Source of the DNA: an uncultured Candidatus Saccharibacteria bacterium
Lineage (GTDB): Bacteria; Patescibacteriota; Saccharimonadia; Saccharimonadales; JACDBH01
Length of the DNA: 64,000 nt
Assembly: GCA_964642275.1 (NCBI GenBank)
Contig: CAZXOA010000001.1
Location: forward strand, 12,729 to 76,728
Reading direction: 5' to 3'
Below are positions 1 to 64,000 of this stretch, one piece after another. How positions within the stretch are numbered: position 1 is the stretch's first letter; each line of letters opens with the position of its first letter. The notes below the pieces were generated by a model that saw only the letters and a list, made by a program, of their open reading frames with translations, was not told the origin of the DNA and did not search any database. The translations under genes and the position numbers were made by a program.

Positions 1-256
1 TCTGGGCATCAAAACCTGCCCTGATTCGGGTGTTGGTCAAAAGCACAATTATTTGCGAGGCATCTAGGTCATGAACTCCCTTATGAAACTTCATGACCCG
101 ACCAAAGGGAGTCTGCCGAGCATTGTGTCTTTTGACAACGAGCCGAGTCAAGGCGGGTTTTGGCCCAGTGTTTCTTGGCTACTTCTCAACAAGGAGAAGT
201 AGTAACTTGCTTCTTGGTTTCAAGAAGATAGAGATTTGTTTCTTTACAAAGAAAAA

Positions 257-2584
257 CTACTTCTTCTTCCGCCGACCAAACTTCTTCTTAGCCGGAGCCT
301 CGTCAAGCAGTTTCTTTGCCTGGGCCTCTGTCACCGTAGTCGGGTCGGTATCTTTGGGGATGCGGGCGTTCTTTTTGCCATCGGTGACGTACGGGCCGAA
401 CGGGCCGCGCAGAACTTGAATAGTGCCAAAATCTGCTACATTACGCTCGGCGATTTGTTTGAGCTTTTCTTCTATCAGCTCATTGGCTTCTGCTTCGGTG
501 ATAGTAAAGGCGCTGAGCTTTTTGATTGATACGTAAATCGGCTTGGGCTTGAGCATTTTGCCGCTCTTGCCTTTCTCTGATTCGCCTTCAAACTGTACGT
601 AGGGGCCAAAGCGGCCTATATCCGCCAAAATATCTTTGCCGTCCTTGGTTTTGCCAACCAACCGTGGCAAGCCGAACATTGGCAGTGCTTGTTCGAGCGT
701 GACATCATCCATGGTGACGCCGTCGGGCATCGGGGCGAATTCGGGCTTTTCTTCGTCTGAGGTCTCGCCGCGCTGCAGCATGGGGCCGTAGCGGCCAAAG
801 CGTACGACAATCGGTTTGCCGGACTTGGGGTCGTCTCCGAGTTTGCGCTGCTGGCTGGTTTCCTCGCGCGAGACATCAGCACTAGCTTTGATAAGCGGCT
901 TGAAATCATCGTTGTAGAACTCAGCAATCATTTTGTTCCACTTCACTTTGCCTTCTTCGATGTCGTCGAACTCTTTTTCGGCGCCAGCGGTAAAATCGTA
1001 ATCAACAATCGGTGCAAAATACTTGGTGAGGAAGTCGGTGGTTACTTCTGCAACGGAGGTTGGAATCAGCTTGTTTTTGTCGGCACCAGTGATAACTTTT
1101 TCTTCTTTGCCGCCAAGCTGGTCGCCATCGAGAATGAGGGTGTTGATGATGCGCTCTGCCCCCTGCAAGTCACTTTTTTCGACGTAGCCGCGGTCCTGAA
1201 TTGTTGAAATAGTTGGTGCATACGTAGATGGCCGGCCGATACCCATTTCTTCCATGGCTTTGACGAGGCTGGCCTCTGAATAGCGGGCTGGCGGCCGGCT
1301 GAAGGTCTCGGTGGCTTGAATCAGGCCCGGTGTGAGGGTTTGCCCCTGTTTGAGCTCCGGCAGGATGACATCGTCTTTGCCGCCACCGTAAACCCGTAGG
1401 AAGCCGTCAAATAGCAGGACTTCACCCTTGGCCATAAAAACTTCAGGTCGCTGTGAGATGGCGATTGATACCTCGGTCTTATCTACCTTGGCTGGTGTCA
1501 TCTGGCTGGCGAGGGCGCGCTGCCAGATGAGCTTGTAGAGTTTCTTTTGCTGTTCATCGTTGCCGGCTGCGTCTTTATTAAAATCGGTCGGCCGGATGGC
1601 TTCGTGTGCCTCTTGGGCACTGCTGTTCTTGGTCTTGAATTGGCGAACTTGGTGATACTCTTTGCCAAGATTCTTGAGGATGTAACTCTCGGCATTTTTA
1701 ATGGCCTGGCCCGAGAGCACCGTGCTATCGGTACGCATGTAGGTAATATGACCAGATTCGTATAATCGCTGGGCGAGCGTCATAGTCTGGCGCACAGAGT
1801 AGCCGAGCCGGCGGCTGGCCTCTTGTTGGAGCGTGCTGGTCGTAAACGGCGCGCCTGGGTTGCGGCTGCCGGGCTTTTTCTCGATCGCGGTGACGGTGTA
1901 GGTCGCGCCGATAGAATCTTTTAGGAACTTCTCGGCGGCCTTTCGGTCAGCTAGCTTCTCGGTCAGTTCAGCTGGGAATGTTTCTTTGCTGCCGGTGAAG
2001 TCACCAGTGACCTTGTAGGTACTTTCTGCTTCAAAGGCGCGGATTTCGCGTTCGCGCTCAACGATAATGCGTACGGCTACAGATTGGACGCGTCCAGCGC
2101 TGAGGCCCGCACGGACCTTTTTCCATAATACGGGTGATAATTCGTAGCCGACCAAACGGTCGAGCACGCGGCGGGCCTGCTGGGCGTCTACCAGTTGCAG
2201 ATCAACGGTGCGCGGGTTCTCGACGGCGTGCAAGATGGCGTCTTTGGTAATCTCGTGGAACACGATACGCTTGGTCTTCTTAGGGTCCAAACCAAGCGCT
2301 ATACAGAGATGCCAAGCTATCGCCTCGCCTTCACGGTCTTCATCGGATGCCAGCCAGACTTCATGGGTTTTGGCCAGTTTCTTCAGTTCTGCGACGGTCT
2401 TTCTCTTTTCTGGAGAAATCTCGTATGTTGGCTCGAAGTTGTTGGCCTTATCTATAGATATGCCCTTTTTTGGCAGATCACGAATATGGCCAAAGCTGCT
2501 TTTGACCGTAAAATCCTTGCCCAGGAATTTCTCAATTGTCTTGGCTTTGGCCGGGCTCTCTACTATTACTAAGTTTTTGCTCAT
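257..2584 (-). CDS. topA: DNA topoisomerase I
   Basis: 775-aa ORF with a Toprim N-terminus (MSKNLVIVESPAKAKTIEKFLG...) and a Lys-rich C-terminal tail. It sits immediately downstream of dprA, the conserved smf-topA arrangement. Confidence 0.9.
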   Translation of the reverse strand: MSKNLVIVESPAKAKTIEKFLGKDFTVKSSFGHIRDLPKKGISIDKANNFEPTYEISPEKRKTVAELKKLAKTHEVWLASDEDREGEAIAWHLCIALGLDPKKTKRIVFHEITKDAILHAVENPRTVDLQLVDAQQARRVLDRLVGYELSPVLWKKVRAGLSAGRVQSVAVRIIVEREREIRAFEAESTYKVTGDFTGSKETFPAELTEKLADRKAAEKFLKDSIGATYTVTAIEKKPGSRNPGAPFTTSTLQQEASRRLGYSVRQTMTLAQRLYESGHITYMRTDSTVLSGQAIKNAESYILKNLGKEYHQVRQFKTKNSSAQEAHEAIRPTDFNKDAAGNDEQQKKLYKLIWQRALASQMTPAKVDKTEVSIAISQRPEVFMAKGEVLLFDGFLRVYGGGKDDVILPELKQGQTLTPGLIQATETFSRPPARYSEASLVKAMEEMGIGRPSTYAPTISTIQDRGYVEKSDLQGAERIINTLILDGDQLGGKEEKVITGADKNKLIPTSVAEVTTDFLTKYFAPIVDYDFTAGAEKEFDDIEEGKVKWNKMIAEFYNDDFKPLIKASADVSREETSQQRKLGDDPKSGKPIVVRFGRYGPMLQRGETSDEEKPEFAPMPDGVTMDDVTLEQALPMFGLPRLVGKTKDGKDILADIGRFGPYVQFEGESEKGKSGKMLKPKPIYVSIKKLSAFTITEAEANELIEEKLKQIAERNVADFGTIQVLRGPFGPYVTDGKKNARIPKDTDPTTVTEAQAKKLLDEAPAKKKFGRRKKK

Positions 2585-2814
2585 AAAGGTTATGCATAAG
2601 AGTGTAGCACGACAATTTTTATCGTGTCACCCGACGCTCAAGCCTAGCACAGGGGTTTTTAGTTTGGCAAATAGAAATGTTCTTGCGACCAAGAACCAAG
2701 TCGCTTCTTTTCTGTGTCAGCAGAAAAGAAGCCAAAAGACTGACCGGCAGCGCTGAATAATTAACTTGCTTTTCGTCCTTTTGGACTCATCAGAACAACC
2801 GCACAGTTGTTTAA

Positions 2815-3050
2815 GCGGAAATGACAAGCAGACAATAGTTTAGGAATGGGAGAGTGGCATGAGGGCCAAACGCCTGGGTTATCCCAAACTACTCTCTGCC
2901 TGCCACTGCCGCTCGTGCGTTCAGCTCTCGCTGAGGGCCCTCGCGTACAGCGAGCGTGTGTCTTCTATTCCTAAACACACAAGATGAGGGGCAAGAGCAC
3001 CCTGAAATGCACTTGCTTCTCACCTTGTGATGTCTGTCTGCTTGTCAAAA
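2815..3050. ncRNA. candidate structured RNA element in the dprA-topA spacer; identity unknown
   Basis: GC-rich segment in a 695-bp non-coding gap. It has nested long-range complementarity: tgacaagcagaca (2822-2834) pairs with tgtctgcttgtca (3036-3048), gtttaggaa (2838-2846) pairs with ttcctaaac (2970-2978), and there is the gagggccctc palindrome plus further local hairpins. Strand cannot be determined. Confidence 0.25.
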
Positions 3051-3279
3051 ATCAAGGGGAGACAAAACTCGACCCTATCTTCTCATTATATCACACATTT
3101 CAAGCCTTGTCAATGATTTTTGCTTATTTACCACTGCTCCACCACTATTAAGCAGACACTTTTCGGCCGAGGGTCATTTGGTGTATTTTGAGGCTTCCAT
3201 TTCGGAAGCGTACATGTGGGTACGGTGAAGAAATGTCCTGAAAATACGGCAAATGACCACTCCAAAAATGTCTGCGCGC

Positions 3280-4128
3280 TTATGCGAGTCCCCATAGGTT
3301 GTTGCCCAAGGGGCGAATCCGCCCGGTGAGTTCAAGCATGGTGAGAGACTGGTTGAACTTGGCCGGGTCGAGCTCGCTCTTTATAAGCAGTTCGTGGCCG
3401 TCTGATATCCCGTCTGCCAGTAGCTCCAGGATACGGCGCTCTTCTTCGGTGCTGGTGATGGTATCGGCTGGTTTGTTGGTGAATTTCCAAGGCATTTCAT
3501 TGACAATATCGTTAATGTTTCTGACCAGAACCGCTCCGGCCTTTATCAGATTGTTCGTACCCTCTGAGGTTGGGCTGTTAATCGGCCCGGGGACGGCAAA
3601 GACCGGTATGCCAAGCTCGAGTGCAAATCGGGCGGTATGCAAACTGCCGCTGTTCACAGCAGCTTCGGTTATCAGCAATCCCTCAGCCAGGCCTGCTATT
3701 ATCCTGTTGCGCGCAATAAAATTGTGGCGCATCGGCTCGGTACGCTTAGGATATTCGGTTACGAGCAACCCTCCTGCACCGGCAATCCGGCGGGCGAGCT
3801 GAAAGTGTGAGGTCGGATATATCCGATCAAGACCAGCGGGAAGGACGGCAACGGTGCCACCTCCGGCGTCGAGGCAACTTGTGTGGGCGATAGAATCGAT
3901 CCCAAGCGCCAAGCCGCTTACAATCACCACCCCCTTCCTTGCGAGATCGCTGGCCAGCTTGGCGGTGACGCTACGGCCATACGGAGAAACCTTGCGACTT
4001 CCCACGATTGCTATGCGGGGCTTCTCCATCATATGTTGCAGGTGATTTCCTGATACAAAGAGTTGTTTTGGAGGCTCGTGCAATCGTAGCAGTTCTTGAG
4101 GTAAATCAGGGGTAGTAAGCGTAACCAT
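3280..4128 (-). CDS. dprA: DNA processing protein DprA (Smf)
   Basis: Rossmann-like DprA motifs (IVSGLALGIDSIAHTSCLDAGGGTVAVLPAGLD). The ORF is open to 4173 (GTG), but the ATG at 4128 (MVTLTTPDL...) preceded by GGAG is the more likely start. Confidence 0.8.
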   Translation of the reverse strand: MVTLTTPDLPQELLRLHEPPKQLFVSGNHLQHMMEKPRIAIVGSRKVSPYGRSVTAKLASDLARKGVVIVSGLALGIDSIAHTSCLDAGGGTVAVLPAGLDRIYPTSHFQLARRIAGAGGLLVTEYPKRTEPMRHNFIARNRIIAGLAEGLLITEAAVNSGSLHTARFALELGIPVFAVPGPINSPTSEGTNNLIKAGAVLVRNINDIVNEMPWKFTNKPADTITSTEEERRILELLADGISDGHELLIKSELDPAKFNQSLTMLELTGRIRPLGNNLWGLA

Positions 4129-4160
4129 ATTGACATTATTCTCCAAAAATGAAATAGGTA

Positions 4161-4189
4161 TTGACATAATCACACAAATTTGCTAAAAT
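4161..4189 (+). promoter_or_regulatory. consensus sigma-70 promoter (TTGACA-17-TAAAAT) with no ORF downstream
   Basis: TTGACA at 4161-4166, an exact 17-nt spacer, TAAAAT at 4184-4189. It fires into a non-coding 350-nt region. Confidence 0.5.
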
Positions 4190-4195
4190 GGCAAC

Positions 4196-4549
4196 TTGTA
4201 ATCACCTGTGAGGTGAATTACGTACCTTATACCCCTATGCTAACCCATGGCAACATAAGTTGCCGTGATGTTAGAAAAGCTTTAGAACGTGCCAAGACAA
4301 GTTGTTACCCTCCACTTATCTCACGCATGTATATCCTTGGATATACGGCGTTCTAAAGCACACTATTCCCTTTAACCCCGTGTACCCACCGCGTTTTATT
4401 TGCGGCTATAATTGGCGTTACATCGGACAAACCTAGAGTGGGCCGACGAGTATCTTTACGAGAATACTGGTCGGAGGCCTTCAAGGTGGGTTGAAGGGTG
4501 TAATGAGCCTTCAGCGGTGCCCACCCCCTCTGAAGGCTCTTTATATTTG
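4196..4549 (+). ncRNA. promoter-to-terminator structured RNA or long regulatory leader upstream of the sigma factor gene
   Basis: Bounded by the consensus promoter at 4161 and a terminator hairpin at 4505-4549. It has multiple hairpins (cacctgtgaggtg; ggcaac-ataa-gttgcc; ccgacgagtatct/agaatactggtcgg). It holds only a 39-aa ORF with no Shine-Dalgarno sequence. Confidence 0.3.
4505..4549 (+). terminator. rho-independent terminator with an attenuator-like alternative pairing
   Basis: A 10-bp perfect stem, gagccttcag (4505-4514) with ctgaaggctc (4530-4539), followed by tttatatttg. The upstream hairpin ccttcaa/ttgaagg (4478-4497) shares the same heptamer, so B:C and A:D pairings are possible. Confidence 0.45.
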
Positions 4550-4585
4550 TAAAAGGAAATGAAAGTATTATTTTATAATACTATA

Positions 4586-4615
4586 TTGACAGATTATACA
4601 ATTCTGTGCTATAAT
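4586..4615 (+). promoter_or_regulatory. sigma-70 promoter (TTGACA-18-TATAAT) for the sigma factor gene, implying a leaderless transcript
   Basis: The -10 hexamer ends at 4615 and the ATG is at 4623, so the predicted TSS coincides with the start codon. Confidence 0.5.
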
Positions 4616-4622
4616 AAACTCT

Positions 4623-5957
4623 ATGTATATGTACAGAGATGAGAAAACCATCTACGATTATCCTGAACTATACGAGGATAATTATACAGGTTTCGATGCC
4701 ACTCAGCGATGGGAGGCCGGCGTGGTTTCTGTAGATGAGATGTTTGACCCATATTGCCAGGATGTGTCGGCGGATGCTCTGCCCGAAGGCAGGTTTCCTT
4801 TTATGACAGATGCCGACAGGGCTTTTGATCAGAAAATGCGGAGTCTCTGCCCTGCAGCAGGCTACTTGGATAAAGATGAGGAAGCGCTACTGACACGCCA
4901 GGCTCAGGATGGCTCACAAGAGGCCAAAGAGCGTTTGCTTGAGACGAATCTGAAGTTTGTTTTGTGGTTTGCTCGTGAAACCATGGGGTGGCACAAAAAA
5001 CGTAACCAGGAGGTGGGTCGCGAAGCTACTGACTCCAGCGTTACAAACGGCAAGCTACAAGACTATGCTGCCGCACCGCTTGACTATTCCGATAGAGTAC
5101 AAGCAGTAGCTATGGGGTTACTTCAGGCAATAGAAAAGCATGATCCCGAACGAGGCAGGCTCAAGACCATTGCCAGCATTTATATGGAGAGAGCGTTAGT
5201 CAGAGAGATACAGGATACCTCGGAGGAGTTTATAACACGTATACCAGTCCATAGGCATGGCGAATACCGCAGGATTATGGGCAGTACCCGGCAAGCCGCC
5301 GATGAAGGCCGACGGCCGAACCTTGATGAGACAGTCTATGAAACGGGTTTGAGCCATGAATTTGTGGAGTGGATATCTGGTCGGATGGTCACTCTGCGCA
5401 GCGGTTTATCCGTGCAGTACTTAACCGAATACTTCGATGATCAGGCCGAGGACGGGCATGATAGCGATGGCCCTTTGAGCTTTGCGGATCGGGTACAAGC
5501 GCAGGAGGGTTTATCGGCTGAGGCGGTGAGCGGACAAATAGCTACTCAAAGAGTAGTTGAAGAGGTGCTCAATGACCTGAGCGAACGGGAGCGGAGTGTG
5601 GTTGAGATGCGCTTTGGTATTGCCGATAATTCACCCATGCCACTTCATGAGGTTGCACAGGCTCTTGCAGAGATTACCGGGAAGCAAATTACGAGGGAGC
5701 GTGTCCGGCAGATCGAAGCCAAGACCCTGGCTAAGCTTCGGCACCCAAATAAGAGCGGGCCACTCAGGGGGGTATTAGATGGAGGCGCTCATGAACCTGG
5801 TAGTGGAAACAGAGATGGCGTCATCTATGTTACTCAAGACGAATTAGCCGGTTTAAACCTGCCACCCGTTGTTAGATTCGATAACAGGCCGAGCTATAAG
5901 TACAGAGATACGGATCGCCCTCGGCGGTCAAGATTTAAGTACACAGAGGACTGGTAG
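4623..5957 (+). CDS. RNA polymerase sigma factor, sigma-70 family, with atypical N- and C-terminal extensions
   Basis: Region 2 (LETNLKFVLWFARE...; DRVQAVAMGLLQAIEKHDPERG) and a region 4.2 HTH (QALAEITGKQITRERVRQIEAKTLAKLRH). About 70 extra C-terminal residues follow region 4, and there are insertions between the conserved regions. Confidence 0.7.
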   Translation: MYMYRDEKTIYDYPELYEDNYTGFDATQRWEAGVVSVDEMFDPYCQDVSADALPEGRFPFMTDADRAFDQKMRSLCPAAGYLDKDEEALLTRQAQDGSQEAKERLLETNLKFVLWFARETMGWHKKRNQEVGREATDSSVTNGKLQDYAAAPLDYSDRVQAVAMGLLQAIEKHDPERGRLKTIASIYMERALVREIQDTSEEFITRIPVHRHGEYRRIMGSTRQAADEGRRPNLDETVYETGLSHEFVEWISGRMVTLRSGLSVQYLTEYFDDQAEDGHDSDGPLSFADRVQAQEGLSAEAVSGQIATQRVVEEVLNDLSERERSVVEMRFGIADNSPMPLHEVAQALAEITGKQITRERVRQIEAKTLAKLRHPNKSGPLRGVLDGGAHEPGSGNRDGVIYVTQDELAGLNLPPVVRFDNRPSYKYRDTDRPRRSRFKYTEDW

Positions 5958-6007
5958 TCTGGGATTGTAGGTTTATCTTACGGACAGAGCGGCTTTGACA
6001 AGGTGAG

Positions 6008-6646
6008 TTAAGCTAGGAAGTTCCTTGTTTCGGGGGTGAGTTTTTCGCCGAAGATGGCTTCGTTGAGGATAGCGATTGTTTCGGTCGAAAGTGCTTTTAG
6101 CTTGCCCTGCTCTTCTGCGCTAAACTTCTGAAGGACAAAGTCGGCTGAATCTATCTGCTCAGGCTTTTTGGGGCCAATGCCGATGCGTACGCGGGCAAAA
6201 TCTTCGCCGCAGTGCTGGATGATCGACTTGATACCGTTGTGCCCTGCTGCGCTGCCGCCAATGCTAGTGCGGATTTTGCCGAACTTTACATCCAGCTCAT
6301 CGTGCACGACGATGGTGTCGGCATTTGATATTTTATAAAAACGTTGCACAGCCTGCACAGCTTCGCCGCTGAGATTCATAAAAGTCCGCGGTTTTATGAC
6401 AATAATCCGGGCCGAGCCGATTTTTAGGTCGGCCACAAGGCTCTTGAGAACCTTTTTTTCGCTGTATGAGCCATTTTCAGCCTCTACGAGGCGGTCTGCA
6501 CAGTAAAAGCCGATATTATGCCGGGTGTGATCGTATTCGGTGCCTGGGTTGCCGAGGCCCACGATAAGTTTGGTCTTTTCGGTGCCAAAACTGACGTTAT
6601 ACGTCACTTCAATTTCTGGCTGCTGGCGGCGCTGAAATAATCCCAT
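6008..6646 (-). CDS. pth: peptidyl-tRNA hydrolase
   Basis: Pth family signature (GLGNPGTEYDHTRHNIGF...). Confidence 0.9.
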   Translation of the reverse strand: MGLFQRRQQPEIEVTYNVSFGTEKTKLIVGLGNPGTEYDHTRHNIGFYCADRLVEAENGSYSEKKVLKSLVADLKIGSARIIVIKPRTFMNLSGEAVQAVQRFYKISNADTIVVHDELDVKFGKIRTSIGGSAAGHNGIKSIIQHCGEDFARVRIGIGPKKPEQIDSADFVLQKFSAEEQGKLKALSTETIAILNEAIFGEKLTPETRNFLA

Positions 6647-6783
6647 ATCAAGATAAGTATATCCTAATTATCCTGTGACATGTCACCTGTTACCTAACAT
6701 TACCCTATAACCTGTAGCGATGAATCGTCACACGATAATTCTTACAGTTATATCACAGGTGACACGCTCATCGTTCATTGTGT

Positions 6784-7059
6784 CTAGGCTGTGGCTTGTT
6801 CGAGGCTGGAGATTCTGGTTTCGTGATCGACAAGTTGGGCGCCGGTTGTTTCGAGAATTGTATCGACTTTTGCCTCCACGTCGTCAATCTTTTGCGTAAG
6901 CTTTGCCTCGACATCATCAATCTTCTGCCCAAGCTTCTCTAGGCCAGTCTTCAAATTACTGATATCTTCCCTTAAGTCGTTGGTCTGCAGGCTCAGCTGT
7001 TGGCTTACAGTGTTAGCAATAAACTGCTTGAGGTCTTGCAATAGCTCTTCGTTGGTCAT
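6784..7059 (-). CDS. small coiled-coil protein with tandem QKIDDVEAK repeat, function unknown
   Basis: 91-aa ORF with heptad-like composition and an internal 9-aa tandem repeat that is also visible as a roughly 23-nt imperfect DNA repeat at 6885-6940. Confidence 0.4.
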   Translation of the reverse strand: MTNEELLQDLKQFIANTVSQQLSLQTNDLREDISNLKTGLEKLGQKIDDVEAKLTQKIDDVEAKVDTILETTGAQLVDHETRISSLEQATA

Positions 7060-7076
7060 GAGCCTATTTTATCACG

Positions 7077-7637
7077 TTAATCTTCTGAGGTTTCGCCTTC
7101 TTCGCTGTCGGATGCTTCGGCGGCATCCCAGATTTCCTGCTGGCGTTTGCTGTATCTGAACAGTGCAACAAAAACGAGCCATATCATAATAAGAAACGGT
7201 ATGGCCCAGAGATATAGAGCCTCCTGCGGCGGGCGGTTGTCGGCCAGGTTGCGGGCATAGTTGGGGTTCTTTGGGTAATAGCCGGCACGGATGGTGTGGC
7301 CGACCTCGTATGCAATGCCGCTGGCCGTAGGAGTACGGACAGATTTTTGCTCGCCCTCCCGGGTTACGAAATCGAACGTAATAAAGGTGGTGACGGTGCC
7401 TATGTCGTCGGTGTGCCCAGTGCTGATATGGGTGACGGTGCCAGTGGTTTGGATGAGATTGCCTGGATTCGCCCTGGCAAACCAGATAAGGCCGCCCAGC
7501 AAAACAGCAATGACGGCAAAGAAGCATGCCGCACTGAGGGTTGAGTGCTTGATGAGCGGGTCCTGTTCTATATCTTCAACGATTTGACGATAGTACTTCC
7601 GCGATATGTTGGTTTTCGGCGCGTAATTGCCGTACAT
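7077..7637 (-). CDS. hypothetical membrane protein (two predicted TM helices)
   Basis: 186-aa ORF with hydrophobic segments (ACFFAVIAVLLGGLIWFA; AIPFLIMIWLVFVALF). It was chosen over the overlapping His/Arg-rich frame 7072..7527. Confidence 0.4.
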   Translation of the reverse strand: MYGNYAPKTNISRKYYRQIVEDIEQDPLIKHSTLSAACFFAVIAVLLGGLIWFARANPGNLIQTTGTVTHISTGHTDDIGTVTTFITFDFVTREGEQKSVRTPTASGIAYEVGHTIRAGYYPKNPNYARNLADNRPPQEALYLWAIPFLIMIWLVFVALFRYSKRQQEIWDAAEASDSEEGETSED

Positions 7638-7655
7638 GCCCCTTATGGTATCACG

Positions 7656-8048
7656 TTAGTAGTCGCCGGAGTATTCAGGATTCGTGAGGGTTTCGAGGGC
7701 CCTTTGTCTTCTCTTTTCATGGAGTTCGCCTGAGTAATCAACCGCGTCCAAATGATTGACGGCATAATTCAGATGGCCAATGTAGAAGGTCAGTACGCTC
7801 TGAATGCCCTTTTCTGAGTCATTCCCGGGTGGTGTAATCGTATTCCGGCAACGAGCAAGATGTGCAGCAAGTCGCGAAATACGAACACGGTCTTGTCGTA
7901 TGGCGGATCTAATCGCTGCGCTAGATATTTCACGTATTAGAGATTCTCTAGCTTCAGAATCTCCCGATGATATAGCAGCTTCAGTTAATGCGAGAAAGTC
8001 TCGGAATCCTGGGATGCCGTTATCTATAGAGTCAGCACTGTTTAGCAT
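7656..8048 (-). CDS. hypothetical protein
   Basis: 130-aa ORF in a dense same-strand gene series, with no recognisable motif. Confidence 0.3.
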   Translation of the reverse strand: MLNSADSIDNGIPGFRDFLALTEAAISSGDSEARESLIREISSAAIRSAIRQDRVRISRLAAHLARCRNTITPPGNDSEKGIQSVLTFYIGHLNYAVNHLDAVDYSGELHEKRRQRALETLTNPEYSGDY

Positions 8049-8086
8049 ACTAACTCTATTATATGACTACATAGCCCTTGAGCAAG

Positions 8087-9562
8087 CTATAGCTTTTTGC
8101 CGGGGGTGTCTTTGTAGCGGTCTTTGGGTATCTGCTCTGGACGCAAGTGTTTTTTCCAGTCGAGTTTGTCCTCTTTTTTGCCGTGGACTTTTTTCTCGTG
8201 CTGTTCGATCCACCAGAATTTGATGCCCGTGCCTTGGAAATCAAAGGTTTCGCGGAAAGTCCGCTCCAGATGGCGGCGATATGACCAATGCAGATATTTG
8301 AGCTGTGACCCAAACACCTTGAAACTCGGGTACGGCATGCCCTCTTCCTGTACCACATAACGGAGTTTTGGCTGGCGGTTTTTAAGCCCAGCTGGCGGGT
8401 GCCTGTCGGTGGTTTTGTGCAGCCAGTTGTTCAGTTCGGTGGTCTTGAGCCGCTTGCGGCGGGTTTCGTCGATTTCGAGGACAATATCAAAGATTTTAGC
8501 GACGTTGTGGCCAGTGACAGAGCTGGTGACTATCATTGGTGCCCACGGGATAAAATCGAAGTCGTATTTGATGCGTGGGATGAGCTTGTCGTGGGTAAAG
8601 GCGTCTTTGTCGTCCAGGCTGTCCCACTTGCTGACAACGAGCACCAGGCCCTTGTGGGCTTCTTTGATCATGCCGGCAATTTTTTGGTCGAGCTGTACGC
8701 TTGGTTCGTTGACATCAATGAGTAGCAGGCAGATATCGGCCTGCTCTATGGCCGAGAGGCTGCGGATAACGCTGAATTTTTCGACGCCGCGTTCGATCCG
8801 GCCGCTCCGGCGAATGCCGGCGGTATCAAGGAGTTCGATTTCGCGCTGCATATACTTGACCACCGTGCGGTTGATATCGCGGGTGGTGCCTGCACGGTCG
8901 GCTACAACTGCCTGCTGTTTTTTGGCAAGTGTGTTAAATAGCTGTGATTTGCCTACGTTCGGGCGGCCAAGAATGGCCAGGCGGATGCGGTCATCGGCCT
9001 CTTTGATACTGGCTGCCGGCAGAAGTTCTGACACATGCTCAAACAGTTCCTCTAGTCCCTTCCCTTGCGATACAGAGGTAAGAAAAATATCTTTGACGCC
9101 AAGTTTGCGGAATGGGTCAAATACCAGCGATTGCGGGTCAGCGTTGACGTTTTCAATTTGTAATCTGCCGCTGCCTAGTTTGAGCTGGTCGGCTTTGTTG
9201 ACTGCTAGGACCACGGGTTTGCGGGTTTTGAGAGCCATTTTGGCAACCCGGCGGTCTTCTTCACTCAAGACAGTATGAGCTTCTATCATGACAATAATGA
9301 TGTCGGCGCTGTCGGCTGCCTGGGTGATTTGCTCCTGGATGGTGAATTCAAAGTCATCCTCAGCGGCCTTGAGCCCGGCGGTGTCGACCAGCCAAAAATC
9401 CTTGCCGTCATAGCTGCCTTTGCCGTAGATACTATCGCGCGTCGTGCCGGGCTCGTTGGCGACGATTGCCTCGCGGGCCCCGATGACGGCATTAAACATA
9501 CTGGACTTGCCCACATTGGCACGCCCGACGATAGCTACGATTGGTACTTTTGTCTTCGACAT
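8087..9562 (-). CDS. der: ribosome-associated GTPase Der (EngA), double GTPase
   Basis: Two G-domains (GRANVGKSS...; GRPNVGKSQLFN...) plus a KH-like C-terminus. It also carries a Lys-rich C-terminal tail of about 45 aa. Confidence 0.9.
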   Translation of the reverse strand: MSKTKVPIVAIVGRANVGKSSMFNAVIGAREAIVANEPGTTRDSIYGKGSYDGKDFWLVDTAGLKAAEDDFEFTIQEQITQAADSADIIIVMIEAHTVLSEEDRRVAKMALKTRKPVVLAVNKADQLKLGSGRLQIENVNADPQSLVFDPFRKLGVKDIFLTSVSQGKGLEELFEHVSELLPAASIKEADDRIRLAILGRPNVGKSQLFNTLAKKQQAVVADRAGTTRDINRTVVKYMQREIELLDTAGIRRSGRIERGVEKFSVIRSLSAIEQADICLLLIDVNEPSVQLDQKIAGMIKEAHKGLVLVVSKWDSLDDKDAFTHDKLIPRIKYDFDFIPWAPMIVTSSVTGHNVAKIFDIVLEIDETRRKRLKTTELNNWLHKTTDRHPPAGLKNRQPKLRYVVQEEGMPYPSFKVFGSQLKYLHWSYRRHLERTFRETFDFQGTGIKFWWIEQHEKKVHGKKEDKLDWKKHLRPEQIPKDRYKDTPGKKL

Positions 9563-9567
9563 AGATG

Positions 9568-10230
9568 TTAAATTATAACAGAATAATCTCCTTGTTTCAA
9601 GTCGTTCAGCTGGTAGTGACCGAAGTTTGTGCGGTGGAGCTTCTCAATTTTGTAGCCAAGGTGCGAGAATGTACGGCGGATTTGGCGGTTGCGGCCTTCA
9701 GACATACGAACTTCCCAGGTCTTTTCACTCTGTCCGATCATGGCCAGTTTTAACTTGCTGATGCCGTCGTCTAGTCTGACGCCTTTGTGGCTAATATGGT
9801 CTTGATCGATCGGGTCGAGGGCTTTATCGAGCGTGATGTGGTATATCTTTTCCTTCTGATGCTTAGGGTGCGTCAGTTTGAACGAGAGGTCGCCGTCGTT
9901 GGTCATGAGCAGCAACCCGCTGGAATTTTTATCAAGCCTGCCGACGGGTTGCAGATGCCAGAGATCGCGCGGCAGCAGGTCGTACACAGTTTTGCTGCCC
10001 TGGCCGTTGCGGGATACGACGTAGCCTTCGGGCTTGTTGAGCATGATAGTGGTGTGCTTAGGGTGGTCTTCGAGCGGATGGCCGTCGAGCGTTACCGTAT
10101 CGCTCTCTATAACGGTGTCGCCAATACGCGCCAATACCCCGTTTATTTCTATTCTGCCCTCTCTAATAACATCGTCAGCGCTTCGTCTACTGTACGAAGT
10201 GGCTTGGGCGATGAATTGGTTGAGTCGCAT
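9568..10230 (-). CDS. pseudouridine synthase, RsuA/RluB family (S4 domain plus catalytic domain)
   Basis: N-terminal S4-like MRLNQFIAQATSYSRRSADDVI, and a catalytic region with HRTNFGHYQLNDL. Confidence 0.8.
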   Translation of the reverse strand: MRLNQFIAQATSYSRRSADDVIREGRIEINGVLARIGDTVIESDTVTLDGHPLEDHPKHTTIMLNKPEGYVVSRNGQGSKTVYDLLPRDLWHLQPVGRLDKNSSGLLLMTNDGDLSFKLTHPKHQKEKIYHITLDKALDPIDQDHISHKGVRLDDGISKLKLAMIGQSEKTWEVRMSEGRNRQIRRTFSHLGYKIEKLHRTNFGHYQLNDLKQGDYSVII

Positions 10231-10239
10231 TGATCTCCT

Positions 10240-11736
10240 CTACAGTGCAATCGTATTCGGGTCTTGCTTGTCATCCTGGGGAGCAGATGTCTGCCCTGGT
10301 TGTGGGGTTGGTACTGGAGGCGGCGTGACACCTGCACTACCAAGTACGGCTGCTATTTGCTCTTTCTCTTCCTCTTTAGCAAGCAGCGCATTGAGATCGG
10401 GCTTGGTGTCGACACCGTTCAATGGCTGGATTATTTTCTTGCCTGACGTATCTGAGGGCAAGGTGCTGTGTGGCTGCTCGGGTTCGGGTGCTTCGGTACC
10501 GGGAGCTTCAGATGGCTCAATAGCCGGAGAAGCGGGTACTGTCGTGTCTGCCGGTGTATCCGATGGAGGCGTTGCGACGGGCATTGGGGCTACGGGATCG
10601 GCCGGTGGCAGAGGTGCAAGAGGGTCTGGCGGGATGACCAGATCTTGCCGGGGTGCTAGAGCTTCTTCGGTAGTGACATCGGGCGTGACGGTGCCATCGG
10701 AGGCTATTGTGACAGGAGCTGGCTGTGCCTCTGGCGTATTGACAAAGTCGGCAACCTGCTCGGCAACAATCTGCTGTTCGTTGGCAACACTCGGAGCTTC
10801 TTCGAGCTGCTTCTCGGTACTTTGCGGGAGATCAGGTGTAGCAGCCTCCTGAGCGGCGGGTGCTTCTGGTACTGTTTCTGCTGGCGGTACTGCGGTTTCG
10901 GCAGCAGGAGCAGGGCTGGTTTCTGGTTCAGCTGCAGGTACTTCTGCCGTATCTGTAATCAAGGGATTCACCGGTGGAGCTGGTGCGGCCTCGGGGCTTG
11001 CTGGCAGAACGGGATGAGATGATGTGGATTCAGAAGGTGCGGCCGCTTCGGCAGTTGCCGTATCAGCTCCTAGTGTAGTTGTAGTAACCTCGTCAACTGT
11101 GGTGCTTGAGCTTGTATCATTCACGGAGGCTGTCACGATTGGGCTTGAGGTAGCGTCTGCGGAAGGGTTGGAAACAGCGTTTGGTTCGGTTGCCGGAGAA
11201 GCGGGTACTGTCGTGTCTGCCGGTGTATCCGATGGAGGCGTTGCGACGGGCATTGGGGCTACGGGATCTGCCGGTGGCTGCGGCGCGGGAGCAACTGGCT
11301 CTGGCATTGGCGCCATGGCAAGCGGAGCGACGGGCGCGGGGTCTTCTGGGGCTGCCGGTTCACCGCTGGTGCCCTCAAGCACCTCCTTTGATACACGGAT
11401 AACGTCTTCGAGCGTCACCTGCGACTTTACAAGATAACGGTCGGCACCGAGCTTGTCGGCGCGGTCTTTGTCTTCTATCTGGCTGAGAGCGGTCATCATA
11501 ATAATTTTGGTGTTTTTTGTCTCGGGGGAGCTGCGCAGGATATCAAGCATGTCAAAGCCGCTGATCTTGGGCATCATGACATCGGAGATAATGAGGTCTG
11601 GACGTTCTTTTACGGCCAGAGCAAGCGCCTCTTCTCCGTCATGGGCTGACACAATTTCATGGCCTTCGGCAAGCAATCGGGCCTCGTAAATCTCTCTTAG
11701 ATTGTTGTCGTCCTCGACGAGCATGATTTTTGCCAT
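10240..11736 (-). CDS. response regulator with a receiver domain only, fused to a roughly 370-aa Pro/Ala/Thr/Glu-rich low-complexity tail
   Basis: CheY-like receiver (MAKIMLVEDDNNLREIYE...DLIISDVMMPKISGFDML...KIIMMTA) in the first ~125 aa, with no recognisable output domain. The tail holds a repeated 29-aa block. It lies downstream of a PAS histidine kinase on the same strand. Confidence 0.75.
   Translation of the reverse strand: MAKIMLVEDDNNLREIYEARLLAEGHEIVSAHDGEEALALAVKERPDLIISDVMMPKISGFDMLDILRSSPETKNTKIIMMTALSQIEDKDRADKLGADRYLVKSQVTLEDVIRVSKEVLEGTSGEPAAPEDPAPVAPLAMAPMPEPVAPAPQPPADPVAPMPVATPPSDTPADTTVPASPATEPNAVSNPSADATSSPIVTASVNDTSSSTTVDEVTTTTLGADTATAEAAAPSESTSSHPVLPASPEAAPAPPVNPLITDTAEVPAAEPETSPAPAAETAVPPAETVPEAPAAQEAATPDLPQSTEKQLEEAPSVANEQQIVAEQVADFVNTPEAQPAPVTIASDGTVTPDVTTEEALAPRQDLVIPPDPLAPLPPADPVAPMPVATPPSDTPADTTVPASPAIEPSEAPGTEAPEPEQPHSTLPSDTSGKKIIQPLNGVDTKPDLNALLAKEEEKEQIAAVLGSAGVTPPPVPTPQPGQTSAPQDDKQDPNTIAL
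10523..10609. repeat. 87-bp direct repeat, copy 1, inside the response regulator tail
   Basis: gccggagaagcgggtactgtcgtgtctgccggtgtatccgatggaggcgttgcgacgggcattggggctacgggatcggccggtggc. It is near-identical to 11192-11278, with one mismatch. Confidence 0.8.
11192..11278. repeat. 87-bp direct repeat, copy 2, 669 bp from copy 1
   Basis: Same sequence as 10523-10609 apart from a g-to-t change. On the coding strand it encodes the PADPVAPMPVATPPSDTPADTTVPASPA block. Confidence 0.8.
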
Positions 11737-11803
11737 TGGTACTTCCCCTGTTTTATCTTCTTAGTATCGCTTGTGGTTTTATTGTATCACGACTCATGGC
11801 ACG

Positions 11804-13132
11804 CTACAGCTTCGTATCCGCCCCTGTAATAGTGGGGAGCTCGGTTGCCTGTTGCTTCTGGAGCTCGGTTGCCTGTGTCGTACTGATTCGAGGAAGGTTT
11901 ATGTAAAAAATGCTTCCTTTGCCTACCTCGCTCTCAACCCAGATTCTCCCGTGGTACATCTCAACGATCTTCCGGCAGATAAATAGGCCCAGGCCGGTGC
12001 CGCCGATAGTACGAGTGGCCGAATTATCAACCCGATAAAACTTCTGAAACAGATGAGATACATCTGCAGCCGGTATGCCCGGACCGGTATCCTGGACACG
12101 GACCTGCACGACTGATGGGTCGCCGGTCAGTCCAATGGATACCTTGCCGGATTCGGTGTATTTTACTGCGTTATCGAAGAGGTTGGTGACAACTTCTCGT
12201 ATGCGGTCAGGGTCAACCTGTACGTAGTACAGCGGCTTAACAAGATTTGTATCGCTGGCATCGATGATACTATCCTGTGCGCCGAGTACGAACTCGAGCG
12301 CCAAACCCTTTGCTTGTGCAGTGAATTTGAGGGCATCGGTGACATCATGCAGGAATTGTCCCATCTCCACGACGACCGGGTGGTTTGTCAGTCGGCCGTC
12401 TTCTGCTTTTGCGCTTGTGAGAAGGTCTTGAAAGAGTTTGCCAAGATGTTTTGTGCTGTCATGTGCTTTGTCCAAAAAGCCCCGGGCCTTTTCGTCAATA
12501 TTGCTCACTTTATCGTTTAGCGCCAGTGCGAGGTAGCCCTCGATTGCGGCAACGGGCGTGCGCATTTCGTGGCTGGCAGTACTGATAAAGTCTGCCCGTT
12601 GAGCCTCCTCTCGTCGCTGTTCGCTGACATCGCGAAAAACTGCGACGGCGCCGCCGACACCTTCGTCGGCATCAAGAATCGGCGTGACGGTGATATCCAC
12701 AGAGATAACCCCCTTTGACTTTGTGGCGAGGCTGGCGAGCCTGTCGCTGGTGACGGTCTTTTCTGCATAGGCCTTAAAAAAGGCATTCTCTGATTCCTGG
12801 TACGGCTCACCTCTGTCGTTCTGGAACTGGAATACCGCTTTGTAGTCAATGCCAACGGCTTCGTGAGGATCCCATCCGGTGATAATCCCGGCAGCAGGGT
12901 TGAAGTGCTGGATGGTCTGTTCCGCATCCAGAAGGATGACTCCGTCACTGATAGATTTGAGGATGATATCAGACTTGAGCTTTTCATTTTTTAGGCTACC
13001 GGCAAGCACGCTTGCCTTGCCGAGCTTGGCAACACTTTTGCTGCGTTGACCGTAAAGCATGAGAGCAGCAATCACGCCGATGACAATAGCTGCGCTTCCC
13101 CCGATAACAAGATATGGTCCCACTCGTGTCAC
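11804..13132 (-). CDS. sensor histidine kinase (TM, PAS, HisKA, HATPase_c)
   Basis: H-box ISTASHEMRTPVAAIEGY and G-boxes (DTGPGIP...GGTGLGL). There is a TM helix at the N-terminus. Confidence 0.8.
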   Translation of the reverse strand: MTRVGPYLVIGGSAAIVIGVIAALMLYGQRSKSVAKLGKASVLAGSLKNEKLKSDIILKSISDGVILLDAEQTIQHFNPAAGIITGWDPHEAVGIDYKAVFQFQNDRGEPYQESENAFFKAYAEKTVTSDRLASLATKSKGVISVDITVTPILDADEGVGGAVAVFRDVSEQRREEAQRADFISTASHEMRTPVAAIEGYLALALNDKVSNIDEKARGFLDKAHDSTKHLGKLFQDLLTSAKAEDGRLTNHPVVVEMGQFLHDVTDALKFTAQAKGLALEFVLGAQDSIIDASDTNLVKPLYYVQVDPDRIREVVTNLFDNAVKYTESGKVSIGLTGDPSVVQVRVQDTGPGIPAADVSHLFQKFYRVDNSATRTIGGTGLGLFICRKIVEMYHGRIWVESEVGKGSIFYINLPRISTTQATELQKQQATELPTITGADTKL

Positions 13133-13182
13133 CCTTATGCTTTATTTACTAGAGTTAAGTATAACTTAAAACCGGACCAATC

Positions 13183-13212
13183 AAAAAAGCACCAGATAGC
13201 CCGGTGCTTTTT
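13183..13212. terminator. bidirectional hairpin terminator after tRNA-Glu
   Basis: aaaaaagcacc-agatagccc-ggtgcttttt: a GC stem flanked by an A-run and a T-run. Confidence 0.4.
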
Positions 13213-13234
13213 ATGTGCATGTTCTAGCATAGAG

Positions 13235-13311
13235 TGGTGACCCCGGCGGGATTCGAACCCGCGATCTTCTGGATGAGAACCAGATATCCTGAACCGCTAG
13301 ACGACGGGGCC
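13235..13311 (-). tRNA. tRNA-Glu (anticodon CTC), CCA encoded
   Basis: The reverse complement is ggccccgtcgtctagcggttcaggatatctggttCTCatccagaagatcgcgggttcgaatcccgccggggtcacca. It has a cloverleaf with the T-loop GGTTCGAATCC and a 7-bp acceptor stem with one G-U pair. Confidence 0.85.
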
Positions 13312-13445
13312 AAGTTACTTTGCTCTAACTTTCAATTTGCATTGAGTAATTTACAAACAGAGCTCCACAATTCTAGCACAACAGGGGCGGTTTGTCTATA
13401 TTAGGATTGATTTTATCAGTAAAGAATTGTAAAATATGGTTAATT

Positions 13446-14156
13446 ATGAGACAGATCGCTGATTTTGTATTGGTGCACGGTTCGGGTGTTGATCCTCTGA
13501 ATCCTGGTATGCCATCGCCTGTTACTGCAAGAAATGCTGATGAGGCAGCCAAGCTAGTAACGGCGGGTAATGTGAACTGGGTGGTTACAACCGGCCTCGG
13601 ACCACTCGGTAATGAGATTTCTTCGGAAGCGGACGCAGCTGGTAATTACTTAGTACGGCATTGTGGAATAAATCCCGACGTAGTTTTTCGTTTCTCTGGT
13701 TCAACATCAACCCTCGGCAATCAGATAGGCGGTATTGCTCGGATGGGAGATTTAGGCAGTAGCTGGATTGGCGTGTGTCGTGAGACGCAGCTGCCGCGTG
13801 CAAAGAGGCTCGGCAAAGCTGTGGCTACGGCAACCAAGACTGAGCTGGTTCGCTACATTGGTTCGCCAGAGGCTTCGCTTGGTCTTTTACATCTTGCTAA
13901 GGCATATGGACGTGAGTTGTTCCAGGATACGTTTCTAACCAAGCCTTTCTTGAGGGGGTGCGAAGGCATGTCTCCAGACGAAATGTTGGAGTTCTATGAT
14001 CGTATCAAGCGAAGAAGCGGTGCCTCAGTTGCAAAGGCTGCTATTCATGGTACTCGGCGGGCTAAACATAACCTTTCCGGGTGGCGTAGTGGAATAGGGC
14101 GAAGCCCGGCAGGATTGGAAGCCAGTACGTCAGCAAGCGATAACCAAGTGCGATAG
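13446..14156 (+). CDS. hypothetical protein (possible DUF218/YdcF-like)
   Basis: ORF starting MRQIADFVLVHGSGVD. Its 3' end overlaps the convergent 14062.. gene by about 95 bp. Only a weak family resemblance. Confidence 0.3.
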   Translation: MRQIADFVLVHGSGVDPLNPGMPSPVTARNADEAAKLVTAGNVNWVVTTGLGPLGNEISSEADAAGNYLVRHCGINPDVVFRFSGSTSTLGNQIGGIARMGDLGSSWIGVCRETQLPRAKRLGKAVATATKTELVRYIGSPEASLGLLHLAKAYGRELFQDTFLTKPFLRGCEGMSPDEMLEFYDRIKRRSGASVAKAAIHGTRRAKHNLSGWRSGIGRSPAGLEASTSASDNQVR

Positions 14157-15009
14157 ATAAAGCGGTTGAGGTTGGAGTGCCGGTTGCAACAAGGGCTGCC
14201 GTGAGGGCTGCCTCGGCCCCGCCAATACCGCCCGGCGTCGGTGTAATGGTGGCGCCAATGACGCCGGAACTAAAGACAATCAGTGTTTGCACAAGTGATA
14301 ACTCTACTCCCAGGGCTCTTGCAACGGTATAAAGCACGCCTGCATAGAGCGCGGTAACCATACTTGCCGCCAAAAAGCCCGCCAGCAGTCTCTTGGGCCG
14401 CTTTTGGTAGAGCGACAGCGCCTTTGCGATGCCCAGCACAAGCTGCAGCAGCTTATTCTTTATAAGTGGTACGGCGACTAGTATAAGAGCACACAGGATA
14501 AAGGCAGCGAGAACTACTGGCAGCACAAAGCTCGGGAGCTGAAGCGGCGTAAGCTGATGGGTCGAAAAAATAACAGCGCTGAGCAGGATGGCCATATGGC
14601 CGGCAAACCCGAGCAGGTTATTGAGCGCAACAACCGAGCCCGCCTCAACTATAGTGTGTTTTTGGCGGTGCAGATATCTGACATTAAGCGCGACTCCGCC
14701 CGCACCGGCCGGAAGCAGCTTGGTGGCGAACCCGCTTGCAAGCTGGATGATAACGGTACGCCTGTATGATACGGGCCTTATAGCGAGCGCCATGAAGGCC
14801 GTAGCTGCGGCAAAAAATGTCAGAAACGTCAGGCCTATCCCGGCGGCGACAAACCAAAGATTCGCCTCTGTAAGGCTCTGTAGTGCCTGCGCCAGCGATT
14901 CGCGCTGCGGGATGAGTACTAGCAGCGCCAACAGCATTGCAATCGATACGATGACATATATTCGGGTAAGTCGCCGCGGACGGCGCGAGTGTGGATGGTG
15001 TTTTTGCAT
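14062..15009 (-). CDS. flippase-like membrane protein (lysylphosphatidylglycerol synthase TM-region / UPF0104 family)
   Basis: Polytopic membrane protein with an N-terminal RRPRR stretch and multiple TM helices. The start is taken at an internal Met to avoid overlap with the upstream response regulator. Confidence 0.55.
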   Translation of the reverse strand: MQKHHPHSRRPRRLTRIYVIVSIAMLLALLVLIPQRESLAQALQSLTEANLWFVAAGIGLTFLTFFAAATAFMALAIRPVSYRRTVIIQLASGFATKLLPAGAGGVALNVRYLHRQKHTIVEAGSVVALNNLLGFAGHMAILLSAVIFSTHQLTPLQLPSFVLPVVLAAFILCALILVAVPLIKNKLLQLVLGIAKALSLYQKRPKRLLAGFLAASMVTALYAGVLYTVARALGVELSLVQTLIVFSSGVIGATITPTPGGIGGAEAALTAALVATGTPTSTALSIALGYRLLTYWLPILPGFALFHYATRKGYV

Positions 15010-15019
15010 GCTCTCCCTG

Positions 15020-15421
15020 CTACAGTTTATCGATAAACGTGACGAGCTCTTTTGGAGTGATGGCTGCCTTGATGAGGTAGCCATCGGCTTGGCTCTCTAT
15101 CTCGGCTCTTGTCTCTTCATCTTGGTCGAGATTGGTGGTGATGATAATCTTGCTGGGGAATCCAGGGGATTTTTTCGGGTCGCGTAATATGCGCAGGATC
15201 TCAATCCCGGTCATATCGGGCACCATGAGATCGAGCAGCACAACATCGTAGCCGTTGGTCTGAGCTATCTCGAGACCATCGAGACCATTCAGTGCCGTAG
15301 TGACGTCATACCCAGCTTTGCGCAGGGCGCGTTCATACAGCTCGCTAATAAAGAACTCATCCTCGATACACAGAATTCGCTTTTGGCGAGTCGGTTGCAG
15401 TTTTTCAACAATTTCTACCAT
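15020..15421 (-). CDS. single-domain CheY-like response regulator
   Basis: 133-aa receiver (RILCIEDEFFISELYER...DVVLLDLMVPDMTGIEIL...KIIITT). Confidence 0.8.
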   Translation of the reverse strand: MVEIVEKLQPTRQKRILCIEDEFFISELYERALRKAGYDVTTALNGLDGLEIAQTNGYDVVLLDLMVPDMTGIEILRILRDPKKSPGFPSKIIITTNLDQDEETRAEIESQADGYLIKAAITPKELVTFIDKL

Positions 15422-15433
15422 AAATCTATCTCG

Positions 15434-17017
15434 CTATCTCCTGTATAGGGTGTGGTTTTTTATCCATCCATTAGCTTGGCGCTGGATGCCGTCGCTGCCG
15501 TCTGATTTTTGCCCTGCCGCAATGGCTGCAAATGGCTGCAGGCTGAAACCAAAGGTGCTTCCCTTGCCCTCTTTGCTCGTCGCCCAGACATCGCCGCCGT
15601 GTGCCTTGATAAGCGACTTAACGAGAAACAGCCCAAGTCCGCTCCCGCCAACAGCATTTTTTGAGCGGTGCGACCGGTAAAATTTGGTAAACAGACCCTT
15701 TAGGACACTTTCTGGAATACCAGCTCCCTGATCTGTCACAGTTGTCTCGACCAGACCCTCTGCACCTAGCTTGGCTTCTACCAGAATATCCGGGGCTTGC
15801 CCGCTATACTTGACGGCGTTATCAAGCAGGTTGATGACAACCTCGGAGATACTGATTTTATCAACGCCGACAGTGGGCAAATCAGGAGCTATTGTTAGCT
15901 GAATGCGCTTGCCTCGCACCTGGGCTCGGTTCTGCATGTCGGCAACGATGTGCTGTAAAAGCTCTGGCCAGCTTGCCTCAGTCAGATTGAGTGTGAGCTG
16001 GTCTTCTTCTACCCGGGCAACATTAAGGATATTACTCACAAATGCCGATAGGTTTTGCGAAGCTGCGCTCATCTTGTGCATAAACTCTTTGTGCTCTGGG
16101 CTAAGCGACTCGCCAAGCTCATCCTCGAACAGCTCGATATAACCGCGGAGCATAGTGAGCGGTGTACGCAGCTCATGCACAGCCATAGCCACAAAGGTGG
16201 TTGCTTGGTCCTGCACGCTGTAGGCGCCGCTGCGGTCAAACAGCACTAGCACGGCTTCGTTGCCAGCGCTGTTGTCTTTGCTGAACGAGGCAGCCAGGTC
16301 GAATTTTTTACTGACATTATTGTCGAGCGATAATTTGACCTGTTCCCAAGTGCGGCTATCTGTCGCTTTGTTTTGGCTGGAGGTCTCGAGCCATGACTTA
16401 AGAGTATCTTCTGAGTTGAACGACATGCGTAGTATATCGTGCACGCTCTTGCCCTTCATCGAGGATATTTCTATGCCCAGGTACTGTGCCGCAGCATTAT
16501 TAATGTCGGTGATTACCCACTGCTTATCCAAAATAAATACCGGTAGCGGGATGCTTTCTATGAGTCCGCTAGCGAGAGGCGTTGCTTGTACTGCTGGTAT
16601 CGAAGCTGCAAGTGCGGGTGAAGCGGCGGTTTGCTGCTGCGCAAGCGACGGTACACTGCTGGCATGGTCATAGATCTGCATTATGATTGCGCTCACAAAC
16701 TCCCGGCCCGACTTGAGCTTGTTCAGATCAGGTGCAGGAGTATTCGACCGCTCAGGACTGACGTGCCAGACGGCCTGCCATATCATCTCAAGCGGCGTGG
16801 CGCTGGTTGCCATCAAAATCTTGTAACCGATACAAATGCCAACGAGATACACTGCTCCAGTCAAGATGCCAACTATGAGCATGCCGTGGTCGGTGAACTC
16901 GTGCATACCGATGAAAACACCGGCGCCCAAAAGCCCCGGCAGGACAAGTGCACACACGGCTGCTATGGCCAGCGTTTGCTTATAACGCTTGAAGTGGTTC
17001 ATCCCGCCGCACTCCAC
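15434..17017 (-). CDS. sensor histidine kinase (TM, PAS-like, HisKA, HATPase_c)
   Basis: H-box AMAVHELRTPLTMLRGY. ATP-lid motifs DQGAGIP and GGSGLGL. Confidence 0.8.
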   Translation of the reverse strand: MECGGMNHFKRYKQTLAIAAVCALVLPGLLGAGVFIGMHEFTDHGMLIVGILTGAVYLVGICIGYKILMATSATPLEMIWQAVWHVSPERSNTPAPDLNKLKSGREFVSAIIMQIYDHASSVPSLAQQQTAASPALAASIPAVQATPLASGLIESIPLPVFILDKQWVITDINNAAAQYLGIEISSMKGKSVHDILRMSFNSEDTLKSWLETSSQNKATDSRTWEQVKLSLDNNVSKKFDLAASFSKDNSAGNEAVLVLFDRSGAYSVQDQATTFVAMAVHELRTPLTMLRGYIELFEDELGESLSPEHKEFMHKMSAASQNLSAFVSNILNVARVEEDQLTLNLTEASWPELLQHIVADMQNRAQVRGKRIQLTIAPDLPTVGVDKISISEVVINLLDNAVKYSGQAPDILVEAKLGAEGLVETTVTDQGAGIPESVLKGLFTKFYRSHRSKNAVGGSGLGLFLVKSLIKAHGGDVWATSKEGKGSTFGFSLQPFAAIAAGQKSDGSDGIQRQANGWIKNHTLYRR

Positions 17018-17066
17018 TTGGCCTTCTGGAACTTAACGAGATTCATTGCCCTCCCCTCTGGTCTTG

Positions 17067-18305
17067 TCATGGTGTGAAGCTAACTTTGCTTGTACTGTCT
17101 ATCATTGTAAACCATGTCTGCCCACGATTGAGCTCGATTGTCTTGCCTTCGCCGTCTTTGAGTTCCCACTGTGCGCTGCGGGCTGCTTTGTGCCAGGTCC
17201 CTTGCGTTACAGTGCCATCCTGGAATACAAACACTGCGCCCGAGCCCGTTGTGCCGTAGGTCGTGTGTATACGGTTGGGATGTATGCCTTTGCTGAGCAC
17301 CGGTACTACCACGACATTCGGTGCAATTTGGGCGCCGTTTTCGGCATCGACATGTGCTTGCCCGCCTTGGGCCCTGAGATAGGTATTGGTGGTAGGGTCG
17401 TAGACGAATCCGACATTGTAGAGACGGCTCGAAATATTGAGTGTTATATTCTTGGCATTCGGTGCATCTATGGGTGCCGCGTCTTTGCGCATAAATCCGG
17501 TGAATTCAGAAGAGTAGCTGCGCGCGCTTAGCAAATCAAGTACCTGCTGGCCTGTGGTGTAGTAATTGTGCGGCGCATAGCGGTTGCTGACGCGGCGCAT
17601 GATACCACGGTCGCTGTCGATATCTTTGAGGCCAAGGTTTCTTACGTCCTGTAGTGCCTCTGGTGATCCGCCAGCGTGTACAATAGCTGCGTCAAACGGC
17701 AAGAACCAGTCTATAAAATACGGGCGCAGGCTGCGCACCGGCCCGATATTGGCCGGGACATTATCCTGGTACACCGCGTTAAACCGCGTGATACCGCCCT
17801 CTGCGACGGCTTCAAATATCATATCGGCTTCTCTTAGGCCTGATTGCGGACGTGCCTCGGGGCTGTTTTCTATCTGTACGGCATACAGCGGGCGGTTGTT
17901 GATGTCGGCTGATGCAAGTTCACGCCCACTGAGGCGGCTGTAGATTGGTTCAGGCGGCAGCTCTGGTTCTGGTTCCGGCTCTTGCCGAACAATCGGCGCT
18001 GGTGAAGTATCTCGAATAATAAAGTAGTACACAGCCGCGGCTGCTCCGCCAAGGAGCAGGATCATGACGGTAATTGCAACAATCCACTGCTTTTTCGTCT
18101 TAGGTGTCGGAACCTTAAGTGCAAATTTCTTTTTTGGCTTCGGCGTCTTTACTTCAGTTTCTTCTGCAGGGGCTTCTCTTGCGCTTGGCGCGGTTTCGGC
18201 TGGTGCTGGCCATACCTCTATGTGCTGATTTTCCGGCTCGCTCAACGGCGTGCTTTCTTCAGGGTCAATCTTAGGCCGTTTTGGCCTGCGGATAAATTCA
18301 TCCAT
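17067..18305 (-). CDS. DUF3048-family secreted/membrane-anchored protein
   Basis: N-terminal Lys-rich stretch plus a TM helix, then the conserved ENSPEARPQSGLREADMIFEAVAEGGITRFNAVYQ block typical of DUF3048. Confidence 0.55.
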   Translation of the reverse strand: MDEFIRRPKRPKIDPEESTPLSEPENQHIEVWPAPAETAPSAREAPAEETEVKTPKPKKKFALKVPTPKTKKQWIVAITVMILLLGGAAAAVYYFIIRDTSPAPIVRQEPEPEPELPPEPIYSRLSGRELASADINNRPLYAVQIENSPEARPQSGLREADMIFEAVAEGGITRFNAVYQDNVPANIGPVRSLRPYFIDWFLPFDAAIVHAGGSPEALQDVRNLGLKDIDSDRGIMRRVSNRYAPHNYYTTGQQVLDLLSARSYSSEFTGFMRKDAAPIDAPNAKNITLNISSRLYNVGFVYDPTTNTYLRAQGGQAHVDAENGAQIAPNVVVVPVLSKGIHPNRIHTTYGTTGSGAVFVFQDGTVTQGTWHKAARSAQWELKDGEGKTIELNRGQTWFTMIDSTSKVSFTP

Positions 18306-18384
18306 ATTGGACCTATTTTAGCATAAGCTTCTACAGGGGTAAAATCTTGAATCTGCACCATAAGATGGTATAATAGCTGCAAGT

Positions 18385-19359
18385 ATGCACGTTACTGTGA
18401 ACCAGCACGAGACCGCTGAGCTTGGCCAGCTTCAGACGGTGAGTTTTGAGCCTAATAACCCGGCAAAGGGAGAGCTAGGCTTATATTTCGGTGGTATTAA
18501 TGCACGTATTGGCACGCTAGATACCTTTGCGGCAAGTCACGCGCTTGCGGACTGCTTGGGCATAAAGGTCTTGTTTGTTGAAAGACCCGGAGATGGATCG
18601 AGTACTTTGCCGGCAAAACCCTCGCTTAGGAAAGCCTATGAACGCCACGGTTATCCTGTTATCGCAGATGCAGTTCTAGAGGCCGTAATGCCGCAGCCAA
18701 TAGCTGAAAAAGTGTGTGTTGCAGGTGTATCGCTTGGTGCTCAGCATGCGTCAGAAACAGCTCGGGCTATTGGGCCAAGCAATCATTCGGTATTGTTATT
18801 TGATTCGGGCGGGCTACGCCAGAGAGAGTTTCCGCCGCTGGGCGTTTCTAGATATCTCACTTATCTTCCCGTCGAGGCCGTGGCGGTGGCGAGAGGCAGG
18901 GCAGCAAGTATAGAGCAGGCCTATGGCAGAGATGGAATGGGTAAGCAGTTTCAAGAATTTCTGGAGAATAACCCCGAGGTTGTAAACCGTACAACAAAAG
19001 AAGGAGACCGGCACACAAAGGTATCGCTCGCAAGAGAGCTGGGCCGAATGACTAGTGGTCAAGGTATTTTCGATGTTGCGTTGCTCTTGGAGCAGGCTTT
19101 AGAAGACCAAAGGCCTTTTGAGCTTAGGGCGAGCCGCTCTGCAGTAAGGAAGTATATTGACCCCCGTACGCCTGAGCATATGAATAGCTTGTTAGATCAG
19201 CTTGATGCTCGCTGGTTGCCAGATGAGCAAATCGCTATGGGTGTACGATACGGTTTCGATCAGTGTGGCCCTCGTTGGCATAATGCCGCTTCGTCACCTG
19301 CCGCCGTAAAGAGGTTGGTAGGTACATCCATAGACGACCTTGCTCGCCGCCTCCGATAA
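18385..19359 (+). CDS. hypothetical protein with an alpha/beta-hydrolase-like GXSXG motif
   Basis: GVSLGAQHA nucleophile-elbow-like motif. No other assignable domain. Confidence 0.35.
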   Translation: MHVTVNQHETAELGQLQTVSFEPNNPAKGELGLYFGGINARIGTLDTFAASHALADCLGIKVLFVERPGDGSSTLPAKPSLRKAYERHGYPVIADAVLEAVMPQPIAEKVCVAGVSLGAQHASETARAIGPSNHSVLLFDSGGLRQREFPPLGVSRYLTYLPVEAVAVARGRAASIEQAYGRDGMGKQFQEFLENNPEVVNRTTKEGDRHTKVSLARELGRMTSGQGIFDVALLLEQALEDQRPFELRASRSAVRKYIDPRTPEHMNSLLDQLDARWLPDEQIAMGVRYGFDQCGPRWHNAASSPAAVKRLVGTSIDDLARRLR

Positions 19360-19378
19360 CTCTGGTACAATTGAGGTG

Positions 19379-20992
19379 ATGTACTCAGAGAAACTTATGA
19401 ATCGTTTGGTGGGGTTGCTCGCGCCTGATGGGTTTATAGCCCGTGAGGAGAGCGAGGCGCGCTACCCTGCCCGGACGCTGCCGGAGGGGGCTATTGTTAC
19501 ACGTTCTGCGCCCAGCCCGACCGGTTTCGTGCATATCGGCACAATCTACATGTCGCTCATAAATAAACTTGTTGCTGCCCAATCGCAGGGCGTTAACATG
19601 CTGCGCATGGAAGATACTGACAAGAAGCGCGAGGTCAAAGGGGGCATCATGACTATCGTGACGGCTCTGGACCAGTTTTCGCTGACACCAGACGAAGGCG
19701 TGGACGCTGACGGCAAGAGTTATGGCGCCTATGGTTCGTATCTGCAAAGCGAGCGCGGCCCAATATATATGGGATTCGCGGTCGAGCTGCTCAAGTCCGG
19801 CCGAGCATATCCCTGCTTTGCCACTGCAGAAGAGCTTGATACCAACTACAAACAACAACAAGCCGAAAAAGTACGTCCCGGCTACTACGGAAGGTGGGCC
19901 ATCTGGCGGGACAAGTCAGAAGCAGACATAACTGAAGCCTTGGATAGTGGCCGGCCGTTCGTCCTGCGCTTTCGGTCCGAGGGCTCTCATGACAAACGTA
20001 TAGGTCTTGACGATGTGCTGAAGGGGCATATTGAGCTGCCGGAAAATGATCTGGACATACCGCTGATTAAATCCGATGAATGGCGCCTGCCGACTTATCA
20101 CTTGGCACATATAGTGGACGATTATCTGATGCGTACCAATATTATCCTGCGCGGCGATGAATGGCTCCCTAGTACGCCGTTGCACATCGAACTGGCTCAA
20201 GCGCTCGGTATCACACCGTTCCGCTATGCGCATTTTGCGCCCATCAGTGTCCTGGACAAGGGCAACAAGCGCAAATTGTCAAAGCGCAAGGATCCCGAGG
20301 CAGACATTCAATACTTCGTTAAAGCCGGTTATCCAGAGGAAGCAGTACTGGAGTACCTGGTGGGACTTGCTAATAGTAATTTTGAAGAATGGCGGCTGGC
20401 AAATCCGTCCGTTCCCCTCTGGGAATTTCCGTTCACGTTTGAAAAATGGTCTAAAGCCCGCGGTGCGCTGCTTGATATGGCCAAGCTCGAAGATTATGCC
20501 AAGGACTATATCGCCACGCTGCCCCTCAGTGATTTTCAGCGGCATATTCTGGCGGTGGCTTCGCCTGAGTTCGCAGGTGCCTTGCAGGCCGACCCAGATT
20601 ACACGCAGCGCGTACTGATGATTGAGCGCGAGGGTGACAAACCTCGCAAAGATCTGGCCAAGTTTGCTGACGCCTACGAACAATACGGCTACTTCTTTGA
20701 CCCGCTGTACAAGGGTGATTTTAAGAACCGCATAGCAGAGGAGCTCAAAGATTATACTGCCGAGCAAATCTCCTCTGTTCTGCAGCAATATTTAGGCGAC
20801 TATAATTATGCTGACGATTCAGAAACCTGGCTGGCCAAAACTCGTGCTGGTGCCGAAAAAACTGGCCTGCATATGCGCGACTACACACGCGTCATCCGCG
20901 TCAAACTCACCGGCAAATCCCGTACCCCCGACCTCTGGATGCTTCAGCAGACTATGGGTTCAGACCGTGTCCAGGCTCGATTAGTACAGTAA
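19379..20992 (+). CDS. gltX: glutamyl-tRNA synthetase
   Basis: Class I HIGH motif (SPTGFVHIGTIYMS) and a KMSKS-like KLSKRKD. The start is uncertain: the ORF is open from 19340 and overlaps the upstream gene. Confidence 0.85.
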   Translation: MYSEKLMNRLVGLLAPDGFIAREESEARYPARTLPEGAIVTRSAPSPTGFVHIGTIYMSLINKLVAAQSQGVNMLRMEDTDKKREVKGGIMTIVTALDQFSLTPDEGVDADGKSYGAYGSYLQSERGPIYMGFAVELLKSGRAYPCFATAEELDTNYKQQQAEKVRPGYYGRWAIWRDKSEADITEALDSGRPFVLRFRSEGSHDKRIGLDDVLKGHIELPENDLDIPLIKSDEWRLPTYHLAHIVDDYLMRTNIILRGDEWLPSTPLHIELAQALGITPFRYAHFAPISVLDKGNKRKLSKRKDPEADIQYFVKAGYPEEAVLEYLVGLANSNFEEWRLANPSVPLWEFPFTFEKWSKARGALLDMAKLEDYAKDYIATLPLSDFQRHILAVASPEFAGALQADPDYTQRVLMIEREGDKPRKDLAKFADAYEQYGYFFDPLYKGDFKNRIAEELKDYTAEQISSVLQQYLGDYNYADDSETWLAKTRAGAEKTGLHMRDYTRVIRVKLTGKSRTPDLWMLQQTMGSDRVQARLVQ

Positions 20993-21156
20993 GTTCAGCA
21001 CAGAGAGGTTCGGATCTCGTACACCGGGGATTTCAAGCGACTGCACCCCATCCTGTCGGAATTACCTGCGGGAGTATATTGTTGCGTTTATGTACATTAT
21101 TGGATTATAATAATCCGAATATTGAATGTGTTTTTCATTATAGGAGGCAGTTACTT

Positions 21157-21918
21157 ATGGGCGAAAGAACCAGAGTCTTGATCGAAGGAATTAAAGATTA
21201 CGGAGCATATACTCTACTTGGTGCGGGCGCTACCGGTCTAGTCGGGCTGGGGGCAGGATATATCGCTGATACTTTCGAAGGCAGAGGACAAGAAGGCGTC
21301 CTGGCTGCCGCGGAGGCAGAACTTGCTGGCGCAACAGCGGCCGTTTCAGATTTCGAATCCCAGCTTGTGAAACAGATTGAGGCTTTTGGCGCAGGCTGTG
21401 TTGGCGCGATTACGCTCTATGCAGACGCAGGTCCTTTTGCTGGAACCAGCGAGGCCGAAATGGTATCTGACCTGACTGGCGACCCCTGCTCTGATGATCC
21501 AGCAGAGGTTCGTACTGCCGTAGGACAGGTAATTCCATCTCAGAACGGTCTTGCAGAGGCTGCGGCTTTTGATTTTGATGGTACCCGCGCAGCTATTGCA
21601 GCCACACAAGAGCAGATAGTTGATGATCAAAATCAACCATTGGCTGCATGGGGGCTTGCTGCTGGCGCAGCTTTGGGAGCTGCGGCAGGGATCGCAATCG
21701 CCGGTGAGTTACGAGGAAGGGAAAAACGCGGAAAATCCTGGGTGCTTCATCCTGATACGTATCCTGGAAAAATAGGTCCATTATTGGACGAATCCGTGCC
21801 AGTCGTAAGACGTAACAAGTGGGGTGTAATAGTGCCGAAACCTCTTCCTAATCTCTACTATATAAGCGAAGAAAGGATGAAAAGAATACAAGACATAGAG
21901 AGTCGTTGGCAAGGGTAA
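21157..21918 (+). CDS. hypothetical Gly/Ala-rich membrane protein
   Basis: AGGAGG 9 nt upstream of the ATG at 21157. Hydrophobic Gly/Ala-rich segments. Confidence 0.4.
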   Translation: MGERTRVLIEGIKDYGAYTLLGAGATGLVGLGAGYIADTFEGRGQEGVLAAAEAELAGATAAVSDFESQLVKQIEAFGAGCVGAITLYADAGPFAGTSEAEMVSDLTGDPCSDDPAEVRTAVGQVIPSQNGLAEAAAFDFDGTRAAIAATQEQIVDDQNQPLAAWGLAAGAALGAAAGIAIAGELRGREKRGKSWVLHPDTYPGKIGPLLDESVPVVRRNKWGVIVPKPLPNLYYISEERMKRIQDIESRWQG

Positions 21919-21963
21919 TTCCACAGCGGCTACGCCATACGGCAGCCAACTCACAACTTGTGC

Positions 21964-22206
21964 TTAGACCTCAAACTTCTGAATGTGGTCGCTGAGTTTT
22001 TCGAGGAAATCTTTGGCCTGTTTGGGCGACATGGCGACGCGGCTGATAATCTGCTGCTGATTGGCGCCTGGCAGTGCCTGGGCAAAGCCAAGCGTCACAA
22101 AATTTTCGTTGGATCCTATCAGATACCCGTCCACAGCCAATACGGGTGTTTTCTCGGGGTTTATATTAAAGTTGATGACGCTATCGGGCTTATCTGATTT
22201 TGCCAT
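21964..22206 (-). CDS. small hypothetical protein (DUF3467-like)
   Basis: 80-aa ORF with clean composition. Weak resemblance to DUF3467. Confidence 0.35.
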   Translation of the reverse strand: MAKSDKPDSVINFNINPEKTPVLAVDGYLIGSNENFVTLGFAQALPGANQQQIISRVAMSPKQAKDFLEKLSDHIQKFEV

Positions 22207-22338
22207 AAAAGTTTCCTCTTTAGTACCTCTAGTGTATCAGATACCGGCAGTAGCGCTGATAATGAGCTTTGGCGGTTTCTTTGTCCGGCAAAATGACTGG
22301 TTTGTCTCTGTTAGTCATACGAAAAGAGGTGGGTTATG

Positions 22339-22367
22339 TTGACATACTTGACAGCGTGTGGTATAAT
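22339..22367 (+). promoter_or_regulatory. orphan consensus promoter TTGACA-17-TGgTATAAT (extended -10)
   Basis: Perfect -35 and -10 hexamers with a TGn motif. Downstream there is only a 29-aa Trp-rich ORF (22381-22470), then the 3' end of a convergent gene. Confidence 0.45.
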
Positions 22368-22479
22368 GTACAATAAGAAGATGTGGTCACAATGGCACCA
22401 CCTCACCCTGCTCTGTTATAGGCAAGAAATACTGACCTTGATTTGGTATATGATTCCCCCGGCAAGATGAGTTGCAGGA

Positions 22480-23028
22480 CTAGGCTGGTGATTGCATCAG
22501 CTGCAAAAGCTTGATGGTGGTGTTCCAGGTGCGAATAGTTGTGCATTTATATGCGGGCGTGCCGACGATTTTGCTCATACGGCTTTTGGTGCGCTGTGCC
22601 CCAAGGCGCTGAAAATATACGACTGTTTCGCCTTCCCAGGCGGTGTCGATGTCTGAGTTTGGAGTGGTGACCTTCATAAGCTCGCTGGCGGGTACGTCTA
22701 GCATGAACGCCACGTCCGAATAGTAGGTGTCTGGTTTTGTCCCGAAGCCTTTCGGCGCTTCTTTTATAATCTTTTCAAGCTCGTCCCTCATAATGGCCCG
22801 GACTTTAACGAGCTGGCTATCAAGCTTGAAGCCCTTGGTGATAACGTCTTCGACCGTACGCGCCACGGCATCTGCGGGCATATCCGATTCGAGAAGGATG
22901 TTGCCGCTGTTGATGTAGCTTAAGACATTCTCAAAACCAGCCTCGGTAAGACGGGATTTGAGCTCGGCCATAGACACGGTGTTCTTGCCGCCGACATTGA
23001 CTCCGCGCAGCAGACAAAGATATTTCAT
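22480..23028 (-). CDS. DUF1697 family protein
   Basis: N-terminal MKYLCLLRGVNVGGKNTVSMAEL matches the DUF1697 signature. Confidence 0.65.
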   Translation of the reverse strand: MKYLCLLRGVNVGGKNTVSMAELKSRLTEAGFENVLSYINSGNILLESDMPADAVARTVEDVITKGFKLDSQLVKVRAIMRDELEKIIKEAPKGFGTKPDTYYSDVAFMLDVPASELMKVTTPNSDIDTAWEGETVVYFQRLGAQRTKSRMSKIVGTPAYKCTTIRTWNTTIKLLQLMQSPA

Positions 23029-23108
23029 ATGTACAATTGTAGTGTATCTCTGTCGATTTTGTGCTTACTGTCAGGGGGAGTTTGTCAGGTTCTAAGGAAG
23101 GGGCTCGC

Positions 23109-24581
23109 CTAATCGTCGATGACTGTTTGCGTCAAAGCCTTTTTGTTGCCATCAGTCTTGGACTCTTCAAAAGTAAAGACATTATCATAATCGCGGTCAA
23201 AGAAAGGCCCTGAGTGCAAACGAGATGTCACGAGAGTGTTCTCGTTGCTGCCGTCAAAATCAACTATGTATGATTGGTCCATGGCGGTGAAGATGTAGCG
23301 GTGGCCGTCCATCCAGCGGATTTTGTCTGTGAGGGCAATGTCCTGCGCAAGTTCGATCCTGTATTGATTGCCGTGTTCGAGATCCAGCGTGATAATCCTA
23401 TTGCCGCTCTGCAGCCCGATGAACTGCGTGTTGGCAGAAAACGATACAAATTGCGGGCTATCCAGCCGAATGAGAGCAAAAACCTGCGGAGAGCCGGCAC
23501 CTTGATGCTTGAGTGTTGCGAGCGGGTTTTCGTATACAGATACAACGGTATCGGCAGAGCTGCCGGCGACGTAAAACCACTTGTTATCATATCTTGATAC
23601 ATCCATGACGTACCGCGGCGCGGCGGTGACTGTTTTGAGAACATACGTCTTGTCTCCTTCGAGAATACGTATGTCTGCTTTGTCGGCACTGACGTCTTGC
23701 TGGGTTGCGTACATGACAATATCGTCGCCGTATGTGGCATAGTCGATGACTGCGTCGGCCAGCGGGGCCGAAATTGTACGATTGCCCAGATTAGCGGCTC
23801 GAAGCAAACCAGGAGTTGAGTCGAGGTAATAGAATTGGTCGTGCCGCTTATTTTTGAGCGAAACAACTTGCGGCGCAATACCAAAAGCGGTGTTGAGATT
23901 CACCGTTTCGGCAGGCTGTTCCCTGTCTAGTACGAGGAATTCTGATGTTTCATCAAACGTGCGCTCGAACATAACGTGCCGGTTATTGTTTGACCACTCT
24001 ATAACCCTGAGCGAGGCGATGGCGCCCGGATTTGTCAGGGCTGCCGGAGGTACGACGATACTTGCCGGCTGCCGATCTGGACTATTCAGGTCAAATACCT
24101 GGAATTGATAGGTCTGGCCGGGAACTTGTACTAACACCCAGCGTCTGTCAGGGCTCTGGGTTGCAAGTGCCGGGAGGGCATCAAATTGAGCGACATCGGT
24201 TGTAACGAGCTGGTTTGGCAGCAGGAACGGATATACCAACCGCTGGATTTGACCGCCCTCAAGGTTGAAGGTTCGCTCCCAGGTGCGGTAGCCATCGCGC
24301 TCCAGTCGGATAGTGTAGACGCCGGACGGCAATACCATGCGGGCATCGGTCCTGCTGCGGTGTTCTTTATCATTGACAAATATCCGGGCGCCCTGCGGTT
24401 TGGAGTCGACAAATACAATGCCGTTTTGGATGAGCGTGCCGGTCTTGCGGTCAATATCGTATCCGTAGGCGAGGTATAAAATCGTCATAGTGCCGATCGC
24501 TACCAAAATACCCATAAGCACATAGCCCAGCATGAGCCGTCTTCTATGAGCCTTTTTACGTTTGGGGTCTAAAAAATCCAT
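23109..24581 (-). CDS. hypothetical membrane-anchored protein (N-terminal TM, large extracytoplasmic domain)
   Basis: 490-aa ORF with a basic N-terminus followed by a TM helix (LMLGYVLMGILVAIGTMTILYLAY). Confidence 0.4.
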   Translation of the reverse strand: MDFLDPKRKKAHRRRLMLGYVLMGILVAIGTMTILYLAYGYDIDRKTGTLIQNGIVFVDSKPQGARIFVNDKEHRSRTDARMVLPSGVYTIRLERDGYRTWERTFNLEGGQIQRLVYPFLLPNQLVTTDVAQFDALPALATQSPDRRWVLVQVPGQTYQFQVFDLNSPDRQPASIVVPPAALTNPGAIASLRVIEWSNNNRHVMFERTFDETSEFLVLDREQPAETVNLNTAFGIAPQVVSLKNKRHDQFYYLDSTPGLLRAANLGNRTISAPLADAVIDYATYGDDIVMYATQQDVSADKADIRILEGDKTYVLKTVTAAPRYVMDVSRYDNKWFYVAGSSADTVVSVYENPLATLKHQGAGSPQVFALIRLDSPQFVSFSANTQFIGLQSGNRIITLDLEHGNQYRIELAQDIALTDKIRWMDGHRYIFTAMDQSYIVDFDGSNENTLVTSRLHSGPFFDRDYDNVFTFEESKTDGNKKALTQTVIDD

Positions 24582-24795
24582 ATAATCTAAAAATGTTATT
24601 CAGTAAGGTGTGCCTCAACTGAGTGTATCACAGATTGAGTAACTGGTTTATCCGGAAATCGCCAGCGTGGGGCTTGCAACCAGTCACTCTCCGCAGTAAG
24701 ATTATTCACATAGGCATCACTGCATGTCTCATAATTTCTCGATATAAAGAGATCAGGGTAACAACAAGGCACGTCCGTATGGGCGTAGGGTATAC

Positions 24796-25854
24796 GTGGG
24801 TAATCCAAAACAGACGATAATTGAAATCAACGGCAAGAAATACGACGCTCGTACCGGTAAACTGGTGAGCGCCCAGGCCGTGCCGTCTCAAAAGATATCT
24901 CCCACTCCCAAACCAAAGCCTGCGCACAAGACTGTCGTGCAGGATATTGCACGTCCATCGTCTGCATCTCAACCCGCCAGACGGAATGTCCAACGGAGCC
25001 AGACGCTGATGCGAAGTGCGGTAAAACGGCCCGCAAAGCCGGCTGCTGTCAAGAGTACTCAGGCAAAGCGCGTATCTGACATCACGTCTGTTAAGCCGCT
25101 TCCTGCCAAGCATATGCCGCTCCAGGCCAACGCGGCCCGTGTATCCCGTGCCCAGAAGGTCGAACGGAGCAAGCTTGTGTCTAAGTTTGGTGCCCAAGGC
25201 GCATCTGTAATAGCCCATCCAATACAACCCCAGATCGTAACCAATCGAGTCGAAGCGCTCCCGGTACGGCCGGCACCTATGCTTAAGCCTCATAATCCGG
25301 TGGAGTCTATCCTGGAAAAGGGTCTTAAGAATGCTACCAGCCACACACAAACTCTTGATAAGAAAATTGCAAAAAAGACCCGCAGAAAGACAAAGCGCAA
25401 ATCACGTCTGGCTTCTTATGCAACCGGCGCGCTGGCAGCGGTTCTGCTCGGCGGCTTCATTGCCTATCAAAATATCCCGAATATCTCTATGCGTTATGCT
25501 GCTGCCCGCTCGGGCGTGCAGGCGACCTTGCCGGGATATCAGCCGGCCGGGTTTGCGCTGAGTAATCACATCCAGTACAACCCGGGCCAGATTACGGTAC
25601 GATTTGCCTCCAATACCGATACCCGCCAGTTTAGTATCACCCAGCGTGAGACGGTCTGGAATAGCGAGGCCTTGCTGAGCAACTACGTGTCCACCAAGAC
25701 GGATCAGATTCATAAATACGAAGACAAAGGCCGCACCATATTCTTGTATGGCGACAACAATGCTACTTGGGTCAACGGTGGCGTTTGGTATGACATAGAG
25801 GGTAATTCAGAACTCAACAGCGACCAGCTGATTCGCATTGCTACTTCTATGTAG
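24796..25854 (+). CDS. hypothetical protein: basic Pro/Lys-rich N-terminal region, one TM helix, C-terminal extracytoplasmic domain
   Basis: 352-aa ORF. The TM helix is at ASYATGALAAVLLGGFIAY. It may start with GTG. Confidence 0.4.
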   Translation: MGNPKQTIIEINGKKYDARTGKLVSAQAVPSQKISPTPKPKPAHKTVVQDIARPSSASQPARRNVQRSQTLMRSAVKRPAKPAAVKSTQAKRVSDITSVKPLPAKHMPLQANAARVSRAQKVERSKLVSKFGAQGASVIAHPIQPQIVTNRVEALPVRPAPMLKPHNPVESILEKGLKNATSHTQTLDKKIAKKTRRKTKRKSRLASYATGALAAVLLGGFIAYQNIPNISMRYAAARSGVQATLPGYQPAGFALSNHIQYNPGQITVRFASNTDTRQFSITQRETVWNSEALLSNYVSTKTDQIHKYEDKGRTIFLYGDNNATWVNGGVWYDIEGNSELNSDQLIRIATSM

Positions 25855-25919
25855 CTCCTTTTTCTCAGAGGAGAAATCTTTTATGTGCAGACGAAAGAGC
25901 GCAACCCCTCTGGGGGGTT

Positions 25920-27119
25920 TTAGAAAATACCGTTCCAGATACGCGACCAGAGCGATGGTGCGTTGCCCGCCAGAACGGGCGGCTGATGGTCGGTTTTTAT
26001 GGCAGTGCTGGCAATGTTGCTGCTTGGATCAGGGCTGATTTGCTCGCCCCATACAACAAGCCGATTAATAGTAGTGCCCGGCGGATCGCAGGTGATAAGC
26101 GCCATGGTGCTGGTTTTGCCCGGTACATCACCCAATACTTCAACCTGGCTCGGGCTAACGATTTCCTTTTTGAATACGCGGTACACGTAGCGCACACCGT
26201 TCTTTTCCAGATAAAACGTGTCGTCATTCTCGAGCCGGCTGAGTAGTACAAAGGCAAATTTGTACTGGCCTCGATTGAGGATATTGTTGCTGCTGTGTCC
26301 AAAGATAGCGCCGTTGCCCTGCTCGCCGGGGTTGCTGGTAGTGGCGTAATGAACCACGCCGCGCTCCAAGCCCTCTTGCACAGCGGCCTCCTCGACCGTT
26401 TCTACGTCATAGACAACCGGCAGTTCGACATTGATTTTTGGGATAATGAGCTTTGGGTCGCTGCCAACCGGCGTATTACTGCCAGCGATGAGCGGCGATG
26501 AACTGACGGTTTTGCTTGGGCTGACAAAGGGTGCAATGAACCGCTCGTTAAAAAAGCCAAACAGCAGAAGGAGCATGGTAAAGGCACCTGCTCCCACTCC
26601 GAACCCGAGCGATTTGAGATGCTGTTTGCGGCTGAGCTTGCCGCGGGTCTGTACCTTTGATGTAATTTGCTTTTTGAGCTCGGCGATAGATTGCGGGCGC
26701 TTGGCTTTGGTGCCAACTGGAGGCGGCGGTGAGAAATCGGCGGCAAAGATGCTGCTGGCTTGTGCCTGTGGGCCAGCTGGCTGAACTGCCTGCGAGGCAA
26801 AGGTCGGCTTGTGTTCCTGTGCATGGTAGAACTCATTCCAGACCTCGTGCTTTTCCTTGTCGGGCAAAGCGGTGTAGTAGTCGTGCCATTCGGTTTGGAT
26901 GTGGGCAAACGGCTTGCCGGATGCAGCCAAGTCTGCCATGAACCTCTGATGTTTACTTCGTTCTTTTGGCTCTTCCTGAACGCTCTCAATCGATACAGTA
27001 ACGGCGTCTGGCGCTTGCGCATACAATGACGTTAGTTTGCTGCGAATGAGGTTTGCGGCATCATTGTGAGGATTGTTATCGCCCGGAAGCGCAAATGTTG
27101 GCTGGCTATCGTCTTTCAT
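25920..27119 (-). CDS. sortase-family transpeptidase with a long N-terminal cytoplasmic extension
   Basis: C-terminal sortase domain with the active-site motif MALITCDPPG (TLXTC). About 190 aa precede the TM helix. Confidence 0.7.
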   Translation of the reverse strand: MKDDSQPTFALPGDNNPHNDAANLIRSKLTSLYAQAPDAVTVSIESVQEEPKERSKHQRFMADLAASGKPFAHIQTEWHDYYTALPDKEKHEVWNEFYHAQEHKPTFASQAVQPAGPQAQASSIFAADFSPPPPVGTKAKRPQSIAELKKQITSKVQTRGKLSRKQHLKSLGFGVGAGAFTMLLLLFGFFNERFIAPFVSPSKTVSSSPLIAGSNTPVGSDPKLIIPKINVELPVVYDVETVEEAAVQEGLERGVVHYATTSNPGEQGNGAIFGHSSNNILNRGQYKFAFVLLSRLENDDTFYLEKNGVRYVYRVFKKEIVSPSQVEVLGDVPGKTSTMALITCDPPGTTINRLVVWGEQISPDPSSNIASTAIKTDHQPPVLAGNAPSLWSRIWNGIF

Positions 27120-27218
27120 GGGTAAATCATAACTAGTATAACAGATATGGCTTCTCGATAGACCGTCTTTGTTGTATAATCTCCCCTGTTGGTTATCAAA
27201 TCATCACACTTTAAGGAA

Positions 27219-27305
27219 GCCGCGGTGGTGGAATTGGTAGACACGCCGGACTCAAAATCCTGTGTCCATTAGGACGTGCCGGTTCAAGTCCGGCCCGCGG
27301 TACCA
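27219..27305 (+). tRNA. tRNA-Leu (anticodon CAA), long variable arm, CCA encoded
   Basis: gccgcggtggtggaattggtagacacgccggactCAAaatcctgtgtccattaggacgtgccggttcaagtccggcccgcggtacca. It has the T-loop GGTTCAAGTCC and a class II variable arm. Confidence 0.85.
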
Positions 27306-27456
27306 TATTAATTATGAGAGGGCAGCTACGGCTGTTTTTTTATTTCACACATGGCTGTTACCGAGACAATTCACACGACACATGTATCTGAAGCGCCTGA
27401 GCTTTTACCTGCAGATAGTACTTTACTTGGGGCGCTCGCAGACATGCAGCGTATAG

Positions 27457-27993
27457 ATGCTGAATTACATTATGAGCGTAATACCCCGCCCTTCGAAGTG
27501 CAAAATGACAGTAGAAGATGGCAGACCAAAAAAACTTGCAGAGAGCGTAGTATCTCGTTTTGTGCACAAGTATTGGTCTTCACAGCAGTATAATCATTTG
27601 CCGCAAGTGGTCACTATTGATAGCCTCAGGCTTTTTGGGCAATCCCTAGGAGTCATAGGCCCTCAAAGGGTTGCGAATAACGGCCGCCATGCAACGTATG
27701 CTCAGGGCTTATATACTTGGGCCCAAGAAAGAGGAGAATGCGCATATTGTGATACGCCTGTCCATCCGATGGCCAATATGCACGCTGATCACATAGTTCC
27801 CCATCATGAAGGCGGTAAAACAGAGGTAGAGAATCTGGCCTGCGCTTGTAAGGACTGTAACATTGCAAAGGGAAATTGGGATGCCGAATACTACTTGAGC
27901 CAGCTTCAAATAGGAGGCGTGGGCTGGCGTCAGCAACGACTAGTGCAGCAGCAAAAGTATTTTGCTGAGCGGCAGTGGCAGCCTTGGGCTTAA
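27457..27993 (+). CDS. HNH endonuclease
   Basis: HNH motif CAYCDTPVHPMANMHADHIVPHHEGGKTEVENLACACKDCNIAKGN. The start is uncertain; internal Met at 27505. Confidence 0.7.
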   Translation: MLNYIMSVIPRPSKCKMTVEDGRPKKLAESVVSRFVHKYWSSQQYNHLPQVVTIDSLRLFGQSLGVIGPQRVANNGRHATYAQGLYTWAQERGECAYCDTPVHPMANMHADHIVPHHEGGKTEVENLACACKDCNIAKGNWDAEYYLSQLQIGGVGWRQQRLVQQQKYFAERQWQPWA

Positions 27994-28832
27994 ATAATCA
28001 AAGAGGTAGTGATGGACTCGTAGGGTTTGGTGGGGTTTTGCATCCAGAAGACTGCCGCTCGTGCTGAGATATCTGGCTGCCAGTGACGGTTGTCATCTGG
28101 CATTTTGGTAGAGCTGACCATTCCTCTATGAGCCACGACAACGGTGTCCTGCTCTTTGGTGATGATTGTAGCTTGTTGTATATCTTTTGTCAGGCTGTGC
28201 AAAGCCTGAGCCAGGAGCATGAGGCCCATATCGTGTAAAAAAGGTGTTTCGAACTTGTGGTGTACAGCCAATTTCTGTAGCTGTGGCATGTCTGGCGCTA
28301 CGGCAGTCAATTCCCTGTTAAACAGAAGTTCCGGGTGCATCAGGAAATAGTCGACGGCGTCTTGGCTGACAAGAAGCGGCCCGCGGTATTTTCTGACAAA
28401 GTTTTCCAGTACAACCGCTGTTTCTGAGTTTTTACCAAAATCACCCGCCAGCAAAACTGTGTCTGACCAGCTGGCCCAGACAAGGAGCTCGTCCAGCGCA
28501 TTGCGTGCAAAACTGCCGCTAGGAGTGCTTGGGGCAAACTCGTATGGTCCAAGAGGCCCAACAGTCTTTCTAAGGGCGTCGGGTAGGACGAGCCGGATAT
28601 GGCCTGCCCCGCTTTTTTCGGCTGCGCTGTAGGCTTCGCCCACCGAGGCAAAACCATGGAGGTTCCCGCCAATGATAAGCAGCTTGCCCGCGCCGTGCTT
28701 GGTCTCTGGCCGGCTCCAAAGAATGTCCTCAAACAGGGGTTTGCTAGCGGTCTGTTTCTGCCAGTATTCTTGCATACGTCTCAGTATCAGGCAGATAACA
28801 CAGTTCGGCAAGCTGTTTGAAGTTGTAGCCAA
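27990..28832 (-). CDS. YjeF C-terminal-like carbohydrate-kinase-fold protein (putative NAD(P)HX dehydratase family)
   Basis: GAGKLLIIGGNLHGFASVGEAYSAAEKSGAGHIRLVLP matches the YjeF_C N-terminal signature. The C-terminal ATP-site motif is divergent. Confidence 0.45.
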   Translation of the reverse strand: MATTSNSLPNCVICLILRRMQEYWQKQTASKPLFEDILWSRPETKHGAGKLLIIGGNLHGFASVGEAYSAAEKSGAGHIRLVLPDALRKTVGPLGPYEFAPSTPSGSFARNALDELLVWASWSDTVLLAGDFGKNSETAVVLENFVRKYRGPLLVSQDAVDYFLMHPELLFNRELTAVAPDMPQLQKLAVHHKFETPFLHDMGLMLLAQALHSLTKDIQQATIITKEQDTVVVAHRGMVSSTKMPDDNRHWQPDISARAAVFWMQNPTKPYESITTSLII

Positions 28833-28945
28833 TCTGCGTCATATGTATCAAGACCACCCTTCACAAGACAATTAGGTGGGATGATTCAGCTTGCGTCTTT
28901 GGCTATTTGGGCGTATAAATTGTTTTATAGTGCTTAATTAAGGAG

Positions 28946-29608
28946 GTGCGTATGATCGTAGCAGCAACATTACTTGTTGCCATAGGCGTTGTGGTGAGCT
29001 TGCTCGGCGCAAAGCTATTCAAATTACTACTACCAATTTTCGGGTTGGTGACCGGCTCAATGGTCGGTTTCATTGGCTTCCAGGCTGTTTTCGGCTCAAA
29101 TGCCGTCAGCACAGCATTGGCCATTGTCGTAGCGTTGGTTGTGGGGCTGGTTTTTGCCGTCATGTCATATCTGTTTTTTGATCTTGCTGCAACCTTCATC
29201 ATCATTGCTCTTGGCGCAGTGGCTTTTTCGTATCTGGGCGTCGCGCTTGGACTGAATGAGCAAGGGTTTGTGGTGTTTCTGCTAGGTCTTGCTGGTGCAA
29301 TACTTGCAGGGATCTATGCAACCAGCACTGCCATGAGCATCAGACTGGTCGTCACGGTTACCTCGCTTCTCGGTGTAGCTTATATTTTGACAGGACTCAT
29401 GCTAGTGGTCGGGGATGTTACTCTGGCAGACTTGCACGAGGCGGGCATCGTGCGGACACTACTATCTGTCGTTGACCAGTCGTTCCTGTGGTTCCTTGTA
29501 TGGGTTGGGGGCTCATTAGTTGCTGCGCAGGCGCAATACCGTCTGGCGCTGGCTTCATTTGCCGCCAATGCCTTTGAGTACATTGAGCGTACACCCACTA
29601 AGAAATAA
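28946..29608 (+). CDS. hypothetical polytopic membrane protein
   Basis: 220-aa ORF with about six hydrophobic helices. The start codon is preceded by AGGAGG. Confidence 0.4.
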   Translation: MRMIVAATLLVAIGVVVSLLGAKLFKLLLPIFGLVTGSMVGFIGFQAVFGSNAVSTALAIVVALVVGLVFAVMSYLFFDLAATFIIIALGAVAFSYLGVALGLNEQGFVVFLLGLAGAILAGIYATSTAMSIRLVVTVTSLLGVAYILTGLMLVVGDVTLADLHEAGIVRTLLSVVDQSFLWFLVWVGGSLVAAQAQYRLALASFAANAFEYIERTPTKK

Positions 29609-29627
29609 GAATTAACGAGGAGAAAAT

Positions 29628-29954
29628 ATGGCAAAGCAAACAACAAGACAACACACAATTATTCGCCTCAAGGCGTCATCATGGGCAACCTTCCAGGGTA
29701 GCTTTGCGGCTATTATAGGGCTTGGCGTTGCAATCCTGCATAGCCTTGACTCTGTCGTGGCAATGGCAGAAGCAACCGATAGCGTGCTCCGTGGCATGGC
29801 GTTCGGGCTTGCAACGGGCATAGTCAGTATTATCGTAGTGCCGCTTATTTACTTTGCACTTGGCTGGCTGTTCGGCATTGTACAGGCATGGATTTTTAAC
29901 ACCGTGCTTGGTGTAGCTGGCGGTCTGGTTGTCGAGACCGGAGACGAAAAGTAG
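29628..29954 (+). CDS. small hypothetical membrane protein
   Basis: 108-aa ORF with GGAG upstream and two or three TM helices. Confidence 0.35.
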   Translation: MAKQTTRQHTIIRLKASSWATFQGSFAAIIGLGVAILHSLDSVVAMAEATDSVLRGMAFGLATGIVSIIVVPLIYFALGWLFGIVQAWIFNTVLGVAGGLVVETGDEK

Positions 29955-29957
29955 TCT

Positions 29958-30464
29958 ATGCCCCAGTCCGGCGCACAATCCCTGCAGATAACGGACAGAG
30001 GTCTCTCTCTGCGTATTGTGCAGTCGGGCGCATTTGTCTTTTTGATCTGCGCTTTTGTCAGTATCTTGTTCCTGGCAGTTTTGGGATTACAGACAAGGAC
30101 TGAGCGTGTTGTCCTGCTCGGTTTATGGGCCGCACTGCTCCTTATGTGGGCAGGCGGATCGGCCATGGCGTGGGTCAAGCGCGGCAAAGAGCAGTATTTT
30201 CTTATGCCGGAAGCGGTTGTCGTGTCCCGGCAGGGCTTCATGCACGGACAGGAAGAGCTGTTCCGCTACGATTCGATTCTATCTGTACGAGTAAAGCAAA
30301 CTATGTTTGGCAAGCGTCACGGCTATGGAGATATCATACTGTCTATTCCCCGGTTGCACGGCCAGGTTGTTCTGCGCGACGTTTTGCAGCCGCAGCAATG
30401 CGCAGTTGAGATCAAAAAGCATATTGGCAGCCGCAGCACTAGCCCCAGTTCGCTTATAAGCTGA
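29958..30464 (+). CDS. bacterial PH-domain (bPH_2, YdbS/YdbT-like) membrane protein
   Basis: Two N-terminal TM helices followed by the characteristic FRYDSILSVRVKQTMFGKRHGYGDIILSI block. Confidence 0.5.
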   Translation: MPQSGAQSLQITDRGLSLRIVQSGAFVFLICAFVSILFLAVLGLQTRTERVVLLGLWAALLLMWAGGSAMAWVKRGKEQYFLMPEAVVVSRQGFMHGQEELFRYDSILSVRVKQTMFGKRHGYGDIILSIPRLHGQVVLRDVLQPQQCAVEIKKHIGSRSTSPSSLIS

Positions 30465-30607
30465 GCTATAGTTAAGGAGCCGCAAAATCCCCCGCCTAAT
30501 GGTCTGGGGGATTTTTGTTGGTGTTAGTTCTGCACGGGCTCCTCTTGTGGGTATAAATACCGAACTTTTTCAGGAAACTTTCAGCATAGTGGCGTACAGT
30601 AATACCC

Positions 30608-31279
30608 ATGCGAGTATTAGTTGCAGAAGATGAGCCGAAAATTTCCCGGAGCATAAAGAAAGGGCTTGAGGCAGAAACCTTCAGTGTGGATGTGGTCGAA
30701 GATGGCGATAGCGCGCTGAGTTACGGACGCAGCCCTGAGTACGACATTATTGTTATGGACTGGATGCTGCCCGGCAGTATTGACGGCCAGCAGGCTACCA
30801 AGTTGTTGCGCGATGAGGGTATCAAGACGCCGATTCTGATGCTGACGGCCCGCGATGGTATTGAGCACAAAGTAACAGGGCTCAATAATGGTGCCGATGA
30901 TTATCTTTCAAAACCGTTTGCCTTTGACGAGTTAGTCGCGCGGCTGTACGCCCTCCTACGTCGGCCGCGCGATTTACTTGGCAAGGCGATTCTGGCCGGC
31001 CGTCTGGCGCTTGATCCTGTGAGCAAGCGTGTTACCTGCAATGGCGAGGATATCGAACTGACTGCAAAAGAGTTTGCATTGCTCGAGTACCTTATGCGCC
31101 GCGCAGGCACAGTGGTCAGTAAAGATGAGCTTATCATGCATGTGTGGAGCGATGACGACAACGTACTGCCGAATACCGTCGAAGTGTATATTGGCTACCT
31201 CAGAAACAAGATAGACAAACCCTACAAAACCGATGTTATCCAGACACGGCGCGGCTTTGGCTATATAATCAATCCCTAG
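30608..31279 (+). CDS. OmpR-family response regulator
   Basis: Receiver domain plus a winged-helix trans_reg_C domain (LTAKEFALLEYLMRRAGTVVSKDELIMHVW). Confidence 0.85.
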   Translation: MRVLVAEDEPKISRSIKKGLEAETFSVDVVEDGDSALSYGRSPEYDIIVMDWMLPGSIDGQQATKLLRDEGIKTPILMLTARDGIEHKVTGLNNGADDYLSKPFAFDELVARLYALLRRPRDLLGKAILAGRLALDPVSKRVTCNGEDIELTAKEFALLEYLMRRAGTVVSKDELIMHVWSDDDNVLPNTVEVYIGYLRNKIDKPYKTDVIQTRRGFGYIINP

Positions 31280-31280
31280 T

Positions 31281-32309
31281 ATGTCTATCCCTGCTTTTAC
31301 TATTACCTCGGCTCGGCTGAGACTGGCATTAACCTATCTATCGATCATAATGATCCTGAGCCTTGGGTTCAGTGGGGTGTTTTATTATCAATCGGTCGAT
31401 GAAGCACGGCGCAATCTGCAACGTCAGCAGGTGCAGCTGCGCGAGTATCTCTACTTTGCGACTCCTGAGGGCATCCAGACTATACAGGACAGGCAGCTTT
31501 CTCTGTTTCGTAACAATCTTATAAAGCGCTTGGCAGCGGCAAATGCTGGCATGCTGTTGCTAGGCGCTGGTGTGAGCTACATCTTGGCGCGGCGGAGCTT
31601 GCGTCCGCTTGAGGAGGCTCTACAGGCACAGAGCCGCTTTACGAGCGATGCAGCACATGAGCTGCGCACGCCGCTAACCGCCATGAAGACCGAAATCGAG
31701 GTCGGCCTGCGTGCAAAGACTATCAAGACCAGCGAAGCCAAAGAGATACTCACGAGCAACCTCGAAGAGATTGCCAAGCTGGAGGTCCTCACATCTGCCC
31801 TGCTTCGTCTGGCAAAAAGCAGCGAAACGATAGACAAGTCGCAGTGGAAAGATTATAGGCTCGATGATGTACTGCATACTGCTGAGGCGCGTGTGGCAAA
31901 CAGGGCTAAGGCTCGGAATATTACACTTCAGCGTCAGAAAACCAAGCTCGTCGTGCATGGCGATCCGGATCAGTTGACCGAGCTGTTTGTGACGCTGCTG
32001 GCAAACGCAGTCAAATACAGCCACGAAAACGCAAAAGTTCAGATAACTGCTGCCAGAAAAGACGATAAAATTCGGGTAGATATCATCGACAAAGGCATCG
32101 GCATTGCCGAAGTCGACCTGCCGCATATTTTTGACCGCTTTTACCGTGCGGATTTGTCACGTAACAAAACCAAGGCCAACGGCTATGGCCTGGGCCTCAG
32201 CCTTGCTCGCGCCATTGCCGACGCGCACGGCGCAGAAATTAATGTAAAGAGCGAATACGGCAAAGGCTCGACCTTCACCGTCGAACTGCCAAGGGCCGAC
32301 TTGGTTTAG
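31281..32309 (+). CDS. sensor histidine kinase (HAMP-like, HisKA, HATPase_c)
   Basis: H-box AAHELRTPLTAMKTEIEV, G-box GLGLSLARAI. The start codon is 2 nt after the response regulator stop. Confidence 0.8.
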   Translation: MSIPAFTITSARLRLALTYLSIIMILSLGFSGVFYYQSVDEARRNLQRQQVQLREYLYFATPEGIQTIQDRQLSLFRNNLIKRLAAANAGMLLLGAGVSYILARRSLRPLEEALQAQSRFTSDAAHELRTPLTAMKTEIEVGLRAKTIKTSEAKEILTSNLEEIAKLEVLTSALLRLAKSSETIDKSQWKDYRLDDVLHTAEARVANRAKARNITLQRQKTKLVVHGDPDQLTELFVTLLANAVKYSHENAKVQITAARKDDKIRVDIIDKGIGIAEVDLPHIFDRFYRADLSRNKTKANGYGLGLSLARAIADAHGAEINVKSEYGKGSTFTVELPRADLV

Positions 32310-33100
32310 GTTAGTTTAATACTTACTGGGCAGTGATCGCTGCCCATTTGATCAGGATGGATTTCGGCACTTTTGACTTTTGACTTGATAGACTTTGAGA
32401 CCAAGAAATAATCAATTCTCCAGCCGACGTTGCGTTCGCGGCTTTTGGCAAAATGGCTCCACCAGGTGTAGTAGCCATTGCCTTGCTTAAACATGCGGAA
32501 GGTATCAACGAACCCGGCCGCCAGCCAGTTGTCGAAGCCTTCGCGCTCTTCCATTGTGAAGCCCTTCTTGCCTTTGTTTGGTTTGGGGTTAGCGAGGTCG
32601 TCTTCGGTGTGCGCGACATTCATATCACCGCAGTAGATGACCGGCTTTTTCTTCTGCAGATCTGCACAGTACAACATGACCGCCTTATCCCATTGTCGGC
32701 GCAGCGGCAGGCGCGTGAGATCATCTTTGGCATTCGGCGTATAGGCCGTCACAATATAAAATTCGTCAAACTCAGCGGCAATCACTCTGCCTTCGTCATT
32801 GCTCTGGCCGTAATTATCGTTGACTAGCCCGCCTGCCTTTACAAATTCCTCCGGAATATCGTTAATGATCGCCAGCGGCTTAATCTTGGTGAAAATCGCT
32901 GTACCGCTATAGCCCTTTCTGGCCCTTGACGAGTTCCAGTATTCCTCGTACTCGGGCAGATCTATCTCGGCCTGCCCCTGCTCTGCTTTGGTTTCGTTCA
33001 GGCACAGAATATCTGGCCGATGCTCAGCCATAAACTTCTGAAACTCGCCCTTTTTAATAACCGCTCGGATTCCATTCACATTCCACGCATATATTTTCAT
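32306..33100 (-). CDS. xth: exodeoxyribonuclease III (AP endonuclease)
   Basis: EEP-family motifs (MKIYAWNVNGIRA...; SDHCPV). Confidence 0.85.
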   Translation of the reverse strand: MKIYAWNVNGIRAVIKKGEFQKFMAEHRPDILCLNETKAEQGQAEIDLPEYEEYWNSSRARKGYSGTAIFTKIKPLAIINDIPEEFVKAGGLVNDNYGQSNDEGRVIAAEFDEFYIVTAYTPNAKDDLTRLPLRRQWDKAVMLYCADLQKKKPVIYCGDMNVAHTEDDLANPKPNKGKKGFTMEEREGFDNWLAAGFVDTFRMFKQGNGYYTWWSHFAKSRERNVGWRIDYFLVSKSIKSKVKSAEIHPDQMGSDHCPVSIKLT

Positions 33101-33150
33101 ATATACAGTGTACCAAATTGCTAATTAATAATAATTAGGTTATAATATTT

Positions 33151-33714
33151 ATGATGTTAGAACTCTGGACAAACCAAACTATGCATGGGTCAAGGTTTAA
33201 GCTGAATGCCGACGGCTTGAAAGATGAGCCAATAGCCGAATCGTTTTGCACTAAGCCTTTCCCTACTCATGCACGTATTGATGGGGATAATATTTTCTTT
33301 GGCAAGCTCACAGACTCTAATCAGGAGAGATTGGAGCACCAGGCGGAGGGCAGTATTGTTTGGCAGCATCACGATGCACTTCTGCAGGTAACCTTGCAGT
33401 GGACTGGTGCGCAAACTGGCTTGGTGCTATGCCCGGATGGCAGAGGGTCTTTTAGTCCGGTGAGGGCTCGGTTCAAGAAAAGTGTAAACGCGGTTCGTAT
33501 GAGATCTTTCAGGCATGGTACGGAATTGGCATTTGGCTATATGCCATCCATTGGCGCCGAGCTGGATACTGTGTCTGTCGATTGGGGCGCGGAGAATCCA
33601 GAGCTTGCTGTAGACAGAATTGTTGATAAGCACCTGGATTTAATTGTCGAGGGGAAAATCAATCAAGTTCTAGACGGAACAATGGACCTTGCTACTCAGC
33701 CTTTGCTACACTAA
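33151..33714 (+). CDS. hypothetical protein
   Basis: 187-aa ORF immediately upstream of pyrH, with no motifs. Confidence 0.3.
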   Translation: MMLELWTNQTMHGSRFKLNADGLKDEPIAESFCTKPFPTHARIDGDNIFFGKLTDSNQERLEHQAEGSIVWQHHDALLQVTLQWTGAQTGLVLCPDGRGSFSPVRARFKKSVNAVRMRSFRHGTELAFGYMPSIGAELDTVSVDWGAENPELAVDRIVDKHLDLIVEGKINQVLDGTMDLATQPLLH

Positions 33715-34425
33715 GTGGCAATGGCATATAAACGAGTACTTTTGAAGCTGTCGGGCGAGCAGCTGGCGGGTCGCGAGGGCGGGATTGACCCGGATTTTGT
33801 GGCCTGGTTGGCCGGAGAAATCAAAAAAGCAACTGAAACAGGCGTGGAAATCGCAATTGTCGTTGGCGGCGGCAACTGGCTACGCGGGGCAACATTTGCA
33901 AAGGAAGGTATCGAACGTGCCACAGCCGACTACATGGGTATGCTGGCCACCGTTATGAACGGTATGGCGCTGGTGGATTCGCTGGAACATTTCGGCCAGC
34001 CCTGCCGCCTGCAGACCAATGTGCACATCAACCAGGTTGCCGAGCCTTTTATCCGGCGCAAAGCTATCCGGCACCTAGAGAAAAAGCGCGTAGTTATTGT
34101 GGCGGGAGGTCTTGGTAAACCATATCTGACTACCGACACTGCCGCTGCATCTGTAGCGTTGGAGCTGGATTGCGACGTCATCCTCAAAGCCACTAAGGTT
34201 GACGGTATCTACGACAAAGACCCTGCAAAGCACGGAGACGCAAAGAGATTCGATGTACTGGATTATCAGGAGGCAGTCAGAAACCCTGACGTCAAAGTCA
34301 TGGACAAGGCAGCCCTAGGTCTTGCTATGGAACAGCGTATCCCGCTGATTGTCTTTGATCTGCACCAGGACGGCAATATTCTGCGGGCGGTATCAGGCGA
34401 GTCTATCGGCACGCGGGTCGGATAA
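33715..34425 (+). CDS. pyrH: UMP kinase
   Basis: KRVLLKLSGE...VVGGGN signature of the amino-acid-kinase fold. Confidence 0.9.
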   Translation: MAMAYKRVLLKLSGEQLAGREGGIDPDFVAWLAGEIKKATETGVEIAIVVGGGNWLRGATFAKEGIERATADYMGMLATVMNGMALVDSLEHFGQPCRLQTNVHINQVAEPFIRRKAIRHLEKKRVVIVAGGLGKPYLTTDTAAASVALELDCDVILKATKVDGIYDKDPAKHGDAKRFDVLDYQEAVRNPDVKVMDKAALGLAMEQRIPLIVFDLHQDGNILRAVSGESIGTRVG

Positions 34426-34506
34426 GCACATAAGTTTTTAATGCGAAGTCCCTTATATTTTGTTGCAAAAATTGCTAAAATTGATACAGAAACAAGGAGG
34501 TGAAGT

Positions 34507-34716
34507 ATGACAACACAGGAATTTTTAGACCAGCATTTATGGTGGATAATCCCCCTTGCCCTCTGGGAGCTTGCGTGGAAAGGCTTTGCTCTCTGGAGAG
34601 CGGCGCGTAAGGGTGACAAGGGCTGGTATATTGCCCTGCTTATCATAAATTCAGCCGGCTTGCTGCCAATCCTGTATCTCTACGTATTCAGCAAGGAAAG
34701 GGACCAAAAGAACTAA
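34507..34716 (+). CDS. small PLDc_N-like membrane protein
   Basis: 69-aa two-helix protein ending LPILYLYVFSKER, typical of the PLD-nuclease N-terminal domain family. GGAGG RBS upstream. Confidence 0.45.
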   Translation: MTTQEFLDQHLWWIIPLALWELAWKGFALWRAARKGDKGWYIALLIINSAGLLPILYLYVFSKERDQKN

Positions 34717-34717
34717 G

Positions 34718-35401
34718 ATGGCAGCTACAGAAAGATCAAGACTCAACTGGCTGCGTGCCGCCATGCTTGGCGCCAATGACGGCATTGTGTCTATTGCGGC
34801 GCTCGTTGTCGGTGTGGCTGGTGCAACGCAGGACGAGCACATTATCCTCATTACCGGTATTGCTGGGTTGGTGGCGGGCGCTTTGTCTATGGCTGCCGGC
34901 GAATACATATCTGTCAGCACGCAGCGTGATGCCGAGCGGTCATACATCCGGCGCGAAAAACAGCAGCTCAAGACTGATCCGGATGGCGCCCTGCAGGAAT
35001 TGGCCGATCACTATGCCGAGAAAGGGCTTTCAAAATCCGTGGCTGCAAAGGTTGCCAAAGAACTTACCGCGCACGATGCCTTGGCGGCTCATCTGGAGAT
35101 AGAATTCGGCTTGGACGAGGATGATCTTACTAATCCCTGGCATGCAGCCTTTGCATCGGCCGTGTCATTCTCTGCTGGCGGTATTATACCGCTTATTGCG
35201 ATTCTCTTGCCGCCTATTAACATGCGTGTTGCAGTAACATATGTATCTGTGATAATTGCACTTGCCTTGGCTGGCTATATCAGCGCTAAGCTCAGTGATG
35301 CAAGCGTCAAGCGCGCTATCCGCCGCGTGGTTATTGGCGGTACATTTGCGATGACGGTGACCTATATCATCGGCCACATTTTCGGCGTGAGCATTGGATA
35401 A
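34718..35401 (+). CDS. VIT1/CCC1-family membrane metal (Fe/Mn) transporter
   Basis: N-terminal RLNWLRAAMLGANDGIVSIAALV signature of the VIT family. Confidence 0.7.
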   Translation: MAATERSRLNWLRAAMLGANDGIVSIAALVVGVAGATQDEHIILITGIAGLVAGALSMAAGEYISVSTQRDAERSYIRREKQQLKTDPDGALQELADHYAEKGLSKSVAAKVAKELTAHDALAAHLEIEFGLDEDDLTNPWHAAFASAVSFSAGGIIPLIAILLPPINMRVAVTYVSVIIALALAGYISAKLSDASVKRAIRRVVIGGTFAMTVTYIIGHIFGVSIG

Positions 35402-35553
35402 GCGCGCACGAATTTTGGGAATGGTAGTTCTCGCTTAGCCGGGGATATTTTTCCATCGTATTAGGTATACGCTTCCGAAATAGTGCCTCGTCTAAACAAA
35501 AACTACCCTTGGCCCAAAATTAGTGCTTAACAGTGGTTTTGCGGTGCTTGAGG

Positions 35554-36069
35554 CTAGAGTTTGCCCCAGTCTTTTGCAATAAGTTTCTGCCACAAGCCGC
35601 CCGCAGTTACAAACTTTTCAGGAGCGGTCTCAAGCTCCTTTAGAAGAGCTGGCTTGCTGACCCAGCGGACCTGCTCAACTTCTTCCTTTTGCAACACAAA
35701 GACTTCAACTGGCCAGTCAACAGTCGCGTGGTACGAGGCAGCATAGCGACCAGTGCCGTCTTTGTGCCAGTGATGCTGGCGGTATATCTCCTGAGGCTTG
35801 ATACCCGTCAGACCGATTTCTTCTCCGGCTTCCTTGGTGATGTTACTCAAGAACGTTTCGCCTGGCTCGAGTGTGCCCGATGCAGCTGGGCCCCATAGTC
35901 CCGGGCTATGCTTCTTTTCCCAACTCCTTTGCGCGAGTAGCACTTCGCCATGGCTGTTCTCGACCCAGAGCGCAGAGATAGCCAGAATATCCCCTGCCTC
36001 GAGTGCGTGCCTGTCTTTTTCTCCGATAAAACTTCCCTGCTTATCTGTGAGTACGCCCATATTGCTCAT
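35554..36069 (-). CDS. NUDIX hydrolase
   Basis: Nudix box GTLEPGETFLSNITKEAGEEIGL. Confidence 0.75.
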   Translation of the reverse strand: MSNMGVLTDKQGSFIGEKDRHALEAGDILAISALWVENSHGEVLLAQRSWEKKHSPGLWGPAASGTLEPGETFLSNITKEAGEEIGLTGIKPQEIYRQHHWHKDGTGRYAASYHATVDWPVEVFVLQKEEVEQVRWVSKPALLKELETAPEKFVTAGGLWQKLIAKDWGKL

Positions 36070-36524
36070 CTGAGGCTCCGGGCGGTGTCGCGGTCTTGGT
36101 CGCGTCGCTTTATCGTTTCTCGTTTATCGTATTTCTTTTTTCCTCTACCTATCGCAATCTCTAGTTTAATAAACCGGCCTTTGGTCAGAAATTTAGTCGG
36201 GACAATGGTATTGCCCTGCTTTTTTGCTTCGATGAGTTGGTCGATTTCGCGCTGCTTGAGCAGGAGTTTGCGGTTGCGTATCTGAACTTCACTGGGCAGA
36301 TTGGCGGCGTTAGTTTTGAGCGGGGTTACAAGGCTGTTCATTAACCATACTTCCCCGTCTTTTACCTGTACAAAAGCCCCTTGCAGGCTGGCATGATGTT
36401 CGCGCAGACTGCGCGTCTCTGCCCCTGTTAAGGCAATACCGGCAACATACGAATCCTTGAGATCGTAGTCAAAACTCGCCCGCTTGTTGCGGATAACACC
36501 GGTAGGTTGCTTCTTTTTTGCCAT
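36066..36524 (-). CDS. smpB: SsrA-binding protein
   Basis: SmpB family (IRNKRASFDYDL...). It overlaps NUDIX by 4 bp. Confidence 0.85.
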   Translation of the reverse strand: MAKKKQPTGVIRNKRASFDYDLKDSYVAGIALTGAETRSLREHHASLQGAFVQVKDGEVWLMNSLVTPLKTNAANLPSEVQIRNRKLLLKQREIDQLIEAKKQGNTIVPTKFLTKGRFIKLEIAIGRGKKKYDKRETIKRRDQDRDTARSLR

Positions 36525-36592
36525 AACTCCTCTATTTTACCCCTCATCTGTTATTTTTGATAGTAACAGAGGTAAAGATGATGTAAAAACGA

Positions 36593-36621
36593 TTGACAAA
36601 AGGTGCAGGCCGTGCTATAAT
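36593..36621 (+). promoter_or_regulatory. consensus promoter TTGACA-17-TATAAT giving a leaderless transcript
   Basis: The -10 hexamer ends at 36621 and the ATG is at 36629. Confidence 0.5.
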
Positions 36622-36628
36622 ACAATAT

Positions 36629-37786
36629 ATGAATACACATAAACCATTGCTTGAATCGCACTACGTCGATGCTCTCCAACGGGTGGGGTTTTCTTCCGAT
36701 CATATTGCCGAGGCACAGACGACTCGCGAAGTTCCTCTTTCTTACGGAAATGATTTAAAATTGACATATTCCCGTGTCAATGAAATGGGCGGTGATCTAA
36801 CCTTCTATATACCAGGGTTTACCGAGGGGCGCGTTGCAAAAACTCCGACTGCTCTGGCGCTTGCCGAAGTTGGTGAGGATGGGAGCCCAGGGCTCGATGT
36901 TGTATATATCGATCAGCAGCGTAAGGGCATCGCTCCACTCTCTGGGGAGGACGCACCGATAGATCCAAGGAGCAAATTCACTGGCTGGATGCGTAATCGA
37001 TTTGAAATGTTACGTGATAAGCTGACGAACTCTGATAGGCAGAAGGAGACTCCAAAAAGTGCACTTCGCGCGCAAGCTCTTGGGCTGCTGGCTGTGGTAG
37101 AAGCTGAGGCGCAACCTGACCAACGGCTTAACTTTGTGACACACAGTATGGGGTCTTTGGTTATTCAGGATGCTGTAAGGGTGGCTCAGGAGCAAGATCT
37201 GCCATATTTTGACGATGCAAACATTGTCCTGCTTACCCCGGCGGGGCTTTATGAAAGGGAATCTCTTCCCCGTATTGCGGCTCGTCTAGGCAAGAGCCTC
37301 CTCTTGGAAAACTTTTCTAGGAAGGAGTTTGAGGACCCTAAGATGGCTATGCTCAAGGCCGGTATGAAAAATCTCTTTGCCAATATACGCAAGTCATGGG
37401 CCGAGGCTCGAGCAGCGGGCAGCGAACGGCTTGATATCAAAGCCCTCTTAAGCCAAGGTATCGGCTCCCTGGCTGTTGTGTCGTATGGCGGAGATGCGGC
37501 TTATTCATACCGACACCACGAATCTATCACGGCAGCTGAGGACGGTCGCGTTGCTTGGTTGACACCGATCAGTACAGATCTTATCAAGGAGAGAAGAGTT
37601 AAGGCCGAAGCACTTATGGCTGGCAGAAATTATACCGATGTCCAGCGCGAAGCTTTCCTTAATTCCTATATGAAGCCAAAGAAGAAAGATGTCGTAAGGG
37701 GTGCGACTCATAATGATGAGCAGTTCAATCCTCGTCGTGTCGGGGGCGCAGTTAAGCAATATCTCGCGAGCAAGAAAGCTGCTTAG
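36629..37786 (+). CDS. alpha/beta-hydrolase (lipase/esterase-like) protein
   Basis: GXSXG nucleophile elbow VTHSMGSLV. The start MNTHKPL sits at the predicted TSS. Confidence 0.5.
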   Translation: MNTHKPLLESHYVDALQRVGFSSDHIAEAQTTREVPLSYGNDLKLTYSRVNEMGGDLTFYIPGFTEGRVAKTPTALALAEVGEDGSPGLDVVYIDQQRKGIAPLSGEDAPIDPRSKFTGWMRNRFEMLRDKLTNSDRQKETPKSALRAQALGLLAVVEAEAQPDQRLNFVTHSMGSLVIQDAVRVAQEQDLPYFDDANIVLLTPAGLYERESLPRIAARLGKSLLLENFSRKEFEDPKMAMLKAGMKNLFANIRKSWAEARAAGSERLDIKALLSQGIGSLAVVSYGGDAAYSYRHHESITAAEDGRVAWLTPISTDLIKERRVKAEALMAGRNYTDVQREAFLNSYMKPKKKDVVRGATHNDEQFNPRRVGGAVKQYLASKKAA

Positions 37787-38961
37787 CGGAGCTGCTCATT
37801 CTCCTGTTTAATGCGCTGGATTTCGGTCTTGGCTGTTTGCCATAGATCGGGAGCATTACGGCTAGTCTTCATCTGATACCACCACTCTACGCCCCATAGA
37901 TCGAATGCGCGCATTCCGGTGCCTTCGGCGTATCTTATGCGAGCTTCTAGCATGCCAGGGTTCATTGACCTGTAAAGCTCTTCGATGGACTCCGTTTTCA
38001 TGCTGCGGTTCTCTGGCAGCCATGCCTCTGTTTGGAGCTCATGGATAAAGGTATCCTTGCCTGTTGTCAGCTCGGTTGCTCCCGCCAGGAAGGCGTAGAA
38101 CCATGCTGGTAGCGGGTATTCAAAGTAGCGATTAGTAATGGTCTTGTCCCACACGCGCTTGTAAATCGAAGCAGCAACCATGTCTGCGCGCGGCTCGCCA
38201 ACAGGCCAGCTTGGTGTGGCATTGTTGCTGCGGCTGACTATAACAGGTCTTGCGGGGTCAATCTTTTTGACAAATTCAAATTCGCGCACGAGCCGTTCGC
38301 GGCTATGATCCGGGCAGCCGCCGAATACGCTCAAGAAGAATTCGTTTTCGAGCTGGTAAGAGACCAGGCTCTGGCGGTTTTTGTAGCGGTTGATCGTTTC
38401 CTCGGTGTAGTCCAGCAAATCTTCCGTCCATTCCGGCATTGTCTTGATCATGGCCCATTCGGGGCCATGACACTCTGGCCAGCGCGGCTGGCGCAGGCCG
38501 ATGGCGAGGCTGACTGTACCGCCCGCCTGCTCTATCATGTCGAATTGCCAGTCGAGTTCGTCAAAATTGTACACGTCTGGCTGCGGTTCGTGGTTTTTCC
38601 AATAGCTGACCAGGCGGAAGTGTTTGATGCCCAGATCATCAATCATTGCCTGCAGGGTTTCGTGCGGGTCGACTTCTAGGTAGCGTGCGTAATCGGGTAT
38701 AAAAGTTGCGCCTACAATTAGGGGCTCGTTTTTGTGTTTGCTGATGTACCACTGCGCGATGCCGTACATACTTCCGAAGATAAGCAGTACGGTTGCAAGC
38801 GATCCTATCAGGAGCTTTTTCCAGAATTTTGTTCGCACTGTCCAGGCGGTGAAACGGTACCAGAATACCTGCCAGAAGCCAGCGCTTGCCGGCGGCTTTT
38901 TAAAACTGCTGGTGTGTTTGATGCGTGGTTTTTTTGCCGTCATGATAGTATTTGTAAGCAA
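37783..38961 (-). CDS. membrane-anchored TIM-barrel glycoside-hydrolase-like protein (GH42/GH5-like)
   Basis: N-terminal TM helix. WKNHEPQPDVYNFDELDWQFDMIEQAGG and YQLENEF resemble GH clan-A motifs. Confidence 0.35.
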   Translation of the reverse strand: MLTNTIMTAKKPRIKHTSSFKKPPASAGFWQVFWYRFTAWTVRTKFWKKLLIGSLATVLLIFGSMYGIAQWYISKHKNEPLIVGATFIPDYARYLEVDPHETLQAMIDDLGIKHFRLVSYWKNHEPQPDVYNFDELDWQFDMIEQAGGTVSLAIGLRQPRWPECHGPEWAMIKTMPEWTEDLLDYTEETINRYKNRQSLVSYQLENEFFLSVFGGCPDHSRERLVREFEFVKKIDPARPVIVSRSNNATPSWPVGEPRADMVAASIYKRVWDKTITNRYFEYPLPAWFYAFLAGATELTTGKDTFIHELQTEAWLPENRSMKTESIEELYRSMNPGMLEARIRYAEGTGMRAFDLWGVEWWYQMKTSRNAPDLWQTAKTEIQRIKQENEQLR

Positions 38962-39755
38962 TGACTAAGCCGCTTACGTTATCAATAGTTATACCAGTTC
39001 ACAACGAAGAAAGCCACATTAAAGCCTGCTTGGATGCTATTTCTGTGCAGGACAGGCCTCCTCTAGAGGTGATTGTGGTTAATAACAACTGCACGGATAG
39101 CACAGTTGCGCTTGCCGCGGAATATCCTTTTGTGCGGATTGTCAACGAGAGCCGTCCGGGTATCGCTCATGCCCGAAATGCGGGGTTTAATGCCGTCAAG
39201 GGCGAGATCATAGGCAGGATTGATGCGGACACCAGACTACCAAAAAACTGGGTGAGGATCATGAGTAATTTCGCTACCAAGCATCCGGACAGCGCACTGA
39301 CTGGCGGGGCATATTTTTATGATTTGAAGCCGGGGGGTTTCTTTGGCTGGATTCAAGGTCAAGTTGCCTTCCGTATGAACAGGTTTATTATCGGACATTA
39401 CATAACGTGGGGTTCGAATTTGGCATTCCGGCGCGAACTCTGGGATGAGGTGAAAGCTGAGCTGCACAACGACAAAGATATACACGAGGATATGGATCTT
39501 GGGATGCACCTTCACGACAAGGGCTATCGGATAACATATAAAGCCGGGTTGAAGGTAGGCATAGACTCAAGATTATTCAGCCGAAAGCGCAGAACCAGGA
39601 AGCAGCACCTTGCTTACTTGAAAATGTGGCCAAGAACACTCTCAAAGCATGGGTATAAGAGAGTCTGGGTGGGGTGGCTGGGTGTATATATCGTGTATTT
39701 TTCTTATTACCCGTTTTTTATTCTGCACTGGGCAAGTCAGAAGCTGGAAAAGTAG
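38961..39755 (+). CDS. family 2 glycosyltransferase
   Basis: LSIVIPVHNEE...RIDADT DXD-type GT2 signature. Confidence 0.7.
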   Translation: MTKPLTLSIVIPVHNEESHIKACLDAISVQDRPPLEVIVVNNNCTDSTVALAAEYPFVRIVNESRPGIAHARNAGFNAVKGEIIGRIDADTRLPKNWVRIMSNFATKHPDSALTGGAYFYDLKPGGFFGWIQGQVAFRMNRFIIGHYITWGSNLAFRRELWDEVKAELHNDKDIHEDMDLGMHLHDKGYRITYKAGLKVGIDSRLFSRKRRTRKQHLAYLKMWPRTLSKHGYKRVWVGWLGVYIVYFSYYPFFILHWASQKLEK

Positions 39756-39756
39756 C

Positions 39757-40344
39757 TTAGGCGGGGTTAGTGGTCTTTTTGTCGCCGTCCTGCTGGATGC
39801 GGCAGGCGCCCCATAGGCCGAGGCTTTGTTCCCTAGCTTGGCGTTCTAATTCGCGGAATTCATCCATTTTTTCAAACGGAAACAGCGTGTAGGCAAATCC
39901 GTATCCCTGCCGGATAAGCTCGGCGTTTACCAGTCTGCCGTCGGGTAGATACACGTAGCGCAGCAGCCGGTTGTAGCGGTCGCGGTTGGTGTTGGTAGGA
40001 TCGGCCTCGAGCCTGACCGGGCTGTTGCCGATGAAAGACTTGGTAAACTCGCTAGCGGCTTTGCCAAAGCACTGGACACTGGTGCGCGGATCCTGTGTTT
40101 CGGGTGTGTCTACCCCTATAAATCTCACGCGTTCAATTGTGCCATTCATATCTACCGCGATGGTGTCGCCATCTTCAAATGAGGCGACAGCGTATTGCCC
40201 GGGCTGTGTGGTAACGACCGCTTGCTTGGTGGTGTCGATCCACCCAAATTGTTGAGCCAGCAGGGTTGCGCCGATAACACAGAGCGCCAAAAACAGGCTG
40301 AAAAGCTTCCGTTTTTGAGCTTTAGTGAGTAGTTTGCGCGCCAT
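39757..40344 (-). CDS. thermonuclease (SNase-like) secreted nuclease
   Basis: N-terminal signal/TM helix. SNase motif RFIGVDTPE, and NAELIRQGYG. Confidence 0.7.
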   Translation of the reverse strand: MARKLLTKAQKRKLFSLFLALCVIGATLLAQQFGWIDTTKQAVVTTQPGQYAVASFEDGDTIAVDMNGTIERVRFIGVDTPETQDPRTSVQCFGKAASEFTKSFIGNSPVRLEADPTNTNRDRYNRLLRYVYLPDGRLVNAELIRQGYGFAYTLFPFEKMDEFRELERQAREQSLGLWGACRIQQDGDKKTTNPA

Positions 40345-40361
40345 GCTCTTCAGTATAGCAA

Positions 40362-41363
40362 TTAGTCTTTAAATACAGGCGGGTTGGGATTCTTGATGGC
40401 CAGCGAGCCAATGATACCGCCGGCGAGCAGCCCTCCGATAATGAGCAGGCTAAGATTGGTTGATATATGTGCGTCAAGCCACTGCATGCCAAACACTTCG
40501 CTCGGTGCAATGGCCAGCTTGATACCGACAAAAATCAGCAAAAATGCCAGTGCGTAATTGAGCAGCCAAAAACTATCCTTGATATGGTCAAACACAAAGT
40601 ACAGCGCACGCATACCAAGAATTGCTGCGGCGTTACTGGCAATAATAATAAACGGCTCATGCGAGACCGCCAGCACTGCCGGGACAGAATCGACGGCAAA
40701 GACAATATCGGTAAATTCAACCACTAGCAGTGCCATAAACAGCATAGTGGCAACGCGCTTGCCGTTTTCGTGTGTAAATAACTTATGGCCGTCAAGTTTG
40801 TGGCTCACCGGTATGAACATCTTGGCGATTTTGAAGAAGCGGCTGCTGGCTGGATCATACTCGTGCTCTCTGTTAGTGCGGAGGATCTTGAAACCGCTCC
40901 AGAGCAGGATGAGGCCGAAAAGTATGAGTACTGGTTCGAATCTTTCTATCAGCGCAATGCCCGCAAACACAAAGATAGTGCGCAGCACAATAGCGCCAAT
41001 CACTCCCCAGAACAGCACCCGGTGCTGGTATTTCTTCGGGATTTTGAAGTATGCAAGTATCAGCGCCCAGGTAAATACATTGTCGATGCTGAGCGACTTC
41101 TCTATCAGGTACCCGCTAAAGTACTGCCCTGCGGCCTCGTTGCCAAAGACATTCAGAATAACGACACCAAGTCCAATCCCCAGTAAGATCCAGGCGACTG
41201 ATTGCCAGACGGCGTCCTTAATCTTTGTGGCTTCGTCTTTGCGGTGCAGTACAAGGATATCAACTAAGATGAGTGTAAGGAACCAAGCGCCAAGCACGGC
41301 CCAATGCCACCACTGAACGTCGAGATTAAGAGCGAGCGCTCGCACTGCTTCAGCAAAATACAT
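40362..41363 (-). CDS. TerC-family integral membrane protein
   Basis: Polytopic protein with TerC-like repeats (SLSIDNVF...; AVDSVPAVLAVS). Confidence 0.7.
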   Translation of the reverse strand: MYFAEAVRALALNLDVQWWHWAVLGAWFLTLILVDILVLHRKDEATKIKDAVWQSVAWILLGIGLGVVILNVFGNEAAGQYFSGYLIEKSLSIDNVFTWALILAYFKIPKKYQHRVLFWGVIGAIVLRTIFVFAGIALIERFEPVLILFGLILLWSGFKILRTNREHEYDPASSRFFKIAKMFIPVSHKLDGHKLFTHENGKRVATMLFMALLVVEFTDIVFAVDSVPAVLAVSHEPFIIIASNAAAILGMRALYFVFDHIKDSFWLLNYALAFLLIFVGIKLAIAPSEVFGMQWLDAHISTNLSLLIIGGLLAGGIIGSLAIKNPNPPVFKD

Positions 41364-41472
41364 ATGTTGGCTGTATTATGTCGCTTCTTGCGCCAAAGAC
41401 GCAAGGCTTTTTGCTGCTTTTGCGATCTACAGAGGCAGTGCTGGGTTACTAGACATTTATCATAATCGTGGT

Positions 41473-42066
41473 ATGATAGATTTTATGGCCGAACGAGATG
41501 GATCACTTAAAAAGGAACAGCGCCTTAAAACAGCGCGGACTATCCTCTGTACCGCCGCTCTTTCTGTGCTCGGGACGCTTGTTGCCAGCGAAGCGGTGCG
41601 CGAACCCGAGCCTGAACACGCTCATAGCTACTACAGGCCGCTTGATGATTTTGCCGAAGGTCCCGCCACATGGCAGGAGTATGAAGCTATGATAGGCTTA
41701 ACGCATCAGAGTACCTTTCGTGAAACCCCCTCTCTCACGCCCAGCGAGTTTATAGATTATCAGGAGGGCGGCGAAGCCGGTTTTGTTATTCATGAGGTCT
41801 TGATGAATACAGGAGAGATTAGAATGGTAAGGGTTGCGAATGGAAATGGTGCCAGAGTAGCGCCATTGATCGCAAGGTGGTGTTTTAATGGTACTATGCG
41901 CATGGACATGGTGGCTCTAAGAGACATCGAAACAAGGCTGGGCACAGACCTAAGCGTGCTGCCTGGGCATGAGGATACTTGCCGAACGGATGCGGTGTAT
42001 AACAACGCCTGTCTGCCAGTCGAAGCGTGGGCGAATATCCCGCAGAACAGCTCCCGCGTCTGTTAG
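41473..42066 (+). CDS. hypothetical secreted/membrane protein
   Basis: 197-aa ORF with an N-terminal hydrophobic helix. Confidence 0.3.
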   Translation: MIDFMAERDGSLKKEQRLKTARTILCTAALSVLGTLVASEAVREPEPEHAHSYYRPLDDFAEGPATWQEYEAMIGLTHQSTFRETPSLTPSEFIDYQEGGEAGFVIHEVLMNTGEIRMVRVANGNGARVAPLIARWCFNGTMRMDMVALRDIETRLGTDLSVLPGHEDTCRTDAVYNNACLPVEAWANIPQNSSRVC

Positions 42067-42464
42067 GTCCCCTGCCACAAGCCAAATTCTTCTTAGTATA
42101 CATTATATCATACCATGTCAAGTATGTCAATAGTTTCTGCTCATTTACCCCTGTTTCACGCGGCTTTCACGGCCGATAGGCTGTGTATAGACAACGCCCT
42201 TTCAGGGCTTCTGCTTTCCTGCCCGGCTTTCAGAAAACAGATTACGAAGCAGCTGTCCGTTCGGGTAATTTCTTGTTCCGAGGACTGTTTGAAATGCGGT
42301 AGCATGAGTTCCACAGGAACAACTTGAATGGACAGCTGGTTTGTAGTCTTGTTTTTATGAACCGCCGTGTCGTTTTTTGTGTTCCCGTTTTTGTCGATGC
42401 AAAAATGGAACGATTCGGTTCCTTATCTAAGGAACAAAGGGGTTTGTCTCTTTATAAAAGAAGT

Positions 42465-43034
42465 CTAAAAATCAATGCCTTTATTCGCGAGGAATTTATC
42501 ATCGAAATGGTGCTTCATTTTGGTCATGTGGGTAGCGATATCGACTCTTTCTAACAGCTCCTCTGGGAAATTACGGCCGGTCAGGCAGAGGCTGGTTTTG
42601 GGCGCACGCCTAGTGATTAGTTTTTCCAGCTGCTTTTTGGTTAGCAGGCCGTCGTGTACGGCGTTGTTGATTTCGTCGCAGATGACCAGGTCGTATGTGC
42701 CGGTGCTGGCGGTTTCAAACGCGGCCTCGAACGTTTCTTTGGCGGCCTGCTTGTGTTCGGCTTCGGTTACGTCCTTTTCGCTTAAGTCGCCGGCGTTATA
42801 AAACCCCTTGCCGCCTTTGTAAAACAGCAGTTTATCACCATACAGCGGTGCGATCTTCTCGATAAAATCGTGTTCGCTGACCTGCCATGATTTGACGAAC
42901 TGGATAAACGCCACCCGCCAGCCGGCGCCAAGCGCCCGCGCTAGTAGCCCAACGCCAGCAGAGGTCTTGCCCTTGCCTTCGCCGGTGTATACCACCACGA
43001 CCGAATCCTTGGTCTTGTAATCCTCAAACGCCAT
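42465..43034 (-). CDS. cob(I)yrinic acid a,c-diamide adenosyltransferase (CobA/CobO/BtuR family)
   Basis: P-loop VYTGEGKGKTSAGVGL and the conserved C-terminal region. Confidence 0.75.
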   Translation of the reverse strand: MAFEDYKTKDSVVVVYTGEGKGKTSAGVGLLARALGAGWRVAFIQFVKSWQVSEHDFIEKIAPLYGDKLLFYKGGKGFYNAGDLSEKDVTEAEHKQAAKETFEAAFETASTGTYDLVICDEINNAVHDGLLTKKQLEKLITRRAPKTSLCLTGRNFPEELLERVDIATHMTKMKHHFDDKFLANKGIDF

Positions 43035-43054
43035 ATTTACTTATTTTAGCAGGG

Positions 43055-43687
43055 TTATACAGGAGTTGCATCCAAGTCGTAGCCAATCGGTCGGCGTAGT
43101 TCCTCGGCGGAGTTGTGGGGTTTTGCATAAATTTGTCCCAGGAAAAGATTGAACTCGTCAAACCCGTTGTGGTCTGCAAAGGACTTGTCAACGGTACCAA
43201 GAATGTTCGTCTGGTTGTCAACCAAGAATGCAGCCATTGATACACGAGCTTCTTTGTGGGGGCTTATGATCCTAGAGCATGTTCTAAGTTCCATGGAGCC
43301 TTGCTTCAGGTGCGATGCGGCTCTTGCAGCGCTTCTCCAATCTAGTCTTTGGCCGCCATCTCCAATAGTGAATGAAGAAAATGCGCCGTCACCGATAAAG
43401 GCCATAGATGCTACTTCCGGATTGCGAATCACTTCAATAATCTCATCAAGAGCAGGTTGTAACAAGATTGTAGCGCCCAAGAAACGTCTTGCTCGGTCTG
43501 CTGCAAGTACTTGTGCATGCTCTGCAAGTGTTTGTTTGTTCTCTTTTGTTCCACCTGAAGTTATGATGACGGCCTGACCTTCGTCCGAAGGCAGGCTTAG
43601 CTGGCCCGATTGAAGCAGCTGCTCTCGGTGTTCAACAGCGTCCACTACCTGGTTGTATCTGTAAACTCCACCTGAAATACGTCCCAT
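43055..43687 (-). CDS. hypothetical protein
   Basis: 210-aa ORF. The IITSGGT motif hints at a nucleotide-binding Rossmann-like fold, but the family is not assignable. Confidence 0.3.
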   Translation of the reverse strand: MGRISGGVYRYNQVVDAVEHREQLLQSGQLSLPSDEGQAVIITSGGTKENKQTLAEHAQVLAADRARRFLGATILLQPALDEIIEVIRNPEVASMAFIGDGAFSSFTIGDGGQRLDWRSAARAASHLKQGSMELRTCSRIISPHKEARVSMAAFLVDNQTNILGTVDKSFADHNGFDEFNLFLGQIYAKPHNSAEELRRPIGYDLDATPV

Positions 43688-43791
43688 ATACTTATTATAT
43701 CACACATACTAATAATATGCAACAGGTTTACTAGGTGGCTATCCTCTCAAGGCAAGTACATCCCAAGAGGGTTCAACTGTTTACTATTCTT

Positions 43792-44376
43792 TCAGGATTG
43801 TTGTTCTGCTCGTTTGGGAATGATTTCGCCTGCAAGAGCGAGCCTAACTGCGCAGATGGTATATCTTATATCAGGGTCAAGCCGGCCCGTCATTTTATCT
43901 ATTCTTTCCAAGTTATGGAGGACTGTGGTCGAATTCTTGTATCTCTCGGTATCTTCCTTCAAGTCGGCCAGCGTATTTTTGTCTCTGAGTGTGCTGGAGA
44001 TGAGCGGGTCGTTAGCGGTGAGCAGCCGTTCGATCTGTTTGTCTGTCATCTGAGAAAATAATGTCGGCTCCGGGGCTTGGGGCAGATCAGGCGCTTCAGC
44101 GGTGTCGACATAGACAATAAGCTCGGCGCGTCTCTGCTGCGGAGCTGTGGATCTGTTCTTTGAAGTCAGTATTTCCCTGATTTTATGATGCGTAAGTACT
44201 ACAGGTAATGGTATGACAGTCGCTTCGGTGCTGGCAATTGCACCGGTGCTATGGCCAATCATCCGGAGTCTTTCATCGAATCTCGGATCATAAGGCTCCA
44301 ACCACGCCCGCTCTGCACCTTGCTCTGCGGCTGGGTCGGAAATATCCTGGTTGAAACACCTCGCTGCTACTCCCAT
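43792..44376 (-). CDS. hypothetical protein
   Basis: 194-aa ORF with no motifs. Confidence 0.3.
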   Translation of the reverse strand: MGVAARCFNQDISDPAAEQGAERAWLEPYDPRFDERLRMIGHSTGAIASTEATVIPLPVVLTHHKIREILTSKNRSTAPQQRRAELIVYVDTAEAPDLPQAPEPTLFSQMTDKQIERLLTANDPLISSTLRDKNTLADLKEDTERYKNSTTVLHNLERIDKMTGRLDPDIRYTICAVRLALAGEIIPKRAEQQS

Positions 44377-44439
44377 GAGCCATACAGTACAGCAGCCCCA
44401 GTATCGGGGCTGTGATGTGGCTCACAAGAAATATGTGAT

Positions 44440-44682
44440 TTAGGACACAATATTGTGTTTTTTAAGAGACTCGTCGATTTTGGGGCGGTCGAAGCCGACA
44501 ATAATATCGCCCTTGATATCAATCACGGGGATTCCCATCTGGCCGGATTTTTCAATAGCTTCTTCGGCAATGCTGCGGTCGGATTCAATATCTTTGGTGT
44601 CATAAGAAACACCAAGCTTATCGAGGTATTCCATTGCTGCGTGACAAAATGCGCACCAGCTTGCGCTATAGACGGTAACCAT
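44440..44682 (-). CDS. glutaredoxin-like protein (NrdH/thioredoxin fold)
   Basis: CxxC active site VTVYSASWCAFCHAAMEYLD. Confidence 0.65.
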   Translation of the reverse strand: MVTVYSASWCAFCHAAMEYLDKLGVSYDTKDIESDRSIAEEAIEKSGQMGIPVIDIKGDIIVGFDRPKIDESLKKHNIVS

Positions 44683-44683
44683 A

Positions 44684-44872
44684 CTATCTCTCCCTGTTAT
44701 TTATCTTGATTGATGCCTTAGACGTTTTTCGCAGCAGCCACTGCATACTAAGGGAGACGCATAGAACAGCTCCGATAATAATCATAATTGTTACAACGTT
44801 TGTTGAAATAATGTGTCCGACTGCTTCTGCTTCTGTGGCGTGTTCTACACCGTGGTGCGCAAATAATTCCAT
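44684..44872 (-). CDS. small His-rich membrane peptide, coupled to the glutaredoxin gene
   Basis: 62-aa ORF whose stop is 2 nt from the nrdH-like start. It has one TM helix. Confidence 0.25.
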   Translation of the reverse strand: MELFAHHGVEHATEAEAVGHIISTNVVTIMIIIGAVLCVSLSMQWLLRKTSKASIKINNRER

Positions 44873-44994
44873 AGTGGTTATAGTATATCATTTGGACGCA
44901 AGTGAGCACATGGCGTGTGTATTGTGCCTGGATTTAGAAAAATGGTTTGGCGATGCTTGTAAAGTATGCGTCTCCTCTGTTATAGTGAATCTAA

Positions 44995-45342
44995 ATGGGT
45001 AAAGCCGCTACGCGTAAGCGAACGAGGAAGTTTAAGGGTGACCCGGTTGTAGATCAACTGGCGGTTGCTAATGCCCGCGGCATGTTTTTTGCCAATCTGT
45101 TTGGCATGGGGTGGCGCTTGGCGCTCATTGTGCTCGTACCGATTTTTGCCGGGGTGCAGCTTGATAAGAAGTTTGATACGGCGCCGTCACTCACATTGGC
45201 GGCATTTTTTCTTGCGGTTTTTGGAGCCGGTGTTATGATTGCACAGACCTACAACGACATGGCCAAGCAACAAGCGCTCGATGACGCAAAAGAAACAAAG
45301 CGCAAGCAGCGCCGGCTGTTAAGAAGGAGAAAGAATGCTTAG
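44995..45342 (+). CDS. ATP synthase protein I/AtpZ-like small membrane protein
   Basis: First gene of the atp operon. Two TM helices and a basic N-terminus. Confidence 0.4.
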   Translation: MGKAATRKRTRKFKGDPVVDQLAVANARGMFFANLFGMGWRLALIVLVPIFAGVQLDKKFDTAPSLTLAAFFLAVFGAGVMIAQTYNDMAKQQALDDAKETKRKQRRLLRRRKNA

Positions 45343-46165
45343 ATTTTTGTCAGTTTTTGCTGCAGTAGAAGAAAGCGGCCCAGCAATTCACATGACACCG
45401 GGCGAGCTGTTTACGCTTGGCGGGATTAGTGTCACCAACTCGATGGTATGGGGAGCTGTGTCTTCATTGTTTATTATTTTGCTGCTTGTTACTGTTGCGC
45501 GTCGTATGACGATACGACCAAAGCGCGGCTTTACGCAGTTTGTCGAGATAGGCACCGAATTTATTATCTCTACCATTCAGAGCGCTGTTGGTTCACGCAA
45601 AAAGGCCATCAAGTATGCGCCTTATTTTGTGACGGCATTCTTTTTTGTGATGTTTACGAACTGGCTGGGGCTTATACCTGGCGGCGGCGAGGCTGTGGTT
45701 TACAACAATCAGCCGATAGTTCGCCCATTCACAGCTGATTTAAACGGCACTCTGGCGGCATCGCTCGTTATGATGGTGCTCGTGCAATATTTCGCAATCC
45801 GCGACTTAGGCGGCAAGAAGTACCTGCGCCACTTCTTTGCTGGCAGCCTCAAAAATCCTGCCACATATCTGCTTGGTGTCTTTGAGATGTTTTCTGAACT
45901 GACCAAAGTCGGAAGCTTGGCGCTTCGGCTTTTCCTGAACGTGGCTATTGGTGAGGCAATCATTGCAATCTTTACGTATCTTGGCAGCTTTGCTGCGCCG
46001 ATCACCGTGCTGCCTATCCTGATACTGGAGCTGTTTATCGGCGCGCTCCAAGCCTACATATTCACCATGCTTACTATTATGTACCTGTCTGCGGCCATCA
46101 AGCACAATCATGAGGCCGAAGATCTGGAACGTCACGAGCTCGCTAAGCAGGCTGCAAGTGCGTAG
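45335..46165 (+). CDS. atpB: F0F1 ATP synthase subunit a
   Basis: Polytopic protein with the conserved Arg-containing helix (LALRLFLNVAIGE). Confidence 0.85.
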   Translation: MLRFLSVFAAVEESGPAIHMTPGELFTLGGISVTNSMVWGAVSSLFIILLLVTVARRMTIRPKRGFTQFVEIGTEFIISTIQSAVGSRKKAIKYAPYFVTAFFFVMFTNWLGLIPGGGEAVVYNNQPIVRPFTADLNGTLAASLVMMVLVQYFAIRDLGGKKYLRHFFAGSLKNPATYLLGVFEMFSELTKVGSLALRLFLNVAIGEAIIAIFTYLGSFAAPITVLPILILELFIGALQAYIFTMLTIMYLSAAIKHNHEAEDLERHELAKQAASA

Positions 46166-46202
46166 TAGGAACCAATTAAGTAAATAAAGGAGTTATAGAA
46201 AG

Positions 46203-46409
46203 ATGGAATTAGAAATCATCGGTAAAGGCATTATGATGGCATTTGGTATGCTTGGCCCAGCAATTGGAATTGGTATGATCGGCTCAGCCTTCATGAACGC
46301 CGTCGGACGCAATCCGGAGGCAGCCAAGTATTTCGGCCAGATCTTTGTGATTATCGCTATCGTCGAGCTTATGGCATTGCTCGTATTCGCATCACTATTC
46401 ATCATTTAA
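46203..46409 (+). CDS. atpE: F0F1 ATP synthase subunit c
   Basis: 68-aa hairpin proteolipid with the GxGxGxG helix and a carboxylate helix (IVELMALLVFA). Confidence 0.85.
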   Translation: MELEIIGKGIMMAFGMLGPAIGIGMIGSAFMNAVGRNPEAAKYFGQIFVIIAIVELMALLVFASLFII

Positions 46410-46440
46410 GCGCGGAGTTATAGAAAGATAGAAAGGAATT

Positions 46441-46965
46441 ATGCTACCAACGTATTTTGCAGCTGCAGCAGACGAAGGCGGGATTTTGGGTTTTAGCGTC
46501 CAGGCATTCATTATCCAGATCATCACGTTCATTCTTGTCTTTATACTGCTCAAGAAGTTTACATTCAATAAGATTGTTGCCCTGCTTGATCAACGCCATC
46601 AGGTTATCAATGAAGGTGTCCGCCATGGCCAGCAGATGAGACAGGAGCGCGAAAGGTTCGAAAAAGAAACCGGCAAAATTGCCCGTGAAGCACGACACCA
46701 GGCCGATGAGATTATCGGCGATGCGCAAAAAGAAGCGCGCGAGATTGTCCGCGAAGCTGAAAAGGCAGCCAGCAAGAAGTCAGAGCTTATCCTGGCAGAT
46801 GCTGAAGCCCGGATTAACGAAGAAGTCGCTCAGGCCAAGCGCCGGGTAGAAAAAGACGTTGCCGAGCTCGTATCTGAAGCAACCGAAGCGATTGTCGAAG
46901 AAAAAGTCGATAGCAAACGCGACGCAGAGCTTATCGATAAGGCAATAAAGAAGGGCCGTAAATAA
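46441..46965 (+). CDS. atpF: F0F1 ATP synthase subunit b
   Basis: N-terminal TM helix followed by a long charged coiled coil. Confidence 0.8.
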   Translation: MLPTYFAAAADEGGILGFSVQAFIIQIITFILVFILLKKFTFNKIVALLDQRHQVINEGVRHGQQMRQERERFEKETGKIAREARHQADEIIGDAQKEAREIVREAEKAASKKSELILADAEARINEEVAQAKRRVEKDVAELVSEATEAIVEEKVDSKRDAELIDKAIKKGRK

Positions 46966-46967
46966 GC

Positions 46968-47378
46968 ATGAGTACGGCCGTCACGCGTAAAGAGCTGGCC
47001 GCTATTGTCGGTGAGAAGACACTGGCGATCTCTGACCGTGCCGAACTGGCGCGCAGCGTCGCGGCCTATATTGCTACCGAAAAGAAACCGGTAGATATTG
47101 ATTCGCTCGTGCGTGATGTTATGCAGTACCGGCTCGAGCGCGGGTATGTGGAGGCTATTGCCTACAGTGCTCACGTACTCCCGGATAACGTGCTCATAGA
47201 TATCGAGAAATTATTGCAAAAGCAGTATCCCAAGGCACACAAGGTGCACATTGATAATAGAATCGACGAGACTGCTGTAGGCGGGGTGCGTATTGAGCTC
47301 CCAAATGAAACGCTCGACTTGAGCATCAGATCAAAACTCAATTTGTTTAAACGGCGGTTATCCGAGGAAAGGAACTAG
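46968..47378 (+). CDS. atpH: F0F1 ATP synthase subunit delta (short form)
   Basis: Its position between b and alpha, and the OSCP-like C-terminal region. 136 aa, shorter than the typical ~180 aa. Confidence 0.65.
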   Translation: MSTAVTRKELAAIVGEKTLAISDRAELARSVAAYIATEKKPVDIDSLVRDVMQYRLERGYVEAIAYSAHVLPDNVLIDIEKLLQKQYPKAHKVHIDNRIDETAVGGVRIELPNETLDLSIRSKLNLFKRRLSEERN

Positions 47379-48932
47379 ATGGCGGTAAAGGATGTATCAA
47401 TAGCAGATTTGTCGGCGGATATTCGCGCGGCGATTGCAGAGCTGAAAAAGCGGCCGGAGATCGAAGAGACTGGTATCGTTACCCGCGTGGGTGACGGTGT
47501 GGTCTGGATTTATGGCCTGACTACGGTAGGTTATAACGAGATGGTCGAGCTGGAAGCGACCGACGGCAGCAAGCTGATTGCGTTCGCCTTCAACCTTGGC
47601 CAAGAAGAAATCGGGGCCGTGCTGCTGGGCGAGGATACGCTGGTAAAAGCTGGTGCCAAGGCGCACCGTACCGGCAAAGTTGTTGAGGTACCGGTCGGGC
47701 CCGAGCTGATTGGCCGCGTAGTCGACCCAATGGGCCGCCCGCTGGACGGCAAAGGTGCTATTAAGGCTAATGCAACCAGCCCAACAGAGAAGATTGCCCC
47801 AGGTGTGCTTGCCCGCAAATCCGTACACGAGCCGCTGGCAACCGGCATCATCGCCATCGATGCCATGGTGCCAATTGGCCGCGGCCAGCGCGAGCTGATT
47901 ATTGGCGACCGCCAGACTGGTAAAACCGCCATCGCGCTCGATACTATGATCAACCAGCATCGCCAAGGCACTGGTGTCATCAATATATACGTCGCAATTG
48001 GCCAAAAGATGAGCAAGATTGCCCGCCTGGTCGAGCGGCTCAAGCGCGAAGGCGTGATGGAGCAGACCATCGTGGTCGCGACATCCGCTGCCGACCCTGC
48101 TCCGCTGCAGTATCTGGCGCCTTACGCCGGTGCAACTATGGGCGAATACTTCCGTGATAACAAACAGCACGCGTTGATTATCTATGACGATCTTAGCAAG
48201 CACGCAGCGGCTTACCGCCAGATGTCGCTCTTGCTCCGCCGCCCGCCGGGACGCGAGGCGTATCCGGGTGATGTCTTCTATCTGCACAGCCGGCTTCTAG
48301 AGCGCGCTGCCAAGCTCAGCGACGAGCTTGGTGCCGGTAGCTTAACTGCCCTGCCGATTATCGAGACGCAGGCTGGTGATATCTCCGCCTATATTCCAAC
48401 CAACGTGATTTCTATCACCGACGGCCAGATCTTCATGGAAACCAACCTGTTCTACCAAGGTATCCGCCCGGCCGTATCAGTTGGTTTGTCCGTCTCGCGC
48501 GTGGGTGGCTCTGCCCAGACCAAGGCGGTCAAATCGGTTGCCAAATCACTTCGTGTGGATCTGGCGCAGTTCCGCGAACTTGCCTCGTTCAGTCAATTCT
48601 CGACTGACCTTGATGCCGATACCAAGCAGCGTATTGAGCGCGGCACCCGTCTGACCGAACTGCTCAAACAGCCGCAATACAGCCCGTATGCGGTATGGCA
48701 GCAATACGTCATGCTGCTGGCCGCAACCAGCGGTGCGTTTGACGAAGTCGAGGTCAGCAAGATCAAGATAGCCGAGGCTGCCCTGCTGCGCGAATTCAAG
48801 AACAAGCAGGCTAAAGTGCTGGAGCACATCGACGCTGGCAACGAGCCTGACGATAAGGATAAAGAAGCTATCCTGAAACTTGCTAAGCACGTTGCCGAAA
48901 GCTACCACCCAGTAGAGAAAGAGAGTAAGTAG
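47379..48932 (+). CDS. atpA: F0F1 ATP synthase subunit alpha
   Basis: P-loop GDRQTGKTA and the alpha signature. Confidence 0.95.
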
Positions 48933-48936
48933 CGAG

Positions 48937-49209
48937 ATGGAGATGACCCAAGACATCAGTATTACTGCCGAAGATGCTCAGCGCGCTGCGCAGTTGTGGC
49001 CAGCCTATGCTCACACTCCTGAGCATATAGGCGGTTTGTATGCCGGCGCGATTGCGGCCGGCGTACCGCCAGAAGCAGCACCTGGCTTGGTTGCTCGGGC
49101 GGCAGTTGAAACTGCCCCCACTAATATTCGTGCAAAGTGCGGTGACTTTTTAGTCGGTTTTGCTTTTGCCAGCCAAAACTACCATCCAGTCGATAAGGAA
49201 GCTAAGTAA
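48937..49209 (+). CDS. small unknown ORF intercalated between atpA and atpG
   Basis: 90 aa. It starts 5 nt after the atpA stop, and its stop abuts the next ORF's ATG. Confidence 0.35.
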   Translation: MEMTQDISITAEDAQRAAQLWPAYAHTPEHIGGLYAGAIAAGVPPEAAPGLVARAAVETAPTNIRAKCGDFLVGFAFASQNYHPVDKEAK

Positions 49210-49458
49210 ATGCCTTACGAAGATATGCCAACGGGCACGTTTCTAACTGTTGACAAGGTTTCCTTACTTGACATGTCAAAAGCTGCTGCTATTGCAAGAA
49301 TTTCGTTTGCAAGCAGGAACCAAGATGCCTACCAGGTAGTGGTCGGTGACAACCTGGTAGCTTGTATACATATTCACAATGGAATAAGCCCGATAGCACA
49401 AGAGATCCTTGATTCAAAAAATTCAGATGAAGAAGGAGACCGAGCAGCAAATGGCTAG
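49210..49458 (+). CDS. small unknown ORF intercalated between atpA and atpG (second)
   Basis: 82 aa. Its ATG directly follows the previous TAA. It overlaps the atpG start by 8 nt. Confidence 0.35.
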   Translation: MPYEDMPTGTFLTVDKVSLLDMSKAAAIARISFASRNQDAYQVVVGDNLVACIHIHNGISPIAQEILDSKNSDEEGDRAANG

Positions 49459-50316
49459 TACGCAGCAGCTTAAACGGCGCATCGGAACCGTCAAGAACAC
49501 TAAGCAGATTACCAAGGCTATGGAATTAGTAGCTGCTTCGAAGATGCGTAAGGCTACGGAGGCTGCGCATCGCGGTCGTGCCTACCGCGAGGCAGCGCAC
49601 AGTATGTTGGCCCGCTTGTCTACCGTGACCGAGATCACCGAGCACCCGTTGTATACGACTCGTGACATCAAGACTCGTCTGTATGTAGTTATCACTTCCG
49701 ACCGCGGCTTAGCTGGTGCGTACAATGCTAATATCATCAAGCTGTTGACGCGCGCCATCAAAGATGACCGTGCCGAAAAAATTCAGAGCCAGATTATCAT
49801 CGTGGGCAAACGCGGTGCGCAGTTTGTACGCCGGATCGAGGGTATCGACATTATTGCTGCATATGCAGACTTTGGTGATCATCCAACAGCCAATGATATC
49901 CGTCCAATTCTTGATACGGTTATTGAACAGTACCGCACTGAGGCAGTTGACCAAGTCCGTCTGCTGTACACCGAGCACAAATCCAATCTGGTACAGATCG
50001 CGCAGAATCTTGCTGTCCTGCCCGCCTCGTTCGATGCCGAAGCAACCGAGGAACAGGGCCTGGCTGACGTGACATTTGAGCCAAGCGTGCAAGAAGTGCT
50101 TGAGAACGTAACTGAGCGTCTGCTGGAGGTGCAGATCTGGCAAGCCATGCTTGAGTCAATCGCCTCAGAGCAGTCAATGCGCATGCTGAGCATGAAAAAC
50201 GCCACCGACAACGCAGGCGAAATCATCGACGACCTGACGCTCGAATTCAACACGGCCCGCCAGGCTAAAATCACCCAAGAGTTGGCAGAAATCACCGGCG
50301 GCGCGGAGGCAATGAA

Positions 50317-50320
<4 letters not shown>
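49451..50320 (+). CDS. atpG: F0F1 ATP synthase subunit gamma
   Basis: N-terminus MASTQQLKRRIGTVKNTKQITKAMELVAASKMRKA matches the gamma consensus. AAGGAG lies upstream. Confidence 0.85.
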
Positions 50321-51929
<1,609 letters not shown>

Positions 51930-52160
51930 GTGAGGATCCTTGAAGGTATTGGCGAATCAGCCAGTCAATGGCTCGCTAATCCTGATGGTGGGCCTGGCCA
52001 ACTGCGGCTTTTTGCTCCGGAAGGGCTCGGAAAAATCCTGGTTGGCTATATGGATTGTGGGTTTAGCCCAGAAAAAGTGAGAATCATGGTTAGAGACCCT
52101 AATGCCAATGACGTTTTGCATGTAAGACTACCTCATAGTTCGGGGGCAAACTGTGATTAG
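51930..52160 (+). CDS. small unknown ORF intercalated between atpD and atpC
   Basis: 76 aa. GTG start directly after the atpD TAG. It overlaps the atpC GTG start. Confidence 0.35.
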   Translation: MRILEGIGESASQWLANPDGGPGQLRLFAPEGLGKILVGYMDCGFSPEKVRIMVRDPNANDVLHVRLPHSSGANCD

Positions 52161-52581
52161 TTTTCAGCTTGTCAGTCTCGACGGTGTGAAATTCTCTGAG
52201 GAAGTCTATGAGATTATTCTGCCGACAATGGACGGCGAGATCGGCGTGTTGCCCGGCCATATGCCGCTGATTAGTGTGGCGCAGCGCGGTGTGATTTCGG
52301 TGCGCCGCGACAAAGCACACCCGGATGATATGATGGAGCACTTTGCTATCTCTGGTGGCGCAATCGAAGTCACAGGTACTACCCTGCGTGTACTCGTGGA
52401 CGAAGCCGACGCATCCGACGAAATCTCTGAAGAAGAAGCCCGCGAGGCCATGGAGCGCGCTAGGAAGTTGCTTGCCGACGCCAAAGACCAAGTGAGTCTT
52501 GATCAAGCCCAGAGCCTCATAGACCGCTCGGCTGTGCGCCTGCAGGTGGCAGGTCTCAAACGCCGTTCTCGTAGAGGGTAA
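52153..52581 (+). CDS. atpC: F0F1 ATP synthase subunit epsilon
   Basis: N-terminal beta-sandwich signature (LVSLDGVKFSEEVYEIILPTMDGEIGVLPGHMPLIS). Confidence 0.8.
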   Translation: MISFQLVSLDGVKFSEEVYEIILPTMDGEIGVLPGHMPLISVAQRGVISVRRDKAHPDDMMEHFAISGGAIEVTGTTLRVLVDEADASDEISEEEAREAMERARKLLADAKDQVSLDQAQSLIDRSAVRLQVAGLKRRSRRG

Positions 52582-52683
52582 GACACGCTCGCACCGAGGG
52601 TGTTGTAATCTGTTGATAACTATTTGCAATTGTCAGCAAAAACCCTTATCGTAATAACATAAATTAACGGAGGGTTTACCCGT

Positions 52684-53436
52684 ATGACAGTGCGATCAAG
52701 GATCGCGATGTTGGCGGCGGAGTTTTTGGGTACTGCTGTACTCGCGACTGTTGTCATCAACGTTTCACGATCACAAATTGGAATTGGCTATTTTGTAGCT
52801 ATCGGCGCAGGTTTGGCGCTGGCCCTGCTCGTACTTGCCTTTGGCAAGACATCGGGCGCGCATTTTAACCCAGCGGTTACTATTGGTCTTTGGACCTTGC
52901 GCAAAATTCAGACCGTCCAAGCTATTGCCTACATTGCAATGCAAATGCTTGGTGGTTTGGCTGCATGGCAGCTCGCTAACTACTTTGTTGGCAGCGAGAT
53001 CCGCAGCATTGCTGGCGACAGCTTTGAATGGAAGCTGCTCGTTGCGGAAGCGGTTGGTACATTTGTATTTACCTTTGCAATTGCAGCAGCACTTTACCAG
53101 GACCTAAAGACCGGCCAAAAAGCAGCGCTTATTGGCGGTGGTTTGTTCCTTGGTATCGTTGTAGCCGCGATTGCATCTAACGCTGCACTTAACCCAGCGG
53201 TGGCCCTTGCAAACCAGACGTGGGCACGAGCCTACATCTTTGGGCCGATCATCGGTGGTGTTATTGGCTTTAATCTGTATGTTCTGTTGTTTGCCCCGGC
53301 AAGCTCGCTCGTACCGGCTCGTCGTGCCTCGGCTACGACAGTCGTAGAAGCACCAGTCGCTACAAAGACAGCTGCCCGTTCGACTGCAAAGAAGGCTCCG
53401 GCAAAGAAAAAGCCAGCCGCACGTAAGAAGAAATAA
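52684..53436 (+). CDS. MIP-family channel (aquaporin/glycerol facilitator)
   Basis: Two NPA boxes (HFNPAVT; LNPAVA). GGAGGG RBS. Confidence 0.8.
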   Translation: MTVRSRIAMLAAEFLGTAVLATVVINVSRSQIGIGYFVAIGAGLALALLVLAFGKTSGAHFNPAVTIGLWTLRKIQTVQAIAYIAMQMLGGLAAWQLANYFVGSEIRSIAGDSFEWKLLVAEAVGTFVFTFAIAAALYQDLKTGQKAALIGGGLFLGIVVAAIASNAALNPAVALANQTWARAYIFGPIIGGVIGFNLYVLLFAPASSLVPARRASATTVVEAPVATKTAARSTAKKAPAKKKPAARKKK

Positions 53437-53461
53437 TCTTACCTTAAAGATTTGCGATAAA

Positions 53462-53493
53462 CAGCCCCGACTGACGGGGCTGTTTATTATTTG
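53462..53493 (+). terminator. rho-independent terminator after the MIP gene
   Basis: cagccccg-actga-cggggctg stem-loop followed by tttattatttg. Confidence 0.6.
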
Positions 53494-53529
53494 CGCGGAG
53501 TACCCATGCAGACAGTGGTGTAAAAACTT

Positions 53530-55017
53530 TTGTGGGCTATACTGGAGACAGTATCTATGAGCAATACAAATACAGACATGCAAAAGCATTCATCTGAGTC
53601 GGCGCTCCCGGTTGGCGGCAAGAGCATTACGCCAAACTTGCGCGCACTGCGCCTGGCGCTGACAATCAGCGACCAGCTGCTGTCTATGGGCGTGTCGGCT
53701 GCCAGTGTGGTGTCACGGGCTCTTGATATAACCGAAGCGTACTGCAAAGACCCGGTCCATGTAGATATCAATTCGAACGTCATCATGCTCTCGCAGATTC
53801 GGGATCTCAAGAGCGAACCGCTGACGCTAATCCGACCTACCGCTCCGCGGACGGTTAATAGCCGGACCATTCATGCTATACAGGATTTGGTTTATCGTAT
53901 TCGTTCGCGCAAGCTGAGTCTGACTCAGGCAGAAGACGAGCTCGACAAAATACTGACTTCCCCCAAAGAGTACCCGACATGGCTTCGTTCGGCAGCGACA
54001 GCTGGTATTGCCACGGGTGTGAGCCTCATGTTTACTAGCAACTGGCGCGTTATTGTCACTACTTTTTTTGTTGCCTTTATCGTTGAGCGTTTTATGGACC
54101 TGCTTTATAAGAATTCGATGGCTACGTTTTTTCGCCAGGCTGCCGTTGCTGCTTTTGTGACCATCGGCGCGGCACTGATACATATGCTTGCCAGAAACGG
54201 CGTCGATTTTTTTGCCGGTATTGACCCGTCGTACATTGTTGTCGGCGGTATTATTATGCTGCTCTCCGGTCTGGCTATTGTCGGGGCTATTCAGGATGCT
54301 ATTGATGAATATTACGTGACGGCCAATGCGCGTATCCTCAAGGTCCTTATTCTGACCTCGGGCATTGTTGTCGGTGTTTTGATTGGCCTGTATGTTGCGC
54401 AGAAGCTGGGAATAGGCATCACTGTTTCTGCCGATTCGCTTGCCACGGGAGACGTTACCTTCAGGATTATCGGTGCAGGCATTGCCGCCGGCTCGTTTGC
54501 ACTCTCGACGCACACCCGGCTGCGTGCGGTCGTGTGGGCTGGCATGGTGGGATGCACCGCGCTCATCATTATGCTCCTTGCCAGAAACGCGGGCCTCTCG
54601 GCTATTCCTGCCAGTGGTATCGCTGCGCTCTGTGTAGGACTTATTGCTAAAACATTGTCGAGAGTGTGGCACACGTCATCATCTGGTATTGTGGCGGCTG
54701 GTATTATTCCGCTTGTTCCAGGTCTAGCGCTCTATAACGGCCTTATGCAGCTGGTGGATCACCCTACTGGCGACCCGCTGTTCTTTATGGGAATCGGTAC
54801 GCTGTTTACCGCCTTTGCCGTAGCACTGGCGATAGCAGCCGGTGCATCCTTTGGCACAACTCTCTCGCGTCCCTTTAGTCAGAGGCAGGTGCAAAAGCGC
54901 AACACAGGACCCTTCGCTGATTTTATGCGCGAACAGCTTGAGCTTGGAAAAACCCAGGCCGGCACGGTTCTGCGAAAGTCGGCAAAATACCTCAAATCAT
55001 CTTTTGATGATAAATAA
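53530..55017 (+). CDS. ThrE-family threonine/serine exporter (fused DUF1212 and DUF3815 halves)
   Basis: 495-aa polytopic protein with the architecture and size typical of ThrE. Confidence 0.6.
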   Translation: MWAILETVSMSNTNTDMQKHSSESALPVGGKSITPNLRALRLALTISDQLLSMGVSAASVVSRALDITEAYCKDPVHVDINSNVIMLSQIRDLKSEPLTLIRPTAPRTVNSRTIHAIQDLVYRIRSRKLSLTQAEDELDKILTSPKEYPTWLRSAATAGIATGVSLMFTSNWRVIVTTFFVAFIVERFMDLLYKNSMATFFRQAAVAAFVTIGAALIHMLARNGVDFFAGIDPSYIVVGGIIMLLSGLAIVGAIQDAIDEYYVTANARILKVLILTSGIVVGVLIGLYVAQKLGIGITVSADSLATGDVTFRIIGAGIAAGSFALSTHTRLRAVVWAGMVGCTALIIMLLARNAGLSAIPASGIAALCVGLIAKTLSRVWHTSSSGIVAAGIIPLVPGLALYNGLMQLVDHPTGDPLFFMGIGTLFTAFAVALAIAAGASFGTTLSRPFSQRQVQKRNTGPFADFMREQLELGKTQAGTVLRKSAKYLKSSFDDK

Positions 55018-55043
55018 ATGCCTCGGTGGTTTCTCGGATCAGT

Positions 55044-56798
55044 CTAGTTTTGATTGTAGACAGATTGCAAATGCGCCTGCAGCGTATCTGACTTTTCGGC
55101 AGACCAATTGTCTGGCTGAGTGACTGCCGCCCATGCATATACAGCGGTGTCGTCATAGTAATGCCCCCGGCCGATAGGTGCCGACGCGGCTATAGCTTGG
55201 TCTAGACCGATCTGCAAAAAACTGACAATTGGATACCAGCTGGTACGCGGCGATACGTCGGGTGCACGTGTTTCGTCAAGCCAGTCCGGCTTGTTGAACA
55301 GCAAATCGAAATTGAACCATACCACCGGATCAGAACCATGCTGCTGGAATAAAATTCTGGTGTCGCTTTGCCACTGTTGTTCTGCAGCCAGGATGTCATC
55401 TCGTGAGGAAACAAACTGCACGGTTCGGCCGCCGCGGTAGGTCGGCTGCCACTCCGGGCTGCCTGCATCGCGGGCATCGGTTATCTGCCGCCACAGCTCA
55501 GCTGCATTCGGCGTACCGACAAACAGGACACCGTCAACCGACCGGCGCATATCATTAACACCGCTAAAGGCCGACTGCCCGCCGAACGAACCAAGGCTCA
55601 GGCCATATACGATCAATTTTGGGCGCGATTCGCGCGGGAGCTCTGCCCATTCGTCAATCACGGCATCGTACAGCGCCCTGCCAGCCAGGCGGGCGTTTTC
55701 TTGGTCAACGAGGAATGAAATCCAGCTAGGCAGATAGGAGTATTGCTGCGACACAATAGCGGTATTTCCGCCGTGCATGTACTCAACAGCGTCCATGACA
55801 GTCGGATCAAGCCAGCCGGTGCCGGTTGCGGTGGCGAGTACTAGGAGGTCTCGCTCAAAAGCGCCGGTGCGTTTCAGTTCTGCCAGTGCCAGCTCGGCAC
55901 GGGCCTCTGCGCTATCGGCGCTGGCAAGCCCAGCATAGACGCGGATAGGCTCAAGACTTGCCTTTCCGCTAAACGTACTGATATCTTCTGCGGTTGGGCC
56001 GCTGCCCACAAAACCCCTGCCCTGAAAGCCGATGTGTTCCCACGGGATGAGCGATTCCGGACTGCCCGAACGCAGGCTGCTGACTGGTTGCACAACACCT
56101 TCTGGTGCGCGGTCGTCTCGCAGGCTGAAAGCATTGTTCACGAGACTGTACATATTTGACACCAACAGGCCGCTCAGTACCCAGTAGACAAACCAGGCGC
56201 TGACAACGATGGCAATACCCACACCAACCCGTTTTGGCAGGCGCTTGTGCAGGAGTACACTCAGCCGGTGGTTGATTGCCTGGATTCCCTTGCCTATCAG
56301 CAGCAGCGGCACAAAAACCGCCAGCGATACAATCGGCAGTACAATCATGTTCAGGTCGGTAAAGGCTCGTCCGGTATCCAGGATTTCGTGCACTTCATTC
56401 TGCCACATTTTGCCAAGAAACAGGTAGATGATAACCAGCAGCGGCAGCAGTACAATCGCACCCCGCCAAGCCCATTGGCGCACCTGTAGCGAAAACTTAT
56501 ATTCGGTAAACCAGCGGATAAGCGAGCTCAGGCCCACGCCGATTGCGTAGCCGGCAGTCAGTGAAAGCCCGCTGATAACGCTCTGCAGCCACCACGGCCG
56601 GGGCAGCAGCGACGGAAACAAGGATATGCAAAAGAACAGGATACCCAGTACTAATCCGCCGTACACCGGCCGCCATCCCAGAACACGCTCAATAATTCGT
56701 GCTGGCCAAGCCTTGGCCTGTGGCGATTTTTGACGCCTTTTCATATCAGTATCATACCAGAGACAACACTGATTAGAAATGTTGCTTCTTAGGGGCAA
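55044..56798 (-). CDS. membrane-anchored alpha/beta-hydrolase family protein (Abhydrolase_9-like)
   Basis: N-terminal multi-TM region plus a C-terminal hydrolase domain with a GLSLGS nucleophile elbow. Confidence 0.5.
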   Translation of the reverse strand: MPLRSNISNQCCLWYDTDMKRRQKSPQAKAWPARIIERVLGWRPVYGGLVLGILFFCISLFPSLLPRPWWLQSVISGLSLTAGYAIGVGLSSLIRWFTEYKFSLQVRQWAWRGAIVLLPLLVIIYLFLGKMWQNEVHEILDTGRAFTDLNMIVLPIVSLAVFVPLLLIGKGIQAINHRLSVLLHKRLPKRVGVGIAIVVSAWFVYWVLSGLLVSNMYSLVNNAFSLRDDRAPEGVVQPVSSLRSGSPESLIPWEHIGFQGRGFVGSGPTAEDISTFSGKASLEPIRVYAGLASADSAEARAELALAELKRTGAFERDLLVLATATGTGWLDPTVMDAVEYMHGGNTAIVSQQYSYLPSWISFLVDQENARLAGRALYDAVIDEWAELPRESRPKLIVYGLSLGSFGGQSAFSGVNDMRRSVDGVLFVGTPNAAELWRQITDARDAGSPEWQPTYRGGRTVQFVSSRDDILAAEQQWQSDTRILFQQHGSDPVVWFNFDLLFNKPDWLDETRAPDVSPRTSWYPIVSFLQIGLDQAIAASAPIGRGHYYDDTAVYAWAAVTQPDNWSAEKSDTLQAHLQSVYNQN

Positions 56799-56878
56799 AA
56801 AACACCAAATACTTGCTATATATTGACAAGTATGATATAATTATAAGATAGGCTCATATTTAACACCTATCTGTATTC

Positions 56879-57184
56879 ATGTACAAAGATCAGACACCCA
56901 CCCTACCTAATCCTGATTCACGTCCAGAAGATTGGATTGACTATGCAGCGTGTGCTACTGCAGAGTTTTCGTTTGATGGATTTCCGGAGGCAAAGAGTCG
57001 CAAAAGCGCGTTTGGCTATAAGCACGTTGCGACTGCGGCAAGCATCTGTGCGGACTGCGTCGTTTTCAGCCAGTGTTTGGAAGAGCTGCAAGACACCCGT
57101 CGGACCGATCGTAACACTGGCTCAGTCCAAGCCGGTCACTTCGTCGGCAAAAATGGCGGGTTATTCAATCTCTTAGACCAATAG
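56879..57184 (+). CDS. WhiB-like (Wbl) Fe-S transcription factor
   Basis: W-x3-AAC...FFP-like N-terminal motif (WIDYAACATAEFSFDGFPE) and the Cys pattern C-x30-C-x2-C-x5-C (ICADCVVFSQC). Confidence 0.6.
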   Translation: MYKDQTPTLPNPDSRPEDWIDYAACATAEFSFDGFPEAKSRKSAFGYKHVATAASICADCVVFSQCLEELQDTRRTDRNTGSVQAGHFVGKNGGLFNLLDQ

Positions 57185-57216
57185 TTTGTCCCCATTAATT
57201 TACCGCAAGAAGCCAG

Positions 57217-57351
57217 CTACTGGCCGCGCGTAATCTGCTCGATAATAATCACCTGCTCATCTATAGCTTGTTTTTCGGCCGGCGTGAGCGGCCGTTCGGG
57301 CTTTGGCCGGAATAACTTTTTCAGTGCGCTTAATAATTTAGACATAGTCAT
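57217..57351 (-). CDS. 44-aa peptide ORF directly downstream of the GIY-YIG gene
   Basis: Reads MTMSKLLSALKKLFRPKPERPLTPAEKQAIDEQVIIIEQITRGQ. It starts 13 nt after the GIY-YIG stop. Not in the supplied ORF track (<60 aa). Confidence 0.25.
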   Translation of the reverse strand: MTMSKLLSALKKLFRPKPERPLTPAEKQAIDEQVIIIEQITRGQ

Positions 57352-57363
57352 TACAAAACTTAT

Positions 57364-57651
57364 CTAGTGGCCGCCTTCTACGATATACCCCAGGTCCTTT
57401 AGCTTTACCGCATGTCTATACTCCATATCTAGCGCCTCTTGCCTGGTTTTCAGGTGTGGAATATGTTCGTACAAATCAGGACGGAGCTCAAGTTGCATTG
57501 CGCTGCGCAGACAGGGTGCGGAGTGCGTGCCTTCTTTGTGTTGCTTTAGCCTCTCCTCTGGTTTTAGGTAGGTCTGACCGACATATACATTGTATGGATC
57601 GCCGTCTATCTCTAGAACATAAATACAGTATGTGTATTTTTTGTTTGCCAT
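57364..57651 (-). CDS. stand-alone GIY-YIG nuclease domain protein (95 aa)
   Basis: GIY-YIG motifs: YCIYVLE ... YVGQT ... R (RLKQH) ... E (EALDME). Its start is coupled to the upstream gene's stop, 1 nt apart. Confidence 0.6.
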   Translation of the reverse strand: MANKKYTYCIYVLEIDGDPYNVYVGQTYLKPEERLKQHKEGTHSAPCLRSAMQLELRPDLYEHIPHLKTRQEALDMEYRHAVKLKDLGYIVEGGH

Positions 57652-57652
57652 A

Positions 57653-58636
57653 CTATTCCGTCACCAGTTCAGGATTGAATAATTGGACCGTATGATCCCT
57701 TGGTGTTATGTCGCCAATAGTGGTAAGCTTGGTTATCTCAAGTTTTGGCTTCTTAAGCTCATCATCAGCATCTAGCTTCTTCTGTGTACGGATAATCGTA
57801 GCTTCTATTTCAATCTCTTTGTCAAACAGTGAATCCTTTATATCGCGTATCTCTTTGCTCTTGAGCGTGGATGTCAAAATATGACCACCATACACGAACC
57901 CCAGTGTCCCGGTATTGGTGTTTGCACGTGATAAAGTACCTTTTAATTTCAGATTTTCGCCATGCTGCCACTCTGGGAACACGACCCCGTCATCATCAGC
58001 ATTGTTGCTGCCAAAATAGGGTTTACTATCGGCATCGATTCTAACTATAGTGTCTGACTGTGTTGTCTCGCCGGCCTCACCTATAAAAAGTTGCGTGTCG
58101 TTATCCACGACGCTTGTTATCTTCTTGAATATGTCCTTAGGAGCTTTAGCGTAAGTCTCAAGTTCATCCTTAGTAACGGTCAGCTCTTCTCCAGAAGGGT
58201 TTATTATTACAATGTTGTCAGCGCCAGTTATCTTGGTTTCTTCTGGATGAAATTGGTGTTTGCCCATCACGCCCATATGCTTGGCGATTCTGGCGGTCGA
58301 CTTTATCTTCTTTACCGCTTTATCAAGGATCTCCTTTGATGTTTTATCTCCAACGTCATTCTTGGCCATTTGTGTTCCTGCTGAAATCGCGTAGGCGGCA
58401 AGCCCACCTCCAATCACAACGCTTACCAGCCAAGCTATTAGTGAGCCTGATTCTAGTCGTATCTCGATATCATAATTATCTTTTAACTCTGGGTGCTCTG
58501 AGTTGATAAAATACTTGGTTGTTTTTTCGATGCCAGACAGAATATTATGCACGTCAGTCAGTGTTATTTTGCCGTCCTCAACACGCTTGCCTTCAAGTTT
58601 AATAAAGTTCAGGTTGTCATTTTCGGCTTCACCCAT
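57653..58636 (-). CDS. hypothetical single-pass membrane protein (327 aa) with its own promoter
   Basis: TM helix LIAWLVSVVIGGGLAAYAISAG. No recognisable domain. AT-rich. Leaderless consensus promoter at 58643-58671. Confidence 0.4.
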   Translation of the reverse strand: MGEAENDNLNFIKLEGKRVEDGKITLTDVHNILSGIEKTTKYFINSEHPELKDNYDIEIRLESGSLIAWLVSVVIGGGLAAYAISAGTQMAKNDVGDKTSKEILDKAVKKIKSTARIAKHMGVMGKHQFHPEETKITGADNIVIINPSGEELTVTKDELETYAKAPKDIFKKITSVVDNDTQLFIGEAGETTQSDTIVRIDADSKPYFGSNNADDDGVVFPEWQHGENLKLKGTLSRANTNTGTLGFVYGGHILTSTLKSKEIRDIKDSLFDKEIEIEATIIRTQKKLDADDELKKPKLEITKLTTIGDITPRDHTVQLFNPELVTE

Positions 58637-58642
58637 GTTGAC

Positions 58643-58671
58643 AGTTTAACAATAACCAATCCTACTTGCAA
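58643..58671 (-). promoter_or_regulatory. consensus promoter TTGCAA-17-TAAACT on the minus strand for the 327-aa gene, implying a leaderless transcript
   Basis: Minus strand reads ttgcaa-gtaggattggttattgt-taaact-gtcaac-ATG, so the ATG lies at the predicted TSS. Confidence 0.4.
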
Positions 58672-58702
58672 TCCGGCCAATAGTATTGTATTAACGTAAG
58701 CG

Positions 58703-61700
58703 TTATGACATTTCGATAACGGCGATTTCTTCGGGGGTTAGGTTGTAGAGTTGGTAGACTAGTTGGTTGATTTTGGCTTCTTGGGTGGAGATGTCGGCAG
58801 CGGGGTTAGTGGTTTTGACGTCGATGATCTCTGTGACGAGCTGCTCTATCCTAGACTCCAGCTCATCACTACCCGGGCTTGGCTTCGGTATCGGGAAGTC
58901 CGCTACGACATCTCCCTTCAACTCAAGCACATCGCCTTTTACGGCACCTTTATTTTTGAGCCAGACTAGCGCTAGCTTTGAGTTTAGCAATGCTAAACAT
59001 AGCTCTAGGCTCCTTTTTGATGAGTCATACACGAAGTAGGTGTCAGTGCCAGAAAACCACTCGTCTTTAATGAGCGAGAATATATTGGTCTTTGCTCTGT
59101 ATGGAAATACGATTTTATCACCGGTAAACATGCGAACATCTCTTGGCCATAGAAGTGTGTACCAGGCTTGTTTTGAGCGTTTGATCTGGGCTCTGTCGGC
59201 AAGAGCATCGCGGTGCGATTCAAGGTACTTGTATATTTGCGGATTATCTTCTGGCACAAAATCTTTATCAACATAAAGCACACTCTTGGTAGCAAGAGTC
59301 CGGGTTATGTATTTCTTGACATCCGAGTTCTTGAAAAATGGCTTTATGTATTGACGCTCCGATTCGCTGATTTTATCAAAAAAGTCCGGTCGGCCATCAA
59401 ATATAAAAACCGTATTATTACCAGTTTCCAGTCCTTTGCTTACTTTATAGTAGTCCTTTACCCGAGGGTGCTTCAGTGTAATGTCTTCCATTAGCGTATT
59501 GACTAGGTTGTCTCTAAGGTCTATAAAACCGCGACTGTTGTATATGTTAGCCTGGGATATGTTGTAGTATTCGGTGTCTTCATCTATGCCGCTTAGGATT
59601 TGCGGTATAGCAGACGATGAGTCGCCAGGATAGCCCTTCCTGCTCGTTATGATTGTCTGGCAGTCTACATCGTGTTTGCCTTTTCGTAGCTGCGTAATCA
59701 GGTTATGCTGACCGATGGCGCTCTCAAATATCTTCAATTCATGGAAGTTAATGAAACGCAAAGGAGTTGCTCGTGTCTTATAATCTGCACGCAGCTTATC
59801 CGCGTTGGTTGCCGTTAGGTAGTAATTGGTCGAGATGAATGTTAGGACTCCGTTGTCGTGCAGGATATCTAGTCCAAGATGGAAGAAGAAGTAGAACAAG
59901 TCCATCTTGCCCTTGTAGAAGCGTTGGCCTAGGGATGTTGTCTTAAGGTTATCAAACATCGCCTTATGTCCTTTTTCTCCAACATACGGCGGGTTGGCTA
60001 TGACAATATCAAAGCCATCTATACCAAACATCCACTCGGCATCAAACCAGTCCGTTGGCTTGTCTTCAAACGGTTCCCAGCGTGAAAGCATTGTGTATCT
60101 ACCGGAAGCTTGGCCTCCGAATTCATCAATTGTTTTCATGAACATTTGTTTTTGAAGCCGGTCAAACTCGTTTCGCAAAGCTTCGCGCTGGCCAACATTT
60201 GCAGTAAAGTACTCGTCACGTATCCTGCGTAGTGCATCTATGTGGTCGGTGTCTTCTAGTAGCGAGCTTTGTTTTGCTGCAGTTTCGGCAGGCAAACCAA
60301 CGAGTGAGTTGGCAGTGACAAACTTGAAGTCCAGGTTTGGCAGTGGACGGATGCCTCTGTTGTCTTTACTGTCATCAACTTCTTCTTCAATAATCAGTGT
60401 TAGGAAACAGCGGAGCTTTGCGATCTCTGTCGCTATTGTTTGGATATCTACGCCAAAAATGGACTCGCGTATGACGCCAAGCTTTCGCAGGTAATCATAG
60501 TTTTCATTACGATACTTTTCCTCTATATCACGGCGGAGTTCAGGGGAAGTGATGTGTTTGAGCTGATTTTCCAGCCATCGCTCTGCGTGTTCATCAACCT
60601 GCTGGAGTATGTAGACAACCTTTTGCAGGATGCCTATCGGGAACGCACCGGAGCCACAGGCTGGATCGAGTATGGTTAGGCCGGCCAGCGCGGTCACAAC
60701 CTTTTCCTTTTCGCCGTCCGTCAGTTCACGCTCTTTGTCGTCTTCTTGACCCCAACTAATGAGAGCTTTGAGCTTTTCTTCGTCAACACCAGTCTTACAC
60801 TTTAGGCATTCCAGCAGCGAGCTGTCTACCATGTAGTCCACTATTTCGCGTGGCGTGTAGAAGCTGCCAGTGGACTTGCGCGCAGACTCGCCCGTTTCTG
60901 GATTTATTTCAGCCAACAGGTTCTCAAAAATGCGCCCCAGCATTTCCGGGTCGATTGAAAGGTCTACATCGTACGAAGTGTTTTCATCTACCGTAAAGTT
61001 ATACTGTTCGAGGATAGAGAACAGTTCGATAAACCAGCCATCGGGTATAGATACAAGGCCAGGATTGCCGCCGCCGGTGAAACTATTCTGCTGGTAGTAG
61101 TCGCCTGCGTGGGGGCTAAACAGGCCGCCATTCAAATACGGGACAGTTGAGAACGGTACTTCGCGTAGTGATTCGTGGCGTTGCCCAACGCGCTTGTTGA
61201 GCAACTCAAAGAACAATGGCTCAAGAATACTGTGGTAGTAATCGGCATGTGCGGCTACTGCGCTGAGCGACAATAAATCATCGGGTACAATTGGTATTCC
61301 GGCATTACTTTTCTTTTCTTTGAGAAACCAACTAAAAACTATACGACCTATCAGCCTAACCGCAAATTCCTGATGCTCGTTACCCGTATCAGCTTTGCCA
61401 TGAATCTTTAATTGCCCCGGATATTCTTTGATACCACGCTTGCCGCCAACTAGCTTCGTGAAGAGATCGGCCACCGAGGCATAGAACTGCTTATTGACTA
61501 CTTCGACAGAGAAGCGCTCTTGCAGCTGCTTGATATCTTCGACGCGGCCTTTTTCTATCAGGTACTTGTAAGGTGTGACAGTCTTTGCACCTACGCCCAA
61601 TAGGTATGAATAGCGGCGCGGGTTGCTGTCTTTTTTGACCACTTTGCCATCTTTGATCTGTAGCGTAGATGTTAGCAGTGAGAGTCGCCAGTGATCGTTG

Positions 61701-61981
61701 CCGTCGTGAAAGGCTATGATGGCGTTGCGGATTTGGTGGTTACGTAGAACTTTAAAAGCGGCTTGGGTGATTGCGATGCGCTTGCCCGAGTCGGTCTCCT
61801 CACACTCTGCTTCAAGTACCGTAACATCGAAATCCCTCGACTTTGATTCGCCGAGTTTCGTTACGCTGGTAAGGATTGAACCGTCAGCGCGCACTTGGCG
61901 TTCGTCTCTTTGATAATCTGGCAAGAAGCCTTTCAGAAAGGTGTCAAAAAGTTCTTTGTTATAGGGTTTATCTAATATCAT
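58703..61981 (-). CDS. MmeI/PglX-like gamma-class N6-adenine DNA methyltransferase (Type IIG/IIL-like, 1092 aa)
   Basis: MmeI-like N-terminal domain (VPYLNGGLFSPH; TGSFYTPREIVDYMV), SAM motif I ILDPACGSGAFPIG, catalytic motif IV VIANPPYVGEKG, and a roughly 450-aa C-terminal TRD-like region. ATGA overlap with the upstream helicase gene. Confidence 0.85.
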   Translation of the reverse strand: MILDKPYNKELFDTFLKGFLPDYQRDERQVRADGSILTSVTKLGESKSRDFDVTVLEAECEETDSGKRIAITQAAFKVLRNHQIRNAIIAFHDGNDHWRLSLLTSTLQIKDGKVVKKDSNPRRYSYLLGVGAKTVTPYKYLIEKGRVEDIKQLQERFSVEVVNKQFYASVADLFTKLVGGKRGIKEYPGQLKIHGKADTGNEHQEFAVRLIGRIVFSWFLKEKKSNAGIPIVPDDLLSLSAVAAHADYYHSILEPLFFELLNKRVGQRHESLREVPFSTVPYLNGGLFSPHAGDYYQQNSFTGGGNPGLVSIPDGWFIELFSILEQYNFTVDENTSYDVDLSIDPEMLGRIFENLLAEINPETGESARKSTGSFYTPREIVDYMVDSSLLECLKCKTGVDEEKLKALISWGQEDDKERELTDGEKEKVVTALAGLTILDPACGSGAFPIGILQKVVYILQQVDEHAERWLENQLKHITSPELRRDIEEKYRNENYDYLRKLGVIRESIFGVDIQTIATEIAKLRCFLTLIIEEEVDDSKDNRGIRPLPNLDFKFVTANSLVGLPAETAAKQSSLLEDTDHIDALRRIRDEYFTANVGQREALRNEFDRLQKQMFMKTIDEFGGQASGRYTMLSRWEPFEDKPTDWFDAEWMFGIDGFDIVIANPPYVGEKGHKAMFDNLKTTSLGQRFYKGKMDLFYFFFHLGLDILHDNGVLTFISTNYYLTATNADKLRADYKTRATPLRFINFHELKIFESAIGQHNLITQLRKGKHDVDCQTIITSRKGYPGDSSSAIPQILSGIDEDTEYYNISQANIYNSRGFIDLRDNLVNTLMEDITLKHPRVKDYYKVSKGLETGNNTVFIFDGRPDFFDKISESERQYIKPFFKNSDVKKYITRTLATKSVLYVDKDFVPEDNPQIYKYLESHRDALADRAQIKRSKQAWYTLLWPRDVRMFTGDKIVFPYRAKTNIFSLIKDEWFSGTDTYFVYDSSKRSLELCLALLNSKLALVWLKNKGAVKGDVLELKGDVVADFPIPKPSPGSDELESRIEQLVTEIIDVKTTNPAADISTQEAKINQLVYQLYNLTPEEIAVIEMS

Positions 61982-64000
61982 TTGCGCAAATCTTCTGTAA
62001 ACATGATAATTTCACTTACACTGTCGATGGCTTCGGCTTTTTGCTTGATAACATTGAGGTAGTGTGGGGTGAACTTTTGCTTTAATTCCTGAACGGTATC
62101 ACCTAAATTTTCTTCATCTAGACGTAATTGGGAAATATATTTGAGCTCACCGTTCGACAAATCGTCGAATTCACGGATGGCGTCATAAAGATCAAACAAG
62201 TAGTCACGTTCCGGTGGGTATGTTTCTTTGAGTGCCTCGACAATTTTCAGAGCCTCTGCCCTGCGCCCCTGTATCTTCGGCAGGGGGTGCGGAGCAGTAA
62301 TACGTTTGCGCAGTATTTCAAACTTTTTATCCAGCTGCGCGTCACCTTTGAGAGACTTTTCTTCTCTGTCGGCTTTAAAGTGTGGCAACACGAATTCTGG
62401 TGACACGATTTCAGCCCCTAAATCGTACCCTGTGGCCAAGGCAAACATTATTCCATTGCCACGTTTGGCAAATGATATAGATACATTCTTGGCTTTGCCT
62501 TCTCTCACAATACGCGTGCGTTCCGGAATATTCTGAACTTCATTCAATAAATTCTTGTCATGCTTGATCGAGTTATAGATGTTGCGATATTCGTTATCCC
62601 AAGAACGCTCGCTAGATGCTTCGTCTGCATCATTGTATGTACTCTTGAAGTAGCTCTTCAGATCTTCATCTGGTGTAAGTGTGCGGGTATCACTGCCGAC
62701 AATGTTATTGATGAGTAACATTTTGAGTGTGCTTATGCCTTTAACGTTGGCGATGTCTTCACCCACATCAGTCGGGAAGAAATTGTAGATGTAAATGTTG
62801 TCAAACATCTTCTGGTTGATACGGTTGATACGACCTATGCGCTGGACGACTCGGGTTGGGTTGTACGGTATGTCGTAGTTGATAATGATGCCGGCACGGT
62901 GGAGGTTGAAACCTTCTGATAGTGCATCGGTAGCCACAATGATATCGTAGTCGTTTTTCTGATCGCCATCGTACGAGGCATCGAAGTTTTCCGACACAAT
63001 CTTTTTCAGTTCGTTGCCGGATGAACCGGTGTAGAGCAACGTTCGCTCAAGGCCATGCTCTCGCAAATTTTTAGCCACATATTCTGCCGTGTCTGCATAG
63101 CCAGAGAAGATAACAATTTTGCGCTCTGGGTTTTCTGCGAGCAACTCTTGGAGCTTTTGTTCTGTACGCTCTTGCTTTGGGTCGTCGCCAGTCAGGCCGC
63201 GGGCAAACCAATCTTGCTTAATCTTTTGGAGTAGTTCTAGGTCTTTGCGTGCAAATATTGCAAATGAGTCTTCGAAGAGTTCTCGAGGGATAGGGATCGC
63301 AGTTTTTTTGATAGCGTCTATATCAATTTCTTCACCGCTATCAATAAGGCCCATGATCTCGTCTATGGAATCGAATTCTTCTAGGTCATCGGGGTCGACT
63401 AACTCACCTTTTTTCAGAATAGGCACATATCCCTTATCCCACCATTTGAGAATGATGTCATGCGATCGAATCATCTTGTCAAGTGTGGACTGAAAGGCAT
63501 ACTTTGAGCTCTCGAAGCGTTGCACGAGCAACCGGCGCATGAACTGAGCCAGGTTTGCTTGAGCAGTCTTGAGGTCGGTATCGTCGAAGAAGTCCTTGTA
63601 CTTTTCTACAAATTCATCACGATCTCTGATGTATGATGCCGATTGGTAGCGTGCGCCATTAAAGCCATTCTCCGCATCTGTCAATTTTTCTAGCGTACTA
63701 ACATACAGTTGGCGAATATTGCCTAGGTCATATTCAACCAATTCTGGTCCAACTACTTCCGGGAACTCGATATTTTGGTTGTGGAGGTCGTCGGCATACT
63801 CTTTGATTTCTTTGAGGTCAATACGTGACCGTCGAATAATCACTGGTTCGATAAGTAGGCGCAGGTCATGACTAAGTTTTTGCAGCTCGGTCTTAACCTC
63901 ATCAGTCATATTCTTTTTGCCGAGTCTCTCTAGTTTTTTGTATTTACTGATTAAATCGTCGAATCTCAGTCCAAGATTATCAACCGAGTTAATGGTCGAA
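61978..64000 (-). CDS. SNF2-family (SF2) helicase, N-terminally truncated by the window edge
   Basis: Helicase C-terminal lobe with SNF2-type motif VI (DIIVATDALSEGFNLHRAGIIINYDIPYNPTRVVQRIGRINRINQ). The reading frame stays open upstream of the annotated Met at 63909 to position 64000. Confidence 0.7.
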   Translation of the reverse strand, partial: STINSVDNLGLRFDDLISKYKKLERLGKKNMTDEVKTELQKLSHDLRLLIEPVIIRRSRIDLKEIKEYADDLHNQNIEFPEVVGPELVEYDLGNIRQLYVSTLEKLTDAENGFNGARYQSASYIRDRDEFVEKYKDFFDDTDLKTAQANLAQFMRRLLVQRFESSKYAFQSTLDKMIRSHDIILKWWDKGYVPILKKGELVDPDDLEEFDSIDEIMGLIDSGEEIDIDAIKKTAIPIPRELFEDSFAIFARKDLELLQKIKQDWFARGLTGDDPKQERTEQKLQELLAENPERKIVIFSGYADTAEYVAKNLREHGLERTLLYTGSSGNELKKIVSENFDASYDGDQKNDYDIIVATDALSEGFNLHRAGIIINYDIPYNPTRVVQRIGRINRINQKMFDNIYIYNFFPTDVGEDIANVKGISTLKMLLINNIVGSDTRTLTPDEDLKSYFKSTYNDADEASSERSWDNEYRNIYNSIKHDKNLLNEVQNIPERTRIVREGKAKNVSISFAKRGNGIMFALATGYDLGAEIVSPEFVLPHFKADREEKSLKGDAQLDKKFEILRKRITAPHPLPKIQGRRAEALKIVEALKETYPPERDYLFDLYDAIREFDDLSNGELKYISQLRLDEENLGDTVQELKQKFTPHYLNVIKQKAEAIDSVSEIIMFTEDLRK

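Follow-up and report, generated by a model that had tools for sequence, protein, structure and literature searches.

A minimal GIY-YIG nuclease gene and a candidate defence gene at the putative 3′ tail of a restriction-modification island

Three closely spaced open reading frames in the stretch of DNA analysed here (64,000 nucleotides, the window) raise the question of whether they form a functional unit. They code for a protein of 327 residues, a stand-alone GIY-YIG nuclease of 95 residues and possibly a peptide of 44 residues. The initial annotation read them as a trio with its own promoter which resembles toxin/effector or abortive-infection modules. A restriction-modification operon, not mentioned in that annotation, lies directly upstream.

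Layout and transcription of the three reading frames

All three reading frames are present on the minus strand with the spacing that had been described. The ATG of the GIY-YIG gene is located 1 nt past the stop codon of the 327-residue gene, and the ATG of the 44-codon reading frame is found 12 nt past the stop codon of the GIY-YIG gene (Table 1).

Table 1. Positions of the genes and signals at the locus, in coordinates of the window
Feature	Position	Strand	Basis or remark
PLD(HKD)-SNF2 helicase/nuclease gene, C-terminal two thirds	61978..64000	minus	frame open to the window end
Eco57I-family N6-adenine DNA methyltransferase gene (1092 aa, TaqI_C-like specificity domain)	58703..61981	minus	Pfam Eco57I, E = 3.8e-26
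Candidate internal promoter, TTGCAA (58671-58666), 17-nt spacer, TAAACT (58648-58643)	58643..58671	minus	read from the sequence
Gene of the 327-aa protein	57653-58636	minus	open reading frame; no Pfam, NCBIfam or PADLOC match of its own
Gene of the 95-aa minimal GIY-YIG nuclease	57364-57651	minus	Pfam PF01541, 26.2 bits
44-codon reading frame (44 aa)	57217-57351	minus	probably not a gene
Terminator-like GC-rich hairpin followed by a U-run	57270..57321	plus	scan match at 57295-57311
Convergent gene of a WhiB-like small protein, island edge, GC 0.51	56879..57184	plus	Pfam Whib, 22.6 bits, below the 23.6-bit cutoff
Promoter of the WhiB-like gene, TTGCTA-17-TATAAT	56813-56841		promoter scan

The trio had been credited with a consensus leaderless promoter. 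The placement of the promoter-like site indeed suits a leaderless start, but the site agrees with the consensus at only 8 of 12 positions. Our promoter scan required 9 of 12 and thus did not report it. Six nucleotides separate the TAAACT hexamer from the ATG of the 327-residue gene. This hexamer fits the actinobacterial TANNNT form of the -10 element and occupies positions -12 to -7, counted from the A of the ATG. Because of this placement, and because no Shine-Dalgarno motif is found in the sequence upstream of the gene, a leaderless start appears plausible. Equally possible is read-through from the restriction-modification operon; neither a hairpin nor a terminator was detected in the 66-nt spacer between the methyltransferase gene and the 327-residue gene (z = 0.19). 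Probably the 327-residue gene and the GIY-YIG gene would be transcribed both by read-through from the operon and from the weak internal promoter.

The 44-codon reading frame is most likely non-coding sequence in which the convergent WhiB-like gene has its terminator. We found no homologue of the peptide in 39 loci, in the phage collection or in plasmids, and its only family signal is a weak PHROG match (E = 0.02). There is no Shine-Dalgarno motif upstream of it in ataagttttgta, and the gene caller skipped it in the source contig (locus L011). Moreover, about 4% of random sequences of 179 nt with the same composition contain a reading frame of this kind. Inside the reading frame and antisense to it lies a hairpin of -23.9 kcal/mol (z = -2.24; 4 of 200 shuffled sequences were equally stable), which most likely terminates the WhiB-like gene. 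We find no support for the peptide.

The upstream restriction-modification genes

The helicase/nuclease gene extends beyond the window. In the source contig the complete protein has 1100 residues, its N-terminus being encoded past the window end, and carries PLDc_2, SNF2-rel_dom and Helicase_C domains. Its best PADLOC match is C3a139 'HKD+Snf2' (E = 3e-49). In the island core this protein serves as the restriction component. The methyltransferase, which in addition to its Pfam match is similar to PADLOC REase_MTase_IIG (E = 4e-79), is the modification and recognition component. All four genes of the island are encoded on the same strand; the start of the methyltransferase gene overlaps the stop of the helicase gene by 4 nt, then follow the spacer of 66 nt and the gap of 1 nt. 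The GC content is 0.43-0.47 in the island vs 0.52-0.57 in the flanks. We searched for att-like repeats flanking the island and found none. Also present are WhiB-like, G5, ThrE and Abhydrolase_9 genes, and an Rfam search returned two tRNAs and nothing else.

A full-length orthologue of the helicase with 39% identity is encoded on a Parabacteroides plasmid. There the core pair is kept and the tail differs, consisting of genes for a hypothetical protein, a TIR protein and an AAA protein. The first of these tail genes was compared with the family of the 327-residue protein and no kinship was seen.

An SNF2 helicase beside a large Eco57I-like adenine methyltransferase is also found in class 1 DISARM (DrmD, DrmMI), and PglX of BREX offers a similar likeness. 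We considered both systems and rejected them. The island core scores far below the cutoffs for DrmD (118.5 vs 610 bits) and for PglX (64.3 vs 500 bits), and the 14-kb locus L011 lacks DrmA, DrmB, DrmC and other BREX (Brx) genes. In contrast to the DISARM and BREX counterparts, the helicase of the island carries its own PLD nuclease domain.

The two tail genes and their neighbours

Family scans of the 327-residue protein with Pfam, NCBIfam and PADLOC gave no match. The protein is, however, related to PHROG 32975 (E = 1.7e-30) and belongs to a family of about 227 representative clusters. From this family, 19 of 72 members match PDC-S42 (profile PDLC05015) with a best E-value of 5e-9, and the alignments are collinear over profile positions 8-205 of 302. 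The link of the window's protein to PDC-S42 is transitive via relatives of 22-36% identity, as it has no PDC-S42 match of its own. We suggest that the protein is remotely related to this untested PADLOC candidate.

Four parts can be distinguished in the protein, for which an AlphaFold2 model has a mean pLDDT of 86. An alpha/beta region at the N-terminus is followed by a hydrophobic segment rich in Gly and Ala (residues 63-91), then by a middle domain and by a barrel at the C-terminus. The barrel (about residues 225-310) appears to be OB-fold-like in the model, as Foldseek retrieves OB-fold structures with it. Against the PDB, Foldseek found this OB-fold domain only and no full-length analogue, and a sequence search of the family against the PDB returned only noise. 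In a viral library, Foldseek gave weak full-length matches (TM-score about 0.3) to uncharacterised phage proteins. One of them is a DUF6575 protein, and DUF6575 is found in an E. coli defence system that has been validated. We regard this match as too weak to be used, and no member of the family matches DUF6575 in Pfam.

The protein had been described as a membrane protein of unknown fold. Of this description one hydrophobic segment stands, whereas the C-terminal third is OB-fold-like in the model and membrane insertion is doubtful. The segment is the single uncharged stretch of 29 residues in the protein, and the mean Kyte-Doolittle value over 19 residues is 2.13 at residues 66-84. A value of at least 1.6 is retained in 17 of the 19 sequences of the close-homologue alignment. 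Among the wider relatives only 23 of 72 reach 1.6 anywhere in the sequence, and the aligned stretch is charged in many of them. In the AlphaFold2 model a beta strand (residues 66-75) and a disordered stretch (residues 77-94) take this place, not a helix.

The relatives of the 327-residue protein are encoded by solitary genes with differing neighbours. One gene directly follows an AlwI restriction-modification system (L004), another adjoins genes for a Schlafen-like helicase and MazG (L002) and a third has a Schlafen AlbA_2 gene on one side and a serine recombinase gene on the other (L006). In the window, the 327-residue gene follows the SNF2/methyltransferase pair. By tblastn against phages and plasmids we found only two unannotated Vibrio replicons, and scans of viral contigs for this protein and for the GIY-YIG protein found nothing. 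Judging by these neighbourhoods and by the remote kinship, the gene is a candidate for a phage-defence gene. In none of the five loci inspected (L001, L002/3, L004, L006, L040) is a GIY-YIG gene adjacent to the relative of the 327-residue protein.

The 95-residue protein is recognized by the Pfam GIY-YIG model PF01541 over residues 8-79 (cutoff 22.6 bits). Its catalytic set is intact: Y11, Y23, G25, R34, H38 and E77 do not vary among the relatives (11 of 11, and 120 of 120). Specific to the family are Q26, R57 (in R57-P-D) and a terminal GGH-COOH, again without exception in the 120 proteins; the window's protein ends with the invariant motif VEGGH-COOH. The catalytic domain runs to residue 95 and there is no auxiliary domain, in agreement with the earlier description as a minimal catalytic domain without DNA-binding extension. 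The family alignment shows no conserved Asn after E77. When a profile was searched against the PDB, the nearest solved structure was 1ywl (UPF0213 EF2693, E = 1.1e-3), and Slx1 was found with E = 0.19. The protein is probably a minimal GIY-YIG nuclease of the Slx1/UPF0213 type.

The family is small. A single-sequence search of 5.8 billion proteins gave 11 matches, and a set of 185,579 species genomes yielded no more than three loci. There is no NCBIfam match for the window's protein at E <= 0.1 and no PADLOC match at E <= 0.01; likewise four short-form relatives and one long-form relative had no PADLOC match at E <= 0.001. A tblastn search of phages and plasmids with the GIY-YIG protein found nothing. 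Most members of the family are a long form of 150-200 residues, which is unlinked to restriction-modification systems; an accessory role in such systems is therefore not inherent to the family. The few long-form records with an organism name are all from Saccharibacteria.

One could imagine a DNA-repair nuclease of the YhbQ/UPF0213 type with a housekeeping role, whose gene stands beside the island by chance. Its nearest solved structure is a UPF0213 protein, and the prevalence of the long form and its occurrence in Saccharibacteria would fit. However, the GC content of the gene is that of the island and not that of the genome, the family is extremely rare outside Saccharibacteria, no curated NCBIfam family recognizes the protein, and the gene recurs at the tails of restriction-modification operons, as detailed below. 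We regard a housekeeping role as highly improbable here.

At least 21 proteins of the short form, which has 100 residues or less, are found among the best 120 of the 1091 matches to the family, and nine short-form neighbourhoods were inspected. In eight of these nine independent loci the short-form gene directly follows a restriction-modification gene. It comes after a Type III Res gene in L005 (PADLOC REase_III, E = 1e-270), after Mod and Res with an ATGA overlap in L007-10, and after a Type III Mod, an NYN gene and Res in L038. It closes a Type I hsdMSR operon in L014 and follows hsdM/S/R of a Type I system in L030 and an Eco57I-type methyltransferase gene in L044. In the window it comes after the SNF2/methyltransferase pair and the 327-residue gene. 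The exception is L045, where a restriction-modification gene is not adjacent. Thus, short-form genes are recurrently the last genes of restriction-modification operons, which are mostly ATP-dependent, and they are often translationally coupled to the preceding gene. The conserved partner of the GIY-YIG gene is the restriction-modification operon. The copy at the tail of the Type III operon in L038 appears to be frameshifted, which suggests that the gene is dispensable for restriction.

The position after unrelated classes of restriction-modification genes and the apparently frameshifted copy might also be explained by a selfish hitch-hiker without host function which lodges at the 3′ ends of such operons. 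In addition, the Slx1-like domain in HsdR has been judged a recent and possibly functionless insertion (PMC1564403). The invariance of the catalytic residues and of Q26, R57 and GGH-COOH in all 120 proteins indicates purifying selection, however, and in most loci the GC content of the copy is close to that of its locus. DNA homology between the loci stops at the ends of the reading frame, with no shared flanks, repeats or target site, and the protein has no DNA-binding or specificity domain for homing. We consider such a hitch-hiker unlikely. For a mobile cassette, too, the shared flanks and repeats are missing, and we rejected this idea. A homing endonuclease, already thought improbable in the initial annotation, was likewise discarded: the protein has no C-terminal NUMOD or HTH module, homology between the loci does not extend beyond the reading frame, and the gene is found in a defence context.

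Do the two tail genes nevertheless belong together? In none of the nine short-form loci is a relative of the 327-residue protein adjacent to the GIY-YIG gene. According to tblastn searches of 39 loci, the products of the three reading frames co-occur only in the window's own genome. In the other loci the trio is split up, an outcome which the initial annotation itself had named as a refutation. The three reading frames are real, yet they do not constitute a dedicated module. The gaps of 1 and 12 nt, a plausible internal promoter placed for a leaderless start and the setting in a defence island would suit a toxin/effector or abortive-infection module in which the 327-residue protein would act as sensor or anchor, the nuclease as effector and the peptide as regulator or antitoxin. 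As the genes are together in this genome only, as each inspected homologue of either protein has other neighbours, and as the peptide has no homologue and overlaps the terminator-like hairpin, we regard a module of this kind as very unlikely.

A pair of the first two proteins, recently assembled in this lineage within the island, is conceivable by analogy with Slx4/Slx1: the OB-fold protein would supply DNA binding to the minimal nuclease. OB-folds typically bind nucleic acids, a DNA-binding domain is missing from the nuclease, the gap of only 1 nt hints at translational coupling and Slx1-type nucleases are known to need partners (PMC1564403). On the other hand, the pairing occurs at no second locus, the 327-residue family is solitary elsewhere and the N-terminal extension of the long-form GIY-YIG proteins is unrelated to this family, so that a Rosetta-stone link had to be abandoned. 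We find the pair improbable. The 1-nt spacing and the possibly shared promoter are compatible with a lineage-specific functional pairing.

In our view, and with a probability of roughly 0.6, the region is best explained as the variable 3′ tail of an island of about 8 kb. This restriction-modification island would have been acquired horizontally and would consist of the core pair and two unrelated cargo genes.

Proposed roles and comparison with known systems

For the island with its two cargo genes we suggest the following. The core is a conserved pair, the PLD-SNF2 translocase/nuclease and the Eco57I-family m6A methyltransferase, and the cargo genes would have been appended to it on the same strand. 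The OB-fold domain of the 327-residue protein might bind nucleic acid, and its Gly/Ala-rich segment may tether the protein to the membrane or insert into it. If both hold, the protein could be a stand-alone sensor-effector of the abortive-infection type. Because the GIY-YIG nuclease has no DNA-binding domain, it could be recruited to DNA by a partner, most plausibly by the restriction motor or by DNA structures which the motor generates. Once recruited it might contribute strand cleavage, acting as an auxiliary or back-up nuclease.

The close spacing and the promoter-like site had given the impression of a module; the comparative context instead points to two independent cargo genes. The 327-residue protein, for which a confident structural model with an OB-fold is now at hand, appears to be a distant branch of the PDC-S42 candidate family. 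The GIY-YIG family is small, strongly conserved and absent from PADLOC and NCBIfam, and its short form follows several unrelated restriction classes. Should the nuclease act in support of translocating restriction enzymes, the well-studied Type I and Type III systems would gain a shared accessory factor; otherwise it would be one more case of defence-island cargo.

PDC candidates were defined by 'guilt-by-embedding', as genes which lie inside restriction-modification, BREX or DISARM systems (Payne et al., bioRxiv 10.1101/2024.01.29.577857). The genes described here are similar in that same-strand cargo rides on a restriction-modification operon, but here the cargo comes after the last core gene and not between core genes. 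As PDC-S42 is itself only a candidate, it has no mechanism which could be transferred to the 327-residue protein.

The C-terminal Asn that is conserved in the UvrC lineage is missing from the Slx1/UPF0213 clade, whose members are minimal domains (PMC1564403). With UPF0213/YhbQ proteins (1ywl, 1zg2) the GIY-YIG protein shares the stand-alone catalytic domain of about 95 residues, the set of Tyr, Tyr, Arg, His and Glu and the absence of this Asn. It differs in that the similarity is marginal and no curated NCBIfam family matches it; moreover, descriptions of UPF0213 do not include Q26, R57-P-D or the terminal VEGGH-COOH.

Operons of methyltransferase and GIY-YIG genes have been reported, as has a Slx1-like GIY-YIG domain inserted in HsdR MCA0838 (PMC1564403). 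The latter is a precedent within a restriction subunit, whereas here the nuclease is encoded by a separate gene at the operon tail. GIY-YIG domains are likewise directed against invading DNA in PD-T4-3 and PD-lambda-1 (Vassallo et al. 2022) and in the Type II enzymes Eco29kI, Cfr42I and Hpy188I. These proteins are larger and carry DNA-recognition extensions, in contrast to the 95-residue protein, which has none and no PADLOC match.

Finally, PrrC in EcoprrI and BrxU in BREX can be compared by gene context alone, since PrrC is an ABC-ATPase anticodon nuclease and BrxU a GmrSD enzyme, neither being homologous to the tail genes. As in these systems, a second nuclease-type gene is encoded together with, and in the same orientation as, a restriction-type system, where it might provide a back-up layer.

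Layout and expression of the three reading frames

The initial annotation had described a separately promoted trio that resembles a toxin/effector or abortive-infection module. Its observation is largely accurate. The reading frames have the sizes and positions claimed, with only 1 nt between the TAG of the 327-aa gene and the ATG of the 95-aa GIY-YIG gene, and 12 nt between the TAG of the latter and the ATG of the 44-codon ORF.

Features of the island and its edge in the window
Feature	Position	Strand	Basis
WhiB-like small gene with its promoter	56813-57184	plus	Pfam, 22.6 bits (cutoff 23.6)
44-aa ORF	57217-57351	minus	ORF reading
95-aa ORF (GIY-YIG)	57364-57651	minus	ORF reading
327-aa ORF	57653-58636	minus	ORF reading
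Candidate promoter 5′ of the 327-aa gene	TTGCAA from 58671, 17 nt, TAAACT 58648-58643, 6 nt, ATG	minus	sequence
Eco57I-family N6-adenine methyltransferase, 1092 aa	58703-61981	minus	Pfam E = 3.8e-26; PADLOC REase_MTase_IIG E = 4e-79
SNF2 helicase	overlaps the methyltransferase by 4 nt, continues past the window end	minus	open frame

The consensus leaderless promoter ascribed to the trio holds up in part. The hexamers are placed as for a leaderless start, the -10 hexamer being of the TANNNT form at -12 to -7 from the A of the ATG, and there is no Shine-Dalgarno sequence ahead of the 327-aa gene. Judged from the sequence, a leaderless start is plausible. However, only 8 of 12 positions agree with the sigma-70 consensus, and the site is absent from the list of a promoter scan with a threshold of 9 of 12. 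By our rough estimate such a hexamer pair would occur at a given start codon by chance in about 1% of cases. The 66-nt spacer before the gene folds into no stable hairpin (z = 0.19), and therefore read-through from the upstream operon is also expected.

The 44-codon ORF is probably spurious. A search for homologues found none, the PHROG match is weak (E = 0.02), there is no Shine-Dalgarno sequence and the ORF is not called in the public assembly of the same genome region (L011). About 4% of random 179-nt sequences matched in composition would hold such an ORF. Antisense to it, the plus strand carries a GC-rich hairpin of -23.9 kcal/mol (z = -2.24) with a U-run behind it, the expected terminator of the convergent WhiB-like gene. 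The WhiB-like gene itself falls just below the Pfam cutoff, has the best promoter match of the region (TTGCTA-17-TATAAT with extended TG) and an intermediate GC of 0.51, and lies at the island edge, convergent with the GIY-YIG gene. The gene could belong to the island's cargo or act as a regulator.

The restriction-like core and the 327-aa protein

At full length in L011 the helicase has 1100 aa and an N-terminal PLD (HKD) nuclease domain; its top PADLOC match is 'HKD+Snf2'. A Parabacteroides distasonis plasmid (L049) encodes a full-length orthologue with 39% identity adjoining a homologous methylase. Helicase and methyltransferase (window 58703-64000; L011 3357-9934; L049 2739-9402) are a conserved two-gene restriction-like unit. 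The tail behind the plasmid pair differs, consisting of a hypothetical protein, a TIR-domain protein and an AAA protein, and the downstream cargo of the unit thus varies between genomes. BREX and DISARM were rejected as identity of the core, as model scores lie far under the cutoffs and L011 has no other genes of either. From the helicase through the 95-aa gene the GC is 0.43-0.47 compared to 0.52-0.57 in the flanking genes, which marks this stretch as an island of about 8 kb gained by horizontal transfer. The island is bounded by a G5-domain gene and the WhiB-like gene; a search for flanking repeats found none.

The 327-aa protein itself has no match in Pfam, NCBIfam or PADLOC, and its only family match is PHROG 32975, which has no assigned function. 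Close relatives are rare (21 in 5.8 billion proteins); in a profile search, 227 clusters came up among 1.84 billion representatives, almost all full-length with 300-350 aa. Nineteen of 72 aligned members match the PADLOC profile PDC-S42 collinearly (best E = 5e-9). The PDC profiles stand for 'phage defence candidates', as yet untested, whose defining trait is that they lie embedded within BREX, DISARM or Type I restriction-modification systems (Payne et al., bioRxiv 10.1101/2024.01.29.577857). The AlphaFold2 model from the 72-sequence alignment (mean pLDDT 86) is matched by Foldseek in the PDB over the C-terminal ~100 residues only, which are predicted to resemble OB folds (aspartyl-tRNA synthetase anticodon-binding domains, RPA, Ten1, RMI2, SSB and HIN domains). 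Against a viral structure library the model has a weak full-length likeness to uncharacterised phage proteins (Foldseek E = 2e-7 to 2e-6, TM-score ~0.3), one of which carries the annotation DUF6575, a domain reported from a defence system of E. coli that has been validated by experiment (PMC9519451). At the level of sequence no link was found.

The label 'membrane protein' goes back to a hydrophobic segment, residues 63-91. In the close subfamily this segment is uncharged, and hydropathy is at or above the usual threshold of 1.6 in 17 of 19 aligned sequences. In the wider family many members have charged residues in the aligned stretch, and a value of 1.6 is attained at any position by only 23 of 72. 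For residues 63-91 AlphaFold2 predicts a strand and then a disordered Gly/Ala-rich stretch. The protein may thus insert into the membrane, with a single anchor at most and its bulk soluble.

In the loci inspected, GIY-YIG genes adjoin none of the relatives of the 327-aa protein. The closest homologue (68% identity) is flanked by a Schlafen AlbA_2 gene and a large serine recombinase, another relative lies 61 nt behind an AlwI restriction-modification system, a further one adjoins a Schlafen-like helicase, a MazG-like gene and a Fic gene, and for one DUF3800 is the sole nearby gene of possible defence relevance. Copies with 29% identity occur on second replicons of Vibrio aquimaris (L040 9001-9909) and Vibrio sp. 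THAF190c (L041 9001-9927), in unannotated regions where the neighbours are small cassette-like genes, a GNAT gene and an IS110 transposase among them. Such an arrangement could be a superintegron.

When the three products were searched with tblastn against 39 loci, the 327-aa and 95-aa genes co-occurred in a single genome, that of the window itself. The trio is thus split elsewhere, an outcome that the initial annotation had named as refuting its proposal, and a toxin/effector or abortive-infection module is unsupported. A lineage-specific pair of an OB adaptor (327 aa) and a nuclease (95 aa) would agree with the predicted OB fold; as none of the other loci searched shows the pairing, we consider it quite improbable.

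The GIY-YIG nuclease and its relatives

The 95-aa protein exceeds the Pfam GIY-YIG threshold and has no match among NCBIfam, PADLOC and PHROG families. Alignments of 11 relatives, and then of the best 120 of 1091, have Y11, Y23, G25, R34, H38 and E77 invariant, taken to be the catalytic set, and likewise the family-specific Q26 and R57 and the C-terminal end G-G-H. Such conservation points to an active enzyme that is under purifying selection. Among solved structures the UPF0213 protein EF2693 comes closest (1ywl, E = 1.1e-3), with Slx1 next. Since the protein has neither the conserved C-terminal Asn nor an auxiliary domain, it fits the Slx1-like 'minimal' clade of Dunin-Horkawicz et al. (PMC1564403), and its initial description as a minimal catalytic domain with no DNA-binding extension is borne out.

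A single-sequence search yielded only 11 relatives, a profile search 1091. Among the best 120 of these, 94 are of a long form (151-200 aa, with an unrelated N-terminal extension) and 21 of a short form (≤100 aa). The few long-form records with an organism name are from Saccharibacteria in every case. Saccharibacteria (TM7) are epibionts of actinobacteria. The genome of the window has an actinobacterial look, and gene flow between the two groups would be conceivable. The long form (L012, L015-L029, proteins P0191-P0296) typically has about 176 aa, and its conserved extension has no assigned function. The long-form loci inspected have no link to restriction-modification systems. The short-form gene lies directly 3′ of a restriction-modification gene on the same strand in eight of nine independent loci inspected.

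Neighbours of short-form GIY-YIG genes (L, loci of relatives)
Locus	Before GIY-YIG	After or nearby
Window	SNF2/methyltransferase pair, then 327-aa gene	
L005	Type III Res	GmrSD (after)
L007-10	Mod + Res, ATGA overlap	Cas4-like PD-(D/E)XK gene (after)
L014	Type I hsdMSR + two small genes	GmrSD (nearby)
L030	Type I hsdM/S/R	
L038	Type III Mod, NYN gene, Res	
L044	split Eco57I-type methyltransferase	
L045-48	restriction-modification neighbour absent	

A housekeeping repair enzyme, which the likeness to UPF0213 might bring to mind, is highly unlikely given these neighbours. A gene at such places could also be a selfish hitch-hiker. DNA similarity among the short-form loci ends at ORF boundaries, so that nothing points to a mobile cassette, and we regard the hitch-hiker explanation as rather unlikely.

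The Cas4-like protein (256 aa; L007 5292-6062, also L008 and L009) begins right after the GIY-YIG stop codon, and these Type III loci are four-gene translationally coupled operons of Mod, Res, GIY-YIG and Cas4-like genes. In L038 the NYN-domain gene (4162-4716) sits between Mod and Res, and the GIY-YIG copy (8001-8345) appears frameshifted because two tblastn segments lie in different frames.

A probable core with variable cargo

The best-supported reading is that independent cargo genes make up a variable tail behind a restriction-modification core. We suggest that the OB fold of the 327-aa protein would bind nucleic acid, possibly coupled to membrane association. The 95-aa protein would be recruited by a partner, as its GIY-YIG core comes without a DNA-recognition module, and would then cleave a strand. 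The eight restriction-modification neighbours hint at the possible identity of this partner. If one point deserves follow-up, it is that the mini-nuclease recurs at the tails of restriction-modification operons.

Both components belong to kinds already known: cargo of defence islands in one case, minimal GIY-YIG nucleases of the Slx1-like clade in the other. The core-plus-cargo pattern has previously been described for defence systems (Payne et al., bioRxiv 10.1101/2024.01.29.577857). For a GIY-YIG nuclease beside restriction-modification genes there is precedent as well: a Slx1-like GIY-YIG domain sits inside MCA0838, an HsdR subunit, and Slx1-like nucleases of the stand-alone kind occur paired or fused with N-methyltransferases (PMC1564403).

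Follow-up and report, generated by a model that had tools for sequence, protein, structure and literature searches.

Large proteins annotated as 'Type IIG' are commonly assumed to be self-contained restriction enzymes, and those of the MmeI family (Type IIL) cut at a fixed distance and do not need ATP. In the Type ISP enzymes LlaGI and LlaBIII, ATP-driven translocation and collision lead to cleavage (PMC3874165). A separate PLD-SF2 helicase effector is used in MANTIS (also referred to as Gao_RL) with its MtsC and MtsD proteins, and in SauUSI, where a methyltransferase marks asymmetric sites and the PLD-helicase effectors, MtsD and SauUSI, dimerise to build one active site (bioRxiv 10.64898/2026.09.23.753747). 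Two further systems encode related methylases: Class 1 DISARM, in which an SNF2 helicase (DrmD) is encoded with an Eco57I-like adenine methylase (DrmMI), and BREX, whose PglX (or BrxX), a large adenine methylase of the gamma class, has its specificity region at the C-terminus and an N-terminus described as a helical bundle resembling the N-terminal domain of M.EcoKI (PMC12839542). The fusion of an HKD motif to SWI2/SNF2 in restriction-modification contexts was noted earlier (PMC3417536), and a Type IIG-like coding sequence paired with a PLD+SNF coding sequence was listed by Milman et al. 2023 (PMC9881135). Here, we describe a methylase family that appears to represent a different solution from the self-contained enzyme, in which the nuclease slot of MmeI is filled by a conserved domain, most likely non-catalytic, and cutting would be placed on a coupled PLD-SNF2 motor.

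The methylase is encoded in a window of 64,000 nucleotides (the whole stretch of DNA that was analysed), and the open reading frame proposed for it in an earlier interpretation of the letters alone (the sequence-only reading) is real. Its features are as follows.

58703 to 61981, minus strand: putative methyltransferase and specificity subunit, 1092 aa (from the open reading frame and its translation)
61592 to 61981, minus strand: N-terminal alpha/beta domain, aa 1-130 (AlphaFold2 (AF2) model)
61796 to 61834, minus strand: the motif flagged earlier, DFDVTVLEAECEE, aa 50-62, on strand beta3 and the following acidic loop
61595 to 61690, minus strand: most conserved stretch of the N-terminal domain, from WRLSLL (aa 98-103) to SNPRRYSYLLG (aa 119-129)
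60992 to 61579, minus strand: helical spacer, aa 135-330 (AF2 secondary structure), homologous to the MmeI spacer
59702 to 60964, minus strand: methyltransferase core, aa about 340-760
60641 to 60670, minus strand: motif I, LDPACGSGAF, aa 438-447
59984 to 59995, minus strand: motif IV, NPPY, aa 663-666
58706 to 59701, minus strand: target-recognition region and C-terminal helix, aa about 761-1092

The product is predicted to be a gamma-class N6-adenine methyltransferase of the Eco57I/MmeI type, and its domain order is shared with MmeI (Type IIL) and Eco57I (Type IIG) enzymes, which are collinear with it through an N-terminal alpha/beta domain (about 150 aa), a spacer, the methyltransferase and a single target-recognition domain (TRD). 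Motifs I and IV are both intact and, as in the MmeI family, are accompanied by the helical spacer; Pfam matches were obtained to Eco57I (3.8e-26) and to MmeI_Mtase (31.8 bits, above the cut-off of 27). The spacer is matched to that of MmeI in the PDB search (family profile positions 212-291 against MmeI 190-264 in 5HR4, E 2.8e-9), with weak Pfam matches to DUF7814 and MmeI_hel. The PDB matches of the family profile were CamA, BseCI, PglX, BpuSI and MmeI, the C-terminal region aligning with the C-terminal halves of CamA and BseCI; TaqI_C is weak in the target methylase (20.4 bits against a cut-off of 26.5) and is recorded for most homologues. In PADLOC, the top models are 'Type IIG restriction enzyme-methyltransferase' (REase_MTase_IIG, 4e-79), with matches that begin at aa 155 and leave the N-terminal domain uncovered. 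At least 526 GTDB species representatives, spread over Patescibacteria, Clostridia, Gammaproteobacteria and a methanogen, carry the family; the E. coli genomes searched for the locus gave no match. As to the host, a WhiB match under threshold had hinted at an actinobacterium, but AtpD resembles structures from Firmicutes and Fusobacterium more closely than those from mycobacteria.

The N-terminal domain was modelled with confidence (AF2; pLDDT 91.9, pTM 0.86), as H9-19, E23-30, E37-47, E52-60, H68-81, E86-92, E97-110, E113-119 and E125-129. The sequence-only reading had extended it to about 230 aa and likened it to the MmeI endonuclease domain; in the model the alpha/beta part spans about 130 aa, and residues 135-330 belong to the helical spacer. 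The domain occupies the position of the MmeI nuclease, and an alpha-beta-beta-beta-alpha-beta order is common to both. In this unit VTVLEAEC falls on the third strand, the place expected for ExK in PD-(D/E)XK enzymes. The flagged motif is present and free of Lys. The MmeI triad given for comparison, D70-X9-E80-X-K82, is correct and invariant in 58 MmeI relatives. The methylase, in contrast, has no D-X9-E-X-K, and among 144 family representatives D50 and D52 are variable, E57 is kept in 71%, position 59 is E, K, R, T, I or S, position 64 is mostly a gap, and entire sublineages carry V-V-R or I-V-R at positions 57-59; the expected site of the PD Asp, at the end of beta2, is G44 (97%). Because these candidate positions vary while the MmeI residues do not, the earlier verdict of 'no Lys, probably not a nuclease' holds, and, judged from the alignments, the domain has no conserved acidic-acidic-Lys triad that could make up a competent PD-(D/E)XK site. 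The enzyme BamHI has E-x-E in place of E-x-K, so the absence of the Lys does not by itself prove the domain inactive. In the most conserved stretch, S101 and G129 are found in 144/144 representatives, R99, S119, R123 and S125 in 143/144 and N120 in 136/144; R68 is also near-invariant. Most likely the domain is a non-catalytic module, whether a fossil nuclease or a fold of unrelated origin.

That the domain is a true, highly divergent PD-(D/E)XK derivative of Type IIG/IIL origin, with catalysis lost after the PLD-helicase partner was acquired, is a serious possibility, if short of an even chance. Its position and size match those of the MmeI nuclease domain, it lies upstream of a demonstrably homologous spacer, and, in addition to the shared order of elements, its E-containing strand is followed by a beta-alpha-beta crossover. 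The hhalign alignments against MmeI alone and against the MmeI_N profile are collinear, over about 120 columns, and pair WRLS with FRLT and SNPRRYSYLLG with QNVRSFGFIAG. Against such a descent stand the ExK strand, whose register is not the same in the two alignments, and a column-shuffle control, by which the likeness is statistically empty: the score of the N-terminal family profile against the MmeI_N profile (15.5, E 0.17) was reached by 28 of 200 shuffles. Nor did the target methylase and 43 diverse family members match Pfam MmeI_N at E<=10, or any other nuclease family in Pfam, and the profile of the domain gave 0 matches at E<=10 among PDB sequences. Foldseek with the AF2 model returned no nuclease neighbour, the sole PD-(D/E)XK protein in its top 50 being Cas4 4ic1 (rank 23, TM 0.27). 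A link between the domain and MmeI_N, or any nuclease fold, is unproven, and the alignment with the MmeI endonuclease domain is not borne out. The domain is family-specific and unannotated in every library searched, and in isolation matched nothing relevant in Pfam or PADLOC. It was found in 1188 cluster representatives at 50% identity and is N-terminal in 150/150 of the matches listed from these, in proteins mostly about 1000-1200 aa long.

Directly upstream of the methylase, a second gene reaches the end of the window.

61978 to 64000, minus strand: 3' two-thirds of a PLD(HKD)-SNF2 helicase gene, with its 5' end and PLD domain past the window end

The full-length helicase (1100 aa) was taken from L001 (6702-10004), which was tied to the window by two 200-nt end segments of 57301-64000 that are identical and spaced as expected. 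Its stop and the start of the methylase share 4 bp (ATGA). Pfam assigns it a PLDc_2 domain (aa 21-206), SNF2-rel_dom and Helicase_C, so that it carries a single PLD domain, and its motifs include H145-A-K147, GSNN, GLGKS (303) and DEAH (372), with Walker A and DEAH intact. The HKD residues H145, K147, G170, S171 and N173 are invariant in 65/65 full-length helicase partners. Among related GTDB loci, retrieved with a 345-aa alignment, a PLD-SNF2 helicase lies directly upstream of the methylase in 72 of the 74 that could be evaluated, and it adjoins the methylase in all ten loci found via homologues (10/10) as well as on a P. distasonis plasmid. The locus pairs, side by side and in one orientation, the gene of a PLD-SNF2 helicase, with HKD and helicase motifs intact, and that of a large methyltransferase-TRD protein of the gamma class. 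The best PADLOC match of the helicase is C3a139 'HKD+Snf2' (3e-49), and the NCBIfam 'phospholipase D-like anti-phage protein' is matched at 4e-40, with a score of 138 against a family cut-off of 1100. C3a139 and the pairing of Milman et al. 2023 most likely describe the same kind of locus; both are catalogue listings, and we came across neither a name nor a mechanism, nor any account of the methylase N-terminal domain. The PLD-SNF2/Type IIG-like pairing has already been noted in comparative genomics, and, as far as we found, the literature holds no biochemical characterisation of any family member.

Because the N-terminal domain has no nuclease site and a PLD helicase is nearly always adjacent, the methylase appears to be the half that recognises and modifies DNA in a widespread two-gene restriction system. 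It is probably the modification and target-recognition subunit of an ATP-dependent restriction-modification system, of which the upstream, translationally coupled PLD(HKD)-SNF2 helicase would be the cleaving subunit. In the proposed model, the methylase would bind a short asymmetric site and methylate one adenine, so marking self DNA; at an unmodified site it would recruit or license the SNF2 motor, which would translocate along the DNA. When two motor subunits meet, their PLD domains would pair and cleave, as likened to BfiI, SauUSI and MANTIS MtsD; cleavage is placed at this meeting because two HKD motifs are required to form a PLD active site and each helicase has one. The N-terminal domain, in the MmeI nuclease slot, may dock or regulate the helicase subunit or contact DNA. 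Both this role and the contact between methylase and helicase we infer from co-occurrence and conservation.

The Type ISP enzymes are the best mechanistic counterpart, with the same parts list of nuclease, SF2 translocase, gamma-methyltransferase and single TRD for an asymmetric site. In contrast to the present two open reading frames, with PLD as the nuclease and a motor of the SNF2 family, they hold these parts on one polypeptide with a Mrr-type PD-QXK nuclease, and PDB-sequence searches recovered no match to 4XQK. MmeI is self-contained, whereas the methylase described here is paired with an ATPase-nuclease and has no detectable MmeI_N similarity. MANTIS shares the methyltransferase-marked asymmetric site and the separate PLD-helicase effector with the present locus, but is rejected as its identity, having four genes and an alpha-class methyltransferase that needs the AAA+ loader MtsA together with MtsB, where two genes and a gamma-class, Eco57I-like enzyme are found here. 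Hma was likewise set aside, since the nuclease of its helicase HmaA is of the PD-(D/E)XK type and lies at the C-terminus.

It is unlikely that the methylase-helicase pair blocks phage in a BREX- or DISARM-like manner without DNA cutting, or that an orphan epigenetic methylase merely lies next to an unrelated helicase. There are weak matches to PglX (over the core and TRD), DrmMI, DrmD and BrxH models, those of DrmD and DrmMI being the next-best among defence systems, but the scores are far under the curated cut-offs (BREX_1_MTaseX in NCBIfam, 64.3 bits against 500; DrmD, 153 against 610). No BREX genes lie near the methylase or in six other related loci inspected; BrxA/B/C, PglZ, BrxL, DrmA and DrmB are absent from the window, L001 and the other inspected loci. 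Class 1 DISARM is set aside as an assignment with the absence of DrmA and DrmB (DUF1998) from L001-L008, and its PLD protein, DrmC, is separate, whereas here PLD is fused to the helicase. PglX has about 160 fewer residues ahead of the catalytic motif than the methylase and therefore lacks the extra alpha/beta domain; together with the helical bundle reported at its N-terminus, this runs counter to the earlier suggestion that an inactive nuclease domain marks PglX. A PLD-less or decayed helicase lies beside the methylase in L022, L024-26, L040, L046, L028/29 and L061, so the pair is not obligatory for persistence of the methylase, which fits an orphan role at such loci; the invariant HKD motif, however, argues for phosphodiester chemistry, and the 4-bp overlap and 72/74 adjacency argue against an unrelated neighbour. 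It is very unlikely that the N-terminal domain cleaves DNA as a non-canonical metal-dependent nuclease by means of E57, E59, E61, E62 and D64, within a self-sufficient Type IIG enzyme: the acidic cluster is kept in the close subfamily (at least 47% identity; E57 108/120, E59 84/120, E61 97, E62 99, D64 100) and the best PADLOC models carry the Type IIG name, but these positions vary freely family-wide down to the V-V-R and I-V-R sublineages, the PADLOC matches miss the domain, which alone matches nothing, and the invariant site is instead the partner's PLD.

Beyond the preferred two-gene reading, we tentatively suggest that the N-terminal domain is an undescribed fold, or a nuclease fossil past recognition, exapted to couple a Type IIG-like methylase-TRD subunit to a separate PLD-SNF2 motor nuclease, in a distinct and very widespread ATP-dependent restriction-modification class, a 'split Type ISP' that relies on PLD chemistry. 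If the placing of the cutting function on the coupled PLD-SNF2 motor is confirmed, 'N-6 DNA methylase / SNF2-related protein' pairs, numbering in the hundreds to thousands, would be reclassified as one ATP-dependent restriction-modification class, PLD-helicase effectors steered by a methyltransferase would gain a second example next to MANTIS and SauUSI, and the N-terminal domain would become a defined candidate coupling interface. The methylase-helicase systems occur commonly in Saccharibacteria and in gut Clostridia and are located on conjugative elements; for this reason they probably hinder both gene transfer and the genetic manipulation of these organisms.

Two further genes lie on the other side of the methylase.

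57653 to 58636, minus strand: 327-aa open reading frame, function unassigned, directly downstream of the methylase
57364 to 57651, minus strand: GIY-YIG domain protein, 95 aa (Pfam GIY-YIG, 9.7e-6)

The 327-aa frame has no Pfam, NCBIfam or PADLOC match and is absent from 92 other related loci, as is the GIY-YIG gene, save for two weak GIY-YIG-like matches (L023, L015). The sequence-only reading had suggested that cleavage or interference could be supplied in trans, by the helicase or the GIY-YIG protein; the invariant HKD motif and constant adjacency of the helicase favour the former, while the near-absence of the latter from other loci speaks against it. The GIY-YIG gene and the 327-aa frame are local passengers, outside the conserved module.

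The methylase and the helicase encoded directly upstream of it are, as judged by their sequences, probably a two-subunit PLD-SNF2/Type IIG-like restriction–modification (R-M) module in which the methylase carries an unannotated N-terminal domain (aa 1–130, here the N-domain). The architecture of such pairs is already catalogued and there is nothing paradoxical in it: Aravind and colleagues reported R-M systems in which an HKD domain is joined to a SWI2/SNF2 ATPase (PMC3417536), and Milman et al. listed Type IIG-like coding sequences adjoining a PLD+SNF coding sequence (PMC9881135). In the literature, we found no experimental characterization or name for the gene pair and no description of the N-domain; the module is widespread and its mechanism open to testing. 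The sequence-only reading saw in the methylase an MmeI-like nuclease domain of ~230 residues that may lack its catalytic lysine, an observation that is real but over-read. The PLD-SNF2 partner next to the methylase decides how its N-domain is interpreted. The features of the locus and its flanks are as follows.

45335–51929, plus strand: F1Fo ATP synthase operon (a, alpha, gamma and beta subunits)
53530–55017, plus strand: ThrE-family exporter
55044–56798, minus strand: Abhydrolase_9 membrane protein
56879–57184: sub-threshold WhiB match
57364–57651, minus strand: GIY-YIG protein, 95 aa, after a 1-nt gap from the 327-aa ORF
57653–58636, minus strand: 327-aa ORF directly downstream of the methylase, without Pfam, NCBIfam or PADLOC match
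58703–61981, minus strand: methylase ORF, confirmed, 1092 aa
61796–61834, minus strand: flagged string DFDVTVLEAECEE (methylase aa 50–62), Lys-free

The methylase belongs to the gamma-class N6-adenine methyltransferases of Eco57I/MmeI type (Pfam Eco57I, 3.8e-26; MmeI_Mtase, 31.8 bits, cut-off 27), with motif I LDPACGSGAF at aa 438–447 and motif IV NPPY at aa 663–666. Its PADLOC match is ‘Type IIG restriction enzyme-methyltransferase’ (4e-79), and CamA, BseCI, PglX/BrxX, BpuSI and MmeI are its closest solved relatives by family profile. AlphaFold2 models aa 1–345 confidently (pLDDT 86, 92-sequence alignment), and the model improves when aa 1–148 are taken alone (pLDDT 91.9, pTM 0.86). The N-domain is alpha/beta (helices 9–19 and 68–81; strands 23–30, 37–47, 52–60, 86–92, 97–110, 113–119 and 125–129) and aa 135–330 are helical, so that the nuclease-like candidate spans ~130 rather than 230 residues. 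In one respect the sequence-only reading was apt: the order of elements, alpha-beta-beta-beta-alpha-beta, is that of the PD-(D/E)XK core, and VTVLEAEC forms the third strand, which puts E57-A-E59 at the position expected for ExK. The helical part is genuinely MmeI-like: family profile positions 212–291 align with MmeI 190–264 (E 2.8e-9 against all PDB sequences), which places the N-domain in the slot of the MmeI endonuclease domain.

For homology of the N-domain to the nuclease of MmeI or of any other enzyme, each statistical test run was nevertheless negative, and the proposed alignment with the MmeI domain stays unproven. Neither Pfam at E<=10 (target and 43 diverse members) nor PADLOC gives a match, and an N-domain profile retrieves none of the PDB sequences at E<=10. 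Foldseek against PDB and BFVD returns noise (best E 0.004–0.013, TM<=0.36), with Cas4, at rank 23, the sole PD-(D/E)XK protein among the first 50 matches. The MmeI sequence was recovered from 5HR4, and in an MmeI_N profile built from 58 relatives D70, E80 and K82 are invariant. Aligned by hhalign with a 43-sequence N-domain profile, it scores 15.5 (E 0.17), which lies within the shuffle null: 28 of 200 column shuffles reach this score (mean 13.1 ± 2.75). The alignments are collinear, pairing WRLS with FRLT and SNPRRYSYLLG with QNVRSFGFIAG; the register of the catalytic strand is inconsistent between two runs. Descent of the N-domain from a nuclease domain is a reasonable hypothesis that we hold tentatively, leaning slightly against it.

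Searched exhaustively with HMMER, 1.84 billion cluster representatives include 1188 with the N-domain; in all 150 matches listed it is N-terminal, mostly in proteins of ~1000–1200 aa and in some shorter fragments. In BamHI, E-x-E can stand in for E-x-K, so a missing lysine is not by itself counted as proof of inactivity; the case against a catalytic site rests on the absence of family-wide conservation of candidate residues. Across 144 diverse representatives, D50 and D52 are variable, G44 at the end of strand 2, the expected place of the PD aspartate, is 97% Gly, E57 reaches 71%, and position 59 drifts (E31, K22, R17, T15, I11, S10), with I-V-R, V-V-K or Q-V-N at positions 57–59 in entire sublineages. 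The idea that a catalytic lysine is missing is supported. The acidic loop E57, E59, E61, E62 and D64 is kept in the close subfamily of the target. Near-invariant are R68, F76, R99, S101, S119, N120, P121, R123, S125, G129, K133 and T136, an Arg/Ser/Lys pattern that suggests phosphate or protein contacts and not two-metal catalysis. Strand 3 and the loop after it carry, in many distant members, a semi-conserved E-[IV]-x-H-x-S-E-x-D-[PA]-R, such as VYEIEHSSEHDARV; in the subfamily of the target, LEAECEETDSGKR takes its place (aa 57–68, window 61796–61810 region), and the last arginine, R68, is the only invariant residue of the motif.

The helicase gene extends past the window end at 64000, and the full 1100-aa protein was read from L001, a longer contig with the same DNA (for window 57301–64000, two 200-nt end segments are identical and at the expected spacing). 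It combines an N-terminal PLD domain (Pfam PLDc_2, aa 21–206) with an SNF2-type core and Helicase_C, carries H145-A-K147...G170-S-N-N173, Walker A GLGKS and DEAH, and best matches the PADLOC ‘HKD+Snf2’ model C3a139 (3e-49). The helicase stop codon and the methylase start codon overlap (ATGA). A PLD-SNF2 partner lies directly upstream in 10/10 loci reached via homologues (N-domain identity down to 33%) and on a Parabacteroides plasmid, where the two genes are annotated just ‘SNF2-related protein’ and ‘N-6 DNA methylase’. Of 80 loci taken from GTDB species representatives, 74 could be evaluated, and 72 of these have the partner in that position. H145, K147, G170, S171 and N173 are invariant in 65/65 full-length partners, a clear contrast at sequence level with the drifting pseudo-site of the methylase; cleavage in trans by the helicase, as earlier proposed, is thereby supported.

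In several loci (L022, L024–26, L040, L046, L028/29, L061), the helicase is PLD-less or decayed, suggesting that the restriction half is simply being lost in the ordinary way. In five Saccharibacteria loci (L024–L026, L040, L046), it is only ~826 aa without PLD (e.g. L024 3509–5989), and the N-domain has not regained ExK (V-V-R, or T-A-R in L040, for E-A-E), leaving no recognizable nuclease in the pair. Two Nanosyncoccaceae loci, L028 and L029, have a partial TaqI_C-like ORF antisense at the methylase 3' end (L028 9129–9968, minus) and a 5'-truncated SNF2 gene downstream on the opposite strand (L028 10513–12840, minus), an arrangement suggestive of an invertible specificity (TRD) cassette, such as Milman et al. 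2023 (PMC9881135) reported for genes of this type. In locus L010, the N-domain is its own 228-aa ORF abutting an 892-aa methylase (8001–8687, 8687–11365; frameshift or genuine split), and in L009 (6976–8858) a RhuM-family gene is inserted between helicase and truncated methylase. The Lactococcus dairy plasmid pUCCL635A (L094, 517–7498) pairs a 1233-aa PLD+SNF2-type helicase with a 1097-aa Eco57I-like methylase whose first ~215 aa are unrelated in sequence to the N-domain, so the two-gene design exists in combination with two or more kinds of N-terminal module.

The pair consists of a gamma-class methyltransferase–TRD subunit and an SNF2 ATPase that bears a single HKD motif; both look active, strictly co-occur and are translationally coupled. 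The methylase would recognize a short asymmetric site and methylate one adenine; at unmodified sites, it would engage the motor subunit and start DNA translocation. Two HKD motifs are needed to form a PLD active site and each helicase has one, so cleavage would require two motor subunits to come together. Such a meeting would fit the collision of converging complexes known from Type ISP and Type III enzymes, and also SauUSI and MANTIS MtsD, PLD-helicase effectors that act as dimers (bioRxiv 10.64898/2026.09.23.753747). A subunit interface or an additional DNA contact is the obvious candidate role for the N-domain.

The closest functional analogue of the pair is probably a Type ISP enzyme split in two and given an effector of the MANTIS/SauUSI type. 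The pair is neither system: Type ISP is rejected on the two chains and on PLD in place of an Mrr nuclease, and MANTIS, which comprises four genes, has a methyltransferase of the alpha class. Membership of the MmeI family (Type IIL) fails on the nuclease domain that defines the family and again on its stand-alone character. PglX, to which an inactive nuclease domain had been taken to point, scores far under cut-off, no BREX genes are present, and at its N-terminus PglX has a helical bundle, not a dead nuclease (PMC12839542). DISARM is rejected, as DrmA and DrmB are absent.

The 327-aa ORF and the GIY-YIG gene are outside the module: among 93 related loci the two occur at this one alone, bar weak GIY-YIG-like matches in two others, L015 and L023 (in the latter a 141-aa ORF downstream of the methylase, 9638–10063), and the GIY-YIG protein finds no support as a partner. 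The R-M island has a GC content of 43–49% against 51–61% in the flanks (window 57364–64000; L001 about 4000–15000), and its nearest relatives, whose two genes are both 80–85% identical at the aa level, come from Saccharibacteria, Patescibacteria and unclassified MAGs. T4SS conjugation genes adjoin the module in three loci (L002, L003, L004), which points to recent horizontal acquisition. Among structures, those from Firmicutes and Fusobacterium come nearest to AtpD. The island is flanked by ordinary chromosomal genes, namely the ATP synthase operon, the ThrE-family exporter and the Abhydrolase_9 protein.
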